Shown here: positions 1 through 64,000 of the stretch, piece by piece
Layout: each line of letters starts with the position of its first letter
Position numbering within the stretch: position 1 is the first letter of the stretch
NCBI GenBank assembly: GCA_023485845.1
Contig: JAMCZE010000010.1
Location: forward strand, 156,046 to 220,045
Source of the DNA: Patescibacteria group bacterium
GTDB taxonomy: Bacteria; Patescibacteriota; Microgenomatia; JAMCZE01
Direction of reading: 5' to 3'
Length of the DNA: 64,000 nt
Made by a program: the position numbers and the translations under genes
The notes under the pieces: generated by a model
Seen by the model: only the letters and a program-made list of their open reading frames with translations
The model's database searches: none
Told to the model about the DNA's origin: nothing

Positions 1-468
1 GCTGGGAAGAGTGGGATCTCGGCGGAATTTCAAGTTCACTAGATTATCTTTTCCATCAAAGATTGGCGTTACGATATTCTTACCGTCCCAACCGATTAAA
101 AATTTTTTTATTGTGTCATCAGTATACCCACGTTTTTTATGTAGCCAATCCAAAATATCTTTATGATTCCAAAGGTCGTTGTGATACCGGAGAATATCTT
201 CCTTGTCTAACGGTGGGAGTTCATATTCCTCTTTTTCTGTTAAACTCTTGAATTGAATGTCTCCGTCGGGTAATGAGAGTTCTTTTTGAAGTGTAGGAAA
301 CACACCCCCCTCACCGCAGTGGAAACAGTGCCAAAGTCCAGAAGCTGAGTTAATGTAGCATTTTTGTTTGGGGTTTTTGCAAAAAGGGCAAACTATCCGA
401 ACTTCCTTACCTTCGGAAGTAGAAATAAAAAGAATGTTTTGCCGTGTAAGATATTCTGAAAATGTCAT
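1..468 (-). CDS. DNA primase, N-terminal part (zf-CHC2 zinc finger); gene runs off the window start
   Basis: My own translation of the minus strand gives an open frame from ATG at 468 to position 1: MTFSEYLTRQNILFISTSEGKEVRIVCPFCKNPKQKCYINSASGLWHCFHCGEGGVF...RGYTDDTIKKFLIGW... The CPFC...CFHCGEGG pattern is the CHC2 zinc ribbon of DnaG-type primases. The ORF track omits it because there is no stop inside the window. Confidence 0.6.
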   Translation of the reverse strand, partial: MTFSEYLTRQNILFISTSEGKEVRIVCPFCKNPKQKCYINSASGLWHCFHCGEGGVFPTLQKELSLPDGDIQFKSLTEKEEYELPPLDKEDILRYHNDLWNHKDILDWLHKKRGYTDDTIKKFLIGWDGKNIVTPIFDGKDNLVNLKFRRDPTLPS

Positions 469-659
469 TTTTTCCTCACTTCCCCTTCCATTTGCAATTT
501 GTTTTTCCAACATCTCGGGGCAGCTTCCGAATAAATCAAGCGAAAAAGTTTAAGCATCGCAATAGCCTTCACTTCCGCTTCCGCATCAGAAAGATGTTCA
601 CCGAATTGCGTGACATAAATTTCTTTGAAACTGGAAATTGCTTCTGCCGATAAAGTCAT
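465..659 (-). CDS. hypothetical 64-aa protein, translationally coupled to the primase
   Basis: ORF present. Its stop overlaps the primase start as ATGA (465-468). No recognisable domain. Confidence 0.4.
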   Translation of the reverse strand: MTLSAEAISSFKEIYVTQFGEHLSDAEAEVKAIAMLKLFRLIYSEAAPRCWKNKLQMEGEVRKK

Positions 660-937
660 GTTTTGTCATTTGAAATTTGATAAAGTTTGTCTTTTAGTGT
701 TTTGGTTGCCATCTCGAATTCACGAGCGTCAACCATCACTTCCGGAGAATTTTTTTCTGCAAAATTAAACGACTGCACCAAGCTTTTTCTTTCCAATGTA
801 TCCAAAAACACAAACTGTGATCTTTGGGGAATTGCCCGATCAATGTCAACCAATCGAAGACCCTTTACATACAAGAAAATCGCACAGTAGAAGTTCGAGG
901 TAGCAAAATGTTCATTGCCATACGAATTTTTATCCAT
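656..937 (-). CDS. hypothetical 93-aa protein
   Basis: ORF present. It overlaps the next ORF by ATGA (656-659). No recognisable domain. Confidence 0.4.
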   Translation of the reverse strand: MDKNSYGNEHFATSNFYCAIFLYVKGLRLVDIDRAIPQRSQFVFLDTLERKSLVQSFNFAEKNSPEVMVDAREFEMATKTLKDKLYQISNDKT

Positions 938-996
938 ATGGCAATCGTAAAAAATATTAAGTTACTTGCATATTGTAGACTTAGCGGCCCCAAAAC

Positions 997-1497
997 CTAC
1001 ACCCCCTTCAAGAAATCACGATATTGCTTAATAGCTCTTATTATTGCCCCCTCTGTAACATTCTTTTCCAACTTATATATGGCTTTATAACTCACCCCGT
1101 TCATATGTTGCCGGTACCACTTTCTATCTCGTTGCAAATTCGACACGGTGTCTGGGAGTTTTCTATACGGTTCGTCGTTAAATACCGCGACTAGTTTATC
1201 GTCATTAGCAACTGCGATTGTTTTAAAGTAATACTTCCGCATAAAATTGAAGGTTTCCATCACCTCACTTGGGGAAGACTCCTTGTTCACTTGAATAGTT
1301 GCAACTTCGTTACCTTCGTCCATTTCATCCCGTAATTCTTTAACTGTTTTGCTATCTAAAATAAGCATTTGAGTTGCCAAAAAATCATCCGATTGAACGC
1401 GTCCATTCAAGATAGAGGCCAAAATAACAGGCAGGTAGAGTCTATGCTTTTTATGTTTTTTTTGTAAAACCTCGGCGAAAACGAGAGCCGCAGCCAA
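997..1497 (-). CDS. hypothetical protein (166 aa)
   Basis: ORF present. Acidic central region and a helical C-terminus. No motif recognised. Confidence 0.35.
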   Translation of the reverse strand: MAAALVFAEVLQKKHKKHRLYLPVILASILNGRVQSDDFLATQMLILDSKTVKELRDEMDEGNEVATIQVNKESSPSEVMETFNFMRKYYFKTIAVANDDKLVAVFNDEPYRKLPDTVSNLQRDRKWYRQHMNGVSYKAIYKLEKNVTEGAIIRAIKQYRDFLKGV

Positions 1498-1554
1498 AGG
1501 CTTATCGAGTTGACTAAGATAGATATGTTTTTCATCACAAACCCCTCGAAGTAA

Positions 1555-2099
1555 GTGACACTCCTCGCAGCAAGCTGCGAGGCATCTGCATTGCTAAAAT
1601 AGCCTGAGTTGGTCTTTTGATATTTGGACATAGTCTTTTGGTCTTCCTTGGTTTCTGATGTACTTTTGGATGACTGTCTCAGAATTGCTTCGTCCTACTG
1701 AATTTACGAAATACCCGTCAGTCCAAAACTGGGCTCCCCAAAGGCTTTCCCTCAACCCGGCAACTCGTTTGAGAAGTTCCCGGGCCAGGATACTTTTGAC
1801 CGTTCTGGCAATTTTGGTAGGAGAATATGTAGGCACTGACTGGATCAAAAAATGGACATGATCACCGTCGGCCCCAATCTCCACAAAATGCATCTCGTAC
1901 CTTTGGGAAATTTCCTGACAGATCTGTTTTAGTTGGGCATCCACCTCTGTCGAGATCACGAGTTGCCTTCCCTTGGCCACACAAACCAGATGGTACAAAA
2001 GCACCGAGACATTGTGCGCTTTGTGTATGTAGATACTCACGCATACAATTTTACCCTCTCGCGGCAAAGCCGCGGGGAATGAACCCTAAAAGAGATTCA
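1555..2099 (-). mobile_element. IS200/IS605-family insertion sequence, copy 1 (545 bp)
   Basis: Identical at every position to the 545-bp blocks at 17333-17877 and 18381-18925. It has subterminal hairpins (ctcgcagcaagctgcgag at one end, ccgcggcaaagccgcgg at the other) and no terminal inverted repeats, as expected for IS200. Confidence 0.85.
1594..2067 (-). CDS. tnpA: IS200-like Y1 (HUH) transposase TnpA
   Basis: 157 aa. HUH motif DHVHFLI and a downstream catalytic Tyr region (SVPTYSPTKIARTVKS). Typical IS200 TnpA size. Confidence 0.9.
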   Translation of the reverse strand: MPREGKIVCVSIYIHKAHNVSVLLYHLVCVAKGRQLVISTEVDAQLKQICQEISQRYEMHFVEIGADGDHVHFLIQSVPTYSPTKIARTVKSILARELLKRVAGLRESLWGAQFWTDGYFVNSVGRSNSETVIQKYIRNQGRPKDYVQISKDQLRLF

Positions 2100-2329
2100 A
2101 CTGTACCAAAAATGTTTAAATGTCCATTTTTATAAAAATTAACAACATTGTTCGCTTCACCATAAGTAAACTTGGGAAATAAATATGGTACAGACGTAAT
2201 CCCCGCCTTTCTCCTAACATCTGCAATATCAATTAAGAAACTTTCCTGGTCTACAAGGCGAGCAACCAAGCGAGCTTTATTTTCATCATCCCTGATGTCA
2301 ATATAAATTAACTGGGTGCACATATTCAT
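2051..2329 (-). pseudogene. 5' portion of a gene interrupted by IS200 copy 1; only 2100-2329 is native sequence
   Basis: The ORF reads from native DNA into the IS end at 2099. The final 16 codons are IS-derived. The native part has a vague thioredoxin-fold flavour (VNFYKNGH) but no CXXC motif. Confidence 0.35.
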
Positions 2330-2355
2330 CTTTATTTATATTTTTAAATTATCTT

Positions 2356-2724
2356 TTAAACATTCATTTCTAACATGCCCTTGAACCTCTGCTTCCGGTA
2401 TTTCAGGTTCAGGCACTTTCGACAACCAATTAAACTATTTACTATGTGCCGGTATATTACTCCCACTCGACGGGAGCACCTAGGACATATGAACCAAAAT
2501 CTCTCGCCGTCAAATTTGGTCTTTGAGGTTGTTAGCTTAATTTGAACCCCTAAGACATCCGTGTTTGCTGTTAAAAACAGCTTCTTAAACTCCTTATTTG
2601 CCAGTCTTGTCAACTCGTCAACTGACAATTTTTCGGATAACTCAACGAGCTGTAAAGTTCCTAAATCGTATGGGCTTATTAAATTATTCATGGTTATTTG
2701 CTTGTACAATCTGGTTTTGTCCAA
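2356..2724 (-). CDS. zinc-ribbon protein (CPRC...CRKC), function unknown
   Basis: 122-aa ORF with four Cys in two CxxC pairs near the C-terminus. Confidence 0.4.
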   Translation of the reverse strand: MDKTRLYKQITMNNLISPYDLGTLQLVELSEKLSVDELTRLANKEFKKLFLTANTDVLGVQIKLTTSKTKFDGERFWFICPRCSRRVGVIYRHIVNSLIGCRKCLNLKYRKQRFKGMLEMNV

Positions 2725-3301
2725 CTACCGCTGTCTCCGTCTTGATATTGACCTGCATAGTTGGCTGTCGCATAGTTTTTAGGGCCTGCATGGATGCTAG
2801 AAAGTGCCTATTTGCCCTGTCTAGTTCTTGGCCTAATACCTCTAAAAATCTTATATCTATCTTTGAAAGCCCTTCCTCCCTCGATAAGATACTATTTATT
2901 CTTTGTTGAGTTTGCATTGCCCTAACGAGATTTATTGCTGCTATTTCAGCGAGGGCGTTCTCACTTGGGGTTTTACAATCAAATTCGGCTCGGAGCTTTT
3001 GAAAGTAATCAAGCGCGAAGGTTCGAAAGAGATCAGAAACGGAGTTCCCTAACAATAGTCCCCTATCAAATTCAAAGACCGTCAGTGCTTTATAGAAATT
3101 ACTTTCTGGTTTTAATGGCCCAGCTTTTTGACCAATCTCCTTAATTCCTTCTTGTAGGACATGTTTTGGGTCGATGCTCAATTCAAGTTCTAGAAGGGAT
3201 TTTCTAATTTCATCAAATGTTTTTACTGGCACAACTGCTTTTTTCTTCATACCGCATTGTAATGCCCCGTTATATGTTATTGTCAAGTTAATTGAAACCA
3301 A
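2684..3301 (-). CDS. hypothetical protein (about 190-205 aa)
   Basis: ORF present. The start may be the internal Met (MKKKAVV...). No motif recognised. Confidence 0.4.
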   Translation of the reverse strand: MVSINLTITYNGALQCGMKKKAVVPVKTFDEIRKSLLELELSIDPKHVLQEGIKEIGQKAGPLKPESNFYKALTVFEFDRGLLLGNSVSDLFRTFALDYFQKLRAEFDCKTPSENALAEIAAINLVRAMQTQQRINSILSREEGLSKIDIRFLEVLGQELDRANRHFLASMQALKTMRQPTMQVNIKTETAVVGQNQIVQANNHE

Positions 3302-3319
3302 GGAAGTAACCAGAAAGCT

Positions 3320-3535
3320 TTAGTCGAATAGCTCAGAAAGTTTTATTCCTAAAACACGGGAGATTTTATCGGCGGTTTTAATTGATGGTACGCGCTGACC
3401 TTGTTCAATAAATCCGACGTAAGTAGAAGAAACGCCGATTCTTTCGGCTAATTCCTCTTGTGTAAGTTCAGCTTTCTTTCTGGCTTTTTGAATTTTTTGT
3501 CCAACATTTTTTAGTTGCCTAGTATTCACTCTCAT
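3320..3535 (-). CDS. XRE-family helix-turn-helix transcriptional regulator
   Basis: 71 aa. The segment LTQEELAERIGVSSTYVGFIEQGQRVPSIKTADKISRVLGIKLSELF is a Cro/C1-type HTH. Confidence 0.8.
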   Translation of the reverse strand: MRVNTRQLKNVGQKIQKARKKAELTQEELAERIGVSSTYVGFIEQGQRVPSIKTADKISRVLGIKLSELFD

Positions 3536-3638
3536 GACGCTATTATTACTAGCGTAGAGAGTATCTGCCTCAAACTATTTGTTAGGCTTTGTGCTAATAT
3601 CGAATAGAGAAGATTGTCTAACTATATGTTTGGGCAAT

Positions 3639-4229
3639 ATGAAAAAGATTGAAGATTTAAACAAAGGAGATCTTATTAAGGCAGACTTATATTCAAGGCC
3701 AAATTACATGGTCGGTAACTATAAAAATGGTCAAATCGTAGGACTAAATAATTTAGAAGAGGTTAAGAGTAGTGACGTTTTCTTTTTGGAAACATTAAAA
3801 GTAAGAGCTGATTCCGCTGATAAAATTTTCGCCGAGGCTGAAGCCCAAGGTAAAGATTTAAGTGATCCAAATGTATTGAAAAAATTAGGTGAAGAAATTA
3901 ACAATTTAGGAACTCCAGTTCATCAAAGTCAGTCGATAATGACGGCAGTTTTTGTTTCGTTACGATTGATGGCGTATTACGGAATTGCTATAGGGATTTG
4001 GGGACTAGTCCTTAAAAAGGGCTTCTTCGTATTTGTTTTTTATGGGGTTGTTGCGGGGTTTTTAATCAGTTTATTATCTGTCGCACCCGTAGTTGCTTTT
4101 CAGAGGACAAGGGAACGTATCAGGAATATGGTATTTGGCGCAGGTTTACTGTGGGGAAATTTAGGAATAGTTATTGGCGTTGGGGGTTTAATTGCGCTAA
4201 TCATTAGGATAATCTTTTTAGGTAAGTGA
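3639..4229 (+). CDS. membrane protein: soluble N-terminal domain plus 3-4 C-terminal transmembrane helices
   Basis: ORF 3579-4229; the likely start is MKKIEDL at 3639. Hydrophobic helices after about residue 110. Its stop overlaps the next gene by ATGA (4226-4229). Confidence 0.5.
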   Translation: MKKIEDLNKGDLIKADLYSRPNYMVGNYKNGQIVGLNNLEEVKSSDVFFLETLKVRADSADKIFAEAEAQGKDLSDPNVLKKLGEEINNLGTPVHQSQSIMTAVFVSLRLMAYYGIAIGIWGLVLKKGFFVFVFYGVVAGFLISLLSVAPVVAFQRTRERIRNMVFGAGLLWGNLGIVIGVGGLIALIIRIIFLGK

Positions 4230-4759
4230 TAAGTCCCAAATTGTTCCGTCTAATTAAATCCCAATATGATCTACCCATTAACTCTTTACATGGTTTACCT
4301 CACTGGAAGCATGTAGAAGCCCTTGGAAGGCGTCTAGCAACCTCGACCAAAGCTGATCTGCGTGTAATTACCCTTTTCGCGTATCTCCATGATTCTTGTC
4401 GTAAAAATGATGATTTTGATCCCGAGCATGGAGTCCGTGCAGTAAAATTTGTTAAAGAGTTGTTTGAAGCTAAAATGCTTAATATCACCACAAAACAACT
4501 TGAGACTTTAGTCTTTGCATGCCAGTTCCATAATCAAAAACAAATTAAGCCAAAGAATATAACTGTGGCGACTTGTTGGGATGCTGATAAATTGGATCTA
4601 GAAAGAATGGGAACTACTCCAGACTCCAATTATCTTTTTACAGAAGTGGCTAAGAAATATAACGCTGCTGGTCCAGGGGCTTCTCTGGCTATCCGAGAAC
4701 TAGCAGGATTTCTTTTGAGTAAATACAATCTTCTAACCCAAACTGGGAAAGAAATATAG
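4226..4759 (+). CDS. HD-domain metal-dependent phosphohydrolase (small, 177 aa)
   Basis: H...H (GLPHWKHV), HD (AYLHDS), H (CQFHNQ) and D (CWDADKLD) in the spacing expected for an HD domain. Confidence 0.55.
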   Translation: MISPKLFRLIKSQYDLPINSLHGLPHWKHVEALGRRLATSTKADLRVITLFAYLHDSCRKNDDFDPEHGVRAVKFVKELFEAKMLNITTKQLETLVFACQFHNQKQIKPKNITVATCWDADKLDLERMGTTPDSNYLFTEVAKKYNAAGPGASLAIRELAGFLLSKYNLLTQTGKEI

Positions 4760-4789
4760 TTGAAAAACTAAGAAGCGTTATGGCACCAG

Positions 4790-5803
4790 TTAGTTAACCG
4801 GGTGGGGATTTGCGAGACTTAATAACTGAGTAGCAATTATTTGGGCAATGATTGGATGACTTAATAGCTTACTGTTGATATCTCCCGGAATCTTCTTAAT
4901 TTTATCCCAAAGATCTCTAACTTTATTTTGTTCAGGTGTTGATTTTTGAATTTCAGTCTCAAGTTGAGAAACTAACTGAACCGCTTCTTCATTATTTTCG
5001 ATGTCCATCTTTCTAATTTCTTTCTTAACAGCATTAAACGCATCGCTAACCTGAGATTTAACAATGGTTGTGTTATTACTTCCATTGATTGTGGTAGCCA
5101 GAATATCTCCCCCAACATTTATTGTTTGTTGCTCAATTTGTAACGAAAAGAGTGAGTTAAATGTGGTCGGATTCTCATAAACATCAATTCCGTGTTTAGT
5201 TATTATTACTGCAACATAACCAATCGAACTTAAGTTAGCCTCAATAAAACCTCCCTCTTTTAGGTACTTTAGATTTCTTTCAATTTCAACGTCGGTAACA
5301 GGAATAGCTTTTTGCAGTCTGCCTTTTGTTACATAAGAATGGGGCGATTCCTGCCATTTCGCATAGCAAACTTTTATAATTTCCCTCCTTATTTGGGTAT
5401 TTGTTGGCATACTACTGGCAAAAATAACCTCTCGGGCAGTTGCCTCCATTGTCATAGCGGCTTGAAAGTAAATGACTCCTTCTTGTTTTTGGATACTGTC
5501 ATTACAGTGAAACACTATTTGTTTTCTTTCAGAGTCAGAAGGGTTGATTAAAGCCGGCAAAACTTGCCAAACAAAATCAGTTAGCTCGTCTTCGGATATT
5601 TTTCTACCAACACTTGCGGTCCACTGATTGATAACTCTATCGGTGACAGAAATAGAGATACCTTTTGCATTTTTATTTCCATCGATGTTGTATCTTAAAC
5701 CGACACCATAAATTATGTTAAGCGGCCCCTGAAAGCCTTTGCCCATTAACTGGATGGTATATTCGTGTTCATCGATATTTAGTGTCCTTTTGTCTTCGTT
5801 CAT
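4790..5803 (-). CDS. hypothetical protein (337 aa), co-transcribed downstream of the membrane trypsin-like protease
   Basis: ORF present. The upstream protease stop (5805) is 2 nt from this start (5803). No recognisable domain. Confidence 0.5.
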   Translation of the reverse strand: MNEDKRTLNIDEHEYTIQLMGKGFQGPLNIIYGVGLRYNIDGNKNAKGISISVTDRVINQWTASVGRKISEDELTDFVWQVLPALINPSDSERKQIVFHCNDSIQKQEGVIYFQAAMTMEATAREVIFASSMPTNTQIRREIIKVCYAKWQESPHSYVTKGRLQKAIPVTDVEIERNLKYLKEGGFIEANLSSIGYVAVIITKHGIDVYENPTTFNSLFSLQIEQQTINVGGDILATTINGSNNTTIVKSQVSDAFNAVKKEIRKMDIENNEEAVQLVSQLETEIQKSTPEQNKVRDLWDKIKKIPGDINSKLLSHPIIAQIIATQLLSLANPHPVN

Positions 5804-5804
5804 T

Positions 5805-7103
5805 TCAATAAATATTATTCAACCTCTGGGCGATACTGCCAGATTCATAACTCATCTTAACTACAGCATCCCACATAATAAGATCGTCCTGGGTCGCATT
5901 CTTTCCTGAGCCTAGCCGATTGACCAAAGTTTGACAAAAGATAATTTGCCGGTCGAAAGAATCCAGTAACTTGTTAATATCATCACTGGGATACTTATCT
6001 CTGTGTTTGAGCCAACTGTCTCGCCAACCATATAAATTATTAAGATAAGTTTGTATCTCTCCCAAGTTAAGAGTTGGGCTGTTGGAAGGAACGTTGGGAC
6101 TATTTGTATAAGTAGTGGTTTTTGCTACACCTGGGATTGCTGTATTTTCACTACCTTCTTTTATTAATTTATCAACAAGTGGAGCAATAGTCTGGGAAGA
6201 AATAGCGTTTCCCAATCCCTCAAGTGGTCGGGGCAACTGTTCGTCGGTCCAAATTTCTTTTAAGGTATTGATTCCTACAACACCACATTCGTTAATCAGC
6301 GGCCCGCCAGAATTGCCGGGGTTGATCGCCGCGTCGGTTTGAACGAAATCCAAACCACCTTCGTAGCGATTCAGTCGAGAATAGATTCCCTTTGTAATCG
6401 TGGAATCACCAACCGCCGTATTTGGCCAGCCTACAGCATACAACTCTTCGGCTAAATTAAGTTTTGAGGAGTCAAACCAGTTAATAGTAAATCCTTCATT
6501 GGGAAGCTTTATGATGGCAATATCCATCGTTGGGGAGTAATTCCAAAGTTTAAGTTCTTTTCTTTCCCCGTTAAGCCAGGTGTAAAGCTTTTTGGCTCCC
6601 TCGACAACGTGTTTGTTGGTAACCGCAAATCCTTTGGCCGTCGAAAAAGCACTGCCATGACCGCCATCGTCTCTCTCGACAAGCATTGTGCTCGACTTTG
6701 CCAAAGCGATCGTTTTCTCACGGTTACAACCGTTTCGGTTTTCGATCATATTGTCACTTACCGTTACACTAGAAGACGGTTGATTATAGGAACCACTCTT
6801 GGAAATAATGACAACCAAAATCGTTCCCATGATCCAACAAGCGATAAAACCAACGGCTACCAACCTAAAAGTTTTTTTCCAAAAAGTAAAAAAGGTAACG
6901 ATCATTGTGGCAAAGGCATAAAGAAATACGATTCGAACCACATTAATCATTCCTGTTTGTGCCATTTCTGACTGGCTACCGCTAGCTTGATTAAGAAAAG
7001 GAAACATGGCTACGAAACTAACAATATTAAGAATTACAAAAAGAAGTCCACTAAGAGCAAGTTTGCCAAAAATCGAGCCAATTTTTTTGATTTTTCCTGT
7101 CAC
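5805..7103 (-). CDS. membrane-anchored trypsin-like (S1 family) serine protease
   Basis: About 4 N-terminal TM helices. The catalytic triad is in trypsin order: H in TNKHVVEG, D in MDIAIIKL, S in GNSGGPL. A DegP-like terminal helix (AISSQTIAPLVDKLIKEG) is followed by about 110 aa of unknown domain. Confidence 0.8.
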   Translation of the reverse strand: MTGKIKKIGSIFGKLALSGLLFVILNIVSFVAMFPFLNQASGSQSEMAQTGMINVVRIVFLYAFATMIVTFFTFWKKTFRLVAVGFIACWIMGTILVVIISKSGSYNQPSSSVTVSDNMIENRNGCNREKTIALAKSSTMLVERDDGGHGSAFSTAKGFAVTNKHVVEGAKKLYTWLNGERKELKLWNYSPTMDIAIIKLPNEGFTINWFDSSKLNLAEELYAVGWPNTAVGDSTITKGIYSRLNRYEGGLDFVQTDAAINPGNSGGPLINECGVVGINTLKEIWTDEQLPRPLEGLGNAISSQTIAPLVDKLIKEGSENTAIPGVAKTTTYTNSPNVPSNSPTLNLGEIQTYLNNLYGWRDSWLKHRDKYPSDDINKLLDSFDRQIIFCQTLVNRLGSGKNATQDDLIMWDAVVKMSYESGSIAQRLNNIY

Positions 7104-7140
7104 ACGTAAATTATAATCCAGTCAGCTTATAATAGAAATT

Positions 7141-7980
7141 ATGAAAAGATACCGATTATATAATTTTGATTTTGATTCCCGCGCTAGTGTTTTAAACCTC
7201 GAAATTAAAGAAGAGTGGAAAGAGGAGACTAAACGACTGCATCGAGAAAATAAAATTAAGATTGAAGAGATGTTTATTGAGGAATATGGAAAGTTAAACT
7301 GGGACCAGAAAGTTAAAAACATAAAAGACTTGGGGTCGAAACCAATTTCCATTGTCGCCTTCCATAATCGTTTTTTTAATCAGATACGGAGCAGTTTTAT
7401 TATTGGCTCTTACTACCCAGCGCTCACAGGAGCTTGTGCGTTGGGGGAACGCATATTGAACCACTTAATTTTTGCTTTGAAGGAAGACTTTAGAAACACG
7501 CCAGAGTATAAAAAGGTCTATAACATAGAATCTATTGATGATTGGGATGAGATGTTGGATATTCTGGAAAAATGGAAAATTCTCTTACCTGACGTCATAT
7601 CCAATTATCGTTTGCTAAAAAATATTAGGAATAAGAAGGCCATTCATTTTGATAAAGAAACCGACACCGAAGATAGAAAGTTGGCGCTTGAAGCAATTAA
7701 GCTTTTGGCAATGATTATCACTGGGCAATTCTCATATGCAGGATACCAGCCATGGTTTATTGAAAATACCAGAGGATCGTTTTACATAAAGAAAAACTGG
7801 GAAGACAAACCGTTCATTAAAAGAATTTATCTTCCAAATTGTCGCTTAGTTGGGCCATATCACAAACTAGGAACCAATTTTGAGGTAATTGACAATTATC
7901 CCTATACTGATAAAGAAATTACCGACGCAGAGTTTGTTAGATTGATGGAACAAGCCCGGCAAGGTATATTTTTAAAATAA
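7141..7980 (+). CDS. hypothetical protein with a possible HEPN-type Rx5H motif (Abi-like?)
   Basis: 279 aa. RNKKAIH fits the Rx4-6H HEPN motif. Size is similar to AbiD/AbiF-type proteins. Weak support only. Confidence 0.4.
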   Translation: MKRYRLYNFDFDSRASVLNLEIKEEWKEETKRLHRENKIKIEEMFIEEYGKLNWDQKVKNIKDLGSKPISIVAFHNRFFNQIRSSFIIGSYYPALTGACALGERILNHLIFALKEDFRNTPEYKKVYNIESIDDWDEMLDILEKWKILLPDVISNYRLLKNIRNKKAIHFDKETDTEDRKLALEAIKLLAMIITGQFSYAGYQPWFIENTRGSFYIKKNWEDKPFIKRIYLPNCRLVGPYHKLGTNFEVIDNYPYTDKEITDAEFVRLMEQARQGIFLK

Positions 7981-7984
7981 AAGT

Positions 7985-8518
7985 ATGGATAATACATACG
8001 AGGCTGTAAGGCGTGTATTAAATGCACTAAACATAGATCAAAGCCAAAGAGATCAAGCGGAGTTATATGGAAAAATACGAAGGAAAGAAATTTCTTTGGA
8101 TGAATTTTTTGTTGTGCAAAAGCGATTGGATTTATCGATGATTAGCAAATCTACACCGTTTTCATGGAAAGATCTACTAAGAGAAAACGTTGATACCTAT
8201 AATCACGAAAGACGACATGAGGCTGTCTGGTACAAATATGGTGTAAAGACAAATTTGTTTAATTGGAACATACACCCTGACGCGTATTTTGTAATGGATT
8301 TGGATTTTCCAGAGGTTACAAAAACAAATGGCTTTAATGTCGACAAAGTAATCTCAATCTACAAAGAAATGTTGTCAGCTTCTTTCAAAAATCAAAACCA
8401 AATTACAAACTCTTACCTGATGGATGTGTTTTTCTTCGAAGTTTTGGACAAATTAGATGATTTTCGAGCAAACAGTATTTACGAGGTTTTCAAAAAGTAT
8501 AATTGGCAATACCCATAA
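7985..8518 (+). CDS. hypothetical protein (177 aa)
   Basis: ORF 5 bp downstream of the previous gene. No motif recognised. Confidence 0.4.
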   Translation: MDNTYEAVRRVLNALNIDQSQRDQAELYGKIRRKEISLDEFFVVQKRLDLSMISKSTPFSWKDLLRENVDTYNHERRHEAVWYKYGVKTNLFNWNIHPDAYFVMDLDFPEVTKTNGFNVDKVISIYKEMLSASFKNQNQITNSYLMDVFFFEVLDKLDDFRANSIYEVFKKYNWQYP

Positions 8519-8564
8519 TAGTGAATTCTGCTGAATAAAAACTTGAACTTTGCTAAAATAAGAT

Positions 8565-8960
8565 ATGAGTTCAAACGTCGAGAATAGCCCGTTGAATGAT
8601 GTTTTTCAAAACGTTAATACTTGGCAAGATTTTGCTGATGCCCTTCCACCTAGTTTAATAGAAACTTTTGGGAATGATGAGCAATTTTTTCTAACAATGC
8701 GACTTCTAGATGTTAATACCCCATCAAACACTCCTATAACCCATGATGCTTTTAAAGCACTTGTGGCAGTCAAAAGAAGTGATAAGGGATTTGTTCCGTT
8801 ACCCGGAGATGAAGCGGACCAGTTATTAGACAGTTCGTTAAAATCTGGCCTATTGCTACCAATGACTACAGAAGGCCCTCTTGGGTCTCGTTTTGCCCCC
8901 AATCCCCTGTTCAAGGAGGCAATCGCACGATTTGATAAGAACGAGCCAAAAGCTGAGTAG
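8565..8960 (+). CDS. hypothetical protein (131 aa)
   Basis: ORF present. No motif recognised. Confidence 0.35.
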   Translation: MSSNVENSPLNDVFQNVNTWQDFADALPPSLIETFGNDEQFFLTMRLLDVNTPSNTPITHDAFKALVAVKRSDKGFVPLPGDEADQLLDSSLKSGLLLPMTTEGPLGSRFAPNPLFKEAIARFDKNEPKAE

Positions 8961-9120
8961 TAATTTCATTTGAAGATTTTGAACGTAAAAAGTTTGAATG
9001 TGTTCCATCCGGGGCTGCTAAGAATAGTCTAGAGCGTATTGACGGCCTTAATTATGGCGTGACTGACAACAGGAACTTTGAAGAGTATTTGATCGGTGGT
9101 GCTATTCCCCACTCAACTCC

Positions 9121-9149
9121 TTGACAATCTTAAAAATACTTCCTACAAT
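9121..9149 (+). promoter_or_regulatory. sigma70-type promoter (TTGACA-17-TACAAT) with a 7-bp dyad operator (TATGAAT-GTAT-ATTCATA) just downstream, ahead of arsR
   Basis: Perfect consensus hexamers at 9121-9126 and 9144-9149. The dyad at 9149-9166 overlaps the arsR start region. Confidence 0.55.
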
Positions 9150-9153
9150 ATGA

Positions 9154-9522
9154 ATGTATATTCATATTATGTCGACAGAAACTAAAAAACTCCAGAAAAT
9201 ATTAAGTCTTATCGCCAATGACAATAAGCTAAAAATTGTCCTTCACCTGGCAAAAGGCGAAGCCTGTGTCTGCGATATGGGGGAAAAATTAGGAATTGAA
9301 CAATCGCTGGTTTCTCATCATCTTAATTCCTTAAAAGAAGCCAGACTGGTTAAGGATCGAAAAATCGGTGCATGGGTGCACTACTCTCTTAATAAGCAGG
9401 AGATGGAAAATTTTTTTCAACTAATTAGCAAACATCTCGGACCGAACAATATTTCCGGCAAAATGTGTTCGGTTCATGAGGCGTGTAAATGTCTGACGGA
9501 AGGAGTCGCGTATGCAACCTAA
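9154..9522 (+). CDS. arsR: ArsR/SmtB-family metalloregulator
   Basis: HTH plus the metal-binding CVCD motif (LAKGEACVCDMGEKLGIEQSLVSHHLNSLKEARLV). The true start may be MSTETKK at 9169. Confidence 0.85.
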   Translation: MYIHIMSTETKKLQKILSLIANDNKLKIVLHLAKGEACVCDMGEKLGIEQSLVSHHLNSLKEARLVKDRKIGAWVHYSLNKQEMENFFQLISKHLGPNNISGKMCSVHEACKCLTEGVAYAT

Positions 9523-9820
9523 ATTTATTATTTATGACCCGCCGATGTGTTGCTCAACCGGTGTCTGCGGACCCAACCCTGATCAATCCCTGATAAAACT
9601 GCAGGATACTCTGGCAGCCCTTAAAAAGTCCGGTTATGAGGTGGAAAGGTATCTTATCACCCAATCCCCGGAGAAATTCAAAGAAAATCCGGAAGTAATA
9701 AAACTAATTCAGGAACAACAATTAAAAGTCCTGCCAATTACTACCATGGACGGGGTAATTGTGAAGACCGGCGGTTATCCGGCATTGGAAGAATTTAAAA
9801 AGTTTGCTGAGAGCAAATAA
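9512..9820 (+). CDS. arsD: ArsD arsenic metallochaperone/repressor
   Basis: N-terminal MCCSTGVCG (vicinal Cys12-Cys13 plus Cys18 signature). About 100 aa. Sits between arsR and arsA. Confidence 0.85.
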   Translation: MQPKFIIYDPPMCCSTGVCGPNPDQSLIKLQDTLAALKKSGYEVERYLITQSPEKFKENPEVIKLIQEQQLKVLPITTMDGVIVKTGGYPALEEFKKFAESK

Positions 9821-9853
9821 ACAGAGTTTGTTTCTCGCTTAGCTCGAAATAAT

Positions 9854-11698
9854 ATGCGGACTAAATTTTATTTTTATTCAGGCAAGGGCGGGGTTGGCAA
9901 AACTACCATGGCCGCCGCCAGTGCTATTCATTTTGCCGCTTCAGGGAAGAAAACACTCATAATTACCACCGATCCCGCTTCAAATTTGGCCGATGTCTTT
10001 GAACAGCCGATTGGTCACAAAGTCACCTCAATTAAAGGAATACCAAACCTTTACGCGATGGAGCTTGATCCGGATATTGCCACGGCGGAATACAAGGAAA
10101 GAACTCTGGCTCCCCTACGGGGGCTTATCCCCGTTGAAAGTTTTGCCGTTCTTGAAGAGCAACTTAATTCCCCCTGCACCGCGGAAATGGCCGCTTTTGA
10201 CCGTTTCACTGATTTCTTAGGGGAATCGGAATATGAAGTTGTCATCTTTGATACGGCACCGACGGGTCACACTCTCCGACTTTTAGAATTGCCGGTTGAA
10301 TGGAGTGGCGTGATTGAAAAAGCTGCCAATGATGGCAGTGGCGGCCAAACCTGTATCGGTCCGGCAGCCGCCCTTGCCGAGTCCAAGGCGAAATTCGACA
10401 GGGCAATCAACGCTATGCGGGATCCCAGGCAAACTGTTTTTGTTTTTGTCCTAAGACCGGAAGTAACCCCCATATACGAAGCCAAAAGATCAATCGCTGA
10501 ACTCTTAAAATTAAAGATCACTTCACAGGAGCTTATCGTCAACAGCATTTACCCTAAAAGTGCCTGTGACAATCCCTTTATGCTCCGACGTTTTGCTAAG
10601 CAACAGGAGTTTTTGCAAAACATCAAAGATGCTTTTTCCATTCCGATTACCCTAATGGAACTTGAGCCGGGGGAAATAAAAGGCGGAAAACTCCTAACAA
10701 TCATCGGAAAAAAACTTTATGAAAAACCGATTATGCTTGCCGACTACACACCGGAAAAGATTGAAATAAAAGGAGACGGAATCACCAATAAATTTCCTAA
10801 GACCGGTAAAAATATCGTCAGCCTTCTGACCCCGAAAAACGGCAACAGACGAACGATATTTTTCGCCGGGAAAGGTGGTGTCGGCAAAACGTCAGTATCA
10901 GCCGCTACCGCTATTTGGGTCGCTAATCAGGGCTATAAAACTCTGCTTTTAACCACCGATCCGGCTTCCCACCTGGGTCAGATCTTTGAAACAGAAGTAA
11001 CCGATAAACCCACTCCAATTAAAGATCAACCAAACCTTTTTGTTACCAGGATTGATGCCCAAAAAGCCACCCGGGAATATAAGGAAAAAATTCTCGCTGA
11101 AGCCCGCCGGAAGTTTGATCAAAACCGGGTGATGGCCATTGAAGAAGAGCTAAACTCCCCCTGCACGGAAGAGATGGCGACTTTTGAAAAGTTTATTGAG
11201 TTTGCCACACTAAAAGATTTTCAGGTGGTCGTTTTTGACACCGCCCCCACCGGCCACACTCTCCGCCTGTTGGAATTACCGGTTGACTGGAATAAGCAGC
11301 TGGAAATCAAAACCTTTACCTCGACTGGGGAAACCGAGGTGGACAAAATCACTAAATCCCGCTTCAAAGAGGTTATCGACATGATGCAGGACATTGAAAA
11401 AACGACTTTCAGTTTTGTCATGTATCCCGAGTCCACGCCGATTGAGGAAGCCAGCCGGGCAATGAAGGAACTTCTGACCATCGGCGTCCCAACGGGACTG
11501 GTGGTAGCTAACTTTATTCTGCCGGATTCGATTGTTACCAATGACTACCTTAAGAAGCGTAAGGCGATGCAGGACAAATACCTTAAAGAGATGGATACCC
11601 GCTTTACCGCTCCCATTGTAAAGCTGTCTCTTCTGCCTGATGATTTAATTGGCAAAGATAAATTAGAAGAAGCCGGTTATTTACTTTATGGAAAATAA
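9854..11698 (+). CDS. arsA: ArsA arsenite-stimulated ATPase (two homologous halves)
   Basis: Two P-loops (GKGGVGKTT, GKGGVGKTS) and two DTAPTGHTLRLL signature sequences. 614 aa. Confidence 0.95.
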   Translation: MRTKFYFYSGKGGVGKTTMAAASAIHFAASGKKTLIITTDPASNLADVFEQPIGHKVTSIKGIPNLYAMELDPDIATAEYKERTLAPLRGLIPVESFAVLEEQLNSPCTAEMAAFDRFTDFLGESEYEVVIFDTAPTGHTLRLLELPVEWSGVIEKAANDGSGGQTCIGPAAALAESKAKFDRAINAMRDPRQTVFVFVLRPEVTPIYEAKRSIAELLKLKITSQELIVNSIYPKSACDNPFMLRRFAKQQEFLQNIKDAFSIPITLMELEPGEIKGGKLLTIIGKKLYEKPIMLADYTPEKIEIKGDGITNKFPKTGKNIVSLLTPKNGNRRTIFFAGKGGVGKTSVSAATAIWVANQGYKTLLLTTDPASHLGQIFETEVTDKPTPIKDQPNLFVTRIDAQKATREYKEKILAEARRKFDQNRVMAIEEELNSPCTEEMATFEKFIEFATLKDFQVVVFDTAPTGHTLRLLELPVDWNKQLEIKTFTSTGETEVDKITKSRFKEVIDMMQDIEKTTFSFVMYPESTPIEEASRAMKELLTIGVPTGLVVANFILPDSIVTNDYLKKRKAMQDKYLKEMDTRFTAPIVKLSLLPDDLIGKDKLEEAGYLLYGK

Positions 11699-12059
11699 TA
11701 TGAACGATTTTAATCAAAAGGTTAATGATTTTACTACCCTTATTCTGGAAACCCCCGAGTTTGCAGAACTCAAAGCAGCCACAGAAGAATTAAAAAAAGA
11801 TCCAAAGGCGACAAAACTAATAGACGACGTTCAAGCTAAAAAAGAAACAGTTATGACTTTACAGCAAACTGGATTACCAGTTTCCAAAAACCAGGAGCTT
11901 GATTTACAAGATGCTTTTGCCAACATGCGTTCCAACCCTACCTGTATGCGGCTTATTAAAGCCCAAAACGCTGCTATCCAAATAGCTAGAAAAGTATGCA
12001 ATCGGTTGACAGTGGCAACGGGAATACCCTTCTCCAGGGGCGGCGGTTGTTGCGGATAA
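11688..12059 (+). CDS. YlbF/YheA (UPF0342)-like helical protein with a C-terminal GGGCCG tail
   Basis: 123 aa. Helical pattern resembles the YlbF family. It ends in RGGGCCG, a vicinal Cys pair. Overlaps the arsA stop. Confidence 0.45.
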   Translation: MENNMNDFNQKVNDFTTLILETPEFAELKAATEELKKDPKATKLIDDVQAKKETVMTLQQTGLPVSKNQELDLQDAFANMRSNPTCMRLIKAQNAAIQIARKVCNRLTVATGIPFSRGGGCCG

Positions 12060-12063
12060 TTTT

Positions 12064-12546
12064 ATGCACAAATTTTATAAACTCCAATCGTTAGTTCTGC
12101 TCGCCGGGACAATTTTTGTCTGGTTCACGGTTTATACTGATTTCAGTCGATTTTATAAATTCTATGGCTCTTTAACCCGTATACAAAATTGCGTTATCCC
12201 CAACCCCATAACTACGCCATGTTTTTATGGTGCCTTTGCTTTCTTAATTGCTTTTATTTGGTCACTGTTTATCCTCAAAAAGAAAGTTGAAGAAAGATTG
12301 CCCCAGGAAATTAAACTAAGAATCCTTTTGATCGCTTCTACAATTTTCGCTTGGAGCAACTTTTTCTTGGGAATCAATCAATATTATTCTGCTATAAGCG
12401 GCCCAAAAGTTTCTTGTTCCGGAGTACCGACAAATAACCCCATTCTCACTGCTTGTTTTTTTGGTTCGATTATATTTTTGATAGCTCTTGCCGTTTCAAT
12501 AACTATTATCCGTAGCAATAGGCATTCTGCTGATAGTAGTTGCTAA
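12064..12546 (+). CDS. small 4-TM membrane protein with an internally duplicated TM-(Cys-x10-12-Cys loop)-TM unit
   Basis: 160 aa. Loops CVIPNPITTPCFYG and CSGVPTNNPILTACFFG each sit between two hydrophobic helices. Confidence 0.5.
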   Translation: MHKFYKLQSLVLLAGTIFVWFTVYTDFSRFYKFYGSLTRIQNCVIPNPITTPCFYGAFAFLIAFIWSLFILKKKVEERLPQEIKLRILLIASTIFAWSNFFLGINQYYSAISGPKVSCSGVPTNNPILTACFFGSIIFLIALAVSITIIRSNRHSADSSC

Positions 12547-12596
12547 CGTAGTTCACTAGGGACTGCCATTTTTCTAGGCACGATTTTAATATCAAA

Positions 12597-13775
12597 CTAC
12601 ATTAGGCCCGCAAAAGGAATCGAACTAATAAAACTTTTTTCCAGAATATCTAGCCCTCTATTTAAGTTTCTATTGCTAATTATCGCTGGTGGAAAAATAT
12701 CAATTACTCTTTCGTTAAGAGCCTCAATAACTAGCCCGTTTTCCAAACATTTATCAGCTATTTTCTTGGCCAATCCGTCTCGTTCAAACTCTATGAATGT
12801 TGCTAAACCTTTGCTGCGAATAGTACTCCCACTGGGTAAGTTCATACTTAAAAGTCTTTTATTAATAATTAAATTTAGTGAATTTACTTTTCCCAAAATA
12901 CTTTGTTTGTTTTTTAAAAAGTATTTTAGATATGCTAGCGTGATATCCACGTTAAGTGGTTGCCATGCAAATGTTGAATAATAGCTAAATTCAAATTCCA
13001 TCGTTTTCGCCAGTTTTTGATTCATAAGAGTTGCTCCTAAAACGGCATTCCCACCCGTTAATCCCTTTCCCAAACAAACAATATCTGGGAACAAATCAAA
13101 GTATTCTGAAGCAAACATTTTACCCGTTCGACCAAACCCTGTAGCTACCTCATCAATGATAAAAACAGTGCCATATTTTTTACAGGATTCCTGAACTAAT
13201 TGAAAATATTCTTTGCTTGGCTCAACTAGTCCGTTATTAAATATAAACGGTTCGGAAATGTAAGCAGCAATATCTCCCTTATTTATTCTATTAGCTACTT
13301 TTTGTCCAATTTTTCTATCTAGCTGCCCTTTAACCTTTTCGCAGGGCCACAAATGCGGAAATAAATCTTTGTAATGGGAAAACCCTACACTTAAAGCGGC
13401 TAATGAGTGACCATGATATCCTTCTGGAGAAATAAATTTCGATCTCTTAGTATGAAGGATTGCCGCTTGGAGAGCAATTTCGACAGCTTCGGTACCACCT
13501 GTTGCCCGAAAGACCTTTCCCATTTTTCCCGGCGCAATAGAAATCAGTAACTTAGCCAATTCTTCCCATGGTTCGTAAGAGAAGTTTGGATCAACGTAGG
13601 TCGGGCCAAGAAAGTTTTTTCTGGCACTTTGTACTTCCGGGAGACTCCAACCTAAGATACCGCACCAGTTAGTAGAGAAATCAATATATTTCTTGCCAGA
13701 AACGTCGAACAAGTTCTCCCCCTTGGCAGATTTAACATTAATTCTTCTTGCCGGAACATCTCGACCTAAATACAT
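12597..13775 (-). CDS. class III PLP-dependent aminotransferase
   Basis: Motifs DEVATGFGRTGKMFA and LGKGLTGG (PLP-lysine region). 392 aa. Confidence 0.85.
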   Translation of the reverse strand: MYLGRDVPARRINVKSAKGENLFDVSGKKYIDFSTNWCGILGWSLPEVQSARKNFLGPTYVDPNFSYEPWEELAKLLISIAPGKMGKVFRATGGTEAVEIALQAAILHTKRSKFISPEGYHGHSLAALSVGFSHYKDLFPHLWPCEKVKGQLDRKIGQKVANRINKGDIAAYISEPFIFNNGLVEPSKEYFQLVQESCKKYGTVFIIDEVATGFGRTGKMFASEYFDLFPDIVCLGKGLTGGNAVLGATLMNQKLAKTMEFEFSYYSTFAWQPLNVDITLAYLKYFLKNKQSILGKVNSLNLIINKRLLSMNLPSGSTIRSKGLATFIEFERDGLAKKIADKCLENGLVIEALNERVIDIFPPAIISNRNLNRGLDILEKSFISSIPFAGLM

Positions 13776-13906
13776 AAATCACAATAAGGCCTATTCTATC
13801 ATTTACCTTGGTAACAAGTTGCTGACATAGTTTATTAGGGTCTGCCAATTTTCTAGGCACGATTTTCGTAACAAACAACGTCAGACCCGCAAGAGGAATC
13901 GGACTT

Positions 13907-14620
13907 CTAAAAATTTTTACCAGTTCTGGAGATTTCGTCAATGAAACTTAAATTACCTTTAAAGGCTTTAACGATATTGATTTCTCTCATGAAAGCTTCC
14001 TTTGTCTGAAACGGTTTCGTGATGTAATTTTCTACTTCTGCTGCCTTAACCCACTCGTATTTACCTTCCTCACTTTCTACTAATTTACCTTCTGGATTTC
14101 TGAAAACGCATAACGCCAATAATAAATCGTCAAGTAATTCGCTCGTGGCTTCGTCAAGCGTGCAGTAGTGTAAAATTGCCACCACTTCCGGCTCACCGTT
14201 TAATCCTGTTTCTTCAAATAACTCTCTTTTCGCTGCGTCACCAAATCTTTCACCTAATTCCACTTTCCCTGCGGGAAAACCCTGACAACCATAAAATGGG
14301 TGTTTTAATCTAGTGTAAAGTAAAAACTTGGCGCCTTCCTTTTCTTCTTTTACACAGCACACTGCTACCCCAATTTTTGCTTGCTGGCGAATAGTTGCTT
14401 CCCCCAAATCCATACGTGCAGCAAATTTTTTCCCTTGTGTTGTTAAATAATATTTTCCGTCGTTTTTTTGAATACGACCTAATTTAATAAGCTGGTCCAA
14501 ATGAAACTGAAACTGGTTATTACCCATATCTTTATCTGGCTTAAGCTTGGTATAAGAGAGAGGCTGTTCGAAGGCAAGTTTCTTAATTATCTCAAGTTGG
14601 GTCTTATGTATATTCTCCAT
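13907..14620 (-). CDS. NUDIX hydrolase with an N-terminal winged-helix DNA-binding domain
   Basis: Nudix box GFPAGKVELGERFGDAAKRELFEETGL in the C-terminal half. The N-terminal roughly 90 aa is wHTH-like. Confidence 0.7.
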   Translation of the reverse strand: MENIHKTQLEIIKKLAFEQPLSYTKLKPDKDMGNNQFQFHLDQLIKLGRIQKNDGKYYLTTQGKKFAARMDLGEATIRQQAKIGVAVCCVKEEKEGAKFLLYTRLKHPFYGCQGFPAGKVELGERFGDAAKRELFEETGLNGEPEVVAILHYCTLDEATSELLDDLLLALCVFRNPEGKLVESEEGKYEWVKAAEVENYITKPFQTKEAFMREINIVKAFKGNLSFIDEISRTGKNF

Positions 14621-14889
14621 ATAAAGGGATTATACCTTGCTAGCAGCTCATTTCTAGTCTAGCCTTATTGACTACGCAGAAGATACTAGAACCGCCCTGC
14701 ATTTTCTTGGTAGTAGTTACTACTACAGTTCACTGGGATCTACTTGTGCAAGCATTACACAACTATAAACTTTTGAGCACAATAAGTTCGAATGTGTTCC
14801 ATCCAGGGCTGCCAATTTTCACTTTCAGAGTATTTAGCTACTATGTTGAATGGTACTGTCAAGTACCCCTTTTGTTGCACACTCTTTCT

Positions 14890-15654
14890 CTAAACCCGGC
14901 TTAGAAATTTTGCCTTGAATTTGACCGGGGAAGTCTTGAGCTTGGTGTGGATCCTCTCGTGGTTGTAATAGTTGATGGTTTTGTGAATAGCCTCCACAAA
15001 CTCGCCGATCGTCTCAAATCTTTCAAATTCCAATCCTAAGTCTGTTTTAAAGTTGTCGTAGAAGGATTCCTGGTAACCGTTCTCCCAAGGACTGGCTTTA
15101 GCAGACATGCTCACCTGGATTCCCAGGCCTTCTAAAAAGTTGGTGTAATCCTTCGAGTTGTACTCGGCTCCCTGATCAGTGTGAGCCACTACTGGTTTAC
15201 CCACTGTTTTAATGGCATCCAAGAAAGCCTCAAGAACCAACTCTGTAGTGTGCCTGGTGGAAATTGACCAGCCAACAATTTCCCGGGTAAACAGATCCAT
15301 AAAAGTGGCTAGGTAAATAATCCTCTGGTTCCAGGCTAGCCGGGTAAAATCCCCGGCAAAATAGACTCGGGGTTTGATGGGACAACTACCCTTAATTAGA
15401 TTGGGAAACTTTGACAGTGGATTTCCCCAATCTTTCTTTTTTGTCCACCTGGCCTTTCTCTTGTAGGGTTTAATCCCAAATAATTTCATCACTCGTCTGA
15501 CTCGTTTCTTCCCGATTTCCAAAGCCAAAGCTACTCTCCGGTGGCCATAACTAGGATTAGTTTCCAAGATCTTAAGGATTTGCTCTTTTAGAGCCGAATC
15601 TTTTGTCCCTTGCCTAAGGTTGTCGGTGTAAAGATTTCTTCGGGAGATGCCCAA
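14890..15654 (-). CDS. IS3-family transposase OrfB (DDE integrase core)
   Basis: rve-type core: D in HTDQGAEY, E in SPWENGYQESF. The frame is open upstream to the A-run. The track start is TTG. Confidence 0.85.
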   Translation of the reverse strand: MGISRRNLYTDNLRQGTKDSALKEQILKILETNPSYGHRRVALALEIGKKRVRRVMKLFGIKPYKRKARWTKKKDWGNPLSKFPNLIKGSCPIKPRVYFAGDFTRLAWNQRIIYLATFMDLFTREIVGWSISTRHTTELVLEAFLDAIKTVGKPVVAHTDQGAEYNSKDYTNFLEGLGIQVSMSAKASPWENGYQESFYDNFKTDLGLEFERFETIGEFVEAIHKTINYYNHERIHTKLKTSPVKFKAKFLSRV

Positions 15655-15706
15655 AGAATTGGAAATAAGGGACTTGGGTATTTGAGGAAGCTTGGCTTCG
15701 ACAATT

Positions 15707-15961
15707 TTACCTAAGTTTCTTTTTTTTTACCTTCTCCACTTCCAGAGACAAAACCCCAATGATCTCCTTTAGTTGCCGGTTCTCTTTTTTAAGTCTCAGG
15801 TGCTCAATCCAGCTGACTTTGTTGGTGGTGTTCCACCTAAGCCAGCCATAAATGGTTTTGGGGGAGATTCCGTAAGTTTGGGCCAGAGTGGCGGCAGATT
15901 CCCCGGATTTAATCTTGGCCAGGACCTCCTCTTTGACCTCTTTGGCAATAGCGGTTTTCAA
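15707..15961 (-). CDS. IS3-family transposase OrfA (HTH plus leucine zipper)
   Basis: 84 aa, HTH (LAQTYGISPKTIYGWLRW). It ends in the A9G slippery run GTAAAAAAAAAG. Confidence 0.85.
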   Translation of the reverse strand: MKTAIAKEVKEEVLAKIKSGESAATLAQTYGISPKTIYGWLRWNTTNKVSWIEHLRLKKENRQLKEIIGVLSLEVEKVKKKKLR

Positions 15962-16011
15962 AAATATTCACCCCCTTAAATAAGTGTCCTTAGTTTACAG
16001 ACACTGTGTGC

Positions 16012-16040
16012 ATTTTAAGGGGTACCTGTCCTACTGTCAA
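16012..16040 (-). promoter_or_regulatory. junction promoter formed by the abutted IS3 ends: TTGACA (16040-16035), 17-nt spacer, TAAAAT (16017-16012), reading toward orfA of copy A
   Basis: The -35 hexamer lies in the end of copy B and the -10 hexamer in the end of copy A. The 17-nt spacer was read directly from the sequence. Confidence 0.6.
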
Positions 16041-16067
16041 GTACCCCTTTTGTTGCACACTCTTTCT

Positions 16068-16832
16068 CTAAACCCGGCTTAGAAATTTTGCCTTGAATTT
16101 GACCGGGGAAGTCTTGAGCTTGGTGTGGATCCTCTCGTGGTTGTAATAGTTGATGGTTTTGTGAATAGCCTCCACAAACTCGCCGATCGTCTCAAATCTT
16201 TCAAATTCCAATCCTAAGTCTGTTTTAAAGTTGTCGTAGAAGGATTCCTGGTAACCGTTCTCCCAAGGACTGGCTTTAGCAGACATGCTCACCTGGATTC
16301 CCAGGCCTTCTAAAAAGTTGGTGTAATCCTTCGAGTTGTACTCGGCTCCCTGATCAGTGTGAGCCACTACTGGTTTACCCACTGTTTTAATGGCATCCAA
16401 GAAAGCCTCAAGAACCAACTCTGTAGTGTGCCTGGTGGAAATTGACCAGCCAACAATTTCCCGGGTAAACAGATCCATAAAAGTGGCTAGGTAAATAATC
16501 CTCTGGTTCCAGGCTAGCCGGGTAAAATCCCCGGCAAAATAGACTCGGGGTTTGATGGGACAACTACCCTTAATTAGATTGGGAAACTTTGACAGTGGAT
16601 TTCCCCAATCTTTCTTTTTTGTCCACCTGGCCTTTCTCTTGTAGGGTTTAATCCCAAATAATTTCATCACTCGTCTGACTCGTTTCTTCCCGATTTCCAA
16701 AGCCAAAGCTACTCTCCGGTGGCCATAACTAGGATTAGTTTCCAAGATCTTAAGGATTTGCTCTTTTAGAGCCGAATCTTTTGTCCCTTGCCTAAGGTTG
16801 TCGGTGTAAAGATTTCTTCGGGAGATGCCCAA
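16068..16832 (-). CDS. IS3-family transposase OrfB (copy B)
   Basis: Identical to 14890-15654. Confidence 0.85.
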   Translation of the reverse strand: MGISRRNLYTDNLRQGTKDSALKEQILKILETNPSYGHRRVALALEIGKKRVRRVMKLFGIKPYKRKARWTKKKDWGNPLSKFPNLIKGSCPIKPRVYFAGDFTRLAWNQRIIYLATFMDLFTREIVGWSISTRHTTELVLEAFLDAIKTVGKPVVAHTDQGAEYNSKDYTNFLEGLGIQVSMSAKASPWENGYQESFYDNFKTDLGLEFERFETIGEFVEAIHKTINYYNHERIHTKLKTSPVKFKAKFLSRV

Positions 16833-16884
16833 AGAATTGGAAATAAGGGACTTGGGTATTTGAGGAAGCTTGGCTTCGACAATT

Positions 16885-17139
16885 TTACCTAAGTTTCTTT
16901 TTTTTTACCTTCTCCACTTCCAGAGACAAAACCCCAATGATCTCCTTTAGTTGCCGGTTCTCTTTTTTAAGTCTCAGGTGCTCAATCCAGCTGACTTTGT
17001 TGGTGGTGTTCCACCTAAGCCAGCCATAAATGGTTTTGGGGGAGATTCCGTAAGTTTGGGCCAGAGTGGCGGCAGATTCCCCGGATTTAATCTTGGCCAG
17101 GACCTCCTCTTTGACCTCTTTGGCAATAGCGGTTTTCAA
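16885..17139 (-). CDS. IS3-family transposase OrfA (copy B)
   Basis: Identical to 15707-15961. Confidence 0.85.
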   Translation of the reverse strand: MKTAIAKEVKEEVLAKIKSGESAATLAQTYGISPKTIYGWLRWNTTNKVSWIEHLRLKKENRQLKEIIGVLSLEVEKVKKKKLR

Positions 17140-17332
17140 AAATATTCACCCCCTTAAATAAGTGTCCTTAGTTTACAGACACTGTGTGCATTTTAAGGGG
17201 TACCTGTCCACTTTATAAAGATAATGCAACCATAAGGCAAGCGGATTTCCCATTGTTAATTGATGTTTTTTTTGAAAATGCTAAGCCTAATATCCAAAAA
17301 CTTTTGGCTGTAGAAGCAGAAATTATTAGAGA

Positions 17333-17877
17333 GTGACACTCCTCGCAGCAAGCTGCGAGGCATCTGCATTGCTAAAATAGCCTGAGTTGGTCTTTTGATA
17401 TTTGGACATAGTCTTTTGGTCTTCCTTGGTTTCTGATGTACTTTTGGATGACTGTCTCAGAATTGCTTCGTCCTACTGAATTTACGAAATACCCGTCAGT
17501 CCAAAACTGGGCTCCCCAAAGGCTTTCCCTCAACCCGGCAACTCGTTTGAGAAGTTCCCGGGCCAGGATACTTTTGACCGTTCTGGCAATTTTGGTAGGA
17601 GAATATGTAGGCACTGACTGGATCAAAAAATGGACATGATCACCGTCGGCCCCAATCTCCACAAAATGCATCTCGTACCTTTGGGAAATTTCCTGACAGA
17701 TCTGTTTTAGTTGGGCATCCACCTCTGTCGAGATCACGAGTTGCCTTCCCTTGGCCACACAAACCAGATGGTACAAAAGCACCGAGACATTGTGCGCTTT
17801 GTGTATGTAGATACTCACGCATACAATTTTACCCTCTCGCGGCAAAGCCGCGGGGAATGAACCCTAAAAGAGATTCA
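17333..17877 (-). mobile_element. IS200/IS605-family insertion sequence, copy 2
   Basis: Identical to the 545-bp copy 1. Confidence 0.85.
17372..17845 (-). CDS. tnpA: IS200-like Y1 transposase TnpA (copy 2)
   Basis: Identical to 1594-2067. Confidence 0.9.
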   Translation of the reverse strand: MPREGKIVCVSIYIHKAHNVSVLLYHLVCVAKGRQLVISTEVDAQLKQICQEISQRYEMHFVEIGADGDHVHFLIQSVPTYSPTKIARTVKSILARELLKRVAGLRESLWGAQFWTDGYFVNSVGRSNSETVIQKYIRNQGRPKDYVQISKDQLRLF

Positions 17878-17899
17878 CAATCTTAAAATAGCTTTTAAT

Positions 17900-18355
17900 T
17901 CAGATAACCAGTTTTGCAAAAAGACTTTTGGAGGGAGGCGTGAGTTTAACCTTTGCTAATTCTTCAAGAGTAAACCATTTGTATTCTGACAATTCATCAT
18001 CAAGCTGAACTTTTACCTCACTGCTATTTCTATCATTGATGTCAATTCGATAGACGTTGAAATGCATTTCAACAAGAACCCTCTCATTTGTGTCCTTTAA
18101 GGTTTTTTCTGATGTTCCCGTTCCCTCATCATTAACAAGTTCAGTTGCGTACCCTTCAACCTCTAACCCTATTTCTTCTTTCAGTTCTCTTCTTAATGCC
18201 TGAGTCTTGTTTTCGCCTTGATCCACACCTCCTCCTGGAATATGCCAGCAATCAATATAAACTCCACCGCCAGTTGGATTCTTTTTTACCATCAATAATC
18301 TTTTATCTTTTGAAAAAAGTAAGCCCGATACAATTTCTCTCTTGATCGTTCTCAT
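17900..18355 (-). CDS. NUDIX hydrolase
   Basis: Nudix box GGGVDQGENKTQALRRELKEEIGL. 151 aa. Lies between IS200 copies 2 and 3. Confidence 0.85.
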   Translation of the reverse strand: MRTIKREIVSGLLFSKDKRLLMVKKNPTGGGVYIDCWHIPGGGVDQGENKTQALRRELKEEIGLEVEGYATELVNDEGTGTSEKTLKDTNERVLVEMHFNVYRIDINDRNSSEVKVQLDDELSEYKWFTLEELAKVKLTPPSKSLFAKLVI

Positions 18356-18380
18356 ATTATTTCTTTACGTTGTAATGTAA

Positions 18381-18925
18381 GTGACACTCCTCGCAGCAAG
18401 CTGCGAGGCATCTGCATTGCTAAAATAGCCTGAGTTGGTCTTTTGATATTTGGACATAGTCTTTTGGTCTTCCTTGGTTTCTGATGTACTTTTGGATGAC
18501 TGTCTCAGAATTGCTTCGTCCTACTGAATTTACGAAATACCCGTCAGTCCAAAACTGGGCTCCCCAAAGGCTTTCCCTCAACCCGGCAACTCGTTTGAGA
18601 AGTTCCCGGGCCAGGATACTTTTGACCGTTCTGGCAATTTTGGTAGGAGAATATGTAGGCACTGACTGGATCAAAAAATGGACATGATCACCGTCGGCCC
18701 CAATCTCCACAAAATGCATCTCGTACCTTTGGGAAATTTCCTGACAGATCTGTTTTAGTTGGGCATCCACCTCTGTCGAGATCACGAGTTGCCTTCCCTT
18801 GGCCACACAAACCAGATGGTACAAAAGCACCGAGACATTGTGCGCTTTGTGTATGTAGATACTCACGCATACAATTTTACCCTCTCGCGGCAAAGCCGCG
18901 GGGAATGAACCCTAAAAGAGATTCA
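18381..18925 (-). mobile_element. IS200/IS605-family insertion sequence, copy 3
   Basis: Identical to the 545-bp copy 1. Confidence 0.85.
18420..18893 (-). CDS. tnpA: IS200-like Y1 transposase TnpA (copy 3)
   Basis: Identical to 1594-2067. Confidence 0.9.
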   Translation of the reverse strand: MPREGKIVCVSIYIHKAHNVSVLLYHLVCVAKGRQLVISTEVDAQLKQICQEISQRYEMHFVEIGADGDHVHFLIQSVPTYSPTKIARTVKSILARELLKRVAGLRESLWGAQFWTDGYFVNSVGRSNSETVIQKYIRNQGRPKDYVQISKDQLRLF

Positions 18926-18958
18926 GGAATGGGAAGCACAAGGAGGATTTAATAAGAA

Positions 18959-19174
18959 ATGAAGCTCGGAAAATACCAACATTCCAAAACTGGAAACTTC
19001 TACAGAGTTATTGGTATTGCAAAACACTCTGAAACACTTGAGGATTTGGTCGTTTATGAATGTTTATACGATAACCCTAAAAGCAAGCTATGGGTACGCC
19101 CTAAGAAAATGTTTTTAGAAAAAGTTGAGATCAACGGAAAGAAAGTACCTCGCTTTAAGTTTATTGAAGAATAA
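18959..19174 (+). CDS. DUF1653-family protein
   Basis: YRVIGIAKHSETLEDLVVYECLY...LWVRPKKMFLEKV...VPRFKFI matches the DUF1653 pattern. Confidence 0.7.
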   Translation: MKLGKYQHSKTGNFYRVIGIAKHSETLEDLVVYECLYDNPKSKLWVRPKKMFLEKVEINGKKVPRFKFIEE

Positions 19175-19295
19175 TAGCTGGTTGAGGATTTAAGAACTGT
19201 CTGATCTTTCCAACGTCAAAAGAGCTTATTTCATGCCAAACTTGTCGAAGTTCGGACACGAAGGCCTGCCCTTGAAATTCTGCTAAAATACACAC

Positions 19296-19637
19296 ATGCA
19301 AATTGCCACCGGAACTGTCCACACGGTGCCCCCGGACTTGAAAAAAGCCCTGGCGGCTGACCCCGGCGCGCTGGAAAAATGGAACAGTCTGACGCCGCTG
19401 GCCCGAAACGAATGGATTTGCTGGACAACTTTTGTTAAAAAAGCGCAGACCAGGGAAGAGCACGTTGACCGGGTGTGCTCCGAACTTAAAGACGGCATGC
19501 GCCGGCCGTGTTGCTGGCTAGGCTGCATTCACCGCCCCGACAAACCCCTAAGTCCGTCAGTGAAATATGTGCTTAGCCGAAAAAATATGGTAAAATGGAG
19601 GCATGGTGAATTGGTCCACGGACGAAAAAAAGTTTAA
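19296..19637 (+). CDS. YdeI/OmpD-associated family protein
   Basis: Pattern LKKALAADPGALEKWNSLTPLARNEWICW...AQTREEHVDRV is typical of that family. Confidence 0.6.
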   Translation: MQIATGTVHTVPPDLKKALAADPGALEKWNSLTPLARNEWICWTTFVKKAQTREEHVDRVCSELKDGMRRPCCWLGCIHRPDKPLSPSVKYVLSRKNMVKWRHGELVHGRKKV

Positions 19638-19854
19638 GCGGAACTATCCCAGGGAATATAAACTTTGGCACTTAATCCAACTTATTAATTATGGACTTGA
19701 AGGGGAGAAGCTTGACGAGAAAGAGGTTAGGAAAGCCTGGCCAAGAATAAGGGACCAGTTAGACCCCCATAAGGCAACTTATCTTGAATTCTTATTATGG
19801 GATCACAAACCATCCTCAATCCAATTCAACGAGAATTTCTGGGCCTTATCATAA
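19603..19854 (+). CDS. hypothetical 83-aa protein overlapping the start of the next gene
   Basis: ORF only. 58-bp overlap with the NTase gene in another frame. Confidence 0.3.
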   Translation: MVNWSTDEKKFKRNYPREYKLWHLIQLINYGLEGEKLDEKEVRKAWPRIRDQLDPHKATYLEFLLWDHKPSSIQFNENFWALS

Positions 19855-20462
19855 AGGAACCATATATTCTCAAACATTATTACTGGACCGGTGGGACCGC
19901 ACTGGCTGAATTCTATCTTCGCCATCGGGAATCGGAAGATATTGATCTGTTTTCGGAAAACGAAGTTAATGTCGGGGCGATCTCAAATTTCGTTGGAGCG
20001 ATGGCCAAAAAAATTGAAGCGACCGATATAACCAGCCAGCGTTTCCTTGGGCTCTACAGTTTCACTTTCCACCTGCCGAAAACATCACTAAAAGTTGATT
20101 TTAACTACTATCCTTTCCTTCGAATTGATCAAAAGAAAAAATGGCAAGGATTAGCCGTTGACAGTCTCGAGGACATCGCCGTCAATAAAGTGCACACGAT
20201 GTTTATGAAGCCGCGGGCGAGGGATTTTGTTGATCTTTACTTTATTCTCAAAAAAGAATACGAGTTTTCTTTGGAAAGATTAATCAATCTAGCCGATGCC
20301 AAGTTTGATTGGCACATCGAACCGGTGCAGCTCGGAGAAAACTTTGCCAAAGTGGTTGCAATTAAAGATTTCCCAAAAATGCTCGTTCCTTTTGACAAAA
20401 AAGCCATGGAAAAATTTTTTCTGAATTTAGCAAAATCACTAAAACCGCAGATTTTCCAATAA
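19797..20462 (+). CDS. AbiEii/DUF1814-like nucleotidyltransferase
   Basis: The GGTAL...SEDIDLF motif (GSx10DxD NTase signature) lies near the N-terminus. About 220 aa. Confidence 0.5.
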   Translation: MGSQTILNPIQREFLGLIIKEPYILKHYYWTGGTALAEFYLRHRESEDIDLFSENEVNVGAISNFVGAMAKKIEATDITSQRFLGLYSFTFHLPKTSLKVDFNYYPFLRIDQKKKWQGLAVDSLEDIAVNKVHTMFMKPRARDFVDLYFILKKEYEFSLERLINLADAKFDWHIEPVQLGENFAKVVAIKDFPKMLVPFDKKAMEKFFLNLAKSLKPQIFQ

Positions 20463-21247
20463 TGATCACCAGCATTCATAATCCACTAATTAAAGAGGTT
20501 CGGGGCTTGCAACAGATGAGAAAACGCAAGCAGGCGGGGCTGACGGTGCTGGAGGGTTTCCGGACACTGCGCCACGCGGCGCAAAATGGTTGGAAAATTC
20601 GCACTGTTCTCTTTGTTCCCGAAAAAATTAACGCCGATGACAAAAAGTTATTGGACCAATGCCGGGCGGCCGGAGCCAGGCTGGAAGAAATCACCGAGCC
20701 GATTCTGGAGAAACTTTCCCGCCGGGAAGGGCCGTTGGGGGCCATTGCCGTGATTTTTTGGCAGGAAAAATATACTTTGGAGACTTTGCCGCTGCCAAAA
20801 AATCCTTTAATTCTGGTGGCCGAGGCGATCGAGAAGCCGGGCAACTTGGGAGTGTTAATCCGCTCCGCCTCCGCTGCCGGAGCCGACGGCGTGATTTTGT
20901 GCGACGCGCTCACCGCTTTCCATGACCCTTCCTGTGTCCACTCGTCCTTAGGTTCCGTGTTCACTCTCCCCTGCGTGACTACCACCACCCGGGAGTGTCT
21001 GGCCTGGCTAAAGGCGAAAAACATCACCTCGGTGGTCACCACCCCGGCGGGAAAAATCGCTTATACCCGGCAGGATTTCACCCGCCCCACCGCCATCATC
21101 ATGGGCAACGAACACGCCGGGGCCAGTCAGGCTTTCCTGGACCAGGGCGTCACCGTCCAAATCCCGATGCATGGGCCGATGGACAGCCTTAACGTTTCCG
21201 TCGCCGGCGCTCTGTTTCTCTTTGAAGCCATCCGCCAACGCTCCTAG
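20462..21247 (+). CDS. TrmH/SpoU-family RNA 2'-O-methyltransferase (SPOUT)
   Basis: SPOUT motifs EKPGNLGVLIRSASAAG, IIMGNEHAG and SLNVSVAGALFLFE. Confidence 0.85.
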   Translation: MITSIHNPLIKEVRGLQQMRKRKQAGLTVLEGFRTLRHAAQNGWKIRTVLFVPEKINADDKKLLDQCRAAGARLEEITEPILEKLSRREGPLGAIAVIFWQEKYTLETLPLPKNPLILVAEAIEKPGNLGVLIRSASAAGADGVILCDALTAFHDPSCVHSSLGSVFTLPCVTTTTRECLAWLKAKNITSVVTTPAGKIAYTRQDFTRPTAIIMGNEHAGASQAFLDQGVTVQIPMHGPMDSLNVSVAGALFLFEAIRQRS

Positions 21248-21432
21248 TTTTTCAGTCTTTACTCAGACGGGGGAAATAAGCTAAGATCACGTTACAATAA
21301 ATATATGTATCTTGATCCGGGAACCGGGAGTTATTTGTTCCAAATGTTAATCGCCGGCCTTTTGGCCGGGGGATTTGTTTTCAAAGACCGCCTGGCCAAA
21401 GCCGCCGGTTGGTTTAAGGACAAACTTAAAAA

Positions 21433-22749
21433 ATGACCATTCTCCCCTCCTCGTTTAAGGACCCCGCCGGCTTCATGTTTAAACAAAACGGCCAGTTGTT
21501 TCGCCAAATAAATCCCGCCGGCGCCGCCGATTTCGCCCAATTTTGCCAATCCGGCTTGTGCGACGAGCTAGTGGCGCAAAAAATGCTCATCCCCCATCAG
21601 CAAATCAGACCCGGGGTCATTAAGCCGCAGTTGGTGCCGTTTATTTCCTATGCCTATGAATGGTGTTTTGACCAGCTTAAAGACGCGGCCCTTCTCACCC
21701 TGGCCATCGAGAAAATTGCCCTGAAGCATGACATGACCCTTAAGGACGCCGCCAGTTTTAATATCCAATTTCTTTGTGGAGCGCCGGTTTTAATCGACAC
21801 GTTATCCTTCACTAAATATGTTCCCGGCCAACCATGGATCCCCTATAAACAGTTTTGTGAACAATTTTTGGCCCCGTTAGCGCTGATGGCGGCTAGGGAT
21901 ATCCGCTTAGGCCGGCTGCTGCGCTCCTTTGTCGGCGGCCTGCCACTAGACTTGGTGGCTAGTCTCCTGCCGGTCAAAAGCAAACTCCAGCCGGGAATTT
22001 TAATGCATTTGGTTCTTCACGCCCGCAGCCAGGGGCAAGCGCGTCGGGCCAAAATCAGCCGGCCGGCCAACTTTAGCCGGCAGTCTTTGCTGGGATTGAT
22101 TGACAGCTTGGAAAGCACCATTGAATCCCTAAAATGGGATCCGCCAGCCGGCGGATCCTGGGCCGACTATCAGATCTCGGCCGGCAAGGAAAAAATTGTC
22201 GCCGGCATGCTTAAAATCGCCAAACCAAAAGCCCTGTGGGACATCGGCGCCAACACCGGCACTTTCTCCCGCCTGGCCGCCGGCCAAAAAATTAACGTGC
22301 TGGCCATCGACAGCGATCCAGCCGTGGTGGAAACCAACTATCAACAGATAAAAAAGGATAAGGAAACCAGGATTTTACCGTTGTGGCTGGACATTGCCAA
22401 TCCCAGCCCGGCGCTGGGCTGGGCCAATCAGGAACGCGATGACCTTTTTTCCCGGTCCCGCCCGGACGCGGTTTTATCCTTAGCCCTAATCCACCATTTA
22501 GCCATCAGCCAAAACTTGCCCCTGCCCCGGCTGGCCAAGTTTTTTGCCGCCCTTTCCCCTAATTTAATCATCGAATTTGTTCCCAAGGATGACCCCAGAG
22601 TTCGGGAGCTGCTGGCTTTGCGCCAAGACATTTTTCCAAACTATAATCAGGTATCTTTTGAAAAAGGGTTTGCCCGTTATTTTAAAATAATCCGCCGGAC
22701 GAGCCTGCCAAAATCCGGCCGCCAGGTATACTTAATGAAACACCGATGA
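21433..22749 (+). CDS. class I SAM-dependent methyltransferase with an N-terminal domain of unknown function
   Basis: Motif I LWDIGANTGTFSRLAA in the C-terminal half. 438 aa. Confidence 0.6.
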   Translation: MTILPSSFKDPAGFMFKQNGQLFRQINPAGAADFAQFCQSGLCDELVAQKMLIPHQQIRPGVIKPQLVPFISYAYEWCFDQLKDAALLTLAIEKIALKHDMTLKDAASFNIQFLCGAPVLIDTLSFTKYVPGQPWIPYKQFCEQFLAPLALMAARDIRLGRLLRSFVGGLPLDLVASLLPVKSKLQPGILMHLVLHARSQGQARRAKISRPANFSRQSLLGLIDSLESTIESLKWDPPAGGSWADYQISAGKEKIVAGMLKIAKPKALWDIGANTGTFSRLAAGQKINVLAIDSDPAVVETNYQQIKKDKETRILPLWLDIANPSPALGWANQERDDLFSRSRPDAVLSLALIHHLAISQNLPLPRLAKFFAALSPNLIIEFVPKDDPRVRELLALRQDIFPNYNQVSFEKGFARYFKIIRRTSLPKSGRQVYLMKHR

Positions 22750-24227
22750 CTAAACTTTTTCTCACCCCGATTTTGTTAACCGTGGCCTACATCGGCATGG
22801 TTTTTTTGACCAACATTAATCTTTTGTCGCTAAGCGAAATCATCCCCCCGCTGCTGACTTTTGGCCTTGGCGCCGTTATTGTTTGCGCCCTGTTTCTGCT
22901 TTTTTCCAAAAACAAAACCAAGGCGGCTGTCGCCTGCTCCCTCTGTGCGGTGGCCTTTTTTTCCTATGGCCTGGTTCATGAGTGGTCCGGTGCCGCGCTC
23001 CTGGTGGTTCTAGTTTTAATCTGGCGGACCAAACGGGACCTGGCCCCGGTCGCTCGGGTCTTGTTTGCCGCCGCGGTGATTATCACCCTGATCAGCTTCC
23101 TGCGCATTGCCGTTTTTCAAATCCAGCGGACGACCAAAACTAATAATCCCAGCCCGCTTGTGTTGCCGGCCGTGGCCACCCCCGCAAAATTGCCCGACAT
23201 CTATTATATTGTCCCCGAAGATTATTCTTCAGCGGCCGTGATGGCCAAATATTTTTCCACCGACATCTCCGATTTTCTCGGCTTTCTCACCGATAACGGC
23301 TTTTTTGTCGCTTCCCAAAGCGCTTCCAATTATCCCAAATCGTTTCTTTCCATCGCCTCAACACTGAATATGGAATATCTCGATTATCTGTCCAAATACA
23401 AAAATTCTTCCGATCAAACCATCGCCACTCCACTGATTGAGGACAACAACGTGATGCGTTTTTTGCGCGGCCAGGGCTATAAATATTACCAGATGGGCTC
23501 CTGGTGGGACCCGACCAAGGTCAACCCCTTTGCCGATGACAATTTTGTTTTGGAGGACGCCAACAACGCCGGGGTGGACGAGTTAACCTACACCGCCCTG
23601 GAGGGAACAATGGTCCGGCCGATTCTGAATCGGATTTTCCCCCAGGCGCTGATCACCGACTCCAACAAGGATAAGCGCCGGAGGATTCTCTACCAATTTG
23701 ACAAACTGCCTGACGTTATTGATTTGCCCGGACCGAAATTTGTTTTCCTCCATGTCATCGCCCCACACGGGCCCTATGTTTTCGACCAGGACTGCAAGTT
23801 CATCGGTGCCGCGATCGTCAACGCCCAGCCGGAGACCAAAAGCTATGGCGACCAGGCCCACTGCATTAACTTAAAACTGGAAAACGCCATTAACCAAATT
23901 ATTTCCGGCTCGGCCACCCCGCCGGTGATTTTGCTGCAAACCGATGAAGGAGCGCCGTTTCTGGGAGGGATGGTGTCGCCGGCGGACAATTGGAAAACCG
24001 CCAGCCCGGATCTGTTGAAAGAGAAGTTCCCCATTATCGCCGCCTACTATCTGCCGGGAATAAAAGCCACCGGCCTCTATCCCGCCATCACCCCGGTCAA
24101 TTCTTTCCGCTTAATTTTGAATGATTATTTCCACACTAACTTTCCCCTTTTGCCGGACGAGAACTTCATCTTTGCCGACGCCAACCACCTTTATGAGTTC
24201 ACCGACGTGACCGCCATTGCCCACTAG
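22746..24227 (+). CDS. membrane-anchored alkaline-phosphatase-superfamily protein (sulfatase/LtaS-like)
   Basis: N-terminal TM helices, then an extracytoplasmic domain with the HVIAPHGPY motif. Confidence 0.5.
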   Translation: MTKLFLTPILLTVAYIGMVFLTNINLLSLSEIIPPLLTFGLGAVIVCALFLLFSKNKTKAAVACSLCAVAFFSYGLVHEWSGAALLVVLVLIWRTKRDLAPVARVLFAAAVIITLISFLRIAVFQIQRTTKTNNPSPLVLPAVATPAKLPDIYYIVPEDYSSAAVMAKYFSTDISDFLGFLTDNGFFVASQSASNYPKSFLSIASTLNMEYLDYLSKYKNSSDQTIATPLIEDNNVMRFLRGQGYKYYQMGSWWDPTKVNPFADDNFVLEDANNAGVDELTYTALEGTMVRPILNRIFPQALITDSNKDKRRRILYQFDKLPDVIDLPGPKFVFLHVIAPHGPYVFDQDCKFIGAAIVNAQPETKSYGDQAHCINLKLENAINQIISGSATPPVILLQTDEGAPFLGGMVSPADNWKTASPDLLKEKFPIIAAYYLPGIKATGLYPAITPVNSFRLILNDYFHTNFPLLPDENFIFADANHLYEFTDVTAIAH

Positions 24228-26524
24228 CTCCGATAGGCCGCTTTTGCCAACTCAGTGATTTGCATCCATAAAAGTGACCAGAGCCAGACGAAAAGAATTA
24301 AGGACAAAGGCAGGGCCGCCGGCATAAACAAGCCAAAGAAAACGGCAATTGAGGCCGCCAGCTGGGTGATGGTCGTGGCGGCAATCACCGGCCGGCTGGG
24401 CAGCCAGCGCCACCAGCGTTCTTTCGTGTGGGCCACATAGATGAGCAAATGGCCGGAAACGGTTAATTTAAGAAAATAAGCCGTTTGAATAATCGGCCAG
24501 GCCAGGTGCCAACCAGAATACATTAAAGTGAACAGCAATAAACTGTTAGCCACTCCCGCCAGCCCAAAAAGAGAACTCAAAACAAAACGACTCCGGACGT
24601 TAATTTTGGCCGGACTAAGGGTGTTGGCCACCCGGTCGGTGGCCAGAGAAATAATGGGGATGTCATTAAGCAAGGCGATCAGAATAATCTGCAGGGGGGT
24701 TAAAGGATAGGTCCGAAAGATCAATCCCAAAATGACAATGGTGACAATGAGCCGGAAACTTTCCGAGAGCCGGTAGAGGGAATAGGTGTAGAGCCGGGAG
24801 AAAATCTTGCGGCCCTCAATGATCGCGTCTTTAATGACGGCAATGCCGTTGGCGAGAAGCACGATGTCGGCCGTGGCTTTCAGGGCGGAGACGGCGTTAG
24901 CCACGGCAATCCCCACGTTGGCCTCCTTCACCGCCGGCAGATCATTAATACCATCGCCGTTAGTAGCCACGGTGAAAAACTTCTTGGCCCGGCGCACCAG
25001 CGCCAACTTATCTTCCGGATAGATCTCGGCAAAGGCCTGGGTCTGGCGAAAAAAATTAATGTCCAGGTTATCCCAATCTAATTTTTCCAACTGGTCCTTG
25101 GTGACAATCTGGCTGCCGGGAATGGCCAACTGCCGGCCGATGTCAGCGGCAATAGTCCGGTTGTCCCCGGTGACCATCGCCACTTCAATTTGGTTGGCCG
25201 CCAGAAAAGCCATCACCTCCGCCGCTTCCGGCCGGACCTCGTCGGACAGCCCCAGCAGCCCAACTAATTTAAACTTGCCGTCAACCTTTTGCGCCACGGC
25301 AATCGTTCGCGCCCCGGCCAGCGGATTTATCTTGGCATCACAAAGGGCGGCAATCACCTGCGGTGCCCCGGCCGTCACCTCATAGGTTTTGCCCGCCAAT
25401 TTCACCGTGGCCGCCGTTCGCTTATTCACCGAATCGCCGGGAGTGAAAGCTAGCACTTGGGGATTTTCGACTTTAATTTCCGCTGCTTGAAATTTCTGGC
25501 CAATGGCCAGACTAATTAAACTTCGCTCATCCTTAAACGAGGCCAAATAGGCCGCCAGCATTAAGTCCCGATCGGAAAACTCGCCCGCCGGCGCCATTTG
25601 AGAAACGACAATCTGGTTTTTAGTCAGCGTTCCCGTTTTGTCGGTTAAAAGCAAATCCACTTTGGCCAAATCCTCCAGGGCGGACAGCCGCCGGACCACC
25701 GCCTGTTTTTTGGAAAGCTCCAGCACCCCGAGGGCAATAATGAGCGTCATCACCGTGGGTAAACTCACCGGAATGCCGGCAATAATTAAACTCAGGCCCA
25801 AGGTTAGCAGTTCCGGCAGCGGCACTTTTTCCCAAAAGAAAACGGTCGTAATAATCACCGTCCCCGCCAGGCTTAAGACAGAAAGAAATTTGGAAATGCG
25901 AATGATGTCCTCTTCCAAAAAGCTTTTTTTTGCTGTGGTTTCCACCGCGCTGACCGTTTTGCCAAACTTGGTGTTCGGGCCAATTGCCGTGACCGCCATC
26001 ACCGCAATCCCGGTGGTGATAAACGAGCCGGAAAATAGCCAATCACCGACCTTTTTCTCTTTGGGCAGCGACTCACCGGTGAGGGCCGCTTCACTGACAG
26101 ACACGTTGCTGTCCTGGGTCAAATGGCCGTCGGCGGGAACCACTTCCCCAGCCGCCAGTTGGACCACATCCCCCGCCACCAGTTCCCGAGTGGGCAAATC
26201 CTGCCAGTTCCCGTCCCGGCGCACTTTCACCAAGCTCTTAAGTTGGTCATTTAGTTTGGCAATCGCGTCGTCGGCTTTGGCCTCCTGCCAAACGGACACG
26301 CCGACGTTAATTAGAAGCAAAACTAAAATAAACGCCCCGTCGAAGGTTTTTTGGTCAAAAAAGGACAGGCCGGCGGCGGCCAAAAGCATCAGGGAAATCG
26401 GCGAGAAAAACAGCCGCACCAGATTGCCCGCCGCGGACTGTTTCTTTTCCGCCAGCTCATTAAACCCAAATTTTTTCTGGAGCTCCTGCGCCTCTTTGGT
26501 CGTCAGCCCACCCAAATTTTCCAT
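24224..26524 (-). CDS. cation-transporting P-type ATPase
   Basis: Motifs DKTGTLT, TGDN and GDGINDLPA. The N-terminal GGLTTKEAQELQKKFGFNEL resembles the P-type IIIA/IIA N-terminus. 766 aa. Confidence 0.9.
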   Translation of the reverse strand: MENLGGLTTKEAQELQKKFGFNELAEKKQSAAGNLVRLFFSPISLMLLAAAGLSFFDQKTFDGAFILVLLLINVGVSVWQEAKADDAIAKLNDQLKSLVKVRRDGNWQDLPTRELVAGDVVQLAAGEVVPADGHLTQDSNVSVSEAALTGESLPKEKKVGDWLFSGSFITTGIAVMAVTAIGPNTKFGKTVSAVETTAKKSFLEEDIIRISKFLSVLSLAGTVIITTVFFWEKVPLPELLTLGLSLIIAGIPVSLPTVMTLIIALGVLELSKKQAVVRRLSALEDLAKVDLLLTDKTGTLTKNQIVVSQMAPAGEFSDRDLMLAAYLASFKDERSLISLAIGQKFQAAEIKVENPQVLAFTPGDSVNKRTAATVKLAGKTYEVTAGAPQVIAALCDAKINPLAGARTIAVAQKVDGKFKLVGLLGLSDEVRPEAAEVMAFLAANQIEVAMVTGDNRTIAADIGRQLAIPGSQIVTKDQLEKLDWDNLDINFFRQTQAFAEIYPEDKLALVRRAKKFFTVATNGDGINDLPAVKEANVGIAVANAVSALKATADIVLLANGIAVIKDAIIEGRKIFSRLYTYSLYRLSESFRLIVTIVILGLIFRTYPLTPLQIILIALLNDIPIISLATDRVANTLSPAKINVRSRFVLSSLFGLAGVANSLLLFTLMYSGWHLAWPIIQTAYFLKLTVSGHLLIYVAHTKERWWRWLPSRPVIAATTITQLAASIAVFFGLFMPAALPLSLILFVWLWSLLWMQITELAKAAYRS

Positions 26525-26560
26525 GTAACCATCTTAGTCGCACCTTGCCAGTCAAGCAAA

Positions 26561-26812
26561 TCAGGCGCTGGCGAAGCGGGTTTCGAGGTGTTCCACCCGC
26601 CCTTTGAGGTCATCAAACTCTTTGATTGTCGGGGTGTCATCTTCCAGTTCGGCAATTTGTTCGCCAAGTTTATCAAGCCGCTCCGTGACTGTCTTAAAAC
26701 CGCTCACTGTCTCTGTCTTGAGCGCTACGATCTGATCCAGAATTGCCTGCAATAGTTTATTGTCCGCCATAATTCTATTTTTCCCCATTGATGAATCAAA
26801 TGCAAGGGCCAA
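26561..26812 (-). CDS. small coiled-coil protein between the two P-type ATPases
   Basis: ORF; heptad-like sequence. The start is probably an internal Met (MADNKLL). Confidence 0.35.
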   Translation of the reverse strand: MALAFDSSMGKNRIMADNKLLQAILDQIVALKTETVSGFKTVTERLDKLGEQIAELEDDTPTIKEFDDLKGRVEHLETRFASA

Positions 26813-29206
26813 TTAACTAAAATCCAAAAACCGGAAACGGGCGTTGAGGAATTTCAGAAAGTCAAAGATAAGAATGAAAACAAAGGCGGCGGCCAGAGCC
26901 ATCAACCACTCCCGGCCACCAAGCGGCGTGGTTTCAAAAACGGTGTTAATCGGCAGATAAATAATCGCCAGAGAGAGAACTAGGGACAACCCGGCGGCGC
27001 CGAAAAGATAGCCGTTGGTCAGCGGCGACCGGGTGAGACTCTGCTGGCGCAGCGAGCGAAAATTAAAAGCATTGGCCACCTCCAGAATAATTAAAGCTAA
27101 CAGCGCCTCGGTTCGGCCCGCCAGCCCAAAGACCAGCAGGGTTAAGACCGTCATCAACCCCCCGGCCAAAAAAGCCACCAGAATAAGCCGATTGGTGAGA
27201 ATCTCCGGCTTCTTTCTCGGCGGCTCATCCATGACGTCCTGCGACGATCTATTAAACGCGAAGGTGATCGCCGGCAAATCATCAGTCACCAAATTTAAAA
27301 ATAAAATCTGCAGGGCCAACAGCACCGGCGTTTGCCAGCCAAAAAGCGGCGCCAACAGCACCCCGAAAAACAAAATTGCCAGTTCCGCCAAATTGCAGGA
27401 AAGTTGATAAGTGACAAACTTGCGCATGTTATTAAAAATGGTCCGGCCTTCCCGGATGGCCGTGACAATCGTGGCGAAATTATTATCTTTCAGCGTTAAA
27501 TCGGCCACCGACCGAGCCACATCTGTCCCCCCGATCCCCATCGCCACCCCAATATGCGCCTCTTTGAGAGCCGGACTGTCATTAACGCCGTCGCCGGTCA
27601 TCGTTACCACCTCGCCGAGACTGCGAAGGGCTTTAACGATGCGCAGTTTGTGCTCTGGCCGAACCCGAGCAAAAATGGCCGTTTGCGCCACCACCCGGCC
27701 CAGCTCGTCATCAGTCATCTGGTCCAGTTTCGTTCCTTCCAGCACTTCTCCGGTTAAACCGATTTGCCCGGCCACTGCCAGGGCCGTTTGGCGATGGTCC
27801 CCGGTGATCATCTTAACGGCGATCCCCGCCGCCCGCGCCTCGACGATGGCTTCTTTGACTTCCGGCCGCGGCGGATCGGCCAGCCCCACCAGGCCAAAAA
27901 ACGTTAGATTTGTTTCTCCCCGGCTCGGCCGACCGGCCAGGGCAATTGTGCGATAGGCCGCCCCTGTCCACTCCTGATTAATTTTTTCAATTTCCGTTTT
28001 ATTAAAATTTTTGCACCGGGCTAATACCACTTCCGGCGCCCCTTTAATAAAGGAATAATTTTTCCCGCCCATCTTGCCAAAAACCGCCATCATTTTTTTC
28101 TCAGAACTGAAAGGAATTTCTTCCTCCCGGGTAAAATTTAAGTCCTCACGGAAAACTTTTTCTTTGGCTGCTGCCGCCAAAAGCGCTGCTTCCGTCCCCC
28201 GCCCATTCCCTCCGGCGGGCGTGTCATTGCACAGCACCGCCGCTTGCCAGAGCTTTTCCAAATTCTTGCTGAAAACTTTTTCCACCGTCATCTGCCCGGT
28301 GGTAATCGTCCCCGTCTTGTCCGCGCAAATCACTGTCGTTTCCCCCAGTGTTTCAATAATGGACATCCGGTTAACGATGGCGTTTTTCTTGGCCATCCGG
28401 GAAGCGCCCATCGCCAATGATGTGGCCAAAACCACCGGCATCCCCTCGGGAAAGGCCGAGACCATCAGGGCAATCACCACCACTAAAATGTGAACCAGGG
28501 TTTCCATTGTCACCACCGGGGCGCGAACTATTAATAGGAAACCCGTTAGGGCGGAAATAATAATTGCGATCACCACCATGACCCGGGCAATATTATTGAC
28601 CTTGCCGGCTAGCGGCAATTCTTTTTCGGTGCGCGCGACCAGTTTCACGATCTGGCCAAATTTTGTGCTCATTCCCGTATGTTGGATCGTCGCTGTGGCC
28701 CGGCCGGCCAGGATATATGTGCCGGCAAAAACCATCTCCCCGACTTTTTTGGTGATTGGTTCTGACTCGCCGGTTAACACCGCTTCATCCACCGCCAGCT
28801 GGGACAACTGTGTGATTTTTCCGTCGGCCGGGATCTTTTCCCCAGCCCGCAAAATCACCGTGTCTCCCGGAACAACCGCCGTGGTGGGCACCGATTGTTC
28901 CTGGCCGTCGCGCACCACGGTGGAGCTGGCGGCGGTCATCTCCCGCAACCTTGCCACCGCATTTTCTGCCCGGTATTCCTGAAAAAAGCCCATCCCCACC
29001 ACCAGGAAAATTACACCCGTCACCGTCACTCCCGTCACGTTCTCCCTGATTAGAAAGGAAATTAAGGCTGCCAAAATCAGCAGATAGACAATGAGGTTAC
29101 CCTTAATCTGGGCCAGAACAATGCGCACCGCCGACACCGCGTCCGGGTTAATAATTTTATTCGGCCCCCATTGGACCAAAAGTTTGGCTGCCTCTTGACT
29201 GCTCAC
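26813..29206 (-). CDS. cation-transporting P-type ATPase (P2-like)
   Basis: Motifs CADKTGTITT, MITGDH and VTMTGDGVNDSPALKEAHIGVAMG. 797 aa. Confidence 0.9.
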   Translation of the reverse strand: MSSQEAAKLLVQWGPNKIINPDAVSAVRIVLAQIKGNLIVYLLILAALISFLIRENVTGVTVTGVIFLVVGMGFFQEYRAENAVARLREMTAASSTVVRDGQEQSVPTTAVVPGDTVILRAGEKIPADGKITQLSQLAVDEAVLTGESEPITKKVGEMVFAGTYILAGRATATIQHTGMSTKFGQIVKLVARTEKELPLAGKVNNIARVMVVIAIIISALTGFLLIVRAPVVTMETLVHILVVVIALMVSAFPEGMPVVLATSLAMGASRMAKKNAIVNRMSIIETLGETTVICADKTGTITTGQMTVEKVFSKNLEKLWQAAVLCNDTPAGGNGRGTEAALLAAAAKEKVFREDLNFTREEEIPFSSEKKMMAVFGKMGGKNYSFIKGAPEVVLARCKNFNKTEIEKINQEWTGAAYRTIALAGRPSRGETNLTFFGLVGLADPPRPEVKEAIVEARAAGIAVKMITGDHRQTALAVAGQIGLTGEVLEGTKLDQMTDDELGRVVAQTAIFARVRPEHKLRIVKALRSLGEVVTMTGDGVNDSPALKEAHIGVAMGIGGTDVARSVADLTLKDNNFATIVTAIREGRTIFNNMRKFVTYQLSCNLAELAILFFGVLLAPLFGWQTPVLLALQILFLNLVTDDLPAITFAFNRSSQDVMDEPPRKKPEILTNRLILVAFLAGGLMTVLTLLVFGLAGRTEALLALIILEVANAFNFRSLRQQSLTRSPLTNGYLFGAAGLSLVLSLAIIYLPINTVFETTPLGGREWLMALAAAFVFILIFDFLKFLNARFRFLDFS

Positions 29207-30038
29207 CCTTCCAGTCTAGCAAATTCAACAGGGCCTTGCCCACCCGGCCTCCCGGGCGCAGGCGAAAGAGAAAGAAGCGGTTTGCCGGGCTTTGGACCAG
29301 GCCGGGCAACGTGGAAACGGCCGTGCGAAAACCGGACGCTTTAACAACACTGATGGCCTGGGCGTCAAAAGAACCATAGGGATAAGCAAAGGAAACGACC
29401 CGTTTATTAATAATCTGTTCCAACTGCCATTTGCTCTGGAGAATTTCCGTTTGCGACCGGGCGGACGGCAGGCCCCGCAGTCCAACGTGGTGGACGGTGT
29501 GGGCGCCGATCTCCACCAAACCGTCGGCGGCAATTTGGGCAATCTCCCCCGCCGTCATGTGGTCCACAGCCCCAATCATTCCGGAAATAACATATTGGGT
29601 CGCCGCCGCGTGGTATTTTTTCAAAATCGGATAAACGTCGACATAAAAATCACTGTAGCCGTCGTCAAAAGTCAACAGCACCGGCCTTTCCGGCAGAGCT
29701 TTTTTATTATCCAAAACGTCCGCCAGGTCGGCGGCGGTCAAAAAAGAATAACCGGCGTCGGCCAAGGTTTTAACCTCCAGATCAAAAGTCGCCGGGCTGG
29801 TGTCCAGAGACAGACGGGTTTTGTCATCCTTGTTTTGGAGATATTCCACGTAGTGGAACATTAAAATCGGCACTTTGATCTGGCCCGAGGCGCTGGCGCT
29901 ATCCGCCACCAGCTTTTTGATGTCAGCCGGCACTGGCGCCGGAGCCGGTGTCGGCACTCTGGCCCAGGTCATCCCCGCCCAAAAAGCCAGTCCGGTAACC
30001 AATATTAACAGCAGAAAAAACACCCCAATTTTCCTCAC
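29157..30038 (-). CDS. polysaccharide deacetylase (NodB-homology domain), secreted
   Basis: Signal/TM N-terminus. Motifs LTFDDGY and HTVHH. Confidence 0.85.
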   Translation of the reverse strand: MRKIGVFFLLLILVTGLAFWAGMTWARVPTPAPAPVPADIKKLVADSASASGQIKVPILMFHYVEYLQNKDDKTRLSLDTSPATFDLEVKTLADAGYSFLTAADLADVLDNKKALPERPVLLTFDDGYSDFYVDVYPILKKYHAAATQYVISGMIGAVDHMTAGEIAQIAADGLVEIGAHTVHHVGLRGLPSARSQTEILQSKWQLEQIINKRVVSFAYPYGSFDAQAISVVKASGFRTAVSTLPGLVQSPANRFFLFRLRPGGRVGKALLNLLDWKGEQSRGSQTFGPMGAE

Positions 30039-30161
30039 CCGCTAATCATAACATCTTTTAATTAGGGAGAGACCCTGCCGCCCCACAGGGTCTCTCCCTG
30101 CGAAGGTGCAAATTTTGTCAAATTGGAATAAGGGCTGTATAATCAATCTAATTACGAAATT

Positions 30162-30407
30162 ATGGCAATAATTGAAATAAAAGAGGCCACTTACAAACCA
30201 TCCGGTACCTTGCGAATTGTATTGGATACCCCACTAAGTTATCACCAGTTGCTCTCTCTCGCTGGATCAGTTTCTCAAAGATTGAAGAAAATGGCCGAGA
30301 CTCTCGACCCGGATCCAAGCGAAAAGTTCGAGGTAGACGCACGCCCCATGCGCCCTATTGAGGAACCAGAAATTTGGTTCAATCTGGGTAAAAAATACTA
30401 CATTTAG
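30162..30407 (+). CDS. hypothetical small protein
   Basis: ORF in an AT-rich patch. Confidence 0.3.
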   Translation: MAIIEIKEATYKPSGTLRIVLDTPLSYHQLLSLAGSVSQRLKKMAETLDPDPSEKFEVDARPMRPIEEPEIWFNLGKKYYI

Positions 30408-30513
30408 GCCGAATGAATTAATCCTTCATGCCCGCCATGACCGCCTTGGTTTGGATAGCAACCCGTTAGACCGCCAAGTGGAATATTATTAGAACCGCTG
30501 AATATTAACTACC

Positions 30514-30882
30514 ATGACAGAAGCAGAAGGAGAAAAATTACGAGGGAAAGTCAATTGGCAAATGAAAGCATCTTCGCCGGGCGGAGCGAGATATATAAGT
30601 GGCCTCGAAGAACTTGAACAGGATATCCCCTTTTTTAAAAAGCGCGATGGTATTGTTTTTTGGCTCTTTCGGGACATTGCGATTGCAAAAGGTAATCCCG
30701 GAGGCGAGCAACAGGATGTTGTCAAAAATGCCAAACTACTGGTGGAGCAAGGCAAACTTACTCAAGATCAATTAAATCATATTTACCACCAATTTGAGTT
30801 TGACCCGGAAACATATCGGCCGCTGAACCTAAAAGCCCAATGGGAAAGAATAGCTAACGCCTTACGAGATAGAACCAGTTAG
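30514..30882 (+). CDS. hypothetical protein (122 aa)
   Basis: ORF in an AT-rich patch. Confidence 0.35.
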   Translation: MTEAEGEKLRGKVNWQMKASSPGGARYISGLEELEQDIPFFKKRDGIVFWLFRDIAIAKGNPGGEQQDVVKNAKLLVEQGKLTQDQLNHIYHQFEFDPETYRPLNLKAQWERIANALRDRTS

Positions 30883-30936
30883 TTTATATTTGAATCTTAC
30901 TAAATAGCCAGGAGCCTAGGATTAATAGGGCGGCGG

Positions 30937-32070
30937 CTAGAGAATAAAGTCTAGATAGTTTTCCCGGTTGATGGCGGAAAACTTGGAACCCGGGTAGGCA
31001 GTAGACCAGCCGATTGGCGCCCGGGGCTTCCTATCACCAAACTTAAATTCAAACCCGGAAAGTTTCCCGTCTTTATCCTCCACGTAGTCCAATTCCGCCC
31101 CAGTGTAGGTCCGCCAAAAATAAGCGGCGGCAAAATCCTGGGTGTAGGCCAGTTTTTTCATCCGCTCAACCATGAGAAAATTTTCCCACAATTGCCCGGC
31201 ATCGTTGCGGTCCCGAAGTGGCTTGTGGTTATCAATAAGAACGTTGCGCACCCCTAAATCATAAAAATAAATCTTATCCATCTTCACCACTTCCTTGCGC
31301 AGATTCCGGCTCAAGCCCTTAAGCCGAAAAATGACATAGGATTTTTCCAATAGGTCAATGTAGCGGGCCACCGTTTCTTTGCCCGCCCTGAGTGCGCCGG
31401 CAAGCTCTGAAAGCGACGCCTGCGACCCAACCTGGAAGGCCAACAACTTTAATAAGTCGCGTATTTGAGCGGAGTTTCGCAACCCGCCAAATTCAATTAA
31501 ATCTTTGTATAAATAAGCGTCGCTCAAATTTTGCAGGTATTCCCGCCGCTGGGTCTCGCCCGGTAGAGAAAAAATTTCCGGATAGGAACCGAAGATTAAT
31601 CTTTCTTCCAACTGCGCGTCCAATTCCGCCCGGTTATGAATTTTTGCCAGCTCCAAAAAAGTCATCGGGAAAAGATGATAGCTCCAGGTCCGGCCCGTGA
31701 GCGGCTCACTGATTTTACTGGCCAAATTCAGCGACGAGGAACCGGTCACCAAAACTTTCAACGGAGCAAGGTTGTCCAGAATAATTTTTAAGTTCAGGCC
31801 AATCTCGGGAATGCGCTGAGCCTCATCAATAAAAAGCAACTCATAACCGGCAGTCAGCGCTTTAATCCTTCCCAAATCCCGGCTGGAAAAAACGTCCTGA
31901 AACCGGCTCTGATCACCGTTAACAGTCAGGGTCTTAAGCCCCAGCTCGCGGATCACCTCATTAGCCAAAGTGGTCTTACCCACCTGCCGGGCGCCATAGA
32001 TCACCACTCCCTTCGACGAGGTTTTAAGCTTACTAACAACCGTTTTAATAAGAATTCGCGGCAACATCAC
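30937..32070 (-). CDS. AAA-type ATP-binding protein (AAA_14 plus DUF4143-like)
   Basis: P-loop GARQVGKTT. C-terminal YFWRT...ELDYV pattern typical of the DUF4143 ATPase family. Confidence 0.7.
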   Translation of the reverse strand: MMLPRILIKTVVSKLKTSSKGVVIYGARQVGKTTLANEVIRELGLKTLTVNGDQSRFQDVFSSRDLGRIKALTAGYELLFIDEAQRIPEIGLNLKIILDNLAPLKVLVTGSSSLNLASKISEPLTGRTWSYHLFPMTFLELAKIHNRAELDAQLEERLIFGSYPEIFSLPGETQRREYLQNLSDAYLYKDLIEFGGLRNSAQIRDLLKLLAFQVGSQASLSELAGALRAGKETVARYIDLLEKSYVIFRLKGLSRNLRKEVVKMDKIYFYDLGVRNVLIDNHKPLRDRNDAGQLWENFLMVERMKKLAYTQDFAAAYFWRTYTGAELDYVEDKDGKLSGFEFKFGDRKPRAPIGWSTAYPGSKFSAINRENYLDFIL

Positions 32071-32114
32071 TGCATATTAGCGCGAATTGCGCCGGTTGTC
32101 AAGCGGAATTAACG

Positions 32115-32948
32115 CTAAATCTGTATCTTTGAGAACAGCCAGGAGCCCAGGACCAGAAGGGCAACAGTGACACCACAGAGAACCAAGAGATCCAAGGACA
32201 GTGGGAAATAGCCGGCGCCGGTCAGGGTCTGGCGCAGGCCGTCGACCCCATAGGACAGCGGATCAATTTTAACCACCACCTCAAGCGCCCCCGGCAGGTT
32301 ACTTAGCGGAAACAGCGCCCCGGACAGGAAAAACAGCGGCATAATCAAGAAATTCATAATTAATTGAAACCCCTGCATGTCTTCCAGCACCGAAGCAATC
32401 GCCGTTCCCAGGGCGGTGAACAGCGTGGCCGTAAGAATCATAATTAAAATTGCCGGGATAACGGACCAGAGGCTGACAGGACGAAACCCGGCCAGTGTGG
32501 CAATAACCAGAACAATCACGCCCTGCAGTGTCGCCACCGTCGCTCCCCCGGCGGTCCGCCCGATCATAATGGACAGCCGTGACACCGGCGCCACCAGGGT
32601 TTCTTTCAAAAAACCAAACTGGCGGTCCCAAATAATTTCAATGCCGGTGAAAACGGAGGTGAACAGCACCGCCATGGCCACCACGCCCGGGGCCAAAAAC
32701 TCCAAATAGTTGCCGGCCCCGGCTTTTTGGAAAACCGGGCCAAAGCCAAACCCGAGGGCCACCAAAAACAAAATCGGCTGGCCCAAAGAACCGACAATGC
32801 GTGAACGGGAGCGCAAATAGCGCTTCAGTTGCCGCAACCATAATATGTATATCGCGTTCATAGTTAATTTGAAATTGTTTTTATCGTCTCCTCCCCCACA
32901 TTCTTGCTCCGGCGCGCAAATGGTCAATCGCCCCTGCTTCTTCATCAC
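32115..32948 (-). CDS. ABC-2-type transporter permease
   Basis: Six hydrophobic segments. The likely start is MNAIYILWLRQ at about 32861. Confidence 0.75.
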   Translation of the reverse strand: MMKKQGRLTICAPEQECGGGDDKNNFKLTMNAIYILWLRQLKRYLRSRSRIVGSLGQPILFLVALGFGFGPVFQKAGAGNYLEFLAPGVVAMAVLFTSVFTGIEIIWDRQFGFLKETLVAPVSRLSIMIGRTAGGATVATLQGVIVLVIATLAGFRPVSLWSVIPAILIMILTATLFTALGTAIASVLEDMQGFQLIMNFLIMPLFFLSGALFPLSNLPGALEVVVKIDPLSYGVDGLRQTLTGAGYFPLSLDLLVLCGVTVALLVLGSWLFSKIQI

Positions 32949-33711
32949 GAATTGCGTGGCCGGTGAGGGTCAGGAAAGCATCCTCCATGGAAGTCTTTTT
33001 TGTCTGTTTTTTCAGCTGGGCGGGGGTGCCGGCAGCAATAATCTTGCCGTGGTCCATAATCGCCACCTTGCCTGCCGGCAGGCAGGCCCGCTCGGCCTCG
33101 TCCATATAATGCGTTGTGAAGAACACGGTGATGTTTTCTGTTTTATTCAAATTTTTGATGTACTCCCAAATATGATTGCGCGTCTGTGGGTCCAGTCCTT
33201 GGGTTGGCTCGTCCAGAAAGAAAATCTTCGGATGATGAAGCAGGCCGCGAGCAATCTCTAACCGCCGCTTCATTCCCCCGGAAAAGTTTTTCACTAAATC
33301 ATTGCGCCGCTCCCAAAGTTCAACAAATTTTAAAAGTTCCTCGGCTCTTTTGCGACCCAGGTCGCGCGGGACACCATAAAGCACTCCATGAAACTCCAGG
33401 TTTTCCCAGGCCGTCAGCTCGTCATCCAGGCTGGGATCCTGAAAAACAATGCCGAAAGCCCGGCGGACTGCCTCCTGGTCGGTCGCCGGGTCGGCGCCAT
33501 TAATTTCAATCCTGCCCGATGTCGGCGCCAAAAGGGTGGTCAGCATTTTAATCGTCGTGGTCTTGCCCGCCCCGTTGGGCCCCAAAAACGCGAAAATCTC
33601 CCCGGCGGCCACATCAAAAGAAATGTTGTCCACCGCCAGAAAATTATTGAACTTTTTTGTCAACCCGGAAACTTTAATCATGAAAGTTATGCTATCATTG
33701 GACGATGCCAA
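32881..33711 (-). CDS. ABC transporter ATP-binding protein
   Basis: Walker A GPNGAGKTT, signature LSGGMKRRLEIARGL, Walker B IFFLDEPTQGLD. Confidence 0.9.
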   Translation of the reverse strand: MASSNDSITFMIKVSGLTKKFNNFLAVDNISFDVAAGEIFAFLGPNGAGKTTTIKMLTTLLAPTSGRIEINGADPATDQEAVRRAFGIVFQDPSLDDELTAWENLEFHGVLYGVPRDLGRKRAEELLKFVELWERRNDLVKNFSGGMKRRLEIARGLLHHPKIFFLDEPTQGLDPQTRNHIWEYIKNLNKTENITVFFTTHYMDEAERACLPAGKVAIMDHGKIIAAGTPAQLKKQTKKTSMEDAFLTLTGHAIRDEEAGAIDHLRAGARMWGRRR

Positions 33712-34727
33712 AATACAAGCCGGAGATTGACATCCTCAAAGCGACCGCCATTATCGCCGTGGTTTTGATTCACGTCAGCGCCGCCTATATGGCCCACGGC
33801 TACGATCTAATTAACCTGACAGTCAACCAGGCCGCCCGTTTTGCAGTCCCTGTTTTTGTTGCTCTGTCCAGTTTTGGCTTGGCCGGTAAATACCTAGCAA
33901 CTAAGCTGGAGTTGAAAGATTTCTTCGTCCGTCGGGCCCTGCGGCTTTTACCCTGGTTTTTCTTCTGGGAGGTCATCATTTTTGTCACCGTCACCTATGT
34001 TTTGCGCCAAAGCTGGATTCTTTATGACGGGCTGCCATTATGGAAAATTTTTATACTCGGAAAGGCCGATTATCACCTCTATTTCGTGCCAATGATCTTC
34101 GTTCTTTATCTGTTTTTTCCGATATTATTGCAATTTATTAAACGCTTTCCAAAGCTGACCTTGCTAGCTGCTTTTCTGTTTCAAATTTACTGGTATTGGC
34201 AAATCACGACCCAAACCGAACTGCTTTCCAACCGCAATAATGTCTGGACGGACCAAATGCAATATCTCAACCCCCTCACCTGGATTTTTTACTTCGTTTT
34301 CGGCATGTTTTTAGCTCGTGCTAAAAGCTACAAGCTACAAGCTATTAGCCTAGTTGCTTTGTTAGTTGGTCTTGTCTGGACTGTTGCCAGTTCTGGTTAT
34401 CTGATGTCGTCTGGTTTTGAGATCACCGTCGCCACCCGTTTCACCCGCTTCCCGGTCCTACTCTACTCGATTGGGGTAATCTTGTCTGGCCTTCTCGTCT
34501 TACCTTCTCTCCCGCTTACCCGCTTACCCACTTTCCTCACCCGTCTTGGTAAATTATCGTTATTGGTTTATCTCTGCCACACCCTCGTTCTTCGCGCTGT
34601 GCCGCTAACCTTTCCCGAACCGATAGTCTTTATTTTAGTTTTGGCCGGCAGTTATCTCATCGCTGAAGTTTGCTCCCACATTAGCTTCAAGAGACCACCT
34701 CTCGTGAAGCTACTTGCAAAAAACTGA
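33705..34727 (+). CDS. acyltransferase-3 (OafA-like) family membrane acyltransferase
   Basis: N-terminal IDILKATAIIAVVLIHV motif plus about 10 TM segments. Confidence 0.75.
   Translation: MPKYKPEIDILKATAIIAVVLIHVSAAYMAHGYDLINLTVNQAARFAVPVFVALSSFGLAGKYLATKLELKDFFVRRALRLLPWFFFWEVIIFVTVTYVLRQSWILYDGLPLWKIFILGKADYHLYFVPMIFVLYLFFPILLQFIKRFPKLTLLAAFLFQIYWYWQITTQTELLSNRNNVWTDQMQYLNPLTWIFYFVFGMFLARAKSYKLQAISLVALLVGLVWTVASSGYLMSSGFEITVATRFTRFPVLLYSIGVILSGLLVLPSLPLTRLPTFLTRLGKLSLLVYLCHTLVLRAVPLTFPEPIVFILVLAGSYLIAEVCSHISFKRPPLVKLLAKN
34682..34712 (+). repeat. 31-bp hairpin-containing repeat tagcttcaagagaccacctctcgtgaagcta (left flank of the RAYT gene)
   Basis: Identical to 35408-35438. Contains the imperfect palindrome cttcaagaga-ccacc-tctcgtgaag. 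Confidence 0.8.
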
Positions 34728-34747
34728 GAATCAACTATGATTAAACC

Positions 34748-35410
34748 ATGGCGGCCAAAAACTCGATCAAGGCTTACATCCCTGATGGCTACTACCATTT
34801 ATATAATCGTGGGGTTGCTAAAAATGATATTTACCACGATGAAGTTGACTACGCAGTTTTCTTATCCTATTTAAAAGCCTATTTGCTCCCCAAAGACGAA
34901 GAAAAACTACTAGCTATTGTTGCTTCTCCCCAGGCTAGTTATAAGGAAAAGTATCAGGCAACGAAGCTACTGAACTTAAAAAATTTCTGCGGGGAAATAA
35001 CCTTGCTGGCCTATGCTCTCATGCCTAATCATTTCCATTTGTTAATCAAGCAAAAATCGGCCAGCACAATCGATAATTTTATGAATGCGTTGGGCACCAG
35101 ATATGCTGGTTTCTTTAATCGCAAATATCATCGGGTGGGGCCGTTATTCCAGGGGGTTTACAAAGCCGTTCCGATCCAAACCGAAGAACAACTACTCCAT
35201 GTCTCCCGATATATTCACTTAAACCCTAAGGGACAAGGAAATCTGCCCACTTCTCTACCAGAATATCTTGGCCAACGCGACACCGCTTGGGTAAATAGCA
35301 GTGACATCTTGCACCACTTTAACAAGAAAAGTCAAAATAACTCTTATATTGATTTTATGAAAGCCGTTCCCGACTTGACCACAATTCCCCAACTATTAAT
35401 CGACCTTTAG
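34748..35410 (+). CDS. IS200-like/REP-associated Y1 (HUH) transposase (RAYT-type)
   Basis: N-terminal YHLYNRG, HUH motif MPNHFHLLI, catalytic Tyr region GPLFQGVYKAV. 220 aa. AT-rich. Confidence 0.75.
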   Translation: MAAKNSIKAYIPDGYYHLYNRGVAKNDIYHDEVDYAVFLSYLKAYLLPKDEEKLLAIVASPQASYKEKYQATKLLNLKNFCGEITLLAYALMPNHFHLLIKQKSASTIDNFMNALGTRYAGFFNRKYHRVGPLFQGVYKAVPIQTEEQLLHVSRYIHLNPKGQGNLPTSLPEYLGQRDTAWVNSSDILHHFNKKSQNNSYIDFMKAVPDLTTIPQLLIDL

Positions 35411-35438
35411 CTTCAAGAGACCACCTCTCGTGAAGCTA
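35408..35438 (+). repeat. 31-bp hairpin-containing repeat (right flank of the RAYT gene)
   Basis: Identical to 34682-34712. Confidence 0.8.
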
Positions 35439-35457
35439 ATCGCGGAGACATCCAGTG

Positions 35458-36144
35458 CTACTGGCGCAGCTCTTCGGAGACTTGCTCGATCCGTTGCCGA
35501 ACCTGGGCATTTCGAAAACTCCCTTTAGTCGCCCACCAACCAGTGGCACCGCCAAAGGCCAAACCGGTCAACAAGATGTAATTTTGGACATTACCATCAG
35601 TCGTTTTCCCAGCAAAGTCTAATGCCAGCCCAGCAAGCCCACCGCCCAAAAAGCTGAGAGCCTTGTTTTTTAGGCCTTCTTGGCTAGTAATGTCTGGATG
35701 GCCCAAAACCTCAACCGACTTTTCCAATTGAAGTAGAGAGCCGAGAACACCACCAACCAAGCCACTGGTGAAATATTGGTGACTGCCATTAATAAGGTCA
35801 GCAGATTTGAGAACTATAACAATTCCGGCGCCAAGAAGAAATTTTTCCACCAAAGAACGATCGAACTTCCACTTTTCCCCCCTCAGATAAATAAGGCTTG
35901 CCAGGCCACCGAGCGCAATATTGCCCAGGTCCGTTTCCACTGCCGCTTTGATAAGGGTAAGAGTAGTATTAACCCCCAAATTTCCAGCGTTGCCAGCAAC
36001 ACTCGCCACATCGGGGGCATTGCAGCCGGTCAGAGCCAGGGCACCCAAAATCAACGCCGAGGCAGCGACCACCTTCGGATCAATTTTAATCCCCCGCTTT
36101 TTTTCCGCCGTCTTCTCACCATTACTATAGTCTATTTCTTTCAT
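35458..36144 (-). CDS. glycine-rich membrane protein, unknown function
   Basis: ORF with several Gly/Ala-rich hydrophobic segments. Confidence 0.4.
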   Translation of the reverse strand: MKEIDYSNGEKTAEKKRGIKIDPKVVAASALILGALALTGCNAPDVASVAGNAGNLGVNTTLTLIKAAVETDLGNIALGGLASLIYLRGEKWKFDRSLVEKFLLGAGIVIVLKSADLINGSHQYFTSGLVGGVLGSLLQLEKSVEVLGHPDITSQEGLKNKALSFLGGGLAGLALDFAGKTTDGNVQNYILLTGLAFGGATGWWATKGSFRNAQVRQRIEQVSEELRQ

Positions 36145-36228
36145 GGGTCATATATTAACCTATAATGAAACAAATTTCAACTTCTATAGGTTGATTATTT
36201 AATTATAACATAGTATAATCCCTGCCAT

Positions 36229-36561
36229 ATGGACAAAAATGAGACACGGGGAGCGAGATATAGAGATGTCACTGGAAGATGGCGTAACGCTAGGGATCAG
36301 GGTCGCGAAGCAACTGATGTTGCCATCGGCCAAGGACTAGACCATGACAGCTCTCTGGCAATTGGCCTACACGTTGCTACCACTGCCGGTGGTGTAGATG
36401 CAGCCAAAGAGCTTACACAGATGTACTATCAAGCACAAACGTCCAAAGGGATTATAAGAGTGGTCCTAGCAGAACCAAAAGTTGCCCACAAAAAGAACGA
36501 GGGACCTGGCCTTTTACGCCGTCTTTTCATCGTTGCCTTTGCCAGAAATAAGCCTTATTAA
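36229..36561 (+). CDS. hypothetical protein (110 aa)
   Basis: ORF only. Confidence 0.3.
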   Translation: MDKNETRGARYRDVTGRWRNARDQGREATDVAIGQGLDHDSSLAIGLHVATTAGGVDAAKELTQMYYQAQTSKGIIRVVLAEPKVAHKKNEGPGLLRRLFIVAFARNKPY

Positions 36562-37775
36562 CTCTTTTTTACCCCGATGATGATTTCAATCTCCGCGCTG
36601 GTGGAAGCCAGCGGTTCCACAGCCACGGTTTGATAAGTTTGTAAAAGAAGCGTTTGGAGTCCGGCCACGATTTTCTCCGGAACATCTGACGTCGCTAGGA
36701 TCTTTGTCGTGGTGAAACCCGCCGAGGTGGCGTTTTTGGCGTCCAAAACAGTGTAGCCGTCGCCCTTAAGCGTGTCCGCCAATCGGCCCGCTTCTCCAGT
36801 CACCAGTGTTCCATTAAGAACACGGACCGGATAATCGGAAATCTTGGGTTCGGGGGCTGGCGGTGGGGCTGGCTGCTCAACGACTGGTGAGGGCGTCTCT
36901 GGTTTTTGCTGCCCGACAGTCTTTATAATCACGGCCGTTAAGAGCGCCCCGACAATAATAGCCGCTAAAAGCAGAAGAACTTTTTTGCTTGGCCGGCCGG
37001 CAGGCAGATTGGGCAACCTAAAATTAAATCTCCGACCAGTGCGGGCGGAAAGATTAACAATTTGGTCATAAATATCCGTTGTTGCCAAAGGGGTGATTTC
37101 CAGCCCTTGCTGGGTCCGCAATTTATTAGCTGTTTCCGGGTCAAACACCCCGACGGTGTAGGCTTTTTTGATCCCGTCAAGATTATGATTGGCGACAAAC
37201 TCGCCAAATCGGGTAACAAAAACACTTTTTTCAAAAGCGGCAATCTCGGAAACCGCCCCGTTGAGCGCCACCGCCACAGCAATCTCCTTGTCAAACGAGG
37301 CTAATAGCAAATATTGTCCCTGTTGGGGCAAACCGGTTATCAACACATTAAGGGCACTTTTCACCGCCACCACCTTTTTGCCCGATTCCAAAAAAGGTTT
37401 TTGCAAATCTTCGACCAATTTTTTTTCAAAAGCAACATAAGTTATTTTGTCCTTGCCTAACTGATTATTGGAGATGACTAATTCTTCCTTAAAATAGGGC
37501 AGGGACTGGACAAAACCGTCCACCGGATCGGTGGCGGGCAGGGTTTTAGTGAAAGTTTTGTCCGCCGGCAAAAACAGCGTCACTTCCGGGTCTTCCCGCA
37601 GAGCGTCTTTTTGGGAAAAGGCCATTTTCAATTGGCCGGAAAACTTGGCAGCGTCAGCCACATAAGCATCGCGCAGCACCTCAGGGGAGAAACTGATCTG
37701 GCCGGCAAACAAGCGTGTGCTGCCTTTATAAGCCAATAGTTTCACATTGTCCTTCTCCAGAAAGGCCACTAACAT
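36558..37775 (-). CDS. membrane protein with a C-terminal LytR_C domain
   Basis: TM helix near residue 250, a Pro-rich linker, then YPVRVLNGTLVTGEAGRLADTLKGDGYTV (LytR_C-like). Confidence 0.55.
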   Translation of the reverse strand: MLVAFLEKDNVKLLAYKGSTRLFAGQISFSPEVLRDAYVADAAKFSGQLKMAFSQKDALREDPEVTLFLPADKTFTKTLPATDPVDGFVQSLPYFKEELVISNNQLGKDKITYVAFEKKLVEDLQKPFLESGKKVVAVKSALNVLITGLPQQGQYLLLASFDKEIAVAVALNGAVSEIAAFEKSVFVTRFGEFVANHNLDGIKKAYTVGVFDPETANKLRTQQGLEITPLATTDIYDQIVNLSARTGRRFNFRLPNLPAGRPSKKVLLLLAAIIVGALLTAVIIKTVGQQKPETPSPVVEQPAPPPAPEPKISDYPVRVLNGTLVTGEAGRLADTLKGDGYTVLDAKNATSAGFTTTKILATSDVPEKIVAGLQTLLLQTYQTVAVEPLASTSAEIEIIIGVKKS

Positions 37776-37787
37776 AGCAGTTCTAGT

Positions 37788-38411
37788 CTAGATAAAGTTT
37801 TTAACAAAAGCAAGTCGGTGAAAGCGGCTTGGGCCGTGCTTTTTAATCGCGGCGATGTGTTTCGCCGTTCCATACCCCTTATTTTGGCGCCAGCCATAGA
37901 CACTGCGCTTTTTCATTAATCTGTCCCGGTGAACCTTGGCAATAATGGAAGCGGCGGCGATGGAAAGAGACTTTTGGTCGCCCTTAATAATGGCTCTTTG
38001 ATTGGCCAGTCCCACGCCGGGAATATATTTAATATGGAAAGCGTCCACTAACACAAATTGACGATCCCCGGCCACCTGGGCCACGGCGCTTCGCATGGCT
38101 TTAGCTGTCGCCTTGACAATGCCGTGCTTATTAATAAAGCTCACACTTGCCTCCCCAATCCCCCAGGCCGCGTTCTGTTTAATTATTTTCGCCAGTTCTT
38201 CCCTTTTCTTCGCCGACAGTCTCTTCGAGTCATCAATCTCGTCTAAAAAAGAACCGTTCTTAAAAAGAACAGTTCTTTTTAAGCTAACCGCCCCCGCCAC
38301 GACCGGGCCAGCCAGGGCTCCCCGCCCCACTTCGTCCACCCCGATTACCGTTTTATATCCTCGCCGCCAGGCCTGTTTCTCAAAACCGAAATCCGGTTTT
38401 TTGCTAATCAT
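37788..38411 (-). CDS. rnhB: ribonuclease HII
   Basis: VIGVDEVGRGALAGPVVAGAV active-site region. 207 aa. Confidence 0.9.
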   Translation of the reverse strand: MISKKPDFGFEKQAWRRGYKTVIGVDEVGRGALAGPVVAGAVSLKRTVLFKNGSFLDEIDDSKRLSAKKREELAKIIKQNAAWGIGEASVSFINKHGIVKATAKAMRSAVAQVAGDRQFVLVDAFHIKYIPGVGLANQRAIIKGDQKSLSIAAASIIAKVHRDRLMKKRSVYGWRQNKGYGTAKHIAAIKKHGPSRFHRLAFVKNFI

Positions 38412-38433
38412 CAGCCAATTTTAGCACTCCAAC

Positions 38434-38790
38434 TTGACAAATCGACTATCAAGATGGAAAATGCCATTAATGACAATTAGGGAAAGAAATCGCATTTTAC
38501 ATGGGGTTGACAAGTTAGCTGATAAAAGTGCCAAGGTTGCTTTTAAGTCCGAGGAAAAGGATCAGCCTGTCCACTCTATTAAATCATTATTAGCAGGACT
38601 TGACGGGCTAAAAGGTTATAGTGAGGTAGCGACTTCCTGTAATAGACTTGGGCTGTTGACTTCAGAGGAGAAAGAAGTAGTCGGTGACCACATAAAAGCA
38701 ACACGAAGCGCACTTTCCCACGCCGTTGATGAGGCCTTAACCGATGAGCGGCTTAGGGTCCGGGCGGCTAAGTCCAAAAAGTCCTCTTGA
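38434..38790 (+). CDS. hypothetical protein (118 aa)
   Basis: ORF only. Confidence 0.3.
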   Translation: MTNRLSRWKMPLMTIRERNRILHGVDKLADKSAKVAFKSEEKDQPVHSIKSLLAGLDGLKGYSEVATSCNRLGLLTSEEKEVVGDHIKATRSALSHAVDEALTDERLRVRAAKSKKSS

Positions 38791-38856
38791 TTTCCTAATT
38801 AAGGCAGAGTATACTAGCCCTTGACAACTCCGGAAGGAGTATTTTTTTAGGCTTAT

Positions 38857-39087
38857 ATGGCCAATATTGGCGACAATTTCACGATCACCAGACCGGATTT
38901 TGGCAAGAACCCGGTGGTGTTTTTTCAGGAAGTCAAAGCCGAGTTGTCCAAAGTGATTTGGCCAAAGCGCCCGGAGCTTATTAAACTGACCGCGGTGGTC
39001 ATCGGCGTTTCTGCCCTTGTCGCCGCCTATTTAGGCGGGTTAGACTATATATTTTCTAAAGGGATAGAATTACTGTTAAAAAAGTAG
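38857..39087 (+). CDS. secE: preprotein translocase subunit SecE
   Basis: FQEVKAELSKVIWPKRPELIKLTAVVIGVSALVAAYL. Position immediately upstream of nusG. Confidence 0.75.
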   Translation: MANIGDNFTITRPDFGKNPVVFFQEVKAELSKVIWPKRPELIKLTAVVIGVSALVAAYLGGLDYIFSKGIELLLKK

Positions 39088-39110
39088 CACAATTTAAAAT
39101 TTGTAAAGGT

Positions 39111-39677
39111 ATGGACGATCAGACTCAACAGACAACTCAGGAGGTCATTCCCGACAATGCCCGGTGGTACGTGCTGCACACATATTCCGGTCATGAGAAC
39201 AAGGTGGCGGCGGCAATCCGCCAGCGCGTGGACGCGATGAAAATTGTGGGGCGCGTGTTTGACATTTTGGTGCCCACCCGGGAGATTGTGACCGTGAAGC
39301 GGGGCAAGAAAGAGGAAGTTAAGGAAAAGATTTTTCCGGGCTATATCCTGGTCCGCATGATTTTGGATGATGATTCCTGGCTGGTCGTCCGGACCACTCC
39401 CGGTGTCACCTCCTTTGTTGGCACCGGCAACCGGCCCACGCCGTTGTCAGAAAAAGAAGTCGACGCGATCATGAAGTTTTCCGCCCTGGCGGCGCCGAAA
39501 TTCAAGTCCACCTTCTCCGCCGGCGAAGCGGTCAAAATTGTGGACGGCCCATTTGCCGACTTTTTGGGCACGGTGGAAAGTCTGGACGACGCGCGAGGAA
39601 AAGTCAAAGTGCTAGTAAGCATATTTGGCCGAGAGACACCAGTGGAACTCGACTTTTTGCAAGTCTCAAAACTTTAA
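39111..39677 (+). CDS. nusG: transcription antitermination factor NusG
   Basis: NGN domain (WYVLHTYSGHENKV) plus KOW motif (GEAVKIVDGPFADFLGTV). Confidence 0.9.
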   Translation: MDDQTQQTTQEVIPDNARWYVLHTYSGHENKVAAAIRQRVDAMKIVGRVFDILVPTREIVTVKRGKKEEVKEKIFPGYILVRMILDDDSWLVVRTTPGVTSFVGTGNRPTPLSEKEVDAIMKFSALAAPKFKSTFSAGEAVKIVDGPFADFLGTVESLDDARGKVKVLVSIFGRETPVELDFLQVSKL

Positions 39678-39678
39678 A

Positions 39679-40104
39679 ATGGCCAAGAAAGTTAAAACAA
39701 TCATTAAATTAAATTTGAAGGCCGGGGAAGCCACTCCTGCCCCGCCGGTGGGTCCGGCATTGGGCCAGCACGGGCTGCCGATCATGGACTTTGTCCGGGC
39801 CTACAACGAAAAAACCGCCGACAAAAAAGGCCAGGTTATTCCAGCCGTGATCACGGTTTATGAAGACCGAACGTTTTCTTTTGTCACCAAACTGCCGCCG
39901 GTGTCCGAACTGATTAAGAAAGAATTAAAACTAGAGCACGGGTCAAAAAAACCAGGCCGGGAAGAGGCGGGCGTGTTAACCACGGCTGCGGCTAAAATCA
40001 TCGCTAAAGTTAAAATGCAGGATCTTAATGCCGACGGCGACCTTGAGGCGGCCACAAAAATCGTCCAAGGCACAGCAAGAAGCATGGGGATACGCACAGA
40101 ATGA
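39679..40104 (+). CDS. rplK: 50S ribosomal protein L11
   Basis: MAKKVKTIIKLNLKAGEATPAPPVGPALGQHG. The start was chosen at the internal ATG at 39679. Confidence 0.95.
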   Translation: MAKKVKTIIKLNLKAGEATPAPPVGPALGQHGLPIMDFVRAYNEKTADKKGQVIPAVITVYEDRTFSFVTKLPPVSELIKKELKLEHGSKKPGREEAGVLTTAAAKIIAKVKMQDLNADGDLEAATKIVQGTARSMGIRTE

Positions 40105-40120
40105 GCAATGAGCAATAACT

Positions 40121-40873
40121 ATGGGAAAAATTAAAACTGTCAAAATGGGTGATTTGGAAGCAGAAGAGAAAGCTCGGGAGAAAGCCGAGGTCAAACGTGA
40201 GCAAAAGAAAGCAGCCAAGGGAGAGATAAAAGAAGAAAAGCCAGAGACTAAAATCAAGAAAAAAGAGATCAAAAAAGCAGGCCGCGGCAAGAGATATCTT
40301 GAGGTGCGAAGCCTGGTTGACACCAAGAAAAAATATTCGATTGCGCAGGCGGTGGAATTAGTCAAGAAAACCTCAATTTCCAAGTTTGACGGCGCGGTGG
40401 AAGTGCACATTAATGTGGCAGACAACCTGCCTGCCGGCAGGCAGGGGGCTTTGCGCGGCAGTGTTGCTCTCCCCCACGGCGCGGGCAAACAGGTGCGCGT
40501 CCGCGTTGCTGACGACGAGCTAATTGCTAATCCAAAAATCGATTTTGACATTTTAGTTGCCAGTCCGGAGATGATGCCAAAACTGGCCAAGATCGCCAAA
40601 ATCCTCGGCCCGCGGGGGCTGATGCCCAACCCAAAGAACGGCACCATTGGTGATGATCCGGAAAAACTGGCCCTTCGACTCCGCTCTGGGCAGCAAAGCT
40701 GGAAAACGGAGACCGCTGCCCCGATTATTCACACCATTATCGGCAAAGTCTCCTTTGAACCCAAAAAACTGGAAGAAAACTTTTCCGCGTTGACAAAATC
40801 GGTCGGAACGGATAAAATAAAATCGCTTTTTATCAAAGCGACCATGGGGCCGAGTATTCAACTCGAACTCTAA
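40121..40873 (+). CDS. rplA: 50S ribosomal protein L1
   Basis: LRGSVALPHGAGK and ASPEMMPKLAKIAKILGPRGLMPNPK motifs. Confidence 0.95.
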   Translation: MGKIKTVKMGDLEAEEKAREKAEVKREQKKAAKGEIKEEKPETKIKKKEIKKAGRGKRYLEVRSLVDTKKKYSIAQAVELVKKTSISKFDGAVEVHINVADNLPAGRQGALRGSVALPHGAGKQVRVRVADDELIANPKIDFDILVASPEMMPKLAKIAKILGPRGLMPNPKNGTIGDDPEKLALRLRSGQQSWKTETAAPIIHTIIGKVSFEPKKLEENFSALTKSVGTDKIKSLFIKATMGPSIQLEL

Positions 40874-40936
40874 AGCGACGAGCAAGTCGCGATTCCAGAG
40901 ACCGTAAGCGTTAACTAAGTCTTACGCAGGAAATAT

Positions 40937-41431
40937 ATGGCAAACCAAAAAAACATTGATATTGTTTCTTCACTCTCGGAAAAACTTTCCCGGGCAAAAT
41001 CTGTCGTCCTCACCGACTACCGCGGCCTGACCCACAAACAATCGGAAGAACTGCACCGCGCCGTTAAAAAAGTCGGCGGTGAATATGTTATTGCCAAAAA
41101 CTCCCTTTTAAAAATAGCCTGCCTGCCGGCAGGCAGGCCGGTGCCCAATTTGACGGAGCCAACGGGAGCGCTCCTGGCTTATGACGACGCCCTGGCCCCC
41201 CTTAAGGAGCTGTTCAAAACCGTCAAGACTCTGGGGATTCCCAAAGTGAAGTTTGGTTTTATTGAAAACAAGGAGTACTCCGGTAGCGAAATTGAGACTA
41301 TCGCCAAAATCCCCTCTCGGGAAATCCTGCTGGGACAACTTGTTTTTACTCTGAACTACAACATTCAACAATTAGCATATGTTCTCGATCAAGTTAAAAA
41401 TCAAAAGTCAAAAGTCAAAAATTCAAGTTAA
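40937..41431 (+). CDS. rplJ: 50S ribosomal protein L10
   Basis: Position and sequence (VVLTDYRGLTHKQSEELHRAV...VIAKNSLL). Confidence 0.9.
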   Translation: MANQKNIDIVSSLSEKLSRAKSVVLTDYRGLTHKQSEELHRAVKKVGGEYVIAKNSLLKIACLPAGRPVPNLTEPTGALLAYDDALAPLKELFKTVKTLGIPKVKFGFIENKEYSGSEIETIAKIPSREILLGQLVFTLNYNIQQLAYVLDQVKNQKSKVKNSS

Positions 41432-41463
41432 AATTTTTAATTTTGTGTGAGAGGTGGTGAATT

Positions 41464-41850
41464 ATGTCTGACAAGATTACTAAAATTATTGAGGAGGTTG
41501 ACAAACTGACGGTCATTGAACTGTCGGAGCTGGTGAAAGCGCTGGAGGAAAAATTTGGCGTTTCCGCGGCCCCGTTGGCGGTGGCCAGTGCCCCGGTCGG
41601 CGAAGCGGGGACGAGCGCAGCTGATGCTCCCGAACAAACGACTTTCAATGTGGTTCTCACCAACGCGGGCGCCAATAAGATTTCGGTTATTAAAGCCGTT
41701 CGGGAAGTGGTTCCCACTCTAGGACTGGCCGAAGCCAAGACTCTGGTGGAATCCGCCCCGAAAGAGGTAGTGACCGGCGTCAATAAAGAAACTGCCCAGG
41801 AGGCCAAAACAAAACTGGAAGCCGCCGGAGCAACGGTGGAATTAAAGTGA
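41464..41850 (+). CDS. rplL: 50S ribosomal protein L7/L12
   Basis: [29 protein letters not shown]...[31 protein letters not shown]. Confidence 0.95.
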
Positions 41851-41868
41851 AATTAAAAGTAAAAGAAG

Positions 41869-42084
41869 TTAAGCGGTTTTTTGCTCGATTCCCAAGAGCC
41901 AAAGGACCGCTTCTTTTTTGTAGCGCCGATCCCCCCGGGAGTTAATGCGCAGGGGAACCAGTTTCCCTCTTTTGCCCCAGCGCTTAATCGTTAAAATGGA
42001 AACCCGAAAAATGCTGGCCACCTCTTTGACCGTTAAAAGATCTGGTAAGTTATCAAGTGATAGCTTTTGAGCAACATCAGGCAT
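41869..42084 (-). CDS. excisionase/MerR-type HTH DNA-binding protein
   Basis: LTVKEVASIFRVSILTIKRWGKRGKL (HTH_17-like). 71 aa. Confidence 0.55.
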   Translation of the reverse strand: MPDVAQKLSLDNLPDLLTVKEVASIFRVSILTIKRWGKRGKLVPLRINSRGDRRYKKEAVLWLLGIEQKTA

Positions 42085-42250
42085 AGAACTATACTTTTCT
42101 AATTGTTTATATAACCAAACACATCATCTGTCAAGACACAAAATCAATAAAAAAAATTATTTTAAAATTTCGAGCGAATAAAAAGCGCAGACGAGGTACC
42201 GCGAGCGAAGCGAAGTGGTCAAAGAGCGAGCATTCTTATTGCGAGAAATT

Positions 42251-43186
42251 TTAGATTGCCGCTTTATACTCCTCCGCTGCTTGTTTCGGATCGACAATGT
42301 TGACCGACAGTCCCGTTCCCAATTCCAATCCCGCCCGGTGAATCAACCGCGGGATAATGCGCAAATACCAATCCAGGCCGTGATAAATATAGAAATTATA
42401 GGGAATGTCCGTCTCTCCCTTGAACTTGCCAACCACCACCTTCAAAATTTTTTGCAGCAACGCCGCCAAGTCGGCAATTTGCTCGTCAGTAATCTGACCA
42501 AAATTAAAATTATTCGCATTAATTTGCTCTTGATTCGCATCCATTCGCATGTTTGGTGAGACCCAAATCTCATATGGCCATTGGGAGAAATTGGGACAGT
42601 AGGCGGTGAAACGCGTCGTTTGCGCGACCACATTTTCCACCGGCTCCTTTGGCAGCGTTTCCAAACTAATTTCCCGCGGCACCACGACCAGCTGGGAATG
42701 GGGATGGCCTAGACTGGCCCCGGCGTGAATGTCGTGGTTATTAAAAACAAGGACAGTTCCAAATTGTTTATTATAGTTATACCGCGCCCGGTAGGTCTGC
42801 AAAATCAGTTCAACTTGAGATAGCGGCAGTTCATCAATGTCTTTGTTGTGATCCGGGCTGTGGATAATCACCTCGTGTATGTCGGTTAAGGGATACTTAT
42901 TAGTAATAACGCGGACTTGCCACGGATCTCCCACGCTGAATAATTCCTTATTCAACTCTTCCTGTCCCGGGCAAAATGGACACAGTTTAGACGAACCAGA
43001 CGATTTGTCAGACAAACCAGACGCACTCGCGGAAATTTCCTGTCCATCGTCTGCTCGCCGTCTCATCATCGTCTGATTTCCCGTCTGATTATCTGGTACC
43101 GATGGATTATCGTGGGGTCTCTTCACTCGCCCCGGGGCAATTATTACCCAGCGATTGGTCTTGGTGTCATGAACAAATCTCGCCAT
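42251..43186 (-). CDS. galactose-1-phosphate uridylyltransferase-like (HIT superfamily, GalT family)
   Basis: CPFCPGQEE zinc motif and the HPHSQ (HxHxQ) nucleotidyl-histidine motif. Contains a low-complexity insert. Confidence 0.65.
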   Translation of the reverse strand: MARFVHDTKTNRWVIIAPGRVKRPHDNPSVPDNQTGNQTMMRRRADDGQEISASASGLSDKSSGSSKLCPFCPGQEELNKELFSVGDPWQVRVITNKYPLTDIHEVIIHSPDHNKDIDELPLSQVELILQTYRARYNYNKQFGTVLVFNNHDIHAGASLGHPHSQLVVVPREISLETLPKEPVENVVAQTTRFTAYCPNFSQWPYEIWVSPNMRMDANQEQINANNFNFGQITDEQIADLAALLQKILKVVVGKFKGETDIPYNFYIYHGLDWYLRIIPRLIHRAGLELGTGLSVNIVDPKQAAEEYKAAI

Positions 43187-43189
43187 AAT

Positions 43190-44089
43190 TTATTGGCACT
43201 CCCCTTTCGTCTTAATTATTTCCCCATTATCAATCTGGACACAATAGTCTTCTCCGGTAGTCTTGTCAGGAATAACAATCCCCTTGCCCACCGAGAGCTG
43301 GCCGGAAATGGTGGCATCACCGGCGACATTAAGATTACTATTAACAGTCACCAGGCCGGTGAGGCTGGAAATTTCCGCTTTGATGTCGTCAAAATGCAGG
43401 AACCCAACTTGCAAATTTCCCCCAATGGTGGTGTTAGCCAATTGGGCGTCGCCGATTACCGTGAGCTGGCCGGAAATGGTGGCCAGGTCCGCAGAAAGAG
43501 AGGCAAACGAGCTGGAGAGTGGGAGAGCAGGTAAGACGGAAAGTAAGGAACTTACCTGCTCTCCTGCTAACCTGCTTCCCGACTCGTCTTCGTGCCAGCC
43601 CGGGTTCACTTTCACCAACACTGTCCCGTCGGGCTGCTGGCCCGCCACCGCGATGCCGACAATATAGCCTCTGGTTGTCTGTTTTTGGCCATATCCATTA
43701 TTTACCACGCCGATGGCATCACCGGGGGTAATCATAGCAGAGCCGGTGGCAATTTTAACGGGGATCTGGCCGATCATGCCCACAATCACTTTGTTATCAC
43801 CGGGAATTCCACCCAAAAAACCGGTGTGGGCGGAAACCACACCAACAATCCTAGCACTGTCGCTAGCGGTGCACGGTGCCACACCACTAGCTCCCTGGCA
43901 CATAATCGTCCCTTCATTGGGCAACTTACTTGCTAGTGTCATATATTCTCCAAAATCTGCTACCCCTTGGACGGCGTAAGCAATTCCGCTAGTGCCGTTT
44001 GCCTGGATGCTGCCAATGTTTACCCCGTTGAGATCCAGGAAATTAAGAAAGTGAGAGGTTGAATTTAACGTTGTCGAATCCAACTTCAC
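43190..44089 (-). CDS. hypothetical secreted beta-helix-like protein
   Basis: Repetitive Gly/Thr-rich sequence. C-terminal CVQIDNGEIIKTKGEC. Confidence 0.4.
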   Translation of the reverse strand: MKLDSTTLNSTSHFLNFLDLNGVNIGSIQANGTSGIAYAVQGVADFGEYMTLASKLPNEGTIMCQGASGVAPCTASDSARIVGVVSAHTGFLGGIPGDNKVIVGMIGQIPVKIATGSAMITPGDAIGVVNNGYGQKQTTRGYIVGIAVAGQQPDGTVLVKVNPGWHEDESGSRLAGEQVSSLLSVLPALPLSSSFASLSADLATISGQLTVIGDAQLANTTIGGNLQVGFLHFDDIKAEISSLTGLVTVNSNLNVAGDATISGQLSVGKGIVIPDKTTGEDYCVQIDNGEIIKTKGECQ

Positions 44090-44091
44090 CG

Positions 44092-46539
44092 TTAATCCGG
44101 TAATCCGGAGATATTAGAATTGGTGGAAGTATTTTCAACAAAGGCTGAACTCGTCGACGTGCTCGAACTTACCACATCTAAAACCGTTCTCGGTGTCGTC
44201 GTTCCGATCCCCACATTGCCACTTTGTTTAACTACAAAACGGGAAAGTCCTGACGATGAAGCCGTGAAGAGGTCGCCAATGGAATTATCGACAACTAATG
44301 CTGCTTTACTTGTTGCCCCGGAAACAGTTGCCACAGGCAATGTGCCTGATAAAGCCCGAATATCAAGTGTGCCCAAATAGGAGCTTGTCCCAATGCCGAC
44401 ACTGCCTAAGGTATAGATTGGGGGGGTGCTATTAACCACATCGCCAATTCCTATGCTCCAGGCACTTAATAATGACAGGTCGGCTACGTTCCGAGCAAAT
44501 ATCAAATTATATGGAGGACCAGAAGCATCAAACGTGTTGGTGATCGAATACAAACCCCCGGGCACTGCCGTCCCACCGCCAAAATAACTGGTAGTGAGAA
44601 TACTGGTAACTTCCCCCGTTTTTGGAGCCAAAATCAATTGCGGGATGATTCCCGCCGCTTGTGGGGCCCGGATTTCTACCCGACCAGTTGGCGTTGTCGT
44701 TCCGATCCCCACATTCCCGTTCTGGGTAATCACAAAGCGAGAGAGGCCGGAGGAGGAGGCAGTGAAAAGGTCGCCAATACCTTTATTATCCACGATTAAA
44801 CTGGCCATTGCCGTCTGACCGGAAATGGAGGCCACGGGGGTAATCCCGGAATTGCCCCGAAGATCCAAAGTGCCCAGAGGCAGGGTTGTCCCAATTCCTA
44901 AGTTGCCAGAGCTATCCAGTCTCATTCGCTCCACTGCCACGGAACCATTTCCGGTATAAAAGGCCAAGACTCTAGTGTCAGGCAAACCGATTCCCGCCCC
45001 GCCGGCGGCCAACGTCGTTGATACGCCGGGACCAAAGGCCAAGCCGGGCACAGTTGCGCCAAAAGTGGAATTATCAAAGGAAAATCGCGGTTGTGCCTCG
45101 GTGGTGTAATACCCCGCAAGTGTACCAGCGGTGCCACTGGTAGTAAACCGGATATTGACTCCTGTCGTTGAGCCAATTTGAAATTGAGTTAACGGCGTTG
45201 TTGTCCCAATTCCCACATTCCCCGTCCCAGCCACGTAGAGACCTAATGTATTATTTGGATAGAGTTTAACCCCACCAGTGGTAGCACCACCAAGAACCAG
45301 ATCGGCCATACTGGTAGTTCCAATCGATGGTGTGTTATAAACGGTTAAAGCACCGGAAATGGAGGCAGTAGAGTCACTCTTAAAAATAGCTCCATTCACA
45401 GTCACCGAGGCGCCGTTAATGAGAGTAGCCGCGCCATTGCGACCGATGGTTAGCGATGTCTGATTAGCTGTGCCAATCCCCAGAGTACCTGTGGCATCAA
45501 GGGTCTGTGAACCGGTGAGATTAATATTGCCAGCAGTAACGGTTATCCCGTTAGAAACTAGCAGACCAGAGGCGCCACTGATGGTTACCAAGCTGCCATT
45601 ATCAGTGATTGTGGAATCAGCAATCGTTGTCGCATCCGAGAATTTAGCTAAATAGTTTGCCGTTCCCGATCCGTTGATCGTTCCGGTGGGACAATTGCCG
45701 GAAGTGAGACATATCGTTCCGGTTTGATCGGGTACCGTTATTTGGCTGCCGGACCCAACCACAATTTGGCCCGATGCTGCCGGCAAAGTGAGCGAGGTGA
45801 TGCTAATGTCACTTGCCAGAGCCAAACTTGTGCTGCCACCCAGACTGACATCGCCGCCGCCGGAAAGATTGGACCCGGCCGTCACCGTCACTTTGGAATT
45901 GGCCAGAGCGGAATTAGGAATGTTCGTGAAAGTGTTCGCCGAGCCGGAGAGAGATTTATTCGTTAGAGTCTGGGTGCTATCGGGAAGAACCAAAGTCCCA
46001 GCCGTTAGGGTTAAATTGGCGAAAGTGGGGGTCGAGGTGGTCGTCAGGGGCTGATCCAATCCAGCAGCATATTGCAAGTTATTGGCAGTTAAATTGCCAT
46101 TCACCGTGACATCGGTGTTTACTTCTAAAAATTGTCCGCTGGGGGTGGCTGTAGCGAGAACGGAACCACCCGGGATGTTTCTCAAGACGTGGTCTTGTTC
46201 GACAAGACCACGTCTTATAAAGATTCCCCCGATTATCAGCCCCGCCAGAACAGCAAAAACAGGCAAAGCAATCTTCTTGTATATAGTAGTCTTTGGCGCC
46301 ACAAAAGAAATTTCTTCCATCGGCGCTTCCACCACCACTGGCTTGATCCACTCTTCGGGCGCCGGCGGCGGGGTGCTTGGCGGCAAGGGTGGCTTGGGAA
46401 ACTGTGTCACGTCATAAACCCTTGTTCCTCCGGGGGTGCGGACGGAGAGCAGTTTACCGGAGTTGCTCCAGCGCCGCACGGTGTCGATGGAAACACCCAG
46501 GATCTTTGCCGCTTCACCTATCTTAACAGTCTGCTTCAT
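44092..46539 (-). CDS. large repetitive surface protein with an N-terminal HTH domain and TM anchor
   Basis: The start was chosen at MKQTVKIGEAAKILGVSIDTVRRW (HTH). One TM helix follows, then about 700 aa of G/T/S-rich repeats (GNVGIGTTTP). Confidence 0.55.
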   Translation of the reverse strand: MKQTVKIGEAAKILGVSIDTVRRWSNSGKLLSVRTPGGTRVYDVTQFPKPPLPPSTPPPAPEEWIKPVVVEAPMEEISFVAPKTTIYKKIALPVFAVLAGLIIGGIFIRRGLVEQDHVLRNIPGGSVLATATPSGQFLEVNTDVTVNGNLTANNLQYAAGLDQPLTTTSTPTFANLTLTAGTLVLPDSTQTLTNKSLSGSANTFTNIPNSALANSKVTVTAGSNLSGGGDVSLGGSTSLALASDISITSLTLPAASGQIVVGSGSQITVPDQTGTICLTSGNCPTGTINGSGTANYLAKFSDATTIADSTITDNGSLVTISGASGLLVSNGITVTAGNINLTGSQTLDATGTLGIGTANQTSLTIGRNGAATLINGASVTVNGAIFKSDSTASISGALTVYNTPSIGTTSMADLVLGGATTGGVKLYPNNTLGLYVAGTGNVGIGTTTPLTQFQIGSTTGVNIRFTTSGTAGTLAGYYTTEAQPRFSFDNSTFGATVPGLAFGPGVSTTLAAGGAGIGLPDTRVLAFYTGNGSVAVERMRLDSSGNLGIGTTLPLGTLDLRGNSGITPVASISGQTAMASLIVDNKGIGDLFTASSSGLSRFVITQNGNVGIGTTTPTGRVEIRAPQAAGIIPQLILAPKTGEVTSILTTSYFGGGTAVPGGLYSITNTFDASGPPYNLIFARNVADLSLLSAWSIGIGDVVNSTPPIYTLGSVGIGTSSYLGTLDIRALSGTLPVATVSGATSKAALVVDNSIGDLFTASSSGLSRFVVKQSGNVGIGTTTPRTVLDVVSSSTSTSSAFVENTSTNSNISGLPD

Positions 46540-46678
46540 GCAAATTGTAAATTGAAAATTCGTGTGTATCCAGTGTGCCCAGATTTGCATAGATTTGTCA
46601 AGAGTGTACATAGATTTTTGTGAAAATAGAATCAAAAAGTAGAGCAAAGTATATCAAATTTGTGAAGGAACCGTGAAG

Positions 46679-49125
<2,447 letters not shown>

Positions 49126-49126
49126 G

Positions 49127-50650
49127 TTATTTCACTGGCTGCGGTGCCTCAATAGGCACAGCTGCTTTTTTTATCTGTGTCACATTTGAGGGTATCATGG
49201 TTTCTAGTTTGTCTTTGACACCATCCAAATCCACGATCAAACTATCGAGATTATCATTGCTGAATGATTCATCGCGAATTTTTTTCAGGGCAGGGTCAGT
49301 TCCGAAGGCAGTAACTATCTTATCAAGATTAGCCTTGACAAAAGTTCGGTCTTTGTCAGCCAAAAATTTGCTAAACGGCAAAGACAACAAGATAACTTGC
49401 ATCTCTTTAGTAAATGACTGTCCGGACTTTTGAATCAAGAGCTCCTCGATTAAACCTTTTTGGGATAGAATTCGCTTAGTTTCCAGGGGCAATTCTGAGC
49501 CAAAACGACTGACAATTTCCAATTGACCACCCCGGGCGAGAGTTTCTTTGACTCTCGTTGCTAAGGAATTTTGGAGGCGTTTTTGTGTTTGCGAGCCCAC
49601 CCGAGTGACAGACAAACTTAAATCCAGCGCCGGCTGTTGGCCCTTTTGTGCCAGAGCAGAACGAAACAGGAGATGGCCATCAGTCATACCCATCAAATTC
49701 GTCGGAATAAATGCCTGGAGATCAGACAAAGCCAATTCAATCACGGGTAAAGCAGTTATTGATCCTCCTCCGGCTTTTTCGTCAAAGCTACCTGCTCGTT
49801 CCAAGAGACGAGCCTGTTGGTAGAAAATATCACCAGGATAAGATTCCCGACCAGGAGGCCGGCCGGAAACCAGAGAAAGTTCCCGATAATTACGGGCATG
49901 AACTCCCATGTCGTCCAAGATTACTAACACATCCTTTCGTTTCCTTCGGAAGAAATCTGCCACAGTCAAGGCCGTCTGTGGCGTGAGAAAAACCATTGGC
50001 GCCGGATCAGTTGAGGTTGACATCACCACCACAGTGTGCGTCAATATTCCTCGGTTTTCCAGTTGGCGCCAAACGTCCCTTGCCTCCGCGATTGGCTTGC
50101 CAATGAGACAAAGTACACAGATAACCCCCTGATCTTTCTGGTTCGCAATGACATCAAGAAGAAAAGCTGTTTTCCCGGCTCGCGATTCGCCGATCACTAA
50201 TTCCCGCTGACCCTTGCCTAATGGGAACAGTGTGTCAATCACTATTATTCCTGTCTCAAACTGTTCTTCAATATATCGTCGCCCAACGATTCCTACAGCT
50301 GGCTGGTCTAAGGAGACCTTGTCTGTTGCCTCCATTTTTTGACCAATCGCCCCCTTTTCATCAAGGGGGATACCTAGGGGGCTGATAACCCGACCCAGGA
50401 GACCATCGCTTGGAATAACGCCCAAAAAATCACCACTGCGGCGAAACATTTGGCCTGGCTCGACATTATCATCGGAAAGCAGGTAAACCTCAATATAGTC
50501 GACAAATAGTCCAGCTATATAGCCTTGGGCCCCGTTTTCGCCAACCACCAATTCCCCAACTTTGGCACTGGGCAGCCCGGAAACGCTGGCAATTTTGCCT
50601 TTAACACTCTGGACAAACCCGACTTCTTCGATTTTGGACGAATTGTTCAT
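49127..50650 (-). CDS. atpA: F-type ATP synthase alpha subunit
   Basis: GESRAGKTAFLLD P-loop. 507 aa. Confidence 0.95.
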   Translation of the reverse strand: MNNSSKIEEVGFVQSVKGKIASVSGLPSAKVGELVVGENGAQGYIAGLFVDYIEVYLLSDDNVEPGQMFRRSGDFLGVIPSDGLLGRVISPLGIPLDEKGAIGQKMEATDKVSLDQPAVGIVGRRYIEEQFETGIIVIDTLFPLGKGQRELVIGESRAGKTAFLLDVIANQKDQGVICVLCLIGKPIAEARDVWRQLENRGILTHTVVVMSTSTDPAPMVFLTPQTALTVADFFRRKRKDVLVILDDMGVHARNYRELSLVSGRPPGRESYPGDIFYQQARLLERAGSFDEKAGGGSITALPVIELALSDLQAFIPTNLMGMTDGHLLFRSALAQKGQQPALDLSLSVTRVGSQTQKRLQNSLATRVKETLARGGQLEIVSRFGSELPLETKRILSQKGLIEELLIQKSGQSFTKEMQVILLSLPFSKFLADKDRTFVKANLDKIVTAFGTDPALKKIRDESFSNDNLDSLIVDLDGVKDKLETMIPSNVTQIKKAAVPIEAPQPVK

Positions 50651-50879
50651 AAATCCCCTTTAAAATATCTTCGTTTTCGGCAAATTTCGCTTTTAACGAA
50701 TAATCTTTATATAAACCATTAATGGATAAGGCCGCCCCACCGATTAATGACGGGTCGATTTTAATTTCCACCGGCTGGCCGGCTTTGTCGGCCAATTGGG
50801 CGACTTGGTCATCAGACAACGGCGCCGGAGTGCAAATGACTAGCTTATCAGATAAATTTGTCTTTTTTGGCATCGTCAA
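50601..50879 (-). CDS. atpH: F-type ATP synthase delta (OSCP) subunit, C-terminal domain only
   Basis: IDPSLIGGAALSINGLYKDYSLKAKF matches the delta C-terminal domain. The N-terminal helical domain is not in this ORF. Confidence 0.5.
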   Translation of the reverse strand: MTMPKKTNLSDKLVICTPAPLSDDQVAQLADKAGQPVEIKIDPSLIGGAALSINGLYKDYSLKAKFAENEDILKGIYEQFVQNRRSRVCPEC

Positions 50880-51417
50880 GCGCTTGGGAGATTAACTGTG
50901 TCTGGTCTTGCGAAGAAAGTTGCTTGCCGATTAATGTTTTGATCACCCGGTCCAACACTTCGACTACATCCTGGTCGGTGAGGGCCAGCATCTTCTGCCG
51001 GTAGGCTTGTGCTTCTAATTTCACCCGTATCGTCTCCTCCTGAGCTAACTTAAGAATCTGGTCTTCAACCGCCGTCATTTTTTCTTCCAGTCTTTTAGTG
51101 AAGCCTGTCATAGCATCGTCAACCACCGCGGCGCTATTTTTTTGCAACCCGGACAAAAACTTGCCATACTCCTGCTGGGCAGCGGCAATTACTCCCGCCA
51201 GATCCTTTTCCATCCGGGTGTCCACCTGATGCAGTTGATCCTCATATCCGGATGTGATTTTTGCCTCGTCCTCCCGGGTTTTATGGACTGTCCGGTGCCA
51301 GAGAGTTTCGTTGCGCCGGAGAAAATCCCGCTCCGTTTTCCAAAGATACACTGCCAGGGCAATCTGGCCTACGGCCAAGAGGGCAAATAACACTAAATAT
51401 ATATTAGGCAGGAACAT
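50848..51417 (-). CDS. atpF: F-type ATP synthase b subunit (single TM plus coiled coil)
   Basis: N-terminal TM helix followed by a long charged helix. Position in the operon. Confidence 0.6.
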   Translation of the reverse strand: MFLPNIYLVLFALLAVGQIALAVYLWKTERDFLRRNETLWHRTVHKTREDEAKITSGYEDQLHQVDTRMEKDLAGVIAAAQQEYGKFLSGLQKNSAAVVDDAMTGFTKRLEEKMTAVEDQILKLAQEETIRVKLEAQAYRQKMLALTDQDVVEVLDRVIKTLIGKQLSSQDQTQLISQALDDAKKDKFI

Positions 51418-51431
51418 AAAATTAGTGTAGA

Positions 51432-52196
51432 TTAAAATCTAAGAATTAGCAAGGCACCGGCAATGCCGATAATCCCCACTACGGCAATCATTCCCACGTT
51501 AAGCGCCATGGACAAATAAATCGTGTGCCGGGCCAAGGGATTGCGCCCGATCGCCTCGACCGCTTTGGGCAGCGACCGGGAAAAAGTGATAAAACCGAAG
51601 CCAAAGCTAATGAGCAAAACCACGGCCGCCAAGATATAGCGGACAATCATCCCGAACTGCTCCGGGTTCTTCACATTAGAGAAGAAAGATGCCCCAAGAT
51701 ACTCTAACAACCGATTGGCGTTACGCGCTGTTGTTAGTTCCGCATACTCAATCCGCAGTGCCACCGGAACTTGGCCATCCTTATCGGCGCTAGCCAAAGC
51801 AATACCCAAAACATAGCCCGATTGGGTGGCTTTCTGGGCCTTGCCGGGAGTTTGTGACGAGGTCAAATAGTCCCCGGCGGCAATTGCTCCGTTGGCCATC
51901 ACCACGTTAACAGTGGCCACTCCGGTGCGCGCCACTGGCCGAGCGCCAGCTTCCCCACTTTGCAGCACCACCACAGAGTTATCGGCTAAAACACCGAAAA
52001 TATTATTGTCATAAGGAATCGTCGCTCGTTTAAAGCCGTTTTGGGTGCTAACAATAATATCACCACTGGTTGCACCAGGATCGTTAATCGCAAATGTCCC
52101 AGCCGCATCAAGCCCCTCCGCGTGAACGGGAATTGGGCTAATTGGATTAATTAGGTAAATTAGACTAATTAGACAAATTTGAATTATTTTCATCAT
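51432..52196 (-). CDS. c-subunit-like 2-TM hairpin fused to a roughly 170-aa N-terminal secreted domain, in the atpE position
   Basis: The C-terminus GFGFITFSRSLPKAVEAIGRNPLARHTIYLSMALNVGMIAVVGII resembles c-subunit helix-loop-helix (GxGxG, SR...IARQPE, MIAV). No Asp/Glu in TM2. Signal peptide at the N-terminus. Confidence 0.4.
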   Translation of the reverse strand: MMKIIQICLISLIYLINPISPIPVHAEGLDAAGTFAINDPGATSGDIIVSTQNGFKRATIPYDNNIFGVLADNSVVVLQSGEAGARPVARTGVATVNVVMANGAIAAGDYLTSSQTPGKAQKATQSGYVLGIALASADKDGQVPVALRIEYAELTTARNANRLLEYLGASFFSNVKNPEQFGMIVRYILAAVVLLISFGFGFITFSRSLPKAVEAIGRNPLARHTIYLSMALNVGMIAVVGIIGIAGALLILRF

Positions 52197-52876
52197 TTCC
52201 AGAATACCAGCTTTTCTTGCAGAAGCAAAAGGGGAAAGATAATTGTTGCATTAATAATTCTTTTGACATGGTTTGGTCGATTATGTTCCCGTACTAGTCG
52301 CCAAACCCATTCCAGACCAAGTTTGGCCAACCACTCCGGCGGCAAGGGTTTTGTCCCGGAAATATAATCAAAAGCCCCACCGACACCCATACCCACACGA
52401 AATTTACAATTTACAACTTTCAATTTACAATCCCAAAGAAACTTTTCTTGTTTTGGGTGGCCAAGGGCAACGAAGAATAAATCGGGGTTTTGAGAAACGA
52501 TCTTTATCCCGGGGAAAAGTTGGCACAAGCGGTCGGCAGTTTTTTCCGCCACTCCCGCCGCTGCCCCATACAGTCCCACCGTCCAGTTTTTTTTGGCCGC
52601 CAGCCGGCAAAGGTCTAGCATTAACTCTCGACCCGGCAGTCGATGTTTTATCTTTCCAAAAAGTCGTAAGCCAATCCCCTCCGGTAAACTTAAATCCGTG
52701 TTGTCCAAAATCTCTTTAAACGCCAAATCTTTTTGGGCGGTGACCAAAAATTCCGGGCCGACTGTCACTATAAGTCTTTGTTTTTTAGACTTCCCTATAA
52801 GCCATGAAGAAATAATCCCAAGAACTTCATTTTTTGGGTAATCATCGATTTTTATGCCTAAGATTTTTTTTGTCAT
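52193..52876 (-). CDS. WecB/TagA/CpsF-family glycosyltransferase
   Basis: GHPKQEKF...VGGAFDY...LGLEWVWRL signature. Confidence 0.8.
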   Translation of the reverse strand: MTKKILGIKIDDYPKNEVLGIISSWLIGKSKKQRLIVTVGPEFLVTAQKDLAFKEILDNTDLSLPEGIGLRLFGKIKHRLPGRELMLDLCRLAAKKNWTVGLYGAAAGVAEKTADRLCQLFPGIKIVSQNPDLFFVALGHPKQEKFLWDCKLKVVNCKFRVGMGVGGAFDYISGTKPLPPEWLAKLGLEWVWRLVREHNRPNHVKRIINATIIFPLLLLQEKLVFWK

Positions 52877-53054
52877 CTGATCCGGTTTGATCCACTCCCG
52901 TTGGGATCTCCCCTGCTAAAAACTCTAAGATAGAAAATTGTCACTTTTTTAAAACTGCCAAACTGCCAAATCTGAACACTTTTTTTCGAGCCTAAAATCT
53001 GGTTTATGTGACTTAAGTAACTTAAGTTACTTAAGTCACTTATAGGTCGTCGCT

Positions 53055-54059
53055 TCAGCGACGACTTAGGCTCTTTTTATAAAATTCAATGTTCTCCATC
53101 GCTACCCCGCAGCCCTTGACGACACAAAAAAGTGGGTCATCGGCCACATGGACCGGAACACCAAGAGTATGGGTCATCAACTTATCTAAATTTCGCAGAT
53201 TAGCCGTCCCTCCACTAAGCACGATGCCCTTATCAATTATGTCTGAGGCTAATTCTGGGGGGGTTTCCTCTAGCACTCCCTTTACGGCACTGATAACGAG
53301 CGTCAAGGTCGCCGTTATCGCCTCCACGACCTCATTGGAAGTCAAATTAAGCATTCGGGGCAGCCCGGACGCGCCATCTCGACCGCGAACTTCCATTTGC
53401 CCGGTGGCTGGCAGGGCCGAGCCAATAGTCATTTTAATCTCTTCCGCAGTGCGTTCCCCCACCATGAGATTATATTTTTTCTTAAGATAAGTTTGGATTG
53501 CTTCGTCGATTTTGTTGCCCGCCACCCGGGCCGACCGATGAATCACCACTCCACCCAAAGAGATCACTGCCGCTTCGGTGCTGCCGCCGCCGATGTCCAC
53601 GATCATTGACCCATTGGGGTTGGCAATGGGAATTTTCGCCCCGATGGCCGCCGCCAGCGGTTCGTCAATTAAGTAAGCCGTCTTAGCCCCGGCAGAAACG
53701 GTGGCGTCCATCACCGCCCGGCGCTCCACCTGTGTCACACCGGCGGGAACGCAGATCATCACCTCCGGACGAAACAGGCGGGAATTGCCGCAGGTCCGAT
53801 CAATAAAATAAGCCAGCATTGCCTGGGTGACTTCGTAGTCGGCAATCACCCCGTCGCGCATCGGCCGCTTGGCCATGATGTTGCCGGGGGTCCGCCCGAG
53901 CATTTGTTTGGCTTCATTGCCCACCGCCACCACTTTACCGTCATCCACCGTCACCACCACCACGGTCGGTTCATTAAGCACCACCCCCTGGCCCACCAAA
54001 AAGACCAGGGAGTTTGCTGTCCCCAAATCAATGCCTAACCGCTTTCCAAAATTAAACAT
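53055..54059 (-). CDS. mreB: rod shape-determining protein MreB
   Basis: LGIDLGTANS, DIGGGSTE and LSGGTA actin-fold motifs. Confidence 0.95.
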   Translation of the reverse strand: MFNFGKRLGIDLGTANSLVFLVGQGVVLNEPTVVVVTVDDGKVVAVGNEAKQMLGRTPGNIMAKRPMRDGVIADYEVTQAMLAYFIDRTCGNSRLFRPEVMICVPAGVTQVERRAVMDATVSAGAKTAYLIDEPLAAAIGAKIPIANPNGSMIVDIGGGSTEAAVISLGGVVIHRSARVAGNKIDEAIQTYLKKKYNLMVGERTAEEIKMTIGSALPATGQMEVRGRDGASGLPRMLNLTSNEVVEAITATLTLVISAVKGVLEETPPELASDIIDKGIVLSGGTANLRNLDKLMTHTLGVPVHVADDPLFCVVKGCGVAMENIEFYKKSLSRR

Positions 54060-54195
54060 AATTCGCGAATTTGAAATTTGAAATTTTCAATTTGAACTAA
54101 AACTTAACAATTCTTCAAATTCTAATTTTCAAATTGAATATTCAATTCAAATTTTAAATTGTAAATTTCAAATTGTTTTGTGCTAGAATTGTGTC

Positions 54196-55368
54196 GTGTC
54201 TCGTTCTACCATTGCCATTATATCAGCCCTGGTGATCCTTGGTGGGGCAATTTTTGTGGCCATTGCCCTGGCCCGCGGCTTCCAATTTGACCTTTCGAAA
54301 AGATCTCTGTCACCCACCGGCATTCTGGTGGCCACTTCCGATCCCGACGGCGCCGAGGTTTTTATTAACAGCAAACTAGCCACTGCTACCAATAACACCA
54401 TTAATCTTGCCCCGGGCCGCTACAGCGTAAAAATTACCAAGGACGGTTTTGTCTCTTGGGAAAAAAACATTGAGATTAAGCCGGAGGAAGTCTACAAAAC
54501 TAATGTTTTTTTGTTTCCCTCCCTGCCGGATTTGCGGCCGCTGACTTTAACCGGCGCCCAGGATCCCAGTTTGTCCTCAGATGGCACCAAGATTGCCTAC
54601 GTGGTCGCCTCCGCGTCCGCTGCGGAACGCAATGGGGTGTGGATTGCCGACATGGGCCGGCTGATTCCCTCGCCGTTTGCTTCCAGCGCCGATCTGCGTC
54701 AAATCTACCGCGGCGACATTAGCACCGCCAGTTTTCTCTGGTCCCCCGACGGCACTCAACTGCTGGCGTCTGTCAGCGGGAAACTAAATATTCTTCTGGT
54801 GACCAGCCAAATTAATGACCAACCCACATTCCTGGCCACCCCCGGCGCCACCCTGGCTTTGTGGGCAAGCCAGGCGGCGGCAAAACTCGCCACCCAGGAA
54901 ACCAAGCTCGCCCCAACCGTGCTGGCCACCCTGGCGACCGCCAGCGCTGATCTCACTTTCTCCCCCGATGAAACTAAAATCCTCTACCAAGCCACTTCTT
55001 CCGCCTACTTACCTACTTACCTACTTACCTACTTACCGGGGACTAACCCGACCCCCCAAGTTCGCCATCTCACCGCCGGCAACACCTATGTTTATGACCT
55101 AAAAGAAGACCGAAATTATTTAATTAAAAACTGTTCTAATTGCACCTGGTTTCCGTCATCAAGGCATCTGTTGTCCCATACGGACAAGGTTATTTCGGCC
55201 ATGGAATATGACGGCACCAATGAGGCGATCCTCTATGCCGGACCATTTGTTCCTCCGCCGGCCGGCGGGGTTTTTGCCTGGCCCAATTGGAGCAAAATTG
55301 TCATCCTCACCTCCCTCAACGGCGCCGGGGGAATCGGAGAAAACTTGTACACGATTAATCTTAGATAA
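54196..55368 (+). CDS. PEGA-domain plus TolB-like beta-propeller protein, membrane anchored
   Basis: N-terminal TM. PEGA-like (PDGAEVFINSKLA) region. Repeated SPDG(T/E)K motifs of TolB-like blades. Confidence 0.6.
   Translation: MSRSTIAIISALVILGGAIFVAIALARGFQFDLSKRSLSPTGILVATSDPDGAEVFINSKLATATNNTINLAPGRYSVKITKDGFVSWEKNIEIKPEEVYKTNVFLFPSLPDLRPLTLTGAQDPSLSSDGTKIAYVVASASAAERNGVWIADMGRLIPSPFASSADLRQIYRGDISTASFLWSPDGTQLLASVSGKLNILLVTSQINDQPTFLATPGATLALWASQAAAKLATQETKLAPTVLATLATASADLTFSPDETKILYQATSSAYLPTYLLTYLPGTNPTPQVRHLTAGNTYVYDLKEDRNYLIKNCSNCTWFPSSRHLLSHTDKVISAMEYDGTNEAILYAGPFVPPPAGGVFAWPNWSKIVILTSLNGAGGIGENLYTINLR
55006..55037 (+). repeat. octanucleotide microsatellite (tacttacc) x4 inside the PEGA/TolB-like gene
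   Basis: Four exact tandem units. Encodes YLPTYLLTYLP. Confidence 0.85.
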
Positions 55369-55452
55369 TTTAAAAATCAAAATTTAAAAGTTAAAAGTTC
55401 GAGTTAAAATTATTAATTCTGACTTGCAATTTTGCCTTTTGATTTTTGAATT

Positions 55453-56118
55453 TTAACTTGTTTTTAACCGGGCAAACACCAGCAACCGTTCCAGCGTTGT
55501 TCCCGGTGGCCAACAGGTCTGGAGTGTCAGCATGGAGAAATTCGCCTGAGCGGTTAAATAGCCGGTGGCGTCCGGCGGGACAATCTTCTTGTCATAGACC
55601 ACGTAGATAAACCGCCGACCCTGGTAGAAAAGATCCACTTCATCGCCGGGGGCCAGCTCCCGCAGCAGATAGAACACCGCGTTCCAACGGTTGACTTCCC
55701 AGAAATTACCCACCGAATGGGCAAAAAGAAACACGTCACCGACCTGGCCAGGATTAACCGTTCCCCTGGCCTGGGCCACCCCTTGTTTTAAGGCCGCCAA
55801 ATACTCCGTTTCATTGCCCGGGTCAACATTGGGAATCACTTTCGCGTTAGCGTTAATCTTGGGAATAACCACGCCAAAATCGAGGTCCACTGGGGTGATT
55901 GGCAGAGTGTTGGGAGCCACGGCCAGGAGATTAGCTCGCTGCTGCGGTGTGTCCACCACCACAAACTGTTTGCCGGCCAGATTATCATAGCGATAAACCA
56001 CTTCCGCCTGGATCGCCGGAGAAAAGGTCAAAATGACCCCGGCAATCGCCGAAAGCAACAAAAAATTGCCAACAGTTCTCAAAACGAAAATTTTGATGAA
56101 ATCACTACCAATCGTCAT
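55453..56118 (-). CDS. sortase-family transpeptidase
   Basis: N-terminal TM. His in FAHS, the LTLQTC (TLxTC) active-site Cys motif, and a downstream Arg. Confidence 0.7.
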   Translation of the reverse strand: MTIGSDFIKIFVLRTVGNFLLLSAIAGVILTFSPAIQAEVVYRYDNLAGKQFVVVDTPQQRANLLAVAPNTLPITPVDLDFGVVIPKINANAKVIPNVDPGNETEYLAALKQGVAQARGTVNPGQVGDVFLFAHSVGNFWEVNRWNAVFYLLRELAPGDEVDLFYQGRRFIYVVYDKKIVPPDATGYLTAQANFSMLTLQTCWPPGTTLERLLVFARLKTS

Positions 56119-56155
56119 TGAAAATTGTAAATTGGAAATTGAAAATTCGCGTGTG

Positions 56156-56229
56156 TGCTCCCGGGCAGAGTCGAACTGCCAGTCTTTCCCTTAGGACGGG
56201 ACTGCTCGATCCAATTGAGCTACGGGAGC
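56156..56229 (-). tRNA. tRNA-Arg (anticodon CCT)
   Basis: Cloverleaf folded by hand. 7-bp acceptor stem GCTCCCG/CGGGAGC, T-loop TTCGACT, anticodon loop GTCCTAA. Confidence 0.75.
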
Positions 56230-56272
56230 TCACTCCTAATTATACTGCTTAATTATGTTAAAATGGGGTTCA

Positions 56273-56347
56273 CGGGGTGTAGGTCATCGGTAGACCGCTC
56301 GGTTCGGGTCCGAGAGGCAGTGGGTTCAATTCCCGCCACCCCGACCA
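56273..56347 (+). tRNA. tRNA-Pro (anticodon CGG), CCA encoded
   Basis: Acceptor stem CGGGGTG/CACCCCG, anticodon stem-loop CTCGG-TTCGGGT-CCGAG, T-loop TTCAATT, 3' ACCA. Confidence 0.8.
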
Positions 56348-56958
56348 GGCTTTTTCTCCCAATCAACCGAATAAAGGATCTCGTCCTGCGCCCGTTTATA
56401 ATCGAAAATTTCCTCCGGTTTAAACCAAATTTTGATCTCATGCTCAGCCTCTTCGACTGTTCCGGAAGCGTGAACCAAAGTACGCACTGACCGGCGATCC
56501 TCATCAGCCAAAAAGTAAGAATCAACCGTATAATCCGCGGTGATCGTTCCCACTTCGGCCTGCAACGGGTTGGTGTGTCCGCGCATCTTGCGCACTTGGG
56601 CCACCGCGTGAGCTCCCTCAATCACCATCACCAACACCGGACCGGCCGAGAGATAACTTTTCAGCCATGACTGAATTCTTTTGGCAATTTGCAGCGGGGT
56701 TTCCTTCATCTCAATCCCCCGCTCCCTAAATGAGGCGATTGTTCGCTCCCCCAAAAGCCGGGCGGCCGACTCCGGCTGGTCATAGTGAATGCCAGCTAGC
56801 TTCTCATCCGGCCAAACCATCTTCATCGCCACAATTTTCAGACCCTTGCGCTCAAACCGGGTGATAATTTCTCCCATGATCCCCCGCGCCACCACATCCG
56901 GTTTTAAAATCACCAGTGTTTGCTCAATGAATTTAGATTTCTTAGGCATATAAAACAA
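56326..56958 (-). CDS. ndk: nucleoside diphosphate kinase
   Basis: TLVILKPDVV, NPLQAEVGTI and VHASGTVEEA motifs. The ORF 3' end overlaps tRNA-Pro on the other strand, so the true stop may differ. Confidence 0.85.
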   Translation of the reverse strand: MFYMPKKSKFIEQTLVILKPDVVARGIMGEIITRFERKGLKIVAMKMVWPDEKLAGIHYDQPESAARLLGERTIASFRERGIEMKETPLQIAKRIQSWLKSYLSAGPVLVMVIEGAHAVAQVRKMRGHTNPLQAEVGTITADYTVDSYFLADEDRRSVRTLVHASGTVEEAEHEIKIWFKPEEIFDYKRAQDEILYSVDWEKKPGRGGGN

Positions 56959-56987
56959 AATGACGCGAACAAATTTTTAATTGAGCG

Positions 56988-58250
56988 TCATAATTTTATA
57001 ATTTTATCAAATTCCCCTTCATTTTTGAACGGGCCGATGATGGCCAGATTTAGGTTTTTATTTTGGAAAATGTCCCGGGCAACGCGCTGGATGTCGGCAG
57101 CCGTCACCTTGTTGACCTTCTCCAAAATCTCCTCCGGTGTTTCGATTTTATTTAACAACACTTCTTGGGAAGTGTAGAAGGAGGCAACTCGGAAGGAATC
57201 CTCCAGGGCCAGGACCATTTTCCCTTCGGTGTTGTCCTTTGCCCGTTGAAGCTCAACGGCGGAGACAGGCTTGGCGGTCAGCTTACCAAACTCTTCCACA
57301 ATCACCTTGACCGCGTCAGCGGCTTTAGGTAAGCTCACCCCCGCTTGGGCCACCAGATAGCCAACATCATGAAACTCTTCGGCGCTGGAGTGGACATAAT
57401 AGGCCAAACCACGTTTCTCGCGAACCTGTAAAAATAGCCGACTGGACATGTTTCCGCCCAAAATATTATTGAGAACCCCTAGAACATAACGATCGGGATG
57501 ATCGGCCGGATAGGCCCGCACTCCCAAACATAGATGCGCTTGGTCGGTTTTTTTAAAATGCACCAACCTGGCCGGTTTGGTTTGTTGGTCTTTGGCCACG
57601 ACAAATTTATTTTCCTGGCCGGCAGTGACTTCTTCGAAATACTTTCCTACTTTCTTGCTTTCTTGCTCTCCAACTCCCCCGGCAATCCCGACCACAACCG
57701 ATTGGGTGTGATACATTGTGTTAACATAGTCCACCATGTCCCGGCGGGAAATCTCCAGGATATTTTTTTTCTCCCCGGAAATGCGCCGGGCCAGCGGATG
57801 GTTCTGATAGAGCAGTTGCTCGAAAAGTTCCCCCACTCGGGCCTGCGGCTGGTCTTCATACATGTTAATTTCTTCAATAATTACGCCCCGCTCTTTGTTC
57901 ATTTCCCGGCTGTCAAACAGCGAGTTGGTCAGCATGTCCGAGAGGACATCCAGAATTAAATCGCGATGCTCGGCGGCCGCTTTAATGTAGAAGCCGGTGG
58001 TTTCCTTGTCGGTAAACGCGTTGAAACTGCCGCCGATGCCGTCCACCAGCGAGGTGATGGCCAGACTGTTGGGTCGTTTCTTGGTCCCCTTGAAAATCAT
58101 GTGCTCCAAAAAGTGGGAGATGCCGTTATTCTTGGCAGTTTCGTAGCGGCTGCCGGCGGCCACCATAACGAGGGCCGCGACGCTTTTAACCTGGGGCATG
58201 GGAACAGAAATCACCCGCAGTCCGCCGGGCAAAGTCGTTTTTTTAAACAT
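56988..58250 (-). CDS. M16-family (pitrilysin-like) zinc peptidase
   Basis: HFLEHMIFKGT (HxxEH) zinc-binding motif. Confidence 0.85.
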   Translation of the reverse strand: MFKKTTLPGGLRVISVPMPQVKSVAALVMVAAGSRYETAKNNGISHFLEHMIFKGTKKRPNSLAITSLVDGIGGSFNAFTDKETTGFYIKAAAEHRDLILDVLSDMLTNSLFDSREMNKERGVIIEEINMYEDQPQARVGELFEQLLYQNHPLARRISGEKKNILEISRRDMVDYVNTMYHTQSVVVGIAGGVGEQESKKVGKYFEEVTAGQENKFVVAKDQQTKPARLVHFKKTDQAHLCLGVRAYPADHPDRYVLGVLNNILGGNMSSRLFLQVREKRGLAYYVHSSAEEFHDVGYLVAQAGVSLPKAADAVKVIVEEFGKLTAKPVSAVELQRAKDNTEGKMVLALEDSFRVASFYTSQEVLLNKIETPEEILEKVNKVTAADIQRVARDIFQNKNLNLAIIGPFKNEGEFDKIIKL

Positions 58251-58267
58251 GAAGGGATTGTAGCAGA

Positions 58268-58450
58268 TTAACCTTCTTTTGTCTCTGGGCGATTCCTTTT
58301 TTCTCGAGCCCGCCTCTCCACTTCCTCCGCTAACCGCCGGTTAGCTTCTTGTTGCAGTTGGGTCACGTCGCCACGATCAGCTGCCTTTTGTTCCTGCTGT
58401 CTGATCTGTGCTTCTTTAAGTCTTTTTGTTAGTGGTCCAGCCATCATCAC
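58268..58450 (-). CDS. small charged hypothetical protein
   Basis: ORF only. Confidence 0.3.
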   Translation of the reverse strand: MMMAGPLTKRLKEAQIRQQEQKAADRGDVTQLQQEANRRLAEEVERRAREKRNRPETKEG

Positions 58451-60057
58451 ATCCTTTCCAAGGCTTCGATGCCCAAAAGATTTAAGCCGTTTTTTAAAAC
58501 ATCCGCTGTCGTCGCGGTCAATTTCAACCGCAAATCATTGCCCAAAATCGGGCAATTGTTATAGAAATTATTATAGCGCTTCGCCAGTTCAAATAAATAG
58601 GAACAGACTAAATTTGGGGCATATTGCCTAGCCGCCGCCTCCACCACCTCGGGAAAACGGTAGAGATAGCGCAAAAGAGCCAGTTCTTCATTAGTTAGTT
58701 CTCCCGTGATTTTTGCCTTTTGATTTTTGCCTTTTGATTTGCGAAGTACGCTCTGCGCACGAGCAAACGTGTATTGCAAATACGGCCCCGAGTCACCCTG
58801 CAGTTCAAACATTTTCTCCCAATCAAAAACAATGTCGCTTTGGACACCATGTTTTAAGTCAAAATATTTAATCGCCCCAATCCCCACAGCCTGGGCAGCT
58901 TCCTGACTGCCCAATTTAGCCGCCCTGGCAATCGCCTCCTGTAAGATGCCTTCCAATTTTGGTGTGTTTCCTTCTCTGGTCCGGAATCGGCCGCTGGGCC
59001 AGCGGTACATCCCATGGCGAGTGTGGCACAAAATCGCTCCCTGTTTAACATAGCCCAGTTGTCTTGCCACCGCAAAAACCTGACGAAAATGCAGTTCCTG
59101 ATCAACACCCACTTCATAGATCATTATGTCCGGATTCCACTGTTCTTTACGAAATTTTAACGTGGCCAAATCACGAGTGGCGTAAGTGGTTGCCCCATCG
59201 CTTTTAACCAGCATCAGCGGGATTTTAATGCCGGGAATTTCAACCACTCGGGCGCCATCACTTAACTTGGAAATTTTTTGCGCGTCCATAATCACTGCCG
59301 GCATTTTGTCCTCATAGAAACTTTCCCCATAAGCAAAGTCAATCTTCACACCAAGCAGGTCAAAAATCCGGTTAAATTCTTCCATGGAAACATCCACGCA
59401 CTTTTTCCAAAGATTCCGGGCCTTTTTGTCGCCGTCTTCCAGCCGCTTGAACCAGAATCTGGCGGCCGCTTCCATCTGCGGTGTTGACTGCCGGTGAAAT
59501 TCAACGTACCATTTTTCCAAATCATCAATGGTGAAATCGCCCTTTGCCTTCTCGTTAATCATGTAGAGCAGCTTGCCGAATTGGGTTCCCCAGTCGCCCA
59601 GATGGTTGTCACCGATCACTTTGTAGCCCAATGACTGATAAATGTTATAAAGAGCCTGGCCAATGATCGTGGAGCGCAGATGGCCCACGCCAAAACGGCG
59701 GGCAATGTTAGGAGCCGCATAGTCAATCACCACCGTTTTTCCTTTGCCAATTGGCGCGATCTCAATCTTTTGCGCTGCTTCCATTAACGCTGCTGGGGAC
59801 AAGGTGAAGTTAATAAATCCCGGCCCAGCAACACTAGCTTCAAGAGAGGTGGTCTCTTGAAGCTGGACCACAATTTTTTGTGCCACTTCCCGGGGATGGC
59901 CAGTTTTTAACTTCAGGGCAATGTTTGTGGAATAATCGCGGTGCTCCTGGGCTGTCGGGTGTTCCAGCTCAATATCTTCCGGCTTTAGATTAATTTCCGG
60001 GAAAGCTGTTTTCACAGCTTTTAAAACGGCCTGGCGAATGTCATCGGCAATCATCAT
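58447..60057 (-). CDS. argS: arginyl-tRNA synthetase
   Basis: AGPGFINF, the class I HIGH-type region (APNIARRFGVGHLRST), and overall length. Confidence 0.9.
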   Translation of the reverse strand: MMIADDIRQAVLKAVKTAFPEINLKPEDIELEHPTAQEHRDYSTNIALKLKTGHPREVAQKIVVQLQETTSLEASVAGPGFINFTLSPAALMEAAQKIEIAPIGKGKTVVIDYAAPNIARRFGVGHLRSTIIGQALYNIYQSLGYKVIGDNHLGDWGTQFGKLLYMINEKAKGDFTIDDLEKWYVEFHRQSTPQMEAAARFWFKRLEDGDKKARNLWKKCVDVSMEEFNRIFDLLGVKIDFAYGESFYEDKMPAVIMDAQKISKLSDGARVVEIPGIKIPLMLVKSDGATTYATRDLATLKFRKEQWNPDIMIYEVGVDQELHFRQVFAVARQLGYVKQGAILCHTRHGMYRWPSGRFRTREGNTPKLEGILQEAIARAAKLGSQEAAQAVGIGAIKYFDLKHGVQSDIVFDWEKMFELQGDSGPYLQYTFARAQSVLRKSKGKNQKAKITGELTNEELALLRYLYRFPEVVEAAARQYAPNLVCSYLFELAKRYNNFYNNCPILGNDLRLKLTATTADVLKNGLNLLGIEALERM

Positions 60058-60062
60058 ATATA

Positions 60063-61316
60063 TTAAACCACATCAGCCCGCTTTCTTCCAGACCACCCCA
60101 AAATCAATCCCCCTAACAAGAGATAGTAGCCAAAGACAAATGTCAAATCAACCCCGGTTATCTTTAGCAAAAATTCCGGGTGACTGCCAAAGGCATTGAC
60201 CACCCAAAGGAAGAAATCCAGAAGTACGCTCGCCGGCAACATTACCAGCCGAGCTAGATCAATCGATATCACACCCACTAAACCAGTAAAACCACCCAAA
60301 ATCATTAACGGTTCCACCGTCCAGAGGACTAAAACGTTAGTTATGAGTGAAACCAATGAAAAACTGGTGAAAAAAATCAGGATTATTGGGAGCGTGAAGG
60401 TTATGGCCAGAAAACTCTGGAGAAAATTCTCAATAATTAATTGTCTAACGTTTGGCAATTTAATCTTAAGACTGCTAAGAAATATCTGGCTGGCCATGGA
60501 AGTGAAACTCAATAAAAAGCTCGCGCTCACCAGAAGCTCTGGCAGGGCCCATAACATCAGGTAGGCGGCAGTTAACAGGCTCACTAGGCCGGCTTTTTGC
60601 CGCCCAAGGTACTCCCCAAGCAGGGCAACCACCGCCATGATGGTGGCACGCACAATTGGGGGCGCAAACCCGGTTATAGTGCAGTAAAACCCTATCGAAA
60701 TAATAATTAATAGCGCTCTTACTATCTTTGTGGGTCGGAAAGCGTTAATTAACCAAATGACAAAACCCGAAAACAGGCTCACATTCATTCCGGAGGCGGC
60801 CACCACATGGGTTAGGCCAACATTGGCCAACTTAATTTTAAACTGGCGATCCAACCCAATGCTCCCCAAGACAATACCGGACAAAAGCTGGGCTTGATTA
60901 TTAAAAAGGGCCTCGCGGTAGATAGTGGTGAACCGGCCGCGCACCGCCAGGGCCGTTTTCACCCACCAGTTGGGTTCTCGGCTGGCCACCAGTTCCACAG
61001 TAACTTTGGTCAGACAGCTTCCCGAACAGGCCACCGTGCCGCTGGTTTTTAACCGGTCACCATACTGCCAAACCGGGGCCAGCGGCGCGTAGACACGCAT
61101 TTGATCAATCATAAAGACCTGCCGGCCCTGATCCACCGTCGGCTGCTCACCCAGCTCTCCTTCCAGTGTCACCTGTTGGCCGACAACATAAGTGATCCTG
61201 TCAAATTGCCAATAATGCCAGACTCGCAGCAGCAGGGTAACAAAGAGGAAGCTAATAAACAGCCACCGCATCTTTAATCTTATCATAAACTGACTGGCTA
61301 ACAACCTTGCGGTCAA
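60063..61316 (-). CDS. comEC: ComEC/Rec2-family competence channel protein (no metallo-beta-lactamase domain)
   Basis: Competence-domain motif GLTHVVAASGMNVSLF. Multiple TM helices. 417 aa. Confidence 0.7.
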   Translation of the reverse strand: MTARLLASQFMIRLKMRWLFISFLFVTLLLRVWHYWQFDRITYVVGQQVTLEGELGEQPTVDQGRQVFMIDQMRVYAPLAPVWQYGDRLKTSGTVACSGSCLTKVTVELVASREPNWWVKTALAVRGRFTTIYREALFNNQAQLLSGIVLGSIGLDRQFKIKLANVGLTHVVAASGMNVSLFSGFVIWLINAFRPTKIVRALLIIISIGFYCTITGFAPPIVRATIMAVVALLGEYLGRQKAGLVSLLTAAYLMLWALPELLVSASFLLSFTSMASQIFLSSLKIKLPNVRQLIIENFLQSFLAITFTLPIILIFFTSFSLVSLITNVLVLWTVEPLMILGGFTGLVGVISIDLARLVMLPASVLLDFFLWVVNAFGSHPEFLLKITGVDLTFVFGYYLLLGGLILGWSGRKRADVV

Positions 61317-61842
61317 TCAAATCGGAAATACTCTGATAGGGCCGACTAGTAATAATCTTAGTGGCCGTCGCCGGACCGACCCCGGGAAGGGCATCCAGTT
61401 CCTGGGCCGTGGCCGAATTAATATTAATTAAGTTACCTAAGTTATTATTTTGAGATTCCTCCTGCGTCGGAATAAAGATTTTCATCCCGTCAGTTAATCG
61501 TTGAGCTAGATTGATTGATTTAGACACATACATTCGGTCGGCATTCGCTGCCAGTCCTCCTGCGGAAATGAGCACGTCATTGACGCGGGAATCATTTGGC
61601 ATTTCATATAATCCGGGCTTCTCCACCGCTCCAGAGATGTCAATTTTCACTGTTTTTGCTTTTATTACCCCGGCGGACGACGCCACCCCGGTTGAATCTG
61701 ACAAGGTTTCTGATGTTGTTTGGTTCGTTTTGAAATAGTTAATGGTTAAGCCGGCAACCATTAAAATAACACCGGCCCCCGCCATAATTAGGGGAAGAAA
61801 TTTCTTAAGCGGTGACAAAATTGATAATTTTTCCGGGAACAT
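61252..61842 (-). CDS. comEA: ComEA DNA-binding protein (helix-hairpin-helix)
   Basis: INSATAQELDALPGVGPATATKII HhH motif. N-terminal TM. Confidence 0.8.
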   Translation of the reverse strand: MFPEKLSILSPLKKFLPLIMAGAGVILMVAGLTINYFKTNQTTSETLSDSTGVASSAGVIKAKTVKIDISGAVEKPGLYEMPNDSRVNDVLISAGGLAANADRMYVSKSINLAQRLTDGMKIFIPTQEESQNNNLGNLININSATAQELDALPGVGPATATKIITSRPYQSISDLIDRKVVSQSVYDKIKDAVAVY

Positions 61843-63976
61843 AAACAGTCTTGAGAATCTTCTTGCCGGCTAAGTTCTTAGCCACGCGTTCCTGGTTTTG
61901 GGCCATGGCAATCACCTTATCTTCCTTAAGCGCTTCCTTATCATGACTGCCAATCTCCAGCACGGCCCGGGTTTTGCCATTCACACAGACGGCCAGGCGA
62001 ACTGTCTCGATAACTTCCGCTTCTGCTTTGGCCTGCGGCCAGGCTTGCTGATGCACGCTGTCCCTTCTCCCCAGCCGGCTCCACAACTCCTGCGCTAAAT
62101 GAGGAACAAAGGGGGCCAGAATTTTAATGAAGACTTCCCGATCTGCTAAAGACAGTTTAGCACTCTTCTCCCAAAGATTGACAAACTCCATCATCGCCGC
62201 CACCGCCGTGTTAAATTTGAAGCTCTCAATATCCGCGCCGACTTTTTGCACTAATCGGTTCAGAGCAATGGTCAAAGCGTCATCGGTCGGCTTGGGCTCT
62301 TGAACCGAAAGGTTATAGATCCGGTTCACAAACCGATGGACGCCGGCGACGCTGTTGACGTTCCAGGGCTTGTCAACCTCGAACGGAGCCATGAACATCT
62401 CATAGAGGCGCATCGTGTCGGCGCCATATTGTTCGACGACGTCGTCGGGGGTGATCACATTATTCCAGCGCTTACTCATTTTGCGGCTGTCCGGTCCCAG
62501 AATCCAGCCGGGGACTTTCAGGGTCGAAAACGGCTCATCGCCGACGCTTTTGCCCAGATAACCGGCGTCAAAAAGGACCTTCTCAAAAAACCGGGCAAAT
62601 AATAAATGCTGGACGGTGTGCCCGCCGCCGACGTAGGTGTCCACCGGCAGCCATTTTTTAATTTCATTTTTGGCGGCAAACTCTTTCTTATTTCTGGGGT
62701 CAACAAAGCGCAGGAAATACCAGGAGGAGTCTACAAATGTGTCCATGGTGTCCACCTCACGCCGGGCCGGGCCGTGACAATTCGGACAGACAACGCCTCT
62801 CTGAAAGGACGCGGAGCGGCCGATCGGGCTCTCCCCGGTCGGGCGAAAATCCACGTCTGTGGGCAGCCGCACCGGCAGTTCTTCCTCGGGCACCGGTTGC
62901 CATTGGCATTTTTCACACCAGATCATCGGAATCGGCGCCCCCCAATAACGCTGCCTGCTCACTAGCCAATCGCGCAAATGATAGGTCACCGCTTTTTTGC
63001 CATAAACTTGATCCGTAAACTTTGCCTCGACGACCGGCAAATTATGTTTCTTGGCAAAAACCAGATCACGCTGGTCATAAGCCGGCACTCCCATGATCGC
63101 CCCGGTGCCCACCTCGTCAAGAACATATTCATCAACAAAAACGGGGATTTCTTTCTCGGTCGCCGGGTTGGTAACCGTCTTAACCTTGCCGGCCAGCGGA
63201 TGGTTGGGAGAGAGAACAACGAACGCCGCTCCTAAAATCGTTTCCGGCCGGGTAGTGAAAACTTCCACCACCCCAAACTTAATCAGGCTCCCCTCTTTGC
63301 GGCCGATCCAATTTTTTTGCATCAACCTTGTTGATTTTGGCCAGTCAATCCGATCCAAACCCTCAATCAACCGATCGGCGTAGGCAGTGATTTTGAAAAA
63401 CCACTGGTCCAGGTCCTTTTGCACCACCGGTGTGCCGCAGCGCTCACACTTGCCGTCCACCACTTGTTCATTGGCCAGGACCGTTTCGCAAGACGGACAC
63501 CAATTAGCCGGGGCTTTTTTCTTGTAGGCCAAACCCATTTTAAAAAGAAGAATAAAAAGCCACTGAGTCCACTTATAATAGTCAGGGTCGCTGGTGTCGA
63601 TTTCCCGGTCCCAGTCATAGGAAAGGCCGAGCATTTTCAGCTGCTGGCGAAAAGTGTCGATATTTTTGTGTGTGGATTGGTCCGGTGGCACCCCGGTTTT
63701 GATGGCATAGTTTTCCGCCGGCAGCCCAAAAGCATCCCAGCCCATTGGGTGCAGCACCGAAAAACCTTTCATGCGCAGATAGCGGCTGAAAACGTCGGTG
63801 GCGACATAACCCTCCATGTGGCCCACATGCAGCACCGCGCCGGAGGGATAAGGATACATGTCTAAAACATACTTCTTGGGGCGTTCTCCTGTCGGCTCGG
63901 GGGTTCTATCAAGTTTCTTTTTCTTCCACCACGCCTGCCATTTAGGCTCAATCTCCGCCGGATCATATTTCTCCAT
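61805..63976 (-). CDS. leuS: leucyl-tRNA synthetase (short form)
   Basis: HVGHMEGY (HIGH-type motif), KMSKR (KMSKS-like motif), WIGRKEGS LeuRS-specific region. Confidence 0.9.
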   Translation of the reverse strand: MEKYDPAEIEPKWQAWWKKKKLDRTPEPTGERPKKYVLDMYPYPSGAVLHVGHMEGYVATDVFSRYLRMKGFSVLHPMGWDAFGLPAENYAIKTGVPPDQSTHKNIDTFRQQLKMLGLSYDWDREIDTSDPDYYKWTQWLFILLFKMGLAYKKKAPANWCPSCETVLANEQVVDGKCERCGTPVVQKDLDQWFFKITAYADRLIEGLDRIDWPKSTRLMQKNWIGRKEGSLIKFGVVEVFTTRPETILGAAFVVLSPNHPLAGKVKTVTNPATEKEIPVFVDEYVLDEVGTGAIMGVPAYDQRDLVFAKKHNLPVVEAKFTDQVYGKKAVTYHLRDWLVSRQRYWGAPIPMIWCEKCQWQPVPEEELPVRLPTDVDFRPTGESPIGRSASFQRGVVCPNCHGPARREVDTMDTFVDSSWYFLRFVDPRNKKEFAAKNEIKKWLPVDTYVGGGHTVQHLLFARFFEKVLFDAGYLGKSVGDEPFSTLKVPGWILGPDSRKMSKRWNNVITPDDVVEQYGADTMRLYEMFMAPFEVDKPWNVNSVAGVHRFVNRIYNLSVQEPKPTDDALTIALNRLVQKVGADIESFKFNTAVAAMMEFVNLWEKSAKLSLADREVFIKILAPFVPHLAQELWSRLGRRDSVHQQAWPQAKAEAEVIETVRLAVCVNGKTRAVLEIGSHDKEALKEDKVIAMAQNQERVAKNLAGKKILKTVYVPGKIINFVTA

Positions 63977-64000
63977 AATCTTGATGCTTGCTTGACTAAC

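Follow-up and report, generated by a model that had tools for sequence, protein, structure and literature searches.

The DNA analysed here is a 64-kb window from a Patescibacteria MAG, in which an intact NUDIX hydrolase gene lies between two identical IS200-group insertion sequences in direct orientation, and a third identical copy is present elsewhere in the window. This arrangement, which had been described in an earlier note, was borne out by the repeat search, the Pfam match of the NUDIX product and the strands of the genes. The segment holds the following features.

17332..17872, minus strand: IS200-group copy 2, 541 bp, delimited by exact repeat
17341..17360, minus strand (tnpA-sense): right-end subterminal hairpin of copy 2
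17372..17818, minus strand: tnpA of copy 2, encoding a Y1 HUH transposase
17832..17855, minus strand (tnpA-sense): left-end subterminal hairpin of copy 2
17873..17877, minus strand: TGAAT target of copy 2, starting 17 nt past the NUDIX stop codon and placing the left end of copy 2 at 22 nt past it
17900..18355, minus strand: intact gene for a NUDIX hydrolase of 151 aa, bracketed by copies 2 and 3
18380..18920, minus strand: IS200-group copy 3, 541 bp, delimited by exact repeat, with boundaries from six independent junctions and in-silico empty sites
18389-18408, minus strand: right-end hairpin of copy 3, the same as in copy 2
18420..18866, minus strand: tnpA of copy 3, encoding a Y1 HUH transposase of 148 aa with a GTG start
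18880-18903, minus strand: left-end hairpin of copy 3, the same as in copy 2
18921..18925, minus strand: TGAAT target of copy 3, 5' of the left end (ATTCA on the plus strand)

Exact-match extension and a repeat search of the window returned three blocks that are 100 % identical and all on the minus strand. The earlier note had given 545 bp from position 17333; the complete identity held, but the coordinates were off by one base.

1554-2099, minus strand: repeat block 1, 546 bp
17332-17877, minus strand: repeat block 2, 546 bp
18380-18925, minus strand: repeat block 3, 546 bp

Each block consists of a 541-bp insertion sequence and its 5-nt TGAAT target; the 3 additional flanking bases that blocks 1 and 3 have in common are a chance match. 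The element is made up of a 54-nt left end, the 447-nt tnpA gene (148 aa) and a 40-nt right end, so that a second gene such as tnpB would not fit. Terminal inverted repeats are absent, the two ends agreeing at only 5/40 positions. Instead, a subterminal hairpin is found at either end of the tnpA-sense strand. The left-end hairpin, CCCCGCGGC-TTT-GCCGCG(AGA)GGG, has a single-stranded DNA fold z of -3.0 and begins 17-20 nt past the predicted cleavage site, and the right-end hairpin, CCTCGCAGC-TT-GCTGCGAGG, identified by motif search and a single-stranded DNA fold, sits 9 nt short of the 3' end of the element, ...TCACT. A promoter consensus scan of the element revealed neither a tnpA promoter nor an outward promoter at the right end, which in copy 3 precedes the NUDIX start codon by 24 nt (the left end of this copy being at its high coordinate). 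When a genome collection was scanned with the 34-nt left-end hairpin region, the sole match was a relative of 82 % identity in a MAG labelled Gammaproteobacteria; both hairpins are unchanged in this relative, while the rest of the element has diverged. The relative is located directly upstream of Ham1/ITPase, another nucleotide-pool sanitising gene. Many of the homologues at ~60-85 % identity are found on contigs of only ~520-700 bp.

The tnpA product matched Pfam Y1_Tnp (PF01797) with E=4.7e-34 (117.6 bits, cut-off 23) and the NCBIfam model NF033573 transpos_IS200 with 124.5 bits, above its cut-off of 55. It also matched the PDB structures of the IS608, ISDra2 and Sulfolobus TnpA proteins at E values of 1e-12 to 3e-15. 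In the alignment with IS608 TnpA (31.5 % identity), the HUH motif DHVHFL pairs with DHIHIL, and QKYIRNQ pairs with KQYIENQ, whose KQY motif we take, from the IS608 structures, to contain the catalytic Tyr. The product of the copy 3 gene is identical to the NCBI protein P0121, 'IS200/IS605 family transposase', and the IS200-group genes of the window already carry matching NCBI annotation. Judged by these sequence matches, the element is a genuine insertion sequence of the IS200/IS605 family, IS200 group. An origin as a domesticated REP-associated tyrosine transposase (RAYT) with REP hairpins, rather than an insertion sequence, might be suggested by the GC-rich hairpins flanking the gene, as such a reading expects, and by the label 'REP element-mobilizing transposase RayT' given by JGI to some homologues at 61-67 % identity. 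However, the NCBIfam RAYT model NF047646 scored 24.6 bits against a cut-off of 80 where the IS200 model passed, and the hairpin motifs, for which chance predicts 0 matches, occur solely inside the three copies, with no solo ones elsewhere in the 64 kb. RAYTs are typically single-copy, and here tnpA is present several times, in identical copies of the whole element that break into open reading frames. A RAYT/REP identity is therefore extremely improbable and effectively refuted.

The boundaries of the element and its target were also read from insertions into genes, one of which is copy 1.

997..2329, minus strand: conserved hypothetical gene (~263 aa) split by copy 1, with its N-terminal piece from 2329 down to 2095 and its C-terminal piece from 1553 down to 997
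1554..2094, minus strand: IS200-group copy 1, inside this gene, with its TGAAT target at 2095-2099; delimited by exact repeat and in-silico empty site

In-silico removal of 541 nt with TGAAT kept restored a 265-codon reading frame across copy 1, and the restored protein aligned gap-free across the junction with an intact 261-aa homologue (P0242; 50 % identity, 99 % coverage). A fourth identical copy splits a serine-recombinase gene in a sister MAG (locus L004), where the same removal of 541 nt restored a 560-codon reading frame. Since both frames are regained with a single TGAAT left in place, the element inserts without target-site duplication, although a natural allele with an empty site was not found. 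At both loci the two halves of the split gene have remained open throughout and join again in frame. The element occupies at least four insertion sites, two of them gene-disrupting. TGAAT was found 5' of the left end in 6/6 independent insertions, with differing bases farther out; the only features common to all six junctions are this 5'-side TGAAT and the TCACT at the 3' end, and a search of the six sites for a wider target motif yielded none. The 541-nt length and the retained TGAAT fit what is described for the IS200/IS605 family, namely left-end insertion 3' of a tetra- or pentanucleotide specific to the element (PMC5027513). Members of this family also preferentially carry their top strand on the lagging-strand template (PMC5027513). 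GC skew is negative throughout the window and the minus strand carries most long reading frames past 24 kb, which makes the G-rich minus strand the lagging-strand template; the top strand of all three window copies lies on it, a statistically weak observation at n=3.

Copy 2 is separated by 122 nt from an IS3-family element, which is context rather than part of the NUDIX unit.

14854..17209, minus strand: IS3-family element, exact head-to-tail dimer of 2 x 1178 bp (14854-16031 and 16032-17209)
16012..16040, minus strand: promoter-like site at the IS3-IS3 junction, TTGACA-17 nt-TAAAAT, matching at 11/12 positions

The element scored 203.9 bits against NCBIfam transpos_IS3 (cut-off 160) and has rve and HTH domains. 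Its orfB follows an A9 run and is set in the +1 frame, in keeping with a DDE (rve) transposase putatively made from orfA and orfB by recoding. By eye, its terminal inverted repeats GTCAAGTACCCCTT / GACAGGTACCCCTT are imperfect and are flanked on either outer side by ACT. Plain deletion of the element fused a 63-codon reading frame; a deletion that also removed one ACT duplication did not. The two abutted ends, in the order IRR-TACT-IRL, lie 3-4 nt apart, the spacing being copied from the flank, as in the minicircle junctions and (IS)2 dimers of IS2, IS911 and IS3, and a junction promoter is formed in the same manner: the junction site was the best site of the promoter scan within 14.7-19.2 kb and matches the Pjunc described for junctions of IS2 and other IS3-family elements (PMC3219604). 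The frame arrangement resembles that of the IS1447 subgroup, for which +1 transcriptional slippage has been described (PMC6211511), and slippage is a candidate mechanism here as well; IS1447-like elements are described as Firmicutes-enriched, whereas the present one is in Patescibacteria. Two sister assemblies have just one copy of the IS3 element at this site; the dimer may reflect a difference between strains or a loop at the circle junction that the assembler resolved. The earlier note had taken the dimer and the three identical IS200 copies together as marks of a very recent burst. Recent transposition is supported by the identity of the copies, which a collapsed MAG repeat could mimic, and by the two gene splits that rejoin in frame.

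The NUDIX protein matched Pfam NUDIX (PF00293) with E=5.2e-20, contains by eye a complete Nudix box, GGVDQGENKTQALRRELKEEIGL, and is 100 % identical to NCBI MCL5432250.1. No NCBIfam equivalog passed its own cut-off for this protein, so a substrate could not be assigned. A match to the PADLOC defence candidate PDC-S07 was generic, being shared by an unrelated wHTH-NUDIX gene, and was discarded as uninformative about a defence role. Homologues numbered 164 at E<=0.001; the best 120 of the 164 share 46-81 % identity, and the few that are named are of Patescibacteria type (Shapirobacteria, Saccharimonadales). GC content is 0.361 in the NUDIX cassette, 0.392 in the region around it and 0.473 in the IS200-group element; the cassette lies in a low-GC island rich in mobile elements, and its composition agrees with the island and not with the insertion sequence. 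A TGAAT inside the NUDIX coding sequence (17992) is empty, and the two intergenic TGAAT sites are occupied.

The earlier note had proposed a comparison with related genomes for presence or absence of the cassette. In three examined contexts (L001-L003), homologues of 65-81 % identity were found without flanking insertion sequences, in surroundings other than the present one, and nothing in the comparison shows the NUDIX gene travelling with the element. A relative with the same context free of the element was not found: metagenome DNA scans with a NUDIX 33-mer and with a 36-mer from the flank adjoining DUF1653, which sought an IS-free or alternative context, each gave 0 hits, and the genome scan led only to the distant Gammaproteobacteria host. 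Protein look-ups, within a limited search space, recorded the exact NUDIX protein from one contig only.

Two separate insertions beside a resident NUDIX gene provide the best explanation for the arrangement, with a probability of roughly 0.7, and this would be ordinary proliferation of an insertion sequence in a permissive region. We prefer two independent intergenic insertions because NUDIX homologues elsewhere are free of insertion sequences and the GC content of the cassette fits the low-GC island. According to this model, a multicopy and recently active 541-bp element, moving by single-strand 'peel and paste' and inserting 3' of TGAAT, would have inserted once 24 nt upstream of the NUDIX ATG and once just 3' of the TGAAT downstream of the stop codon, leaving the gene intact, and the sandwich would be a side effect of its spread and not a dedicated cassette. 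The native NUDIX promoter would thereby have been moved 541 bp away, and the gene would now probably be read through from the upstream tnpA. Joint movement or recombinational deletion of the NUDIX gene is possible and mechanistically reasonable. If RecA recombined the direct repeats, 1048 bp would be lost, comprising the NUDIX gene and one copy of the element, and the 1589 nt bounded by the left end of copy 3 and the right end of copy 2 could be cut out by TnpA as a unit. Such joint excision would leave the predicted donor joint GAAATTATTAGAG|ATTCAGGAATGGG on the plus strand, and transposition via a circular single-strand intermediate would form the predicted RE-LE junction ...GAGTGTCACT|CTCTTTTAGGG..., or in longer form GAGGAGTGTCACT|CTCTTTTAGGGTTC.

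It is rather improbable that IS-NUDIX-IS (1589 nt) instead came to the TGAAT site as one single-strand transposon with the NUDIX gene as cargo, or that a circular IS-NUDIX (1048 bp) recombined into a resident copy. The direct orientation does order the ends LE...RE...NUDIX...LE...RE, so that TnpA could pair the outer ones, and TGAAT closes the outer left flank, which such a unit needs. The ~1.6-kb length is presumably close to that of two-gene family members such as IS608, and the 82 % relative likewise neighbours a nucleotide-pool sanitising gene. Moreover, two copies within 1 kb would arise by chance with a probability of ~6 %, roughly estimated for an assumed 8 copies in a ~1-Mb genome; this spacing is unlikely by chance and leaves room for local hopping or joint movement. 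An empty-site allele of copy 2 or copy 3 was not found, so import as a unit keeps a small probability beside independent insertion. Against import, the inner copy 2 has a TGAAT target of its own, as independent insertion predicts, the NUDIX gene fits the island in GC content, its homologues lack insertion sequences in the three examined contexts, and no second occurrence of the block was found in the protein look-ups and the metagenome DNA scan, within their limited search space. We consider highly doubtful the combined reading in which the 541-bp element is a fully autonomous insertion sequence markedly smaller than IS200 and the pair, in addition, works as a single-strand compound transposon that takes the NUDIX gene, in a circle of 1589 nt, to further TGAAT sites; if true, this would be a mode of gene mobilisation undocumented for tnpA-only IS200 elements.

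It is also unlikely that the arrangement or the perfect identity is unreal, i.e., that the 541-bp repeat was misresolved or collapsed in the MAG and that the IS3 dimer is a graph loop from circle-junction reads. Contigs of a sister MAG and of Logan that stem from the same population (at 99.99-100 % identity) reach 124-128 nt or 27-29 nt into the IS200 copies before they break off, as is typical of k-mer breaks at a repeat, and the IS3 element, doubled in the window, is single in them. All passes through one repeat node of a de Bruijn graph would be identical by construction. The inner IS-NUDIX junctions, like the NUDIX protein itself, are known from a single contig, a 227.5-kb MAG contig, and sister short-read contigs, which break inside the element, would look no different if a single copy lay between the spacer (17210-17331) and DUF1653. 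However, both outer junctions were independently assembled in sister assemblies, the fourth copy was assembled within a sister contig of 55.9 kb, between flanks that are both unique, and the four junction sequences around the NUDIX gene are all distinct, each obeying the TGAAT/TCACT rule. The split genes reconstruct perfectly, which indicates a real element in a real multiplicity even should one adjacency be wrong.

The element resembles IS200 of Salmonella and other Enterobacteriaceae in having one Y1 HUH transposase gene of ~150 aa, no tnpB and structured ends, and in lacking terminal inverted repeats and target duplication. It differs in length (541 bp versus 707 bp), in a left end of only 54 nt, which lacks a T-run terminator hairpin and is too short for the antisense sRNA region and long structured 5'UTR that IS200 has, in the absence of a detected promoter-like site and in its host, a Patescibacteria MAG. 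With IS608 of Helicobacter pylori and ISDra2 of Deinococcus it shares subterminal hairpins on the active strand, a left end abutting a short specific target and a top strand on the lagging-strand template. It is distinguished from both by the lack of tnpB and by its target, and its cleavage positions and guide-sequence pairing are predicted ones. The target of ISDra2 we take to be TTGAT. That of IS608 is TTAC (PMC5027513), compared to TGAAT here. A passenger between two identical direct copies, open to deletion or circle formation, is reminiscent of composite transposons and IS26-type translocatable units. In contrast to these, the IS200 family uses single-strand excision, not cut-and-paste or cointegrate chemistry, and the NUDIX passenger is of housekeeping type with local base composition.

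Altogether, our results indicate normal transposon activity, with no novel system or mechanism. The consequences of the NUDIX sandwich are local, in that the gene is parted from its own upstream region and could be lost by one recombination event, and the sandwich bears on no open question. At 541 bp, the element is below the 707-bp IS200, named in 2015 as the smallest among the known insertion sequences that are fully autonomous. As an active member of the IS200 group in a Patescibacteria (CPR) genome, it makes a clean and completely delimited example, and its ends, TGAAT target and 541-bp length, fixed from the DNA sequence alone, should aid the annotation of an apparently common compact clade.

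A repeat search of the window recovered a block of 546 bp that was 100 % identical in all three IS200 copies, bearing out the earlier note, whose coordinates required correction by one base; the direct arrangement that it described likewise held, with copies 2 and 3 and the NUDIX gene between them all on one strand.

IS200 copy 1: 1554-2099, minus-strand ORF, identical 546-bp block
IS200 copy 2: 17332-17877, minus-strand ORF, identical 546-bp block
NUDIX gene: 17900-18355, minus strand, 151 aa, Pfam NUDIX match (E=5.2e-20), as the earlier note had named it
IS200 copy 3: 18380-18925, minus-strand ORF, identical 546-bp block

The ORF in each block matched Pfam Y1_Tnp (E=4.7e-34), and NCBI records this protein as 'IS200/IS605 family transposase' on 7 contigs. 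The NUDIX translation, read by eye, contains a complete Nudix box and is 100 % identical to MCL5432250.1 ('MAG: NUDIX hydrolase [Patescibacteria group bacterium]', from a 227,517-bp contig). Annotation of both genes was already public.

We aligned the three copies with an identical fourth copy from a sister MAG (L004) and with an 82 % relative (L005-L007, L013). Read in the direction of tnpA, conservation extends from TGAATCTCTTTTAGGG... to ...GAGGAGTGTCACT, and flanking DNA was unrelated among the 6 independent insertions. The element ends agree at 5/40 positions, without terminal inverted repeats, and no target duplication was observed at the insertions. The tnpA-sense strand has GC-rich hairpins at both ends, the left beginning 17-20 nt past TGAAT and the right stopping 9 nt short of the 3' end. 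Because a natural empty site was unavailable, empty sites were built in silico by deleting 541 nt while keeping TGAAT, within a deletion series of 539-546 nt. The 541-nt deletion joined the ORFs flanking copy 1 into a single 265-codon ORF and gave a 560-codon large serine recombinase ORF at L004; across the series, only deletions of 541 or 544 nt restored both. The joined copy-1 protein aligned with an intact 261-aa homologue (P0242) at 50 % identity and 99 % coverage, ungapped at the junction, whereas the 544-nt alternative would be one residue short. These results therefore define an element of 541 bp (left end, 54 nt; tnpA, 447 nt; right end, 40 nt), positioned 3' of TGAAT, consistent with the family rule that insertion places the left end 3' of a tetra- or pentanucleotide specific to each element (PMC5027513). 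In all three window copies the top strand lies on the G-rich minus strand, which is taken to be the lagging-strand template because GC skew is negative throughout the window; this placement agrees with the bias reported for the IS200/IS605 family (PMC5027513).

TnpA passed the NCBIfam IS200 model (124.5 bits; cut-off, 55) and is 31.5 % identical to that of IS608, with the HUH and tyrosine motifs aligned. A RAYT identity was rejected (24.6 bits; cut-off, 80). All of the defining features of the IS200 group that can be tested from sequence were found, and by these the 541-bp element is a bona fide member of this group of the IS200/IS605 family.

The 82 % nucleotide relative (TnpA 84 % identical; L005-L007, L012, L013; GCA_964603445.1, Logan SRR12217122/3) comes from a MAG labelled Gammaproteobacteria, reflecting either cross-phylum spread or mis-binning, and has a Ham1/ITPase gene directly downstream; a second copy (L013) is truncated by a further insertion. 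The proximity of the IS to another nucleotide-pool sanitising gene is probably due to chance.

Copy 1 interrupts a conserved hypothetical gene of about 263 aa (997-2329, minus; its C-terminal piece is NCBI tag M1484_04030). A DUF5659 gene follows it in the window (656-937) and also follows an intact homologue elsewhere (L014), which suggests a conserved mobile-element module. The fourth copy (L004, 2941-3486; GCA_023378825.1, JAMCSA010000010.1), assembled within a 55.9-kb sister contig, splits a large serine recombinase gene, another hit on a mobile-element gene. Perfect identity on its own is weak evidence of recency in a MAG, where any repeat that has been collapsed necessarily comes out identical. 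However, both halves of each of these two split genes remain fully open and in register, which independently argues that the IS200 insertions are young and supports the recent burst proposed earlier.

The earlier note also mentioned an adjacent IS3 dimer. An exact head-to-tail tandem (2 x 1178 bp, 14854-17209) is present in the window, but sister assemblies have one copy at the same site. Hence, either strain variation or the assembly of circle-junction reads as a tandem accounts for the dimer. It parses best as two units of 1174 bp, bordered on each outer side by ACT and separated by TACT, the same 4 nt as left of the first copy. At the junction (16012-16040, minus), the right end, TACT and the left end form a near-consensus promoter facing the downstream transposase; this site, TTGACA-17-TAAAAT (11/12 positions), was the top promoter-like site of the region in a promoter scan. 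Such junction promoters typify the minicircles and dimers of the IS3 family (PMC3219604), and this one matches the description of IS2/IS911 junctions. Relative to orfA, orfB occupies the +1 rather than the usual -1 frame (ORFs 16885-17139 and 16068-16832, repeated in the other copy), the switch being an A9 run (unit positions 304-312, about 16898-16906). This layout resembles that of the IS1447 subgroup, reported as Firmicutes-enriched, in which +1 transcriptional slippage is used (PMC6211511). Short-read sister assemblies also have nine A in this run, which is thus not a homopolymer error. On either account of its origin, the dimer argues for IS3 transposase activity.

GC content is 38-44 % over the first ~20 kb (1-20500), which holds all three IS200 copies, versus about 50 % over 20500-64000, and this stretch is probably a genomic island or integrated element. 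It encodes an XRE-type HTH protein, DUF5659, a trypsin-like peptidase, an arsR/arsD/arsA operon, two NUDIX genes, AbiEii and IS3; of these, the HTH protein, DUF5659, the ars operon, AbiEii and IS3 are of mobile-element type. The second, unrelated NUDIX gene (13907-14620, minus) carries an N-terminal winged-helix fusion (DUF7347/HTH_45) and lies 233 nt from IS3. A 107-nt direct repeat (82 % identity; 12538-12644 and 13817-13923) lies on both sides of a class-III aminotransferase gene (12597-13775, minus). The AbiEii-type nucleotidyltransferase toxin gene (19797-20462, plus) overlaps an 83-aa ORF upstream of it (pair, 19603-20462) that could encode its antitoxin; PADLOC gave no match for this ORF.

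Both outer IS200 junctions were confirmed in sister assemblies from the same population, which match the window at 99.99-100 % identity (GCA_023378825.1, GCA_023379465.1 and the SRR10267473 and SRR10278331 Logan contigs). Their short-read contigs stop inside the copies, 124-128 nt in (MAG contigs) or 27-29 nt in (Logan contigs), the same appearance as expected if one IS, with no NUDIX gene, lay between the spacer (17210-17331) and the DUF1653 gene. The inner IS-NUDIX junctions are supported by the one long contig.

The NUDIX ATG is 24 nt downstream of the copy 3 right end, and the TGAAT target of copy 2 begins 17 nt past the stop codon. All four junctions around the gene differ, each IS copy having a separate TGAAT. 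Of four minus-strand TGAAT sites at 17.2-19.0 kb, both intergenic ones are occupied, and the CDS-internal and stop-overlapping ones are empty. In GC content, the cassette (0.361) is close to its surroundings (0.392, 1-15 kb) but resembles neither the IS (0.473) nor the remainder of the window (0.498). Homologues of the NUDIX protein numbered 164 at E<=0.001, and the best 120 listed share 46-81 % identity with it; the few named among these are from Patescibacteria-type lineages, and none of three contexts examined (L001-L003) had a flanking IS. Exact-protein look-ups and genome-collection and metagenome DNA scans turned up no other allele of the site, whether carrying or lacking the cassette. 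Altogether, no evidence supported a composite transposon, and the simplest reading is a resident NUDIX gene with two independent insertions around it.

These insertions would have displaced the NUDIX upstream region by 541 bp. A consensus scan found no promoter-like site within the element, and read-through from tnpA is therefore likely. Recombination between the direct repeats would take out 1048 bp, and TnpA could in principle join the copy 3 left end with the copy 2 right end, excising 1589 nt.

The sole unusual property of the element is its size, 166 bp less than that of IS200, which in 2015 was reported to be the smallest known fully autonomous IS (PMC4513863). Homologues occur on many metagenomic contigs of 520-700 bp, which suggests that a compact IS clade is common but uncatalogued. 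Overall, this is ordinary IS biology within an uncultured lineage.

What the first reader, a model, noticed from the sequence alone, without database searches (positions are those of the whole stretch)
33066..41138. Perfect 20-22-bp palindrome CCTGCCTGCCGGCAGGCAGG embedded in-frame in three unrelated genes (ABC ATPase, rplA, rplJ), always encoding LPAGR
Exact copies at 40426-40445 (rplA: NLPAGRQGA) and 41117-41138 (rplJ: IACLPAGRPV), plus a 19/20 copy at 33066-33088 (ABC ATPase, minus strand: ACLPAGKV). A half-degenerate copy at 36989-37008 lies in the LytR_C protein (LPAGRPS). Because of its CTGCCTGCC periodicity the palindrome encodes L-P-A-G-R in two frames on both strands. It can therefore sit in either orientation and frame without a stop codon. 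In L1 and L10 it replaces a variable loop rather than adding length. A 20-mer recurring by chance three times in 45 kb is essentially impossible. It behaves like a tiny coding-tolerant palindromic element (compare Rickettsia RPEs, which are much longer) or a protein-binding site seeded into genes.
Basis: seen in the sequence. Interest (0 to 1): 0.8.

Follow-up and report, generated by a model that had tools for sequence, protein, structure and literature searches.

The report
Hairpin repeat of tRNA-linked GIY-YIG nucleases
The 20-base palindrome inside three genes of this candidate-phyla bacterium is a real, precisely inserted DNA hairpin found from Patescibacteria to Bacteroidota, and it is the signature repeat of a small, mobile GIY-YIG nuclease gene that sits beside tRNA genes, a pairing that the papers searchable here do not describe.

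Summary
CCTGCCTGCCGGCAGGCAGG ('P') is exact in rplA (40426-40445) and rplJ (41118-41137) and 19/20 in an ABC ATPase gene (33067-33086). Shuffles expect 0.01 copies. Independent assemblies reproduce it.

Against the closest orthologues these are insertions (+7, +6 and +3/4 residues), not loop replacements. The LytR 'copy' is not supported.

P is not specific to this genome. At least 120 loci in reference genomes of many phyla and 35 viral-type contigs carry it. Two control palindromes gave 0 hits. Cultured phages, plasmids and E. coli have no exact copy.

The decisive result concerns an ~80-residue single-domain GIY-YIG gene that lay beside P in a few loci. It carries P (at most 2 mismatches) within 130 nt upstream or 200 nt downstream in 58 of 80 metagenome loci. 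There P sits in a redundant copy of the neighbouring tRNA gene as an exact 20-nt insertion with no target duplication. It follows an A in 51 of 53 contexts, mostly at loop edges.

Variant copies covary as a 6-bp stem, tetraloop and 4-nt tail, not as the full palindrome.

Best reading: the window holds solitary, frame-restored copies of the cognate hairpin of a mobile nuclease, analogous to Ssn/NTS and RAYT/REP. The association is shown; the enzyme mechanism is inferred.

The parts
40426..40445 (.). Exact copy of the 20-nt hairpin element P inside rplA, read as LPAGRQ. Net +21 nt (7 codons) relative to the closest orthologues.
   Evidence: In an AlphaFold model the inserted residues (about 101-110) form a loop between strands 92-99 and 112-116, with pLDDT 58 against about 88 on either side.
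41117..41138 (.). Exact copy of P (41118-41137; 22-bp palindrome with its flanks) inside rplJ, read as CLPAGR. Net +18 nt (6 codons). The following PVPN looks like a frameshifted remnant of GGYQ.
   Evidence: Present in Logan assembly L164. GCA_023378825.1 instead has a 57-nt deletion starting at the palindrome centre.
33067..33086 (.). 19/20 copy (CTTGCCTGCCGGCAGGCAGG) inside the ABC-transporter ATPase gene (minus strand), read as CLPAGK. Net +3 or +4 codons relative to orthologues.
40121..40873 (+). rplA (ribosomal protein L1), host gene
   Evidence: PF00687; orthologue alignment A2
40937..41431 (+). rplJ (ribosomal protein L10), host gene
   Evidence: PF00466; alignment A4
32881..33711 (-). 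ABC transporter ATP-binding protein, host gene
   Evidence: PF00005; alignment A5
36989..37008 (.). 15/20 resemblance in the LytR_C gene. Doubtful: not significant alone and no length gain.

Best explanation
The copies in rplA, rplJ and the ABC ATPase gene are solitary copies of a 20-nt hairpin element, P. P is the cognate repeat of a horizontally mobile family of roughly 80-residue, single-domain GIY-YIG nucleases. Those nuclease genes sit immediately upstream (less often downstream) of an intact tRNA gene. A second, redundant copy of part or all of that tRNA lies beside them and is interrupted by P.

Shown: P enters DNA as an exact 20-nt unit without target duplication. Beside the nuclease gene it follows an A on the tRNA sense strand and lies mainly at loop edges. 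Across variants it keeps a 6-bp stem, a tetraloop and a 4-nt tail. P and this nuclease family cover overlapping taxa.

Inferred: the nuclease recognises the folded hairpin in single-stranded DNA, as Ssn nucleases do with NTS repeats. Its cuts, with host repair or replication, copy P to new sites. In coding DNA only copies whose frame was restored survive (+21, +18, +9/12 nt here). Because P has no stop codon in any frame, these copies read LPAGR(Q), CLPAGR or PACRQAG and persist in surface loops.
For: Breadth and specificity. At least 120 loci in GTDB species representatives, spanning Patescibacteria, Omnitrophota, Bacteroidota (including isolates), Planctomycetota, Proteobacteria, Bdellovibrionota and Nitrospirota-like lineages, carry the pattern (P with C/T allowed at position 2 and A/G at 19), with unrelated flanks. 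IMG/VR holds 35 stretches with exact P. An arm-swapped and a permuted control palindrome gave 0 hits each.

Link to the nuclease. An HMM of the small GIY-YIG ORFs found 9 such ORFs in the P-centred loci, 6 of them within 150 nt of P. In the reverse test, a protein-only search with the GIY-YIG alignment returned 80 metagenome loci. Of these, 41 have exact P and 52 have P with at most 2 mismatches 10-78 nt upstream of the ATG. Twelve have P just past the ORF, and 58 of 80 have it on at least one side.

Anatomy. An intact tRNA starts -17 to +27 nt after the ORF in about 55 loci. In most of these loci the upstream partial tRNA copy differs from it by an insertion of exactly 20 nt, with no duplication. 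By my tally of the table, the insertion index clusters at 20-24, 14-15, 31-32 and 39. The base 5' of P is A in 51 of 53 contexts.

Structure. On 18 variants the register 1-6:11-16 is 93.5% paired with 7 compensatory cells (0 of 500 shuffles reach this). The full palindrome shows no excess over shuffles.

Taxa. Source names for the nuclease family are candidate-phyla groups and Bacteroidota, both of which also carry P.

Insertion in the window genes.
Against: No GIY-YIG gene lies in the 64-kb window, so the link for this genome rests on the family-wide association. Only about 3-6% of P copies found by DNA search lie next to a GIY-YIG gene or in tRNA-derived DNA. GIY-YIG enzymes are hydrolytic nucleases, and no joining activity that could explain a precise insertion is evident. 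P does not fit the published Ssn-related motif. The nearest solved relatives by sequence are UPF0213 proteins and SLX1, so Ssn membership is unproven. Copy density looks low, usually 1 per 8-kb locus, unlike the hundreds of NTS or REP copies per genome. Exact P at one rplA codon position in 5 scattered orthologues is not predicted by random insertion. Two of those five do not follow the 'after A' rule.
Confidence: 0.6

Rival explanations
1. P is not the nuclease's substrate but a device of the tRNA-targeting selfish gene. It is kept in the redundant tRNA copy because it destroys the homing endonuclease's own target (immunity). Alternatively it splits the direct repeat that could delete the ORF. 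The solitary copies elsewhere then arise through host recombination or template switching from these units.
For: P always lies in the redundant tRNA copy, never in the intact one. Free-standing GIY-YIG endonucleases such as T4 SegB cut within tRNA gene clusters and cause tRNA-plus-endonuclease duplications, and donor alleles are typically poorly cut (PMC2330249; PMC13096335). Target sites in rplA (CCTGC) and in the L163 rplJ (CCTGCC) share microhomology with P.
Against: This does not explain why one 20-nt sequence is used at many different tRNA species and phyla. It does not explain the covariation of the stem or the 'after A' rule. These ~80-residue proteins have no DNA-binding domain like those of Seg or Tev enzymes.
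Confidence: 0.2
2. P is a REP-like repeat moved by the IS200-like/RAYT-like tyrosine (Y1 HUH) transposase encoded at 34748-35410, in the middle of the cluster of copies.
For: The Y1_Tnp gene lies 1.7-5.7 kb from the three copies. The relative L122, which has two P copies, also has a Y1_Tnp fragment. Y1 transposases insert hairpin elements without target duplication (established knowledge of IS200/IS605).
Against: The gene is flanked by its own, different 37-nt hairpin repeat (34681-34717 and 35407-35443, with a third copy at 59835-59858). No Y1_Tnp homologue occurs in the 120 + 35 other P loci. The match to the REP-associated transposase model is 39 bits against a cut-off of 80. P carries no GTAG or CGTC tag.
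Confidence: 0.04
3. P is a host-selected functional site: a DNA uptake sequence, an operator for a dimeric protein, a terminator or an RNA hairpin, kept because the host uses it.
For: The sequence is perfectly conserved at synonymous positions in rplA of five orthologues whose flanks have diverged. The hairpin is stable, at -8 kcal/mol as DNA.
Against: Density is far too low for an uptake signal (3 copies in 64 kb, usually 1 per 8-kb locus). Locations have no common relation to genes: about 20% lie in long ORFs and the rest are intergenic with unrelated flanks. Presence is patchy among close orthologues. The hairpin is not followed by a T-run (read from the flanks).
Confidence: 0.05
4. The copies are sequencing, assembly or adapter artefacts.
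For: Most carriers are metagenome-assembled genomes. One assembly differs at the rplJ copy. Some 'tandem units' occur only at contig ends, as expected when a short repeat makes a loop in the assembly graph.
Against: Three assemblies from different read sets give identical sequence. P is present in isolates and, to judge by contig and accession names, in long-read assemblies. The copies are in frame within essential genes. Compensatory substitutions occur in variants. The placement relative to tRNA paralogues is consistent.
Confidence: 0.01

Closest known systems
Ssn single-stranded-DNA nucleases (GIY-YIG, cd10448) with NTS/SRM hairpin repeats (Chenal et al. 2025, PMC11893778)
   Same: A small single-domain GIY-YIG protein whose gene is flanked by a 20-50 nt hairpin repeat: 71% of ssnA homologues have a motif nearby, against 58 of 80 here. 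Further copies are dispersed in the genome. The repeat is oriented (a hairpin plus a conserved unpaired part). The family is widespread across phyla.
   Different: P does not match the SRM consensus HGTCWY.... The protein's nearest solved relatives by sequence are UPF0213 proteins and SLX1, and cd10448 membership could not be tested. The gene is embedded in a duplicated tRNA. P is the same 20-mer across phyla rather than co-diverging with its nuclease. Copy density looks low. About 20% of copies lie in long ORFs, against 2% of NTS lying inside genes in N. meningitidis.
REP/REPIN repeats with RAYT (Y1 HUH) transposases
   Same: A short GC-rich hairpin repeat served in trans by one gene that is itself flanked by the repeat. 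Insertion without target duplication is typical of the related IS200/IS605 family.
   Different: No Y1 gene accompanies P, and the one in the window has its own hairpin. P has no GTAG or CGTC tag. REPs are lineage-specific and extragenic.
Free-standing GIY-YIG homing endonucleases in tRNA clusters (phage T4 SegB; PMC2330249, PMC13096335)
   Same: A GIY-YIG gene lying among tRNA genes, with duplication of tRNA segments next to the endonuclease gene.
   Different: By my knowledge Seg proteins are about 200 residues with a DNA-binding domain. No cognate hairpin repeat is known for them, and they are phage-borne.
Rickettsia palindromic elements (RPE), from my own knowledge
   Same: Palindromic repeats found in frame inside protein-coding genes, adding surface peptide segments.
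   Different: RPEs are about 100-150 bp, confined to one genus, and have no identified enzyme. P is 20 nt and occurs across phyla.
Mitochondrial GC clusters, byp elements and repetitive hairpin-forming elements (my knowledge; PMC2800124 appeared in a search but I did not read it)
   Same: Small, GC-rich, hairpin-forming optional insertions scattered in intergenic and coding DNA of relatively AT-rich genomes.
   Different: They are organellar, heterogeneous in sequence, and some are bypassed during translation. No nuclease partner has been defined.

Membership tests
Ssn / SRM (PMC11893778) | Single-domain GIY-YIG protein of about 80-110 residues | tested here: met
   PF01541 is the only strong domain hit; proteins are mostly 77-94 residues
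Ssn / SRM (PMC11893778) | Protein belongs to CDD family cd10448 | not testable with these tools
   No CDD library is available. NCBIfam gave no hit. The nearest PDB sequences are UPF0213 EF2693/BH0048 (E about 6e-4) and SLX1.
Ssn / SRM (PMC11893778) | Hairpin repeat flanks the nuclease gene | tested here: met
   58 of 80 loci have P (at most 2 mismatches) within 130 nt upstream or 200 nt downstream. Six loci show P on both sides of the ORF, though in three of them (L184, L188, L233) the second copy sits at a contig end.
Ssn / SRM (PMC11893778) | Repeat matches the SRM consensus HGTCWYN(0-2)YYVSBRHN(0-5)WNVSBRGN(0-2)RNCYNB | tested here: not met
   P itself does not fit the consensus. Only a loose form of the consensus matched, across the junction of one of 162 copies (L022), where P sits in the loop.
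Ssn / SRM (PMC11893778) | Site-specific cleavage of single-stranded DNA only | not testable with these tools
   Requires biochemistry
REP / RAYT | Repeat associated with, and flanking, a Y1 HUH transposase gene | tested here: not met
   The Y1_Tnp gene at 34748-35410 is flanked by a different 37-nt hairpin. No Y1 homologue occurs in 155 other P loci.
REP / RAYT | GTAG or CGTC tag at one end of an imperfect palindrome; extragenic location | tested here: not met
   Flank profile shows only A at -1. About 20% of copies lie in long ORFs.
MITE (miniature inverted-repeat transposable element) | Terminal inverted repeats plus a fixed-length target-site duplication | tested here: not met
   Paralogue comparison shows an exact 20-nt insertion with no duplication in most of the roughly 55 type-A loci. 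Only 8% of solitary copies abut direct repeats of 7 nt or more, and the repeat length varies.
Free-standing GIY-YIG homing endonuclease (Seg-like) | GIY-YIG domain plus a separate DNA-binding domain; cleaves the allele that lacks the gene | tested here: not met
   No second domain in the ~80-residue proteins. Cleavage is not testable here.
DNA uptake sequence (DUS/USS) | About one copy per kb throughout the genome | tested here: not met
   3 copies in 64 kb, all within 8 kb; usually 1 per 8-kb locus elsewhere

The most novel reading that the evidence does not exclude
P could be the smallest mobile DNA unit known: a 20-nt hairpin copied precisely and without target duplication, mostly after an A at hairpin-loop edges in single-stranded DNA, through the action of an ~80-residue GIY-YIG nuclease. 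The nuclease gene parasitises tRNA genes and has spread between distant phyla. As a by-product P would write the same LPAGR-type loop into proteins, including ribosomal proteins L1 and L10, repeatedly and independently.
Probability: 0.3. Interest if true: 0.9.

Novelty: new variant of a known kind. Interest (0 to 1): 0.72.

Why it matters
If the pairing holds, it extends the recently discovered hairpin-plus-GIY-YIG principle (Ssn/NTS) to a second, structurally distinct system. This system has one exceptionally well-defined 20-nt site conserved across phyla, which makes it immediately testable as a single-stranded-DNA tool.

It would reveal a very compact selfish module, of roughly 0.3-0.4 kb: a tRNA fragment carrying the hairpin plus a nuclease ORF of about 240 nt. 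Annotators of tRNA genes and pseudogenes in candidate-phyla and Bacteroidota genomes would need to recognise it.

It would also give a concrete example of a mobile sequence that inserts into essential, conserved genes and survives because it is open in all six frames. Finally, it flags a source of assembly breaks and deletion polymorphism at palindromes in metagenome-assembled genomes.

Tried and rejected
- **Co-encoded proteins.** All-against-all clustering of ORFs in 120 P-centred loci, and separately in the multi-copy loci, found no recurrent neighbour except the small GIY-YIG ORFs.
- **Y1_Tnp as the agent.** Rejected, because it has its own flanking hairpin and is absent from the other loci.
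- **Rfam.** Only tRNAs matched at gathering thresholds.
- **General hairpin-loop preference.** MFE folding of the joined flanks gave a weak result (p = 0.048; nesting depth no different from controls). A stricter stem test gave a roughly 3-fold enrichment affecting only about 10% of copies.
- **SRM regular expression.** No meaningful matches.
- **Literature.** Searches for the 18-mer and 14-mer cores, and several keyword sets, found no paper containing the sequence.
- **Cultured collections.** Phages, plasmids and E. coli genomes hold no exact copy.
- **'Tandem arrays' of the unit in L184, L188 and L233.** Discounted, because the second unit always sits at a contig end, as expected from a loop in the assembly graph.
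- **Look-up of the 164-residue L10.** Returned nothing.
- **The LytR_C 'copy'.** Rejected as an insertion.


Full report
**1. The observation**

The 20-mer CCTGCCTGCCGGCAGGCAGG, here called P, is exact at 40426-40445 and 41118-41137. A 19/20 copy (CTTG...) lies at 33067-33086. Dinucleotide-preserving shuffles of the window expect 0.01 matches at up to 3 mismatches.

The 10- to 16-nt cores occur only at these three places in 64 kb. The host genes are rplA (PF00687), rplJ (PF00466) and an ABC-transporter ATPase on the minus strand (PF00005).

Read directly from the sequence, P has no stop codon in any frame. It gives LPAGRQ, CLPAGR or PACRQAG, identically on both strands.

Two independent Logan assemblies (SRR10252151, SRR10278331) are 100% identical to the window over 15.5 kb and 5.7 kb. 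The first includes both ribosomal-protein copies. The second includes the rplA copy and ends 24 nt before the rplJ copy.

An NCBI twin (GCA_023378825.1, 99.9% identical) keeps the ABC and rplA copies. It lacks 57 nt (19 codons) beginning at the centre of the rplJ copy.

The fourth 'copy', in the LytR_C gene, is 15/20. It shows no length gain against its orthologue, so I drop it.

**2. Insertion, not replacement**

- **L1.** Most relatives among the 24 closest homologues read ...NVTDKN-LRG.... The window and three others carry seven extra residues at that point.
- **L10.** The closest orthologues (74% identical or less) read KIAGGYQLTGP where the window reads KIACLPAGRPVPNLTEP, a gain of 6 residues. 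Deleting the 20 nt leaves AAA ATA GCC GGT GCC CAA T TTG. That is K-I-A-G-A-Q plus one stray base before L-T. PVPN therefore looks like the shifted reading of the old codons, with the frame restored by a 2-nt loss. This step is my inference.
- **ABC ATPase.** The gain is 3-4 residues.
- **Structure.** An AlphaFold model of L1 places the insert in a loop between two strands, with pLDDT 58 against about 88 on either side.

**3. P is widespread and specific**

The pattern allowed C/T at position 2 and A/G at position 19. The carriers include many Patescibacteria, Omnitrophota, Bacteroidota (among them isolates of Winogradskyella, Flagellimonas, Longitalea and Flavivirga) and Planctomycetota. Gamma- and Deltaproteobacteria, Bdellovibrionales, Thermodesulfovibrio and Chloroflexi also appear. 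To judge by contig and accession names, some of these assemblies are long-read assemblies.

The flanks are unrelated and the boundary of the repeat is sharp. IMG/VR holds 35 stretches with exact P. An arm-swapped palindrome and a permuted palindrome gave none.

No exact copy exists in 50,697 cultured phage records, 72,556 plasmids or 5,426 E. coli genomes. No paper in the searchable library contains the sequence.

About 20% of copies lie in long ORFs and the rest look intergenic. Three flank contexts are enriched among the solitary copies:
- loops of local hairpins: 10.5% against 3.7% of control positions;
- abutting direct repeats of 7 nt or more: 8% against 0.5%;
- the centre of an older P copy (L021, L046, L145, L127/L149).

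**4. What it belongs to**

Clustering all ORFs around P gave one recurrent family, small GIY-YIG ORFs. An HMM of them found nine in the P-centred loci, six within 150 nt of P.

In L041, L120 and L154 the arrangement is the same. A 5' fragment of a tRNA carries P, the ORF follows 10-20 nt later, and in L041 and L120 an intact copy of the same tRNA then follows. The region past the ORF in L154 was not examined.

The reverse test was a protein-only search of JGI metagenomes with the GIY-YIG alignment. It confirmed 519 of 600 candidate stretches and returned the best 80 loci. Results in these 80:
- exact P lies 10-78 nt upstream of the ATG in 41;
- P with at most 2 mismatches lies upstream in 52;
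- P lies just past the ORF in 12;
- P lies on at least one side in 58.

Several of the remaining loci carry a different GC-rich hairpin in the same position (L209, L232/L235, L189).

ARAGORN finds an intact tRNA starting -17 to +27 nt after the ORF in about 55 loci. The species include Leu, Arg, Lys, Phe, Asn, Met, Gly, Val and Gln. Aligning the upstream DNA to that tRNA shows a copy of its 5' part, from nucleotide 0 to nucleotide 27-66. In most of these loci it is interrupted by exactly 20 nt, either P or a 20-nt variant, with no duplicated target.

In a minority of loci the order is intact tRNA, ORF, then a second tRNA copy carrying P (L178, L179, L196, L213, L187).

By my tally of the table, the insertion index clusters as follows:
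- 20-24, about 33 loci (3' edge of the D-loop);
- 14-15, about 9 loci;
- 8-12, about 7 loci;
- 31-32 and 39, 7 loci (edges of the anticodon loop);
- a few in the variable loop or T-loop.

The base before P on the tRNA sense strand is A in 51 of 53 distinct contexts. The base after P is unconstrained.

Names attached to the nuclease family in public sources are candidate-phyla groups (WWE3, Shapiro-, Kerfeld-, Colwell-, Pace-, Wolfe- and Magasanikbacteria) and Bacteroidota (Dokdonia, Zunongwangia, Namhaeicola, Leeuwenhoekiella, Cytophagales). Both groups are also among the carriers of P.

**5. What is conserved**

I compared 18 distinct 20-nt variants, all on the strand of the nuclease gene.
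- **Pairing 1-6 with 11-16** (loop 7-10, tail 17-20): 93.5% satisfied, with seven doubly changed cells in three pairs. None of 500 shuffles reached this.
- **The mirror register 5-10 with 15-20:** weaker support (86%, five such cells, 1 of 500 shuffles).
- **The full palindrome 1-8 with 13-20:** no excess over shuffles.

The sample is small and hand-collected. It nevertheless points to an oriented stem-loop-plus-tail. A perfect palindrome presents that structure on both strands. As DNA, the canonical hairpin folds at -8 kcal/mol.

**6. How it most likely works**

*Shown.*
- P and this GIY-YIG family are tightly associated.
- P insertion is a precise 20-nt event without target duplication.
- Beside the nuclease gene, insertion follows an A and favours loop edges.
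- The stem covaries.
- The window copies are insertions with restored frames in permissive loops.

*Inferred, by analogy with Ssn nucleases.* Ssn enzymes bind NTS hairpins in single-stranded DNA and cut beside them (PMC11893778). By analogy, the nuclease here would recognise folded P. Its cuts, together with host repair or replication, would copy P to other exposed hairpin loops. Most such copies would be solitary: only about 3-6% of copies found by DNA search are gene-linked or lie in tRNA-derived DNA.

*Unexplained.* I cannot explain the joining chemistry. I also cannot explain why the redundant tRNA copy almost always holds P. Possible reasons are immunity of a homing target, prevention of direct-repeat deletion of the ORF, or simply the nearest neutral target.

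**7. Alternatives**

The RAYT-like Y1_Tnp gene at 34748-35410 is flanked by its own 37-nt hairpin repeat, with a third copy at 59835. It is absent from all other P loci, so it is not the agent.

An uptake or regulatory site is unlikely, given the low density and the patchy presence among orthologues.

An artefact is excluded by concordant independent assemblies, presence in isolates, in-frame conservation and compensatory changes.

**8. An open puzzle in rplA**

Five of 120 L1 homologues carry exact P at the same codon phase, while neighbouring synonymous sites differ freely. They are the window/P0001 and the genes in L158, L122, L159 and L160. The two carriers visible in the printed part of a neighbour-joining tree (P0009 and P0095) lie far apart, each next to non-carriers.

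Either the site is hit repeatedly, or an old insertion is held unchanged by a constraint at the DNA or RNA level. The target contains CCTGC.

A second rplJ site carries P in L163.

**9. Verdict**

The finding is real. It is not an isolated oddity of this genome. It is the visible trace of a cross-phylum hairpin-plus-nuclease system that resembles Ssn/NTS and RAYT/REP but fails their sequence-level membership tests. I rate it a new variant of a known kind, of high interest. The association is well supported. The mechanism is still inferential.

Noticed in passing
window 34681-35443 and 59835-59858: An IS200-like/RAYT-like Y1_Tnp gene (34748-35410) is bracketed by direct copies of a 37-nt hairpin, TTAGCTTCAAGAGACCACCTCTCGTGAAGCTA... 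The first copy lies inside the 3' end of the acyltransferase gene, and a third copy lies at 59835-59858 on the minus strand. Both Logan contigs start at 35412, right after this gene, which suggests a repeated or variable insertion.
   Followed up: partly
window 41129-41185 vs L001 (GCA_023378825.1): The twin NCBI assembly lacks 57 nt (19 codons, AGRPVPNLTEPTGALLAYD) of rplJ starting at the centre of the palindrome. This is either a palindrome-stimulated in-frame deletion variant or an assembly error. A patch of about 13-20 nt also differs near window 35879-35900.
   Followed up: partly
window 53008-53039: A 32-bp perfect palindrome, GTGACTTAAGTAACTTAAGTTACTTAAGTCAC, lies in an intergenic gap, followed by a second GC-rich hairpin at about 53046-53067. 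It is unrelated in sequence to P.
   Followed up: no
window 1-30000: Base composition steps from 0.38-0.44 G+C (1-20 kb) to 0.50-0.54 (20-30 kb). The cause was not examined.
   Followed up: no
L161:1362-1381 and 2954-2973: A relative without the rplA insertion has two copies of the variant CCTGCCTGCCGCAAGGCAGG (GCAA loop). The first lies within an inverted repeat TTTTCAAGTAC..G(A)GTTTGAAAA after secE. The second, before rplA, has the right arm GTACTTGAAAA, but its left flank is partly masked.
   Followed up: no
L215:438-788: ARAGORN calls three tandem tRNA genes of 93-97 nt. The one inspected (565-661) is a complete tRNA carrying a 1-mismatch copy of P after nucleotide 9. Whether such tRNAs are functional or processed is unknown.
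   Followed up: no
L064:2751-4892: A GIY-YIG domain of this family is inserted in frame in a type I restriction specificity subunit (HsdS). P lies about 40 nt upstream of the domain and is read as PACRQAG.
   Followed up: partly
L147:2284 and L124:8616 (IMG/VR contigs): P sits in the variable loop of a tRNA-Met gene on a viral-type contig. After P is removed, ARAGORN calls a complete tRNA in L147. Such a hairpin would mimic a long variable arm.
   Followed up: no
L161:2021-2308, L163:1585-1944: Genes for 23S rRNA intervening-sequence proteins (PF05635) lie close to the ribosomal-protein operons of P-carrying relatives. Any link to P was not examined.
   Followed up: no

Follow-up and report, generated by a model that had tools for sequence, protein, structure and literature searches.

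RAYT/REP systems have been characterized mainly in Proteobacteria, Cyanobacteria and Bacteroidetes. In the Escherichia coli REPtron, the gene for a Y1 HUH nuclease, TnpA_REP (RAYT, YafM; 4ER8), is bracketed by its cognate hairpins, which are also dispersed in the genome, occur as inverted REP pairs (BIME/REPIN) and carry a GTAG guide. In the insertion sequences IS608 and ISDra2, a single strand carries both end hairpins. Among other hairpin-forming repeats, the Rickettsia palindromic element RPE-1 is 100–150 bp in length and has, to our knowledge, no associated transposase; integron attC sites span 57–141 bp and have an RYYYAAC...GTTRRRY core. CPR/Patescibacteria, with genomes of ~1 Mb (two contigs of metagenome-assembled genomes (MAGs) measure 1.10 and 1.13 Mb), generally carry few mobile elements. 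Class-2 TnpA_Y1 proteins have the signature Y---NP, and TnpA_IS200 proteins have Y---Q (Quentin et al. 2018, PMC6006769). Within class 2, subclass 2.4 (Bertels group 4; Cyanobacteria/Bacteroidetes) is associated with 'double-foot' REPs, which occur in frame inside the tnpA_REP gene and unrelated genes; subclass 2.1 (TIRYT, Bertels group 1) reportedly has no REP-like hairpins, with terminal inverted repeats in some members; and atypical REPs without GT[AG]G have been reported for subclasses 2.6 and 3 (PMC6006769). Di Nocera et al. 2013 (PMC3733652) describe intragenic REPs and RPE elements as in-frame palindromes within conserved genes, those for tRNA synthetases among them; either orientation occurs, and loops and linkers tolerate the insertions.

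The window analysed here, a stretch of 64 kb from a Patescibacteria MAG, contains a nuclease gene between two copies of one hairpin. We conclude that this locus is probably a REPtron-type unit; that is, a chromosomal gene of low copy number that encodes a RAYT-like class-2 TnpA_Y1 nuclease, together with its two cognate REP-like hairpins. Systems of this kind are known, but for CPR/Patescibacteria we found no RAYT/REP description in the literature searched. The relevant features are as follows.

33705–34727, + strand: open reading frame (ORF) of an Acyl_transf_3 membrane acyltransferase (Pfam, 132 bits, residues 7–319)
34682–34712, + strand: left hairpin copy (exact match; single-stranded DNA (ssDNA) fold, z = −4.7; R1 covariance model, 37.6 bits)
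34714–34741, + strand: predicted sigma-70-like promoter, TTGCAA-16-TATGAT (consensus scan)
34748–35410, + strand: gene for a RAYT-like Y1 HUH nuclease of 220 amino acids (Pfam, alignment, AF2 model and fold comparison)
35408–35438, + strand: right hairpin copy (exact match; ssDNA fold; R1 covariance model)
59835–59865, − strand: third, solitary hairpin copy within argS (29/31 identical; fold; R1 covariance model)

The 31-mer TAGCTTCAAGAGACCACCTCTCGTGAAGCTA occurs exactly at both flanks, in direct orientation around the Y1 HUH gene, as the initial annotation had described. The exact identity of the pair covers 32 nt (one extra 5′ base, T) and the repeat extends to 37 nt at 95%; no 31-mer match with 3 or fewer mismatches arose across 100 dinucleotide shuffles. 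The loop is CCACC, and the stem, which contains a single A·G mismatch, is 13 bp rather than 10 bp in length. As ssDNA, the 31-mer folds with −9.9 to −12.2 kcal/mol (z of about −4.5 to −4.7). The right copy opens with TAG, which serves as the stop codon of the Y1 gene. Across 88 sites the hairpin consensus is t-TAGCcTCgcAAGG-N5-CCTTGCGAgGcTA-a, with the foot TTAGC...GCTAA and without the canonical 5′ guide tetranucleotide GT[AG]G. An Rfam search with the hairpin returned no family matches. Looser searches of the window (10 or fewer mismatches, or single arms) yielded nothing beyond the three copies listed. An integron attC site or cassette was rejected on the basis of the 31-nt size, the foot sequence and the lack of an integrase domain among the genes called within 10 kb on either side.

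The protein matches Pfam Y1_Tnp with 36 bits (cutoff of 23) and contains the motifs YHLYNRG, the HUH motif H95-F-H97 and YIHLNP at residues 155–160, the last of which fits the class-2 signature Y---NP and not Y---Q. H95-F-H97 and Y155 are invariant in the homolog alignment A2, and Y155 is assigned as the putative catalytic tyrosine from that alignment together with alignment to the Y motif of ISDra2 TnpA. A C-terminal extension of ~60 amino acids is conserved. The AF2 model (pLDDT of 86) has as its best Foldseek match in the Protein Data Bank (PDB) the E. coli TnpA_REP in complex with a REP hairpin (4er8_A, E = 1 × 10−5), at only 11% identity; ISDra2, IS200 and IS608 TnpA rank after it. This kinship with TnpA_REP emerged only from the fold comparison, because a sequence search of the PDB gave only weak matches to ISDra2 TnpA (E = 0.02). 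The score against the NCBIfam REP_Tyr_transpos model (NF047646), 39.2 bits, is below the equivalog cutoff of 80. A weak tblastn match at ~13.5 kb, which might suggest a second Y1 gene, was treated as spurious, and the 392-residue ORF there resembles by eye a class-III aminotransferase.

To place the unit in context we used 80 homologous loci from Microgenomates/Patescibacteria MAGs, the best 80 from a species-representative collection; none exceeds 62% identity, and the source genome is not among them. About half of them share the layout of one hairpin 5′ of the ATG and one at the stop codon. The region of the stop codon is at least 22/31 identical to the upstream site in about 41 of the 80 loci, and a strict hairpin scan found hairpins downstream in 29/80 and upstream in 33/80, compared with 7/226 background windows. 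By the same scan, the hairpin begins with a TAG stop in 16/80 loci. The direct pair is repeated at L002, L003 and L005, with a spacing of 715–760 nt, and 13 of the 17 clean pairs are direct and none is inverted; an inverted, REPIN-like layout was considered and set aside, as just a handful of degraded upstream copies show it (L030, L047, L067, L010 and L040). The direct layout recurs across the family and is not the by-product or scar of one insertion event. Base changes on both sides of the stem affect 7 of 13 pairs, 91.7% of cells are paired, and the covariation score was attained by none of 500 shuffles. The initial reading of a RAYT/IS200-superfamily Y1 enzyme with its own ssDNA-type hairpins is supported. 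In CPR/Patescibacteria the Y1 family is large, with more than 7,800 homologs at 45–66% identity, and its 31-nt hairpin differs little in sequence between members; this pattern speaks for a function that is maintained and against a transient parasite. A phage origin was rejected, as the Y1 family is absent from viral contigs, which is also unlike an insertion sequence.

Hairpin copies are also dispersed. In relatives, solitary copies lie kilobases from the Y1 gene and match the flanking hairpin of their own genome: 12/18 are at least 29/31 identical to the flank of their own locus, and the mean identity of solitary copies is 27.2 to their own flank versus 22.5 to other loci. The hairpin variant of the window occurs on nine metagenome contigs, one with a Y1 gene and eight with none in the examined stretch. 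The argS copy had been missed earlier. The initial annotation held that absence of the 31-mer from other sites, together with the same arrangement in relatives as an ancestral state, would count against it; the outcome is split, in that the 31-mer is present elsewhere (argS and the eight contigs), yet relatives share the arrangement. The density of solitary copies is low, with 1 in the 64 kb of the source genome covered and some 20 over 1.1 Mb of flanking sequence in relatives, and is far below that of classical REP genomes.

Comparison with described systems places the unit closest to the E. coli REPtron, with which it shares the Y1 HUH fold, cognate hairpins that bracket the gene and are dispersed in the genome, and low copy number with diverged paralogs. 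It differs in that hairpins here are single and direct rather than inverted pairs, the foot is TTAGC...GCTAA and no GTAG guide is present, there is an additional C-terminal domain and copy density is much lower. Against the assignment stand the missing GT[AG]G guide, the NF047646 score, the 11% identity to 4ER8, the low copy density and a resemblance to subclass 2.1, reported without REPs: judged by motif comparison only, the window's NHFH, FQ, YIHLNP and C-terminal domain correspond to the NH[YF]H, FQ, Y[IV]HLNP and C-terminal extra domain of these ~238-residue proteins (PMC6006769), whereas the Patescibacteria Y1 family has clear cognate hairpins. As in subclass 2.4, an internal in-frame copy is found in the Y1 gene of 28/80 homologs; unlike that subclass, the family has FQ and YIHLNP rather than WQ and YIxNNP, and no internal copy occurs in the protein of the window. 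The in-frame palindromic repeats within conserved genes recall RPE and intragenic REPs, from which they differ in the 31-nt unit (~100 nt for the composite of L005) and the cognate Y1 gene.

The same evidence can be read as a 757-bp hairpin–gene–hairpin unit that is an autonomous IS200/IS605-like insertion sequence and reached the acyltransferase 3′ end through single-strand peel-and-paste transposition; we regard this as unlikely. The unit does resemble IS200, IS608 and ISDra2 in its Y1 HUH core, its size of about 0.7 kb and its subterminal hairpins on the same strand, with clean pairs being 13 direct and 0 inverted; the initial statement that direct flanks set the locus apart therefore holds for REP pairs, which are inverted, but not for IS200/IS605. 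Its gene neighbourhoods vary across genomes, several genomes have 2–3 paralogs, and the GC content of the Y1 gene (about 41%) is somewhat lower than that of its neighbours. However, the Y motif is not the Y---Q of TnpA_IS200, the 220-residue protein has an extra domain that the ~150-residue IS200/IS605 TnpA lacks, and tnpB, frequent in that family, is missing. Multiple near-identical copies, also typical of the family, were not seen, with one Y1 gene in the window and within-genome paralogs only 51–65% identical, unlike an insertion sequence, although MAG assemblies can collapse identical repeats and could hide such copies. Solitary hairpins, moreover, far exceed the number expected from the ends of insertion sequences.

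The insertion into the acyltransferase gene that the initial annotation proposed, of a 726-bp segment, is not demonstrated by the relatives compared. The acyltransferase is a neighbour and lies outside the hairpin–Y1 system. The left hairpin copy encodes its C-terminal tail, (I)SFKRPPLVKLLAKN, as had been claimed. The closest homologs are only 46% identical and provide no empty site at the DNA level; they terminate at a similar length (alignment A5), so that the hairpin adds only a short basic tail beyond the last transmembrane helix. Removal of the 726 bp in silico yields an ORF of 365 amino acids, a net gain of 25 rather than the 26 codons first given, and this reconstructed pre-insertion ORF would extend across 71 nt of the convergent gene. 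The search for an empty site in relatives, proposed at the outset, gave one distant syntenic relative, L097, that is without the unit; this weakly suggests that the unit is non-ancestral at this position, as an insertion sequence would also have it.

It is far less probable still that the hairpins are host regulatory structures (terminators, mRNA stabilizers or protein-binding sites) that were recruited, with the Y1 protein having no role in their spread. In other bacteria, REPs function as RNA elements (PMC3733652), and the upstream copy adjoins the promoter and the downstream copy has a terminator-like place after the stop codon. An intrinsic terminator was rejected, as no T-run follows either copy and the terminator scan called neither; in addition, the same DNA is found in both orientations and within coding regions in two reading frames, its sequence co-varies with that of the adjacent Y1 gene between genomes, and Rfam offers no family for it. 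The least probable reading of all is that the direct repeats are attL/attR-like, formed when a 726-bp circle with one 31-mer recombined with a chromosomal 31-mer, or that they are a target duplication. The 100% identity of the direct flanking copies over 32 nt and the existence of solitary copies as possible targets would fit such an origin. In relatives, by contrast, the flanking copies frequently differ (22–30 of 31), with an inverted loop in some upstream copies, and hairpin, promoter and ATG keep a conserved spacing and in many loci the hairpin provides the stop codon, implying that the repeats are built into the unit. No recombinase is encoded nearby except the Y1 enzyme.

E. coli TnpA_REP and the TnpA of IS608/ISDra2 offer analogies for how a REPtron-type unit of this kind might operate. 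The Y1 protein would bind the folded hairpin on ssDNA, for example at replication forks, and might cut and rejoin DNA at the hairpin foot, so that hairpins are copied or moved genome-wide. Given that both flanking hairpins are on the same strand, the enzyme may also mobilize its own gene. The upstream hairpin adjoins or overlaps the −35 box of the predicted promoter, the end of which is 6 nt 5′ of the Y1 ATG, suggesting from sequence a leaderless transcript. Upstream sequences from 72 homolog loci give a consensus with this geometry (cTTg..a near −36 and tAt..T at −13 to −8). With a hairpin at the −35 box of an apparently leaderless mRNA, we speculate that hairpin binding could autoregulate the Y1 gene. 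A broader and rather doubtful proposal is that the Microgenomates/Patescibacteria Y1 family is a still-active link from IS200 to domesticated RAYTs, in which same-strand hairpins would mobilize the gene together with 31-nt 'coding REPs'. These would enter essential genes in frame, at positions of loops and linkers, with genes for tRNA synthetases and tRNA-modifying enzymes prominent among the targets, and would constitute a lineage-wide source of peptide insertions in the homologs compared. The hairpin would also double as the stop codon and as a portion of the promoter for the Y1 gene itself.

The unit offers a compact hairpin–nuclease pair for the study of ssDNA hairpin recognition. Its hairpins account for some in-frame peptide insertions in essential CPR proteins and, for annotation, explain odd C-terminal tails, such as that of the acyltransferase here, and variable loops of conserved genes. 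The argS copy encodes QLQETTSLEA; of its two changes, T1>C removes a would-be in-frame TAG and G23>T perfects that stem pair. This copy falls ahead of AGPGFINF in ArgRS, where length varies among homologs, so that a net insertion cannot be demonstrated; the nearest homologs are 64% identical and provide no clean empty site. In L005, two composite hairpin copies of ~100 nt in argS coincide with insertions of 23–24 amino acids. Relatives or metagenome contigs have further in-frame copies in genes for ThrRS, TGT, an IleRS-type anticodon domain, PBP1 and DUF2298, and in the linkers of CarA and a peptidase M16.

The Y1 gene encodes a 220-aa RAYT-like HUH nuclease and lies between two exact copies of a 31-mer hairpin, both on the plus strand, as the initial annotation had described; the left copy also codes for the C-terminal tail of the neighbouring acyltransferase (...ISFKRPPLVKLLAKN), again in agreement with that annotation. 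A search for further copies added a third one inside argS, which had gone unreported.

Features of the window that carry or adjoin the hairpin:
33705-34727, open reading frame of an Acyl_transf_3 protein, its C-terminal tail read from the left hairpin
34682-34712, plus strand, left hairpin copy, exact 31-mer TAGCTTCAAGAGACCACCTCTCGTGAAGCTA
34714-34741, predicted promoter of the Y1 gene, TTGCAA-16-TATGAT
34748-35410, plus strand, Y1 open reading frame (220 aa), the sole one between the two exact copies
35408-35438, plus strand, right hairpin copy, the same exact 31-mer
58447-60057, arginyl-tRNA synthetase gene argS (TIGR00456, 411 bits)
59835-59865, minus strand, third hairpin copy, inside argS, identical at 29 of 31 positions

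The flanking copies share one further T on the 5' side, and the right copy opens with TAG, the stop codon of the Y1 gene. The stem, first described as 10 bp long, is a 13-bp palindrome (TAGCTTCAAGAGA / TCTCGTGAAGCTA) with one A.G mismatch, closed by the loop CCACC. Folded as single-stranded DNA, the hairpin has an energy of -9.9 to -12.2 kcal/mol (z of about -4.5 to -4.7), and 100 dinucleotide-preserving shuffles yielded zero matches to the 31-mer at up to 3 mismatches.

Assignment of the protein to the RAYT/IS200-like Y1 enzymes is upheld by its match to Pfam Y1_Tnp (36 bits; cutoff of 23), its HuH and tyrosine motifs and its predicted fold; the match to NCBIfam REP_Tyr_transpos (39 bits) falls under the cutoff of 80. 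The AlphaFold2 model (pLDDT 86, pTM 0.84) is closest to 4er8_A (E = 1e-5), the E. coli REP-associated tyrosine transposase with its REP hairpin bound, followed by the ISDra2, IS200 and IS608 transposases. Homologs number more than 7,800 and come almost entirely from Microgenomates/Patescibacteria; most share 45-66% identity and have 220-235 aa. Their alignment (A2) shows YH.YNRG, N94-H95-x-H97 (HuH) and Y155-x-H157 within YIHLNP to be invariant, and a C-terminal extension of about 60 aa to be conserved. We predict Y155 to be the catalytic tyrosine because YIESQ, the catalytic-tyrosine motif of ISDra2 TnpA, aligns with YIHLN in the weak matches of a PDB sequence search. The signature reported for class-2 (TnpA_REP-type) proteins is Y---NP, that of IS200 TnpA being Y---Q (Quentin et al. 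2018, PMC6006769). Many contigs with a Patescibacteria-type gene (among L008-L083) have records entitled 'uncultured Gammaproteobacteria bacterium' or 'Dehalococcoidia', which are probably placeholder or mis-binned labels.

Direct bracketing by hairpins is a property of the family. In the first three homolog loci compared (L002, L003 and L005), the Y1 gene lies between direct hairpins of about 31 nt spaced 715-760 nt apart, the stop codon is the TAG of the downstream hairpin, and stem sequences vary by locus with pairing retained. Across 80 loci from species-representative genomes, about 41 have a site ahead of the ATG that matches the stop-codon region at 22 or more of 31 positions. A strict scan for 13+5+13 hairpins found them downstream in 29/80, upstream in 33/80 and on both sides in 18/80, against a background of 7/226 windows. 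Clean pairs were direct at 13 loci, inverted at none and ambiguous at 4; in a few degraded upstream copies the loop is reverse-complemented. Among 26 hairpins picked by eye, 7 of the 13 stem pairs show two-sided changes and 91.7% of cells are paired, which no shuffle and no slid register reached; the selection by eye qualifies this result. The consensus of 88 sites is t-TAGCcTCgcAAGG-N5-CCTTGCGAgGcTA-a, with no conservation beyond it.

The region upstream of the Y1 gene has a consensus of its own (72 loci), with cTTg..a resembling a -35 box at about -36 and tAt..T resembling a -10 box at -13 to -8 from the ATG; the promoter therefore adjoins the 3' arm of the upstream hairpin or overlaps it. 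At many loci the -35 TTG lies inside that arm, and a gap of 24 nt separates the hairpin from the ATG; the window has its TTG immediately past the hairpin, and the gap is 35 nt. This conserved geometry, which places the ATG at about +1, suggests that the Y1 mRNA is probably leaderless. More speculatively, binding of the upstream hairpin would regulate the neighbouring promoter.

The initial annotation read the arrangement as a Y1 gene inserted at the 3' end of the acyltransferase gene. Insertion into that gene cannot be shown from the sequences compared. The closest acyltransferase homologs (46% identity) stop at a similar length, and in the window protein the last transmembrane helix is complete ahead of the hairpin-encoded tail. 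Removal of one repeat and the gene in silico gives a 365-aa reading frame that overlaps the convergent gene by 71 nt and is not obviously the ancestral state. A distant relative, L097, shares the order acyltransferase ... LytR_C - SecE - NusG - L11 - L1; its acyltransferase-LytR_C interval (2047-3303) has no hairpin and holds an Fe/Mn-SOD and a PIN/RHH toxin-antitoxin pair in place of the Y1 unit, which in the window occupies the matching interval (34748-36144) together with a 228-aa membrane protein. The position of the unit is therefore not conserved, which weakly suggests mobility over long time scales. A recent IS-type event is opposed by the divergence of Y1 paralogs within genomes (only 51-65% identity), by the single copy in the 64-kb window and by the absence of the family from viral contigs.

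We favour reading the unit as a REPtron, a RAYT-type nuclease gene with cognate REP-like hairpins. The protein has the HUH fold and motifs, the hairpin-gene-hairpin unit is conserved, and genomes carry their own cognate solitary hairpins, some in frame within genes. TnpA_REP, IS608 and ISDra2 suggest by analogy that the enzyme would recognise the folded hairpin on single-stranded DNA and would cut and rejoin at its foot, so spreading hairpins; since both flanking hairpins are on the same strand, it may be able to mobilise its own gene as well.

A covariance model of the hairpin, searched over 1.2 Mb of loci, found copies at Y1 gene flanks, within the Y1 reading frame and at about 20 solitary sites kilobases away. 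Copies within the Y1 gene, about 476-512 nt from the ATG, occur in many homologs (28/80 by the strict scan), for example at L055 7036-7066, L082 2922-2952 and L041 1290-1320, and correspond to a variable in-frame insert, LASQGEALRG, right after YIHLNP; the window protein is without it. They often have exactly the sequence of their genome's flanking copy, a sign that homogenisation or re-insertion may be ongoing. Solitary copies resemble their own flank (mean identity 27.2) more than the flanks of other loci (22.5), with 12 of 18 at 29/31 or better. In metagenomes, the window's hairpin variant was found on nine contigs, of which L093 alone has a Y1 gene (protein 62% identical to the window's); its three copies (8311-8341, 8982-9012 and 9715-9745) comprise two that flank the gene and one about 670 nt past the stop, enclosing an opposite-strand 159-aa open frame. 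L096 and L091 carry the exact G-mismatch form of the window hairpin in unrelated sequence.

Conserved genes contain many of the solitary copies in frame: they lie in genes for ThrRS (L088/L089), TGT (L092/L095), an IleRS-type anticodon domain (L090) and DUF2298, in the linkers between domains of peptidase M16 and of CarA, and in the transglycosylase domain of PBP1; ArgRS genes are carriers in the window and L005. Two reading frames are used, SF(A/K)RxxL(A/V)KL and (L/Q)(A/L)(S/Q)(Q/E)xxxL(R/E); the second needs the leading TAG to become CAG, and this change is present. About 5 of roughly 14 intragenic events are in aminoacyl-tRNA synthetase genes and one more is in a tRNA-modifying enzyme, a share above what gene length would predict, in a small sample and for an idea formed post hoc.

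The window's argS copy encodes QLQETTSLEA, in frame, in the N-terminal domain. Its two differences are T1>C, which abolishes a would-be in-frame TAG, and one that makes the mismatched stem pair perfect. It lies ahead of AGPGFINF in a stretch of variable length among homologs; against homologs of at most 64% identity, a clean net insertion is not demonstrable. At this site an 800-aa ArgRS homolog, P0235, has an insertion of about 200 aa.

Already established are REPtrons with cognate REP flanks, in-frame REPs within the RAYT gene (subclass 2.4), REPs of the 'double-foot' type, atypical ones that lack GT[AG]G (subclasses 2.6 and 3), and REPs lying within tRNA-synthetase and other genes (PMC6006769; PMC3733652; PMC5581495). 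The kind of system is thus known; this one differs in its lineage, the CPR, for which the literature searched contained no RAYT/REP description, in the foot TTAGC...GCTAA, in its single hairpins in direct orientation, which often provide the stop codon as well as part of the promoter, and in the high proportion of intragenic copies. The protein motifs resemble those of subclass 2.1, which is reported without REPs, whereas the window system has hairpins.

In L005, argS (4588-6411) adjoins the Y1 gene and contains two composite elements of about 100 nt in opposite orientation (4851-4953, plus; 6033-6122, minus), 96% alike; each is in frame and has the arms of the local Y1 hairpin as its termini. 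They match exactly 23-24-aa insertions relative to the window ArgRS. These composites, found in the L005/L007 population alone, are MITE/REPIN/RPE-like.

Follow-up and report, generated by a model that had tools for sequence, protein, structure and literature searches.

Does a perfect tandem repeat with a non-triplet unit, lying inside the coding sequence of a predicted envelope protein, mark a phase-variation switch? The question arises from a 64,000-nucleotide stretch of a Patescibacteria metagenome-assembled genome (hereafter, the window), in which an earlier note had described four perfect 8-bp units at positions 55006-55037, within the gene of a "PEGA/TolB-like envelope protein," and had proposed a potential phase-variation switch of the classical contingency design. 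The repeat itself is as it was described. Direct reading of the sequence gives exactly (TACTTACC)x4, or tacttacc x4, in this interval of the coding region, and Tandem Repeats Finder places it in a slightly longer span, 55004-55037 (period 8, 4.2 copies, 100% matches, score 68). Even when up to two mismatches are tolerated, the two-unit 16-mer occurs in the window only at the array itself, and the number of matches expected from 100 dinucleotide-preserving shuffles is zero; the array is genuine, and a chance event is excluded. The array is read in the frame of the host gene, where the first TAC forms the codon for Tyr271 and the segment reads A270-YLPTYLLTYLP-G282, 69% of the way along the gene (Table 1).

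Table 1. Positions in the window of the octanucleotide array, its host gene, and the neighboring or comparable features discussed in the text.
Feature	Position	Strand	Remarks
Host gene, 390 aa	54196..55368	+	Membrane helix 3-26; PEGA beta-sandwich 42-105; PD40-type beta-propeller with helical insert 112-388
Perfect tandem array, 8-bp unit (CCTACTTA / TACTTACC)	55004..55037	+	34 nt, 4.25 copies; encodes Y271-P281 (YLPTYLLTYLP)
Coding region of residues 267-296	54994..55083	+	Loop between two propeller strands; conserved, ordered, and lacking regular secondary structure
TAA stop after one-unit loss (or two-unit gain)	55044..55046	+	280-aa product
TAA stop after one-unit gain (or two-unit loss)	55100..55102	+	304-aa product; end of alternative-frame ORF 54815..55102
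mreB, divergent neighbor upstream	53055..54059	-	Pairing kept in 71/73 related loci
Imperfect array in WecG/TagA-type glycosyltransferase gene (52193..52876, -)	52401-52431	-	AATTTAC x4.4, 83% matches
tRNA-Arg(CCT)	56155-56229	-	Between sortase and NDK genes
tRNA-Pro(CGG)	56273-56347	+	Between sortase and NDK genes
Comparator array in ArgRS gene	58707..58740	-	34 nt, perfect; 14-nt unit of two alternating heptamers (TGATTTT/TGCCTTT), 2.4 copies

The host gene begins with a GTG codon, and its product (NCBI MCL5432293.1, from the Patescibacteria genome) is supported as a membrane-anchored protein that combines a PEGA domain with a PD40-type propeller. The PEGA domain (PF08308, residues 42-105) scores above its Pfam gathering threshold (E 1.9e-12; 47.3 bits vs. 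a cut-off of 20.8), and a single PD40 repeat is marginal (22.9 bits vs. a cut-off of 20.9). In a confident AlphaFold2 model based on 36 homologs (mean pLDDT 86.6, pTM 0.80), a membrane helix at the N-terminus is followed by a beta-sandwich and then by a beta-propeller that bears a helical insert. The best PDB match of this model in Foldseek is TolB (4pwz, E 2.9e-7), but the TM-score is only ~0.2, and a search of the family profile against PDB sequences recovered no sequence relative. The PEGA part of the earlier label is therefore sound, and "TolB-like" is apt for the type of propeller but for nothing beyond it. Compared with TolB and with other PD40 propeller and PEGA proteins, the host shares the PEGA domain, the one near-threshold repeat, and a predicted propeller for which TolB is the top structural match; unlike TolB, it has no TolB N-terminal domain, its N-terminus being a membrane helix followed by PEGA, and it has no Tol-Pal operon context.

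The family also differs from these proteins in being specific to Microgenomates/Patescibacteria and in being paired with mreB. A protein search of a 5.8-billion-sequence database returned 675 matches, with source names comprising Patescibacteria, Microgenomates, and Gottesman-, Levy-, and Shapirobacteria. Among the 73 related species loci with sufficient flank, taken from the listed relatives, mreB lies immediately upstream, in divergent orientation, in 71, and a sortase gene (convergent in the window) lies downstream in 16 of 65. The remaining neighbors include ATP synthase genes, a WecG/TagA-type glycosyltransferase, two tRNAs, NDK, an M16 peptidase, ArgRS, and ComEC; the neighborhood is core, shape- and envelope-associated, and is not an accessory island. 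Given the 675 homologs, the nearly universal mreB pairing, and the housekeeping neighbors, the host is best described as a core gene, and the number of homologs and the synteny, together with the invariant length of the repeat-bearing segment (below), argue for a core role over dispensability. Two ORFs in this neighborhood, 56155..56490 and 56253..56621, overlie the tRNA-Arg(CCT) and tRNA-Pro(CGG) genes and are rejected as spurious.

Simple-sequence contingency loci are familiar from the tetranucleotide tracts of Haemophilus influenzae and the CTCTT repeats of Neisseria opa. If the present array were a true contingency locus, reversible slipped-strand changes in unit number would alternate between OFF (three or five units) and ON (four units) and would generate surface heterogeneity within a population. 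The consequences of slippage are those that the earlier note foresaw: a change of one unit, up or down, ends the protein prematurely, past the PEGA domain and the first propeller blades (280 aa computed for three units, 304 aa for five), and one, four, or seven units preserve the frame (382, 390, and 398 aa). The predicted OFF product is a membrane-anchored fragment without the most conserved C-terminal blades. Several features are consistent with a switch—a perfect, non-triplet tract in a coding region, truncation by a single unit in either direction, a product that in the structural model appears membrane-anchored and extracytoplasmic, and a perfection of units, at odds with codon preference, that suggests continuing slippage. 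The tract also clears the permissive computational cut-off applied to repeats with tetra- to octanucleotide units, a minimum of three copies (Atack et al. 2019; PMC7383803), and short tracts can switch, as is known for tracts of 3-6 tetranucleotide units (TTTA) in icaC of S. aureus (PMC4117637). The same survey that supplies the cut-off, however, assigns very low rates to tracts of four units or fewer and regards those without variation among strains as probably not phase-variable (PMC7383803); the switching rate cited there for a three-unit tetranucleotide tract is 0.5-2.0e-6. The present tract has four units only, and its position at 69% of the gene would leave, in the OFF state, an anchored fragment of 280-304 aa with an incomplete propeller.

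Unit number does not vary among the records that cover the tract. The earlier note had held that exactly four units in all reads and related strains would refute a switch; four units are present in all three covering assemblies (the window, GCA_023378825.1, and the Logan assembly of SRR10252151), which are consensus sequences and effectively represent one strain. Contig 9 of GCA_023378825.1 (L001) shows no substitution over 6 kb, the Logan contig (L130) is 100% identical over 1,251 nt with the tract included, and two other records, L128 (11.3 kb) and L129 (1.2 kb), are likewise 100% identical; the same-strain records together contain 0 substitutions in 17 kb. Exact-protein look-ups returned the same strain only (L001, L128, L129, and L130), and an all-against-all comparison of loci revealed no further same-species pairs.

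Alleles of other lengths are likewise missing from the homologs recovered. The window protein belongs to a cluster of two members, and P0001 and P0121 alone exceed 63% identity among the matches listed in the protein search. No N-terminal truncated (OFF) allele is present among the matches listed from the 5.8-billion-sequence search; a product of ~280 aa can be taken as absent from them because it would have ranked second. No truncated, one-unit, or seven-unit allele occurs among 104 anchored homologs, and no homolog carries a different number of units. A scan of JGI metagenomes for both flanks with two to five units gave no match, and a second one, for two units preceded by the left flank, gave 41 loci, none homologous to the host gene and most of them in (TACC)n/(TACT)n-type simple-repeat context. 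Two features expected of contingency loci, a difference in unit number between strains and the joint occurrence of ON and OFF alleles, were therefore not observed, the first in three consensus assemblies of one strain and the second among the listed matches. In this respect the tract resembles the invariant, "theoretically phase-variable" hsdR repeats of the same survey (PMC7383803), which have three to four units, pass the cut-off, and show no variation among examples, although gene class and organism differ and the comparison here is among three assemblies of one strain.

Length differences of other kinds do separate the two genome assemblies. Relative to the window, L001 contains three indels (~349-372, 2895-2911, and 3447-3455 in its own coordinates; ~54738, 57261, and 57796 in the window), each a candidate variant or assembly error: 12 bp are tandemly duplicated in the PEGA gene, which changes WSPD to WSPDWSPD; a tandem duplication of 17 bp shifts the frame of the M16 peptidase gene; and the third is a 9-bp indel. 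Contig 11 of GCA_023378825.1 is 100% identical over 11.3 kb.

The segment encoded by the array is also conserved. In a 36-protein alignment, its 13 residues align without gaps to 35 homologs, with A270 invariant and P273, L280, and G282 nearly invariant. The surrounding loop has the consensus SAxLPxxLxTYLPGTNPTP, and the array codes for residues 271-281 within it. A scan of genome collections recovered at least 80 species-level relatives, the window's own species not being among the matches listed; among these listed matches the segment has the identical length in 79 of 80 species loci. An ordered loop of 30 residues between propeller strands begins with this segment in the AlphaFold2 model (pLDDT 88-96, and 88 for residues 271-290). 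Because the segment is gap-free, constant in length, and ordered in the model, the array does not represent an insertion but overlies a segment that is structurally constrained and invariant in length. This distinguishes it from the contingency loci of H. influenzae, Neisseria opa, and icaC, which share with it a non-triplet coding tract, frameshift and truncation by one unit, and an envelope product: those tracts lie near the 5' end of accessory genes and this one encodes a conserved loop of a core gene, with four units only, a constant unit number, and no OFF alleles found among the listed matches.

A second array in the window bears directly on whether such anatomy can be read as evidence of a switch. 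The ArgRS gene (58447..60057, minus strand) contains a perfect 34-nt array that encodes KSKGKNQKAKIT, is identical in the sister assembly L001, and lies in a segment whose alignment with E. coli ArgRS (PDB 4oby) is free of gaps. A frameshift switch in an essential ArgRS is implausible, and a perfect, in-place, non-triplet array is therefore not diagnostic of a contingency gene in this genome. The locus is thus a cautionary case: where even essential genes can contain perfect non-triplet arrays, as in this lineage, finding one in the gene of a surface protein does not count as evidence for contingency design. What stands of the earlier proposal is the non-triplet unit, the coding location, the truncation, the envelope product, and the contingency-type anatomy as such; actual switching is unsupported, and against it weigh the invariant unit number in all assemblies, the absence of truncated, one-unit, or seven-unit alleles from the listed matches, the length-invariant loop of a core, mreB-syntenic gene (typical contingency genes being accessory), and the equal array in ArgRS. 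Most likely, the tract is not a contingency locus but a slippage-prone tract held at four units by selection, and a genuine switch is unlikely. Were the tract truly to switch, it would be the first evidence of repeat-mediated surface-protein phase variation in an uncultured CPR bacterium, with a bearing on the surface variation of CPR episymbionts.

The repeat background of the lineage offers a wider context for both arrays. Related loci totaling 616 kb contain 36 perfect arrays, 29 of them with a period of 7 or 14; the modal length is 34 nt, and besides the array of the window there is one other long array of period 8. The WecG homolog next to mreB holds 16 of the 36 in 8% of the bases, a density of 32 per 100 kb vs. 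1-5 per 100 kb elsewhere, or a ~7-25-fold concentration across species. Fifteen of the WecG arrays fall within one tblastn alignment, where they form in-frame insertion loops at about four sites. At one WecG site, locus L018 carries (AAATTGG)4.86 and locus L041 carries (AAACTGG)4.86: the same base differs in every unit, in genes that are 76% identical. This unit-wide difference implies that arrays in the lineage are homogenized (concerted evolution) at fixed length, as is proposed below for the 8-bp tract. The PEGA homologs in L056 and L079 also contain perfect arrays, as insertions in a variable loop before WFPSS. A literature search on heptanucleotide repeats in CPR/Microgenomates found nothing.

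It could be that the conservation of perfect arrays in WecG across diverged species means that selection in this lineage acts on the perfection of arrays as such, and this counts against treating the 8-bp tract as a mere by-product. Extended to its limit, the argument would be that lineage-wide non-triplet arrays of ~34 nt, mostly heptamers, are kept perfect by selection as contingency switches in the envelope-biogenesis genes of Microgenomates, namely the WecG/TagA-type glycosyltransferase and the mreB-linked PEGA-propeller gene. We consider this decidedly improbable; were it true, the Candidate Phyla Radiation would gain its first described case of repeat-based phase variation. Whatever its cause, the excess of ~34-nt heptamer arrays concentrated in the WecG gene across Microgenomates is a more useful lead than the octanucleotide tract.

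Individual WecG-type arrays have heptamer or 14-nt units and are mostly 28-36 nt long; examples are L018 837-870, L041 1841-1874, L009 1916-1949 and 2422-2454, and L053 1663-1696 and 2080-2109. The split of WecG in L047 was considered as an OFF allele and rejected, being merely a scaffold gap of N. In L015 and L047, an insertion in WecG between PKQE and GVGG includes the shared peptide 'ARDDKRIVF' (L015 reads 'GWIPGQARDDKR') and looks like a translated, GC-rich palindromic element inserted in frame. Outside coding sequence, AT-rich heptamer arrays (AATTTGA, AAATTGT, TTAAAAG, AATTTTG, ATTGAAA) occupy the intergenic spacers flanking the PEGA gene on either side; such arrays lie at window positions 54068-54176, 55367-55454, 56117-56147, 46542-46617, and 52952-53042, and the Logan contigs L129 and L130 terminate within them. 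A 340-aa ORF elsewhere in the window (33705..34727, plus strand) contains three short arrays, at 34320-34344, 34433-34451, and 34511-34533, with units of 7, 9, and 8 nt and 2-3.6 copies; they include CCCGCTTA x2.9, which encodes LPLTRLPTF.

The origin of the octanucleotide array can be approached through its codons. Given the peptide and the codon usage of the window, the probability of the exact codons is 3.3e-8, with rare codons among those used (CTA, 6.5%; CCT, 7.7%), and in 200,000 synonymous resamplings none exceeded 22 of 24 period-8 matches. In alignments, the variable positions of the motif hold, in the window protein, exactly the residues dictated by the repeat. Because the codons are this improbable and the variable residues follow the repeat, the periodicity was made at the level of DNA. 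Relatives differ from the perfect array at 5-13 of 32 positions; the imperfect version in L082, TACTTGCC TACTTATC TAAATACC TACCTACC, matches (TACTTACC)4 at 27 of 32. Five of six relatives with the Tyr-Leu peptide have 16-17 of 24 period-8 matches, vs. ~11 expected from synonymous resampling (P 0.009-0.04 each, in tests that assume uniform codons and on sequences that are related to one another), which is suggestive of a retained excess of period-8 identity in relatives with this pattern. Relatives without the Tyr-Leu pattern show no such excess.

Beginning from what is directly observed—the repeat, its frame, conservation, synteny, constant length, and equal unit number across assemblies—the most economical path to the array would be homogenization by slipped or templated misalignment without net change in length. 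The coding stretch may already have been quasi-periodic, since it encoded (Tyr-Leu-x-Thr)-like repeats, and the array would have arisen there in place. Slipped-strand or templated misalignment of adjacent 8-nt quasi-units could then have produced identical units at unchanged length, in a homogenization that would have overridden codon preference. The result may have been tolerated in that A-YLPTYLLTYLP-G still fits the loop motif A-x-[LI]-P-x-x-[LI]-x-[TP]-x-L-[PI]-G. Four units would subsequently be maintained by purifying selection on a core, mreB-linked envelope protein, as one-unit slippage would yield truncated null alleles with an incomplete propeller, which would be lost. In our assessment, the array is probably a short coding microsatellite homogenized in place in a core envelope gene, a mutational liability and not a programmed switch; the best explanation further sees it as a by-product of a repeat-prone lineage. 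Against this explanation, a perfect tract implies recent slipped-strand activity, and one-unit changes must therefore occur at some rate.

The proposed process resembles the concerted evolution, or "cryptic simplicity," of coding microsatellites, in which replication slippage usually acts on triplet-compatible repeats or in insertion-tolerant loops. The likeness lies in the identical units despite diverged surroundings, in the imperfect counterparts of relatives, and in the WecG heptamer arrays of the same lineage, with their unit-wide substitutions. The difference is that, here, a non-triplet unit extends over a conserved segment whose length is unchanged.

The excess period-8 identity at synonymous positions in relatives would also fit a nucleotide-level element, with the four direct 8-bp repeats acting as a binding array or RNA signal kept inside the coding sequence. 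Other results make this very improbable. RNA folding around the tract is no better than in shuffles (z = 0.02) and leaves the tract unpaired; a promoter and terminator scan found no promoter-like or terminator-like site there; and no Rfam match occurs at the tract, the sole Rfam match in the window being one tRNA. The unit, moreover, recurs nowhere else in the window, and relatives differ from the array at the 5-13 of 32 positions given above. In-frame length variation, by which steps of three units (1, 4, 7) would shorten or lengthen the loop by eight residues, is compatible with the frame, as one and seven units would leave it intact. Against this, the anchors flanking the segment are 43 residues apart in 98 and 42 residues apart in 6 of the 104 proteins that have both, none of these proteins shows the spacing of 35 or 51 that one or seven units would give, and the loop is conserved and ordered; such variation is extremely unlikely. 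A coincidental choice of codons for a periodic peptide, for which the motif YLxTYLxTYLP alone supplies ~11 of 24 period-8 matches, or an assembly artifact is rejected as having a negligible probability, given the exact-codon and resampling results above and the identical sequence in three separately assembled records.

Homogenization in place thus remains the preferred account of the octanucleotide array. The window also includes a region of different composition, positions 1-20000, where G+C is 38-44% vs. 48-54% elsewhere and where mobile elements are present. This region carries two identical IS3-type integrase ORFs (14890..15654 and 16068..16832) and two identical IS200-type Y1 transposase ORFs (17372..17845 and 18420..18893), as well as an ArsA-type ATPase, a trypsin-like peptidase, a class-III aminotransferase, and a NUDIX protein.
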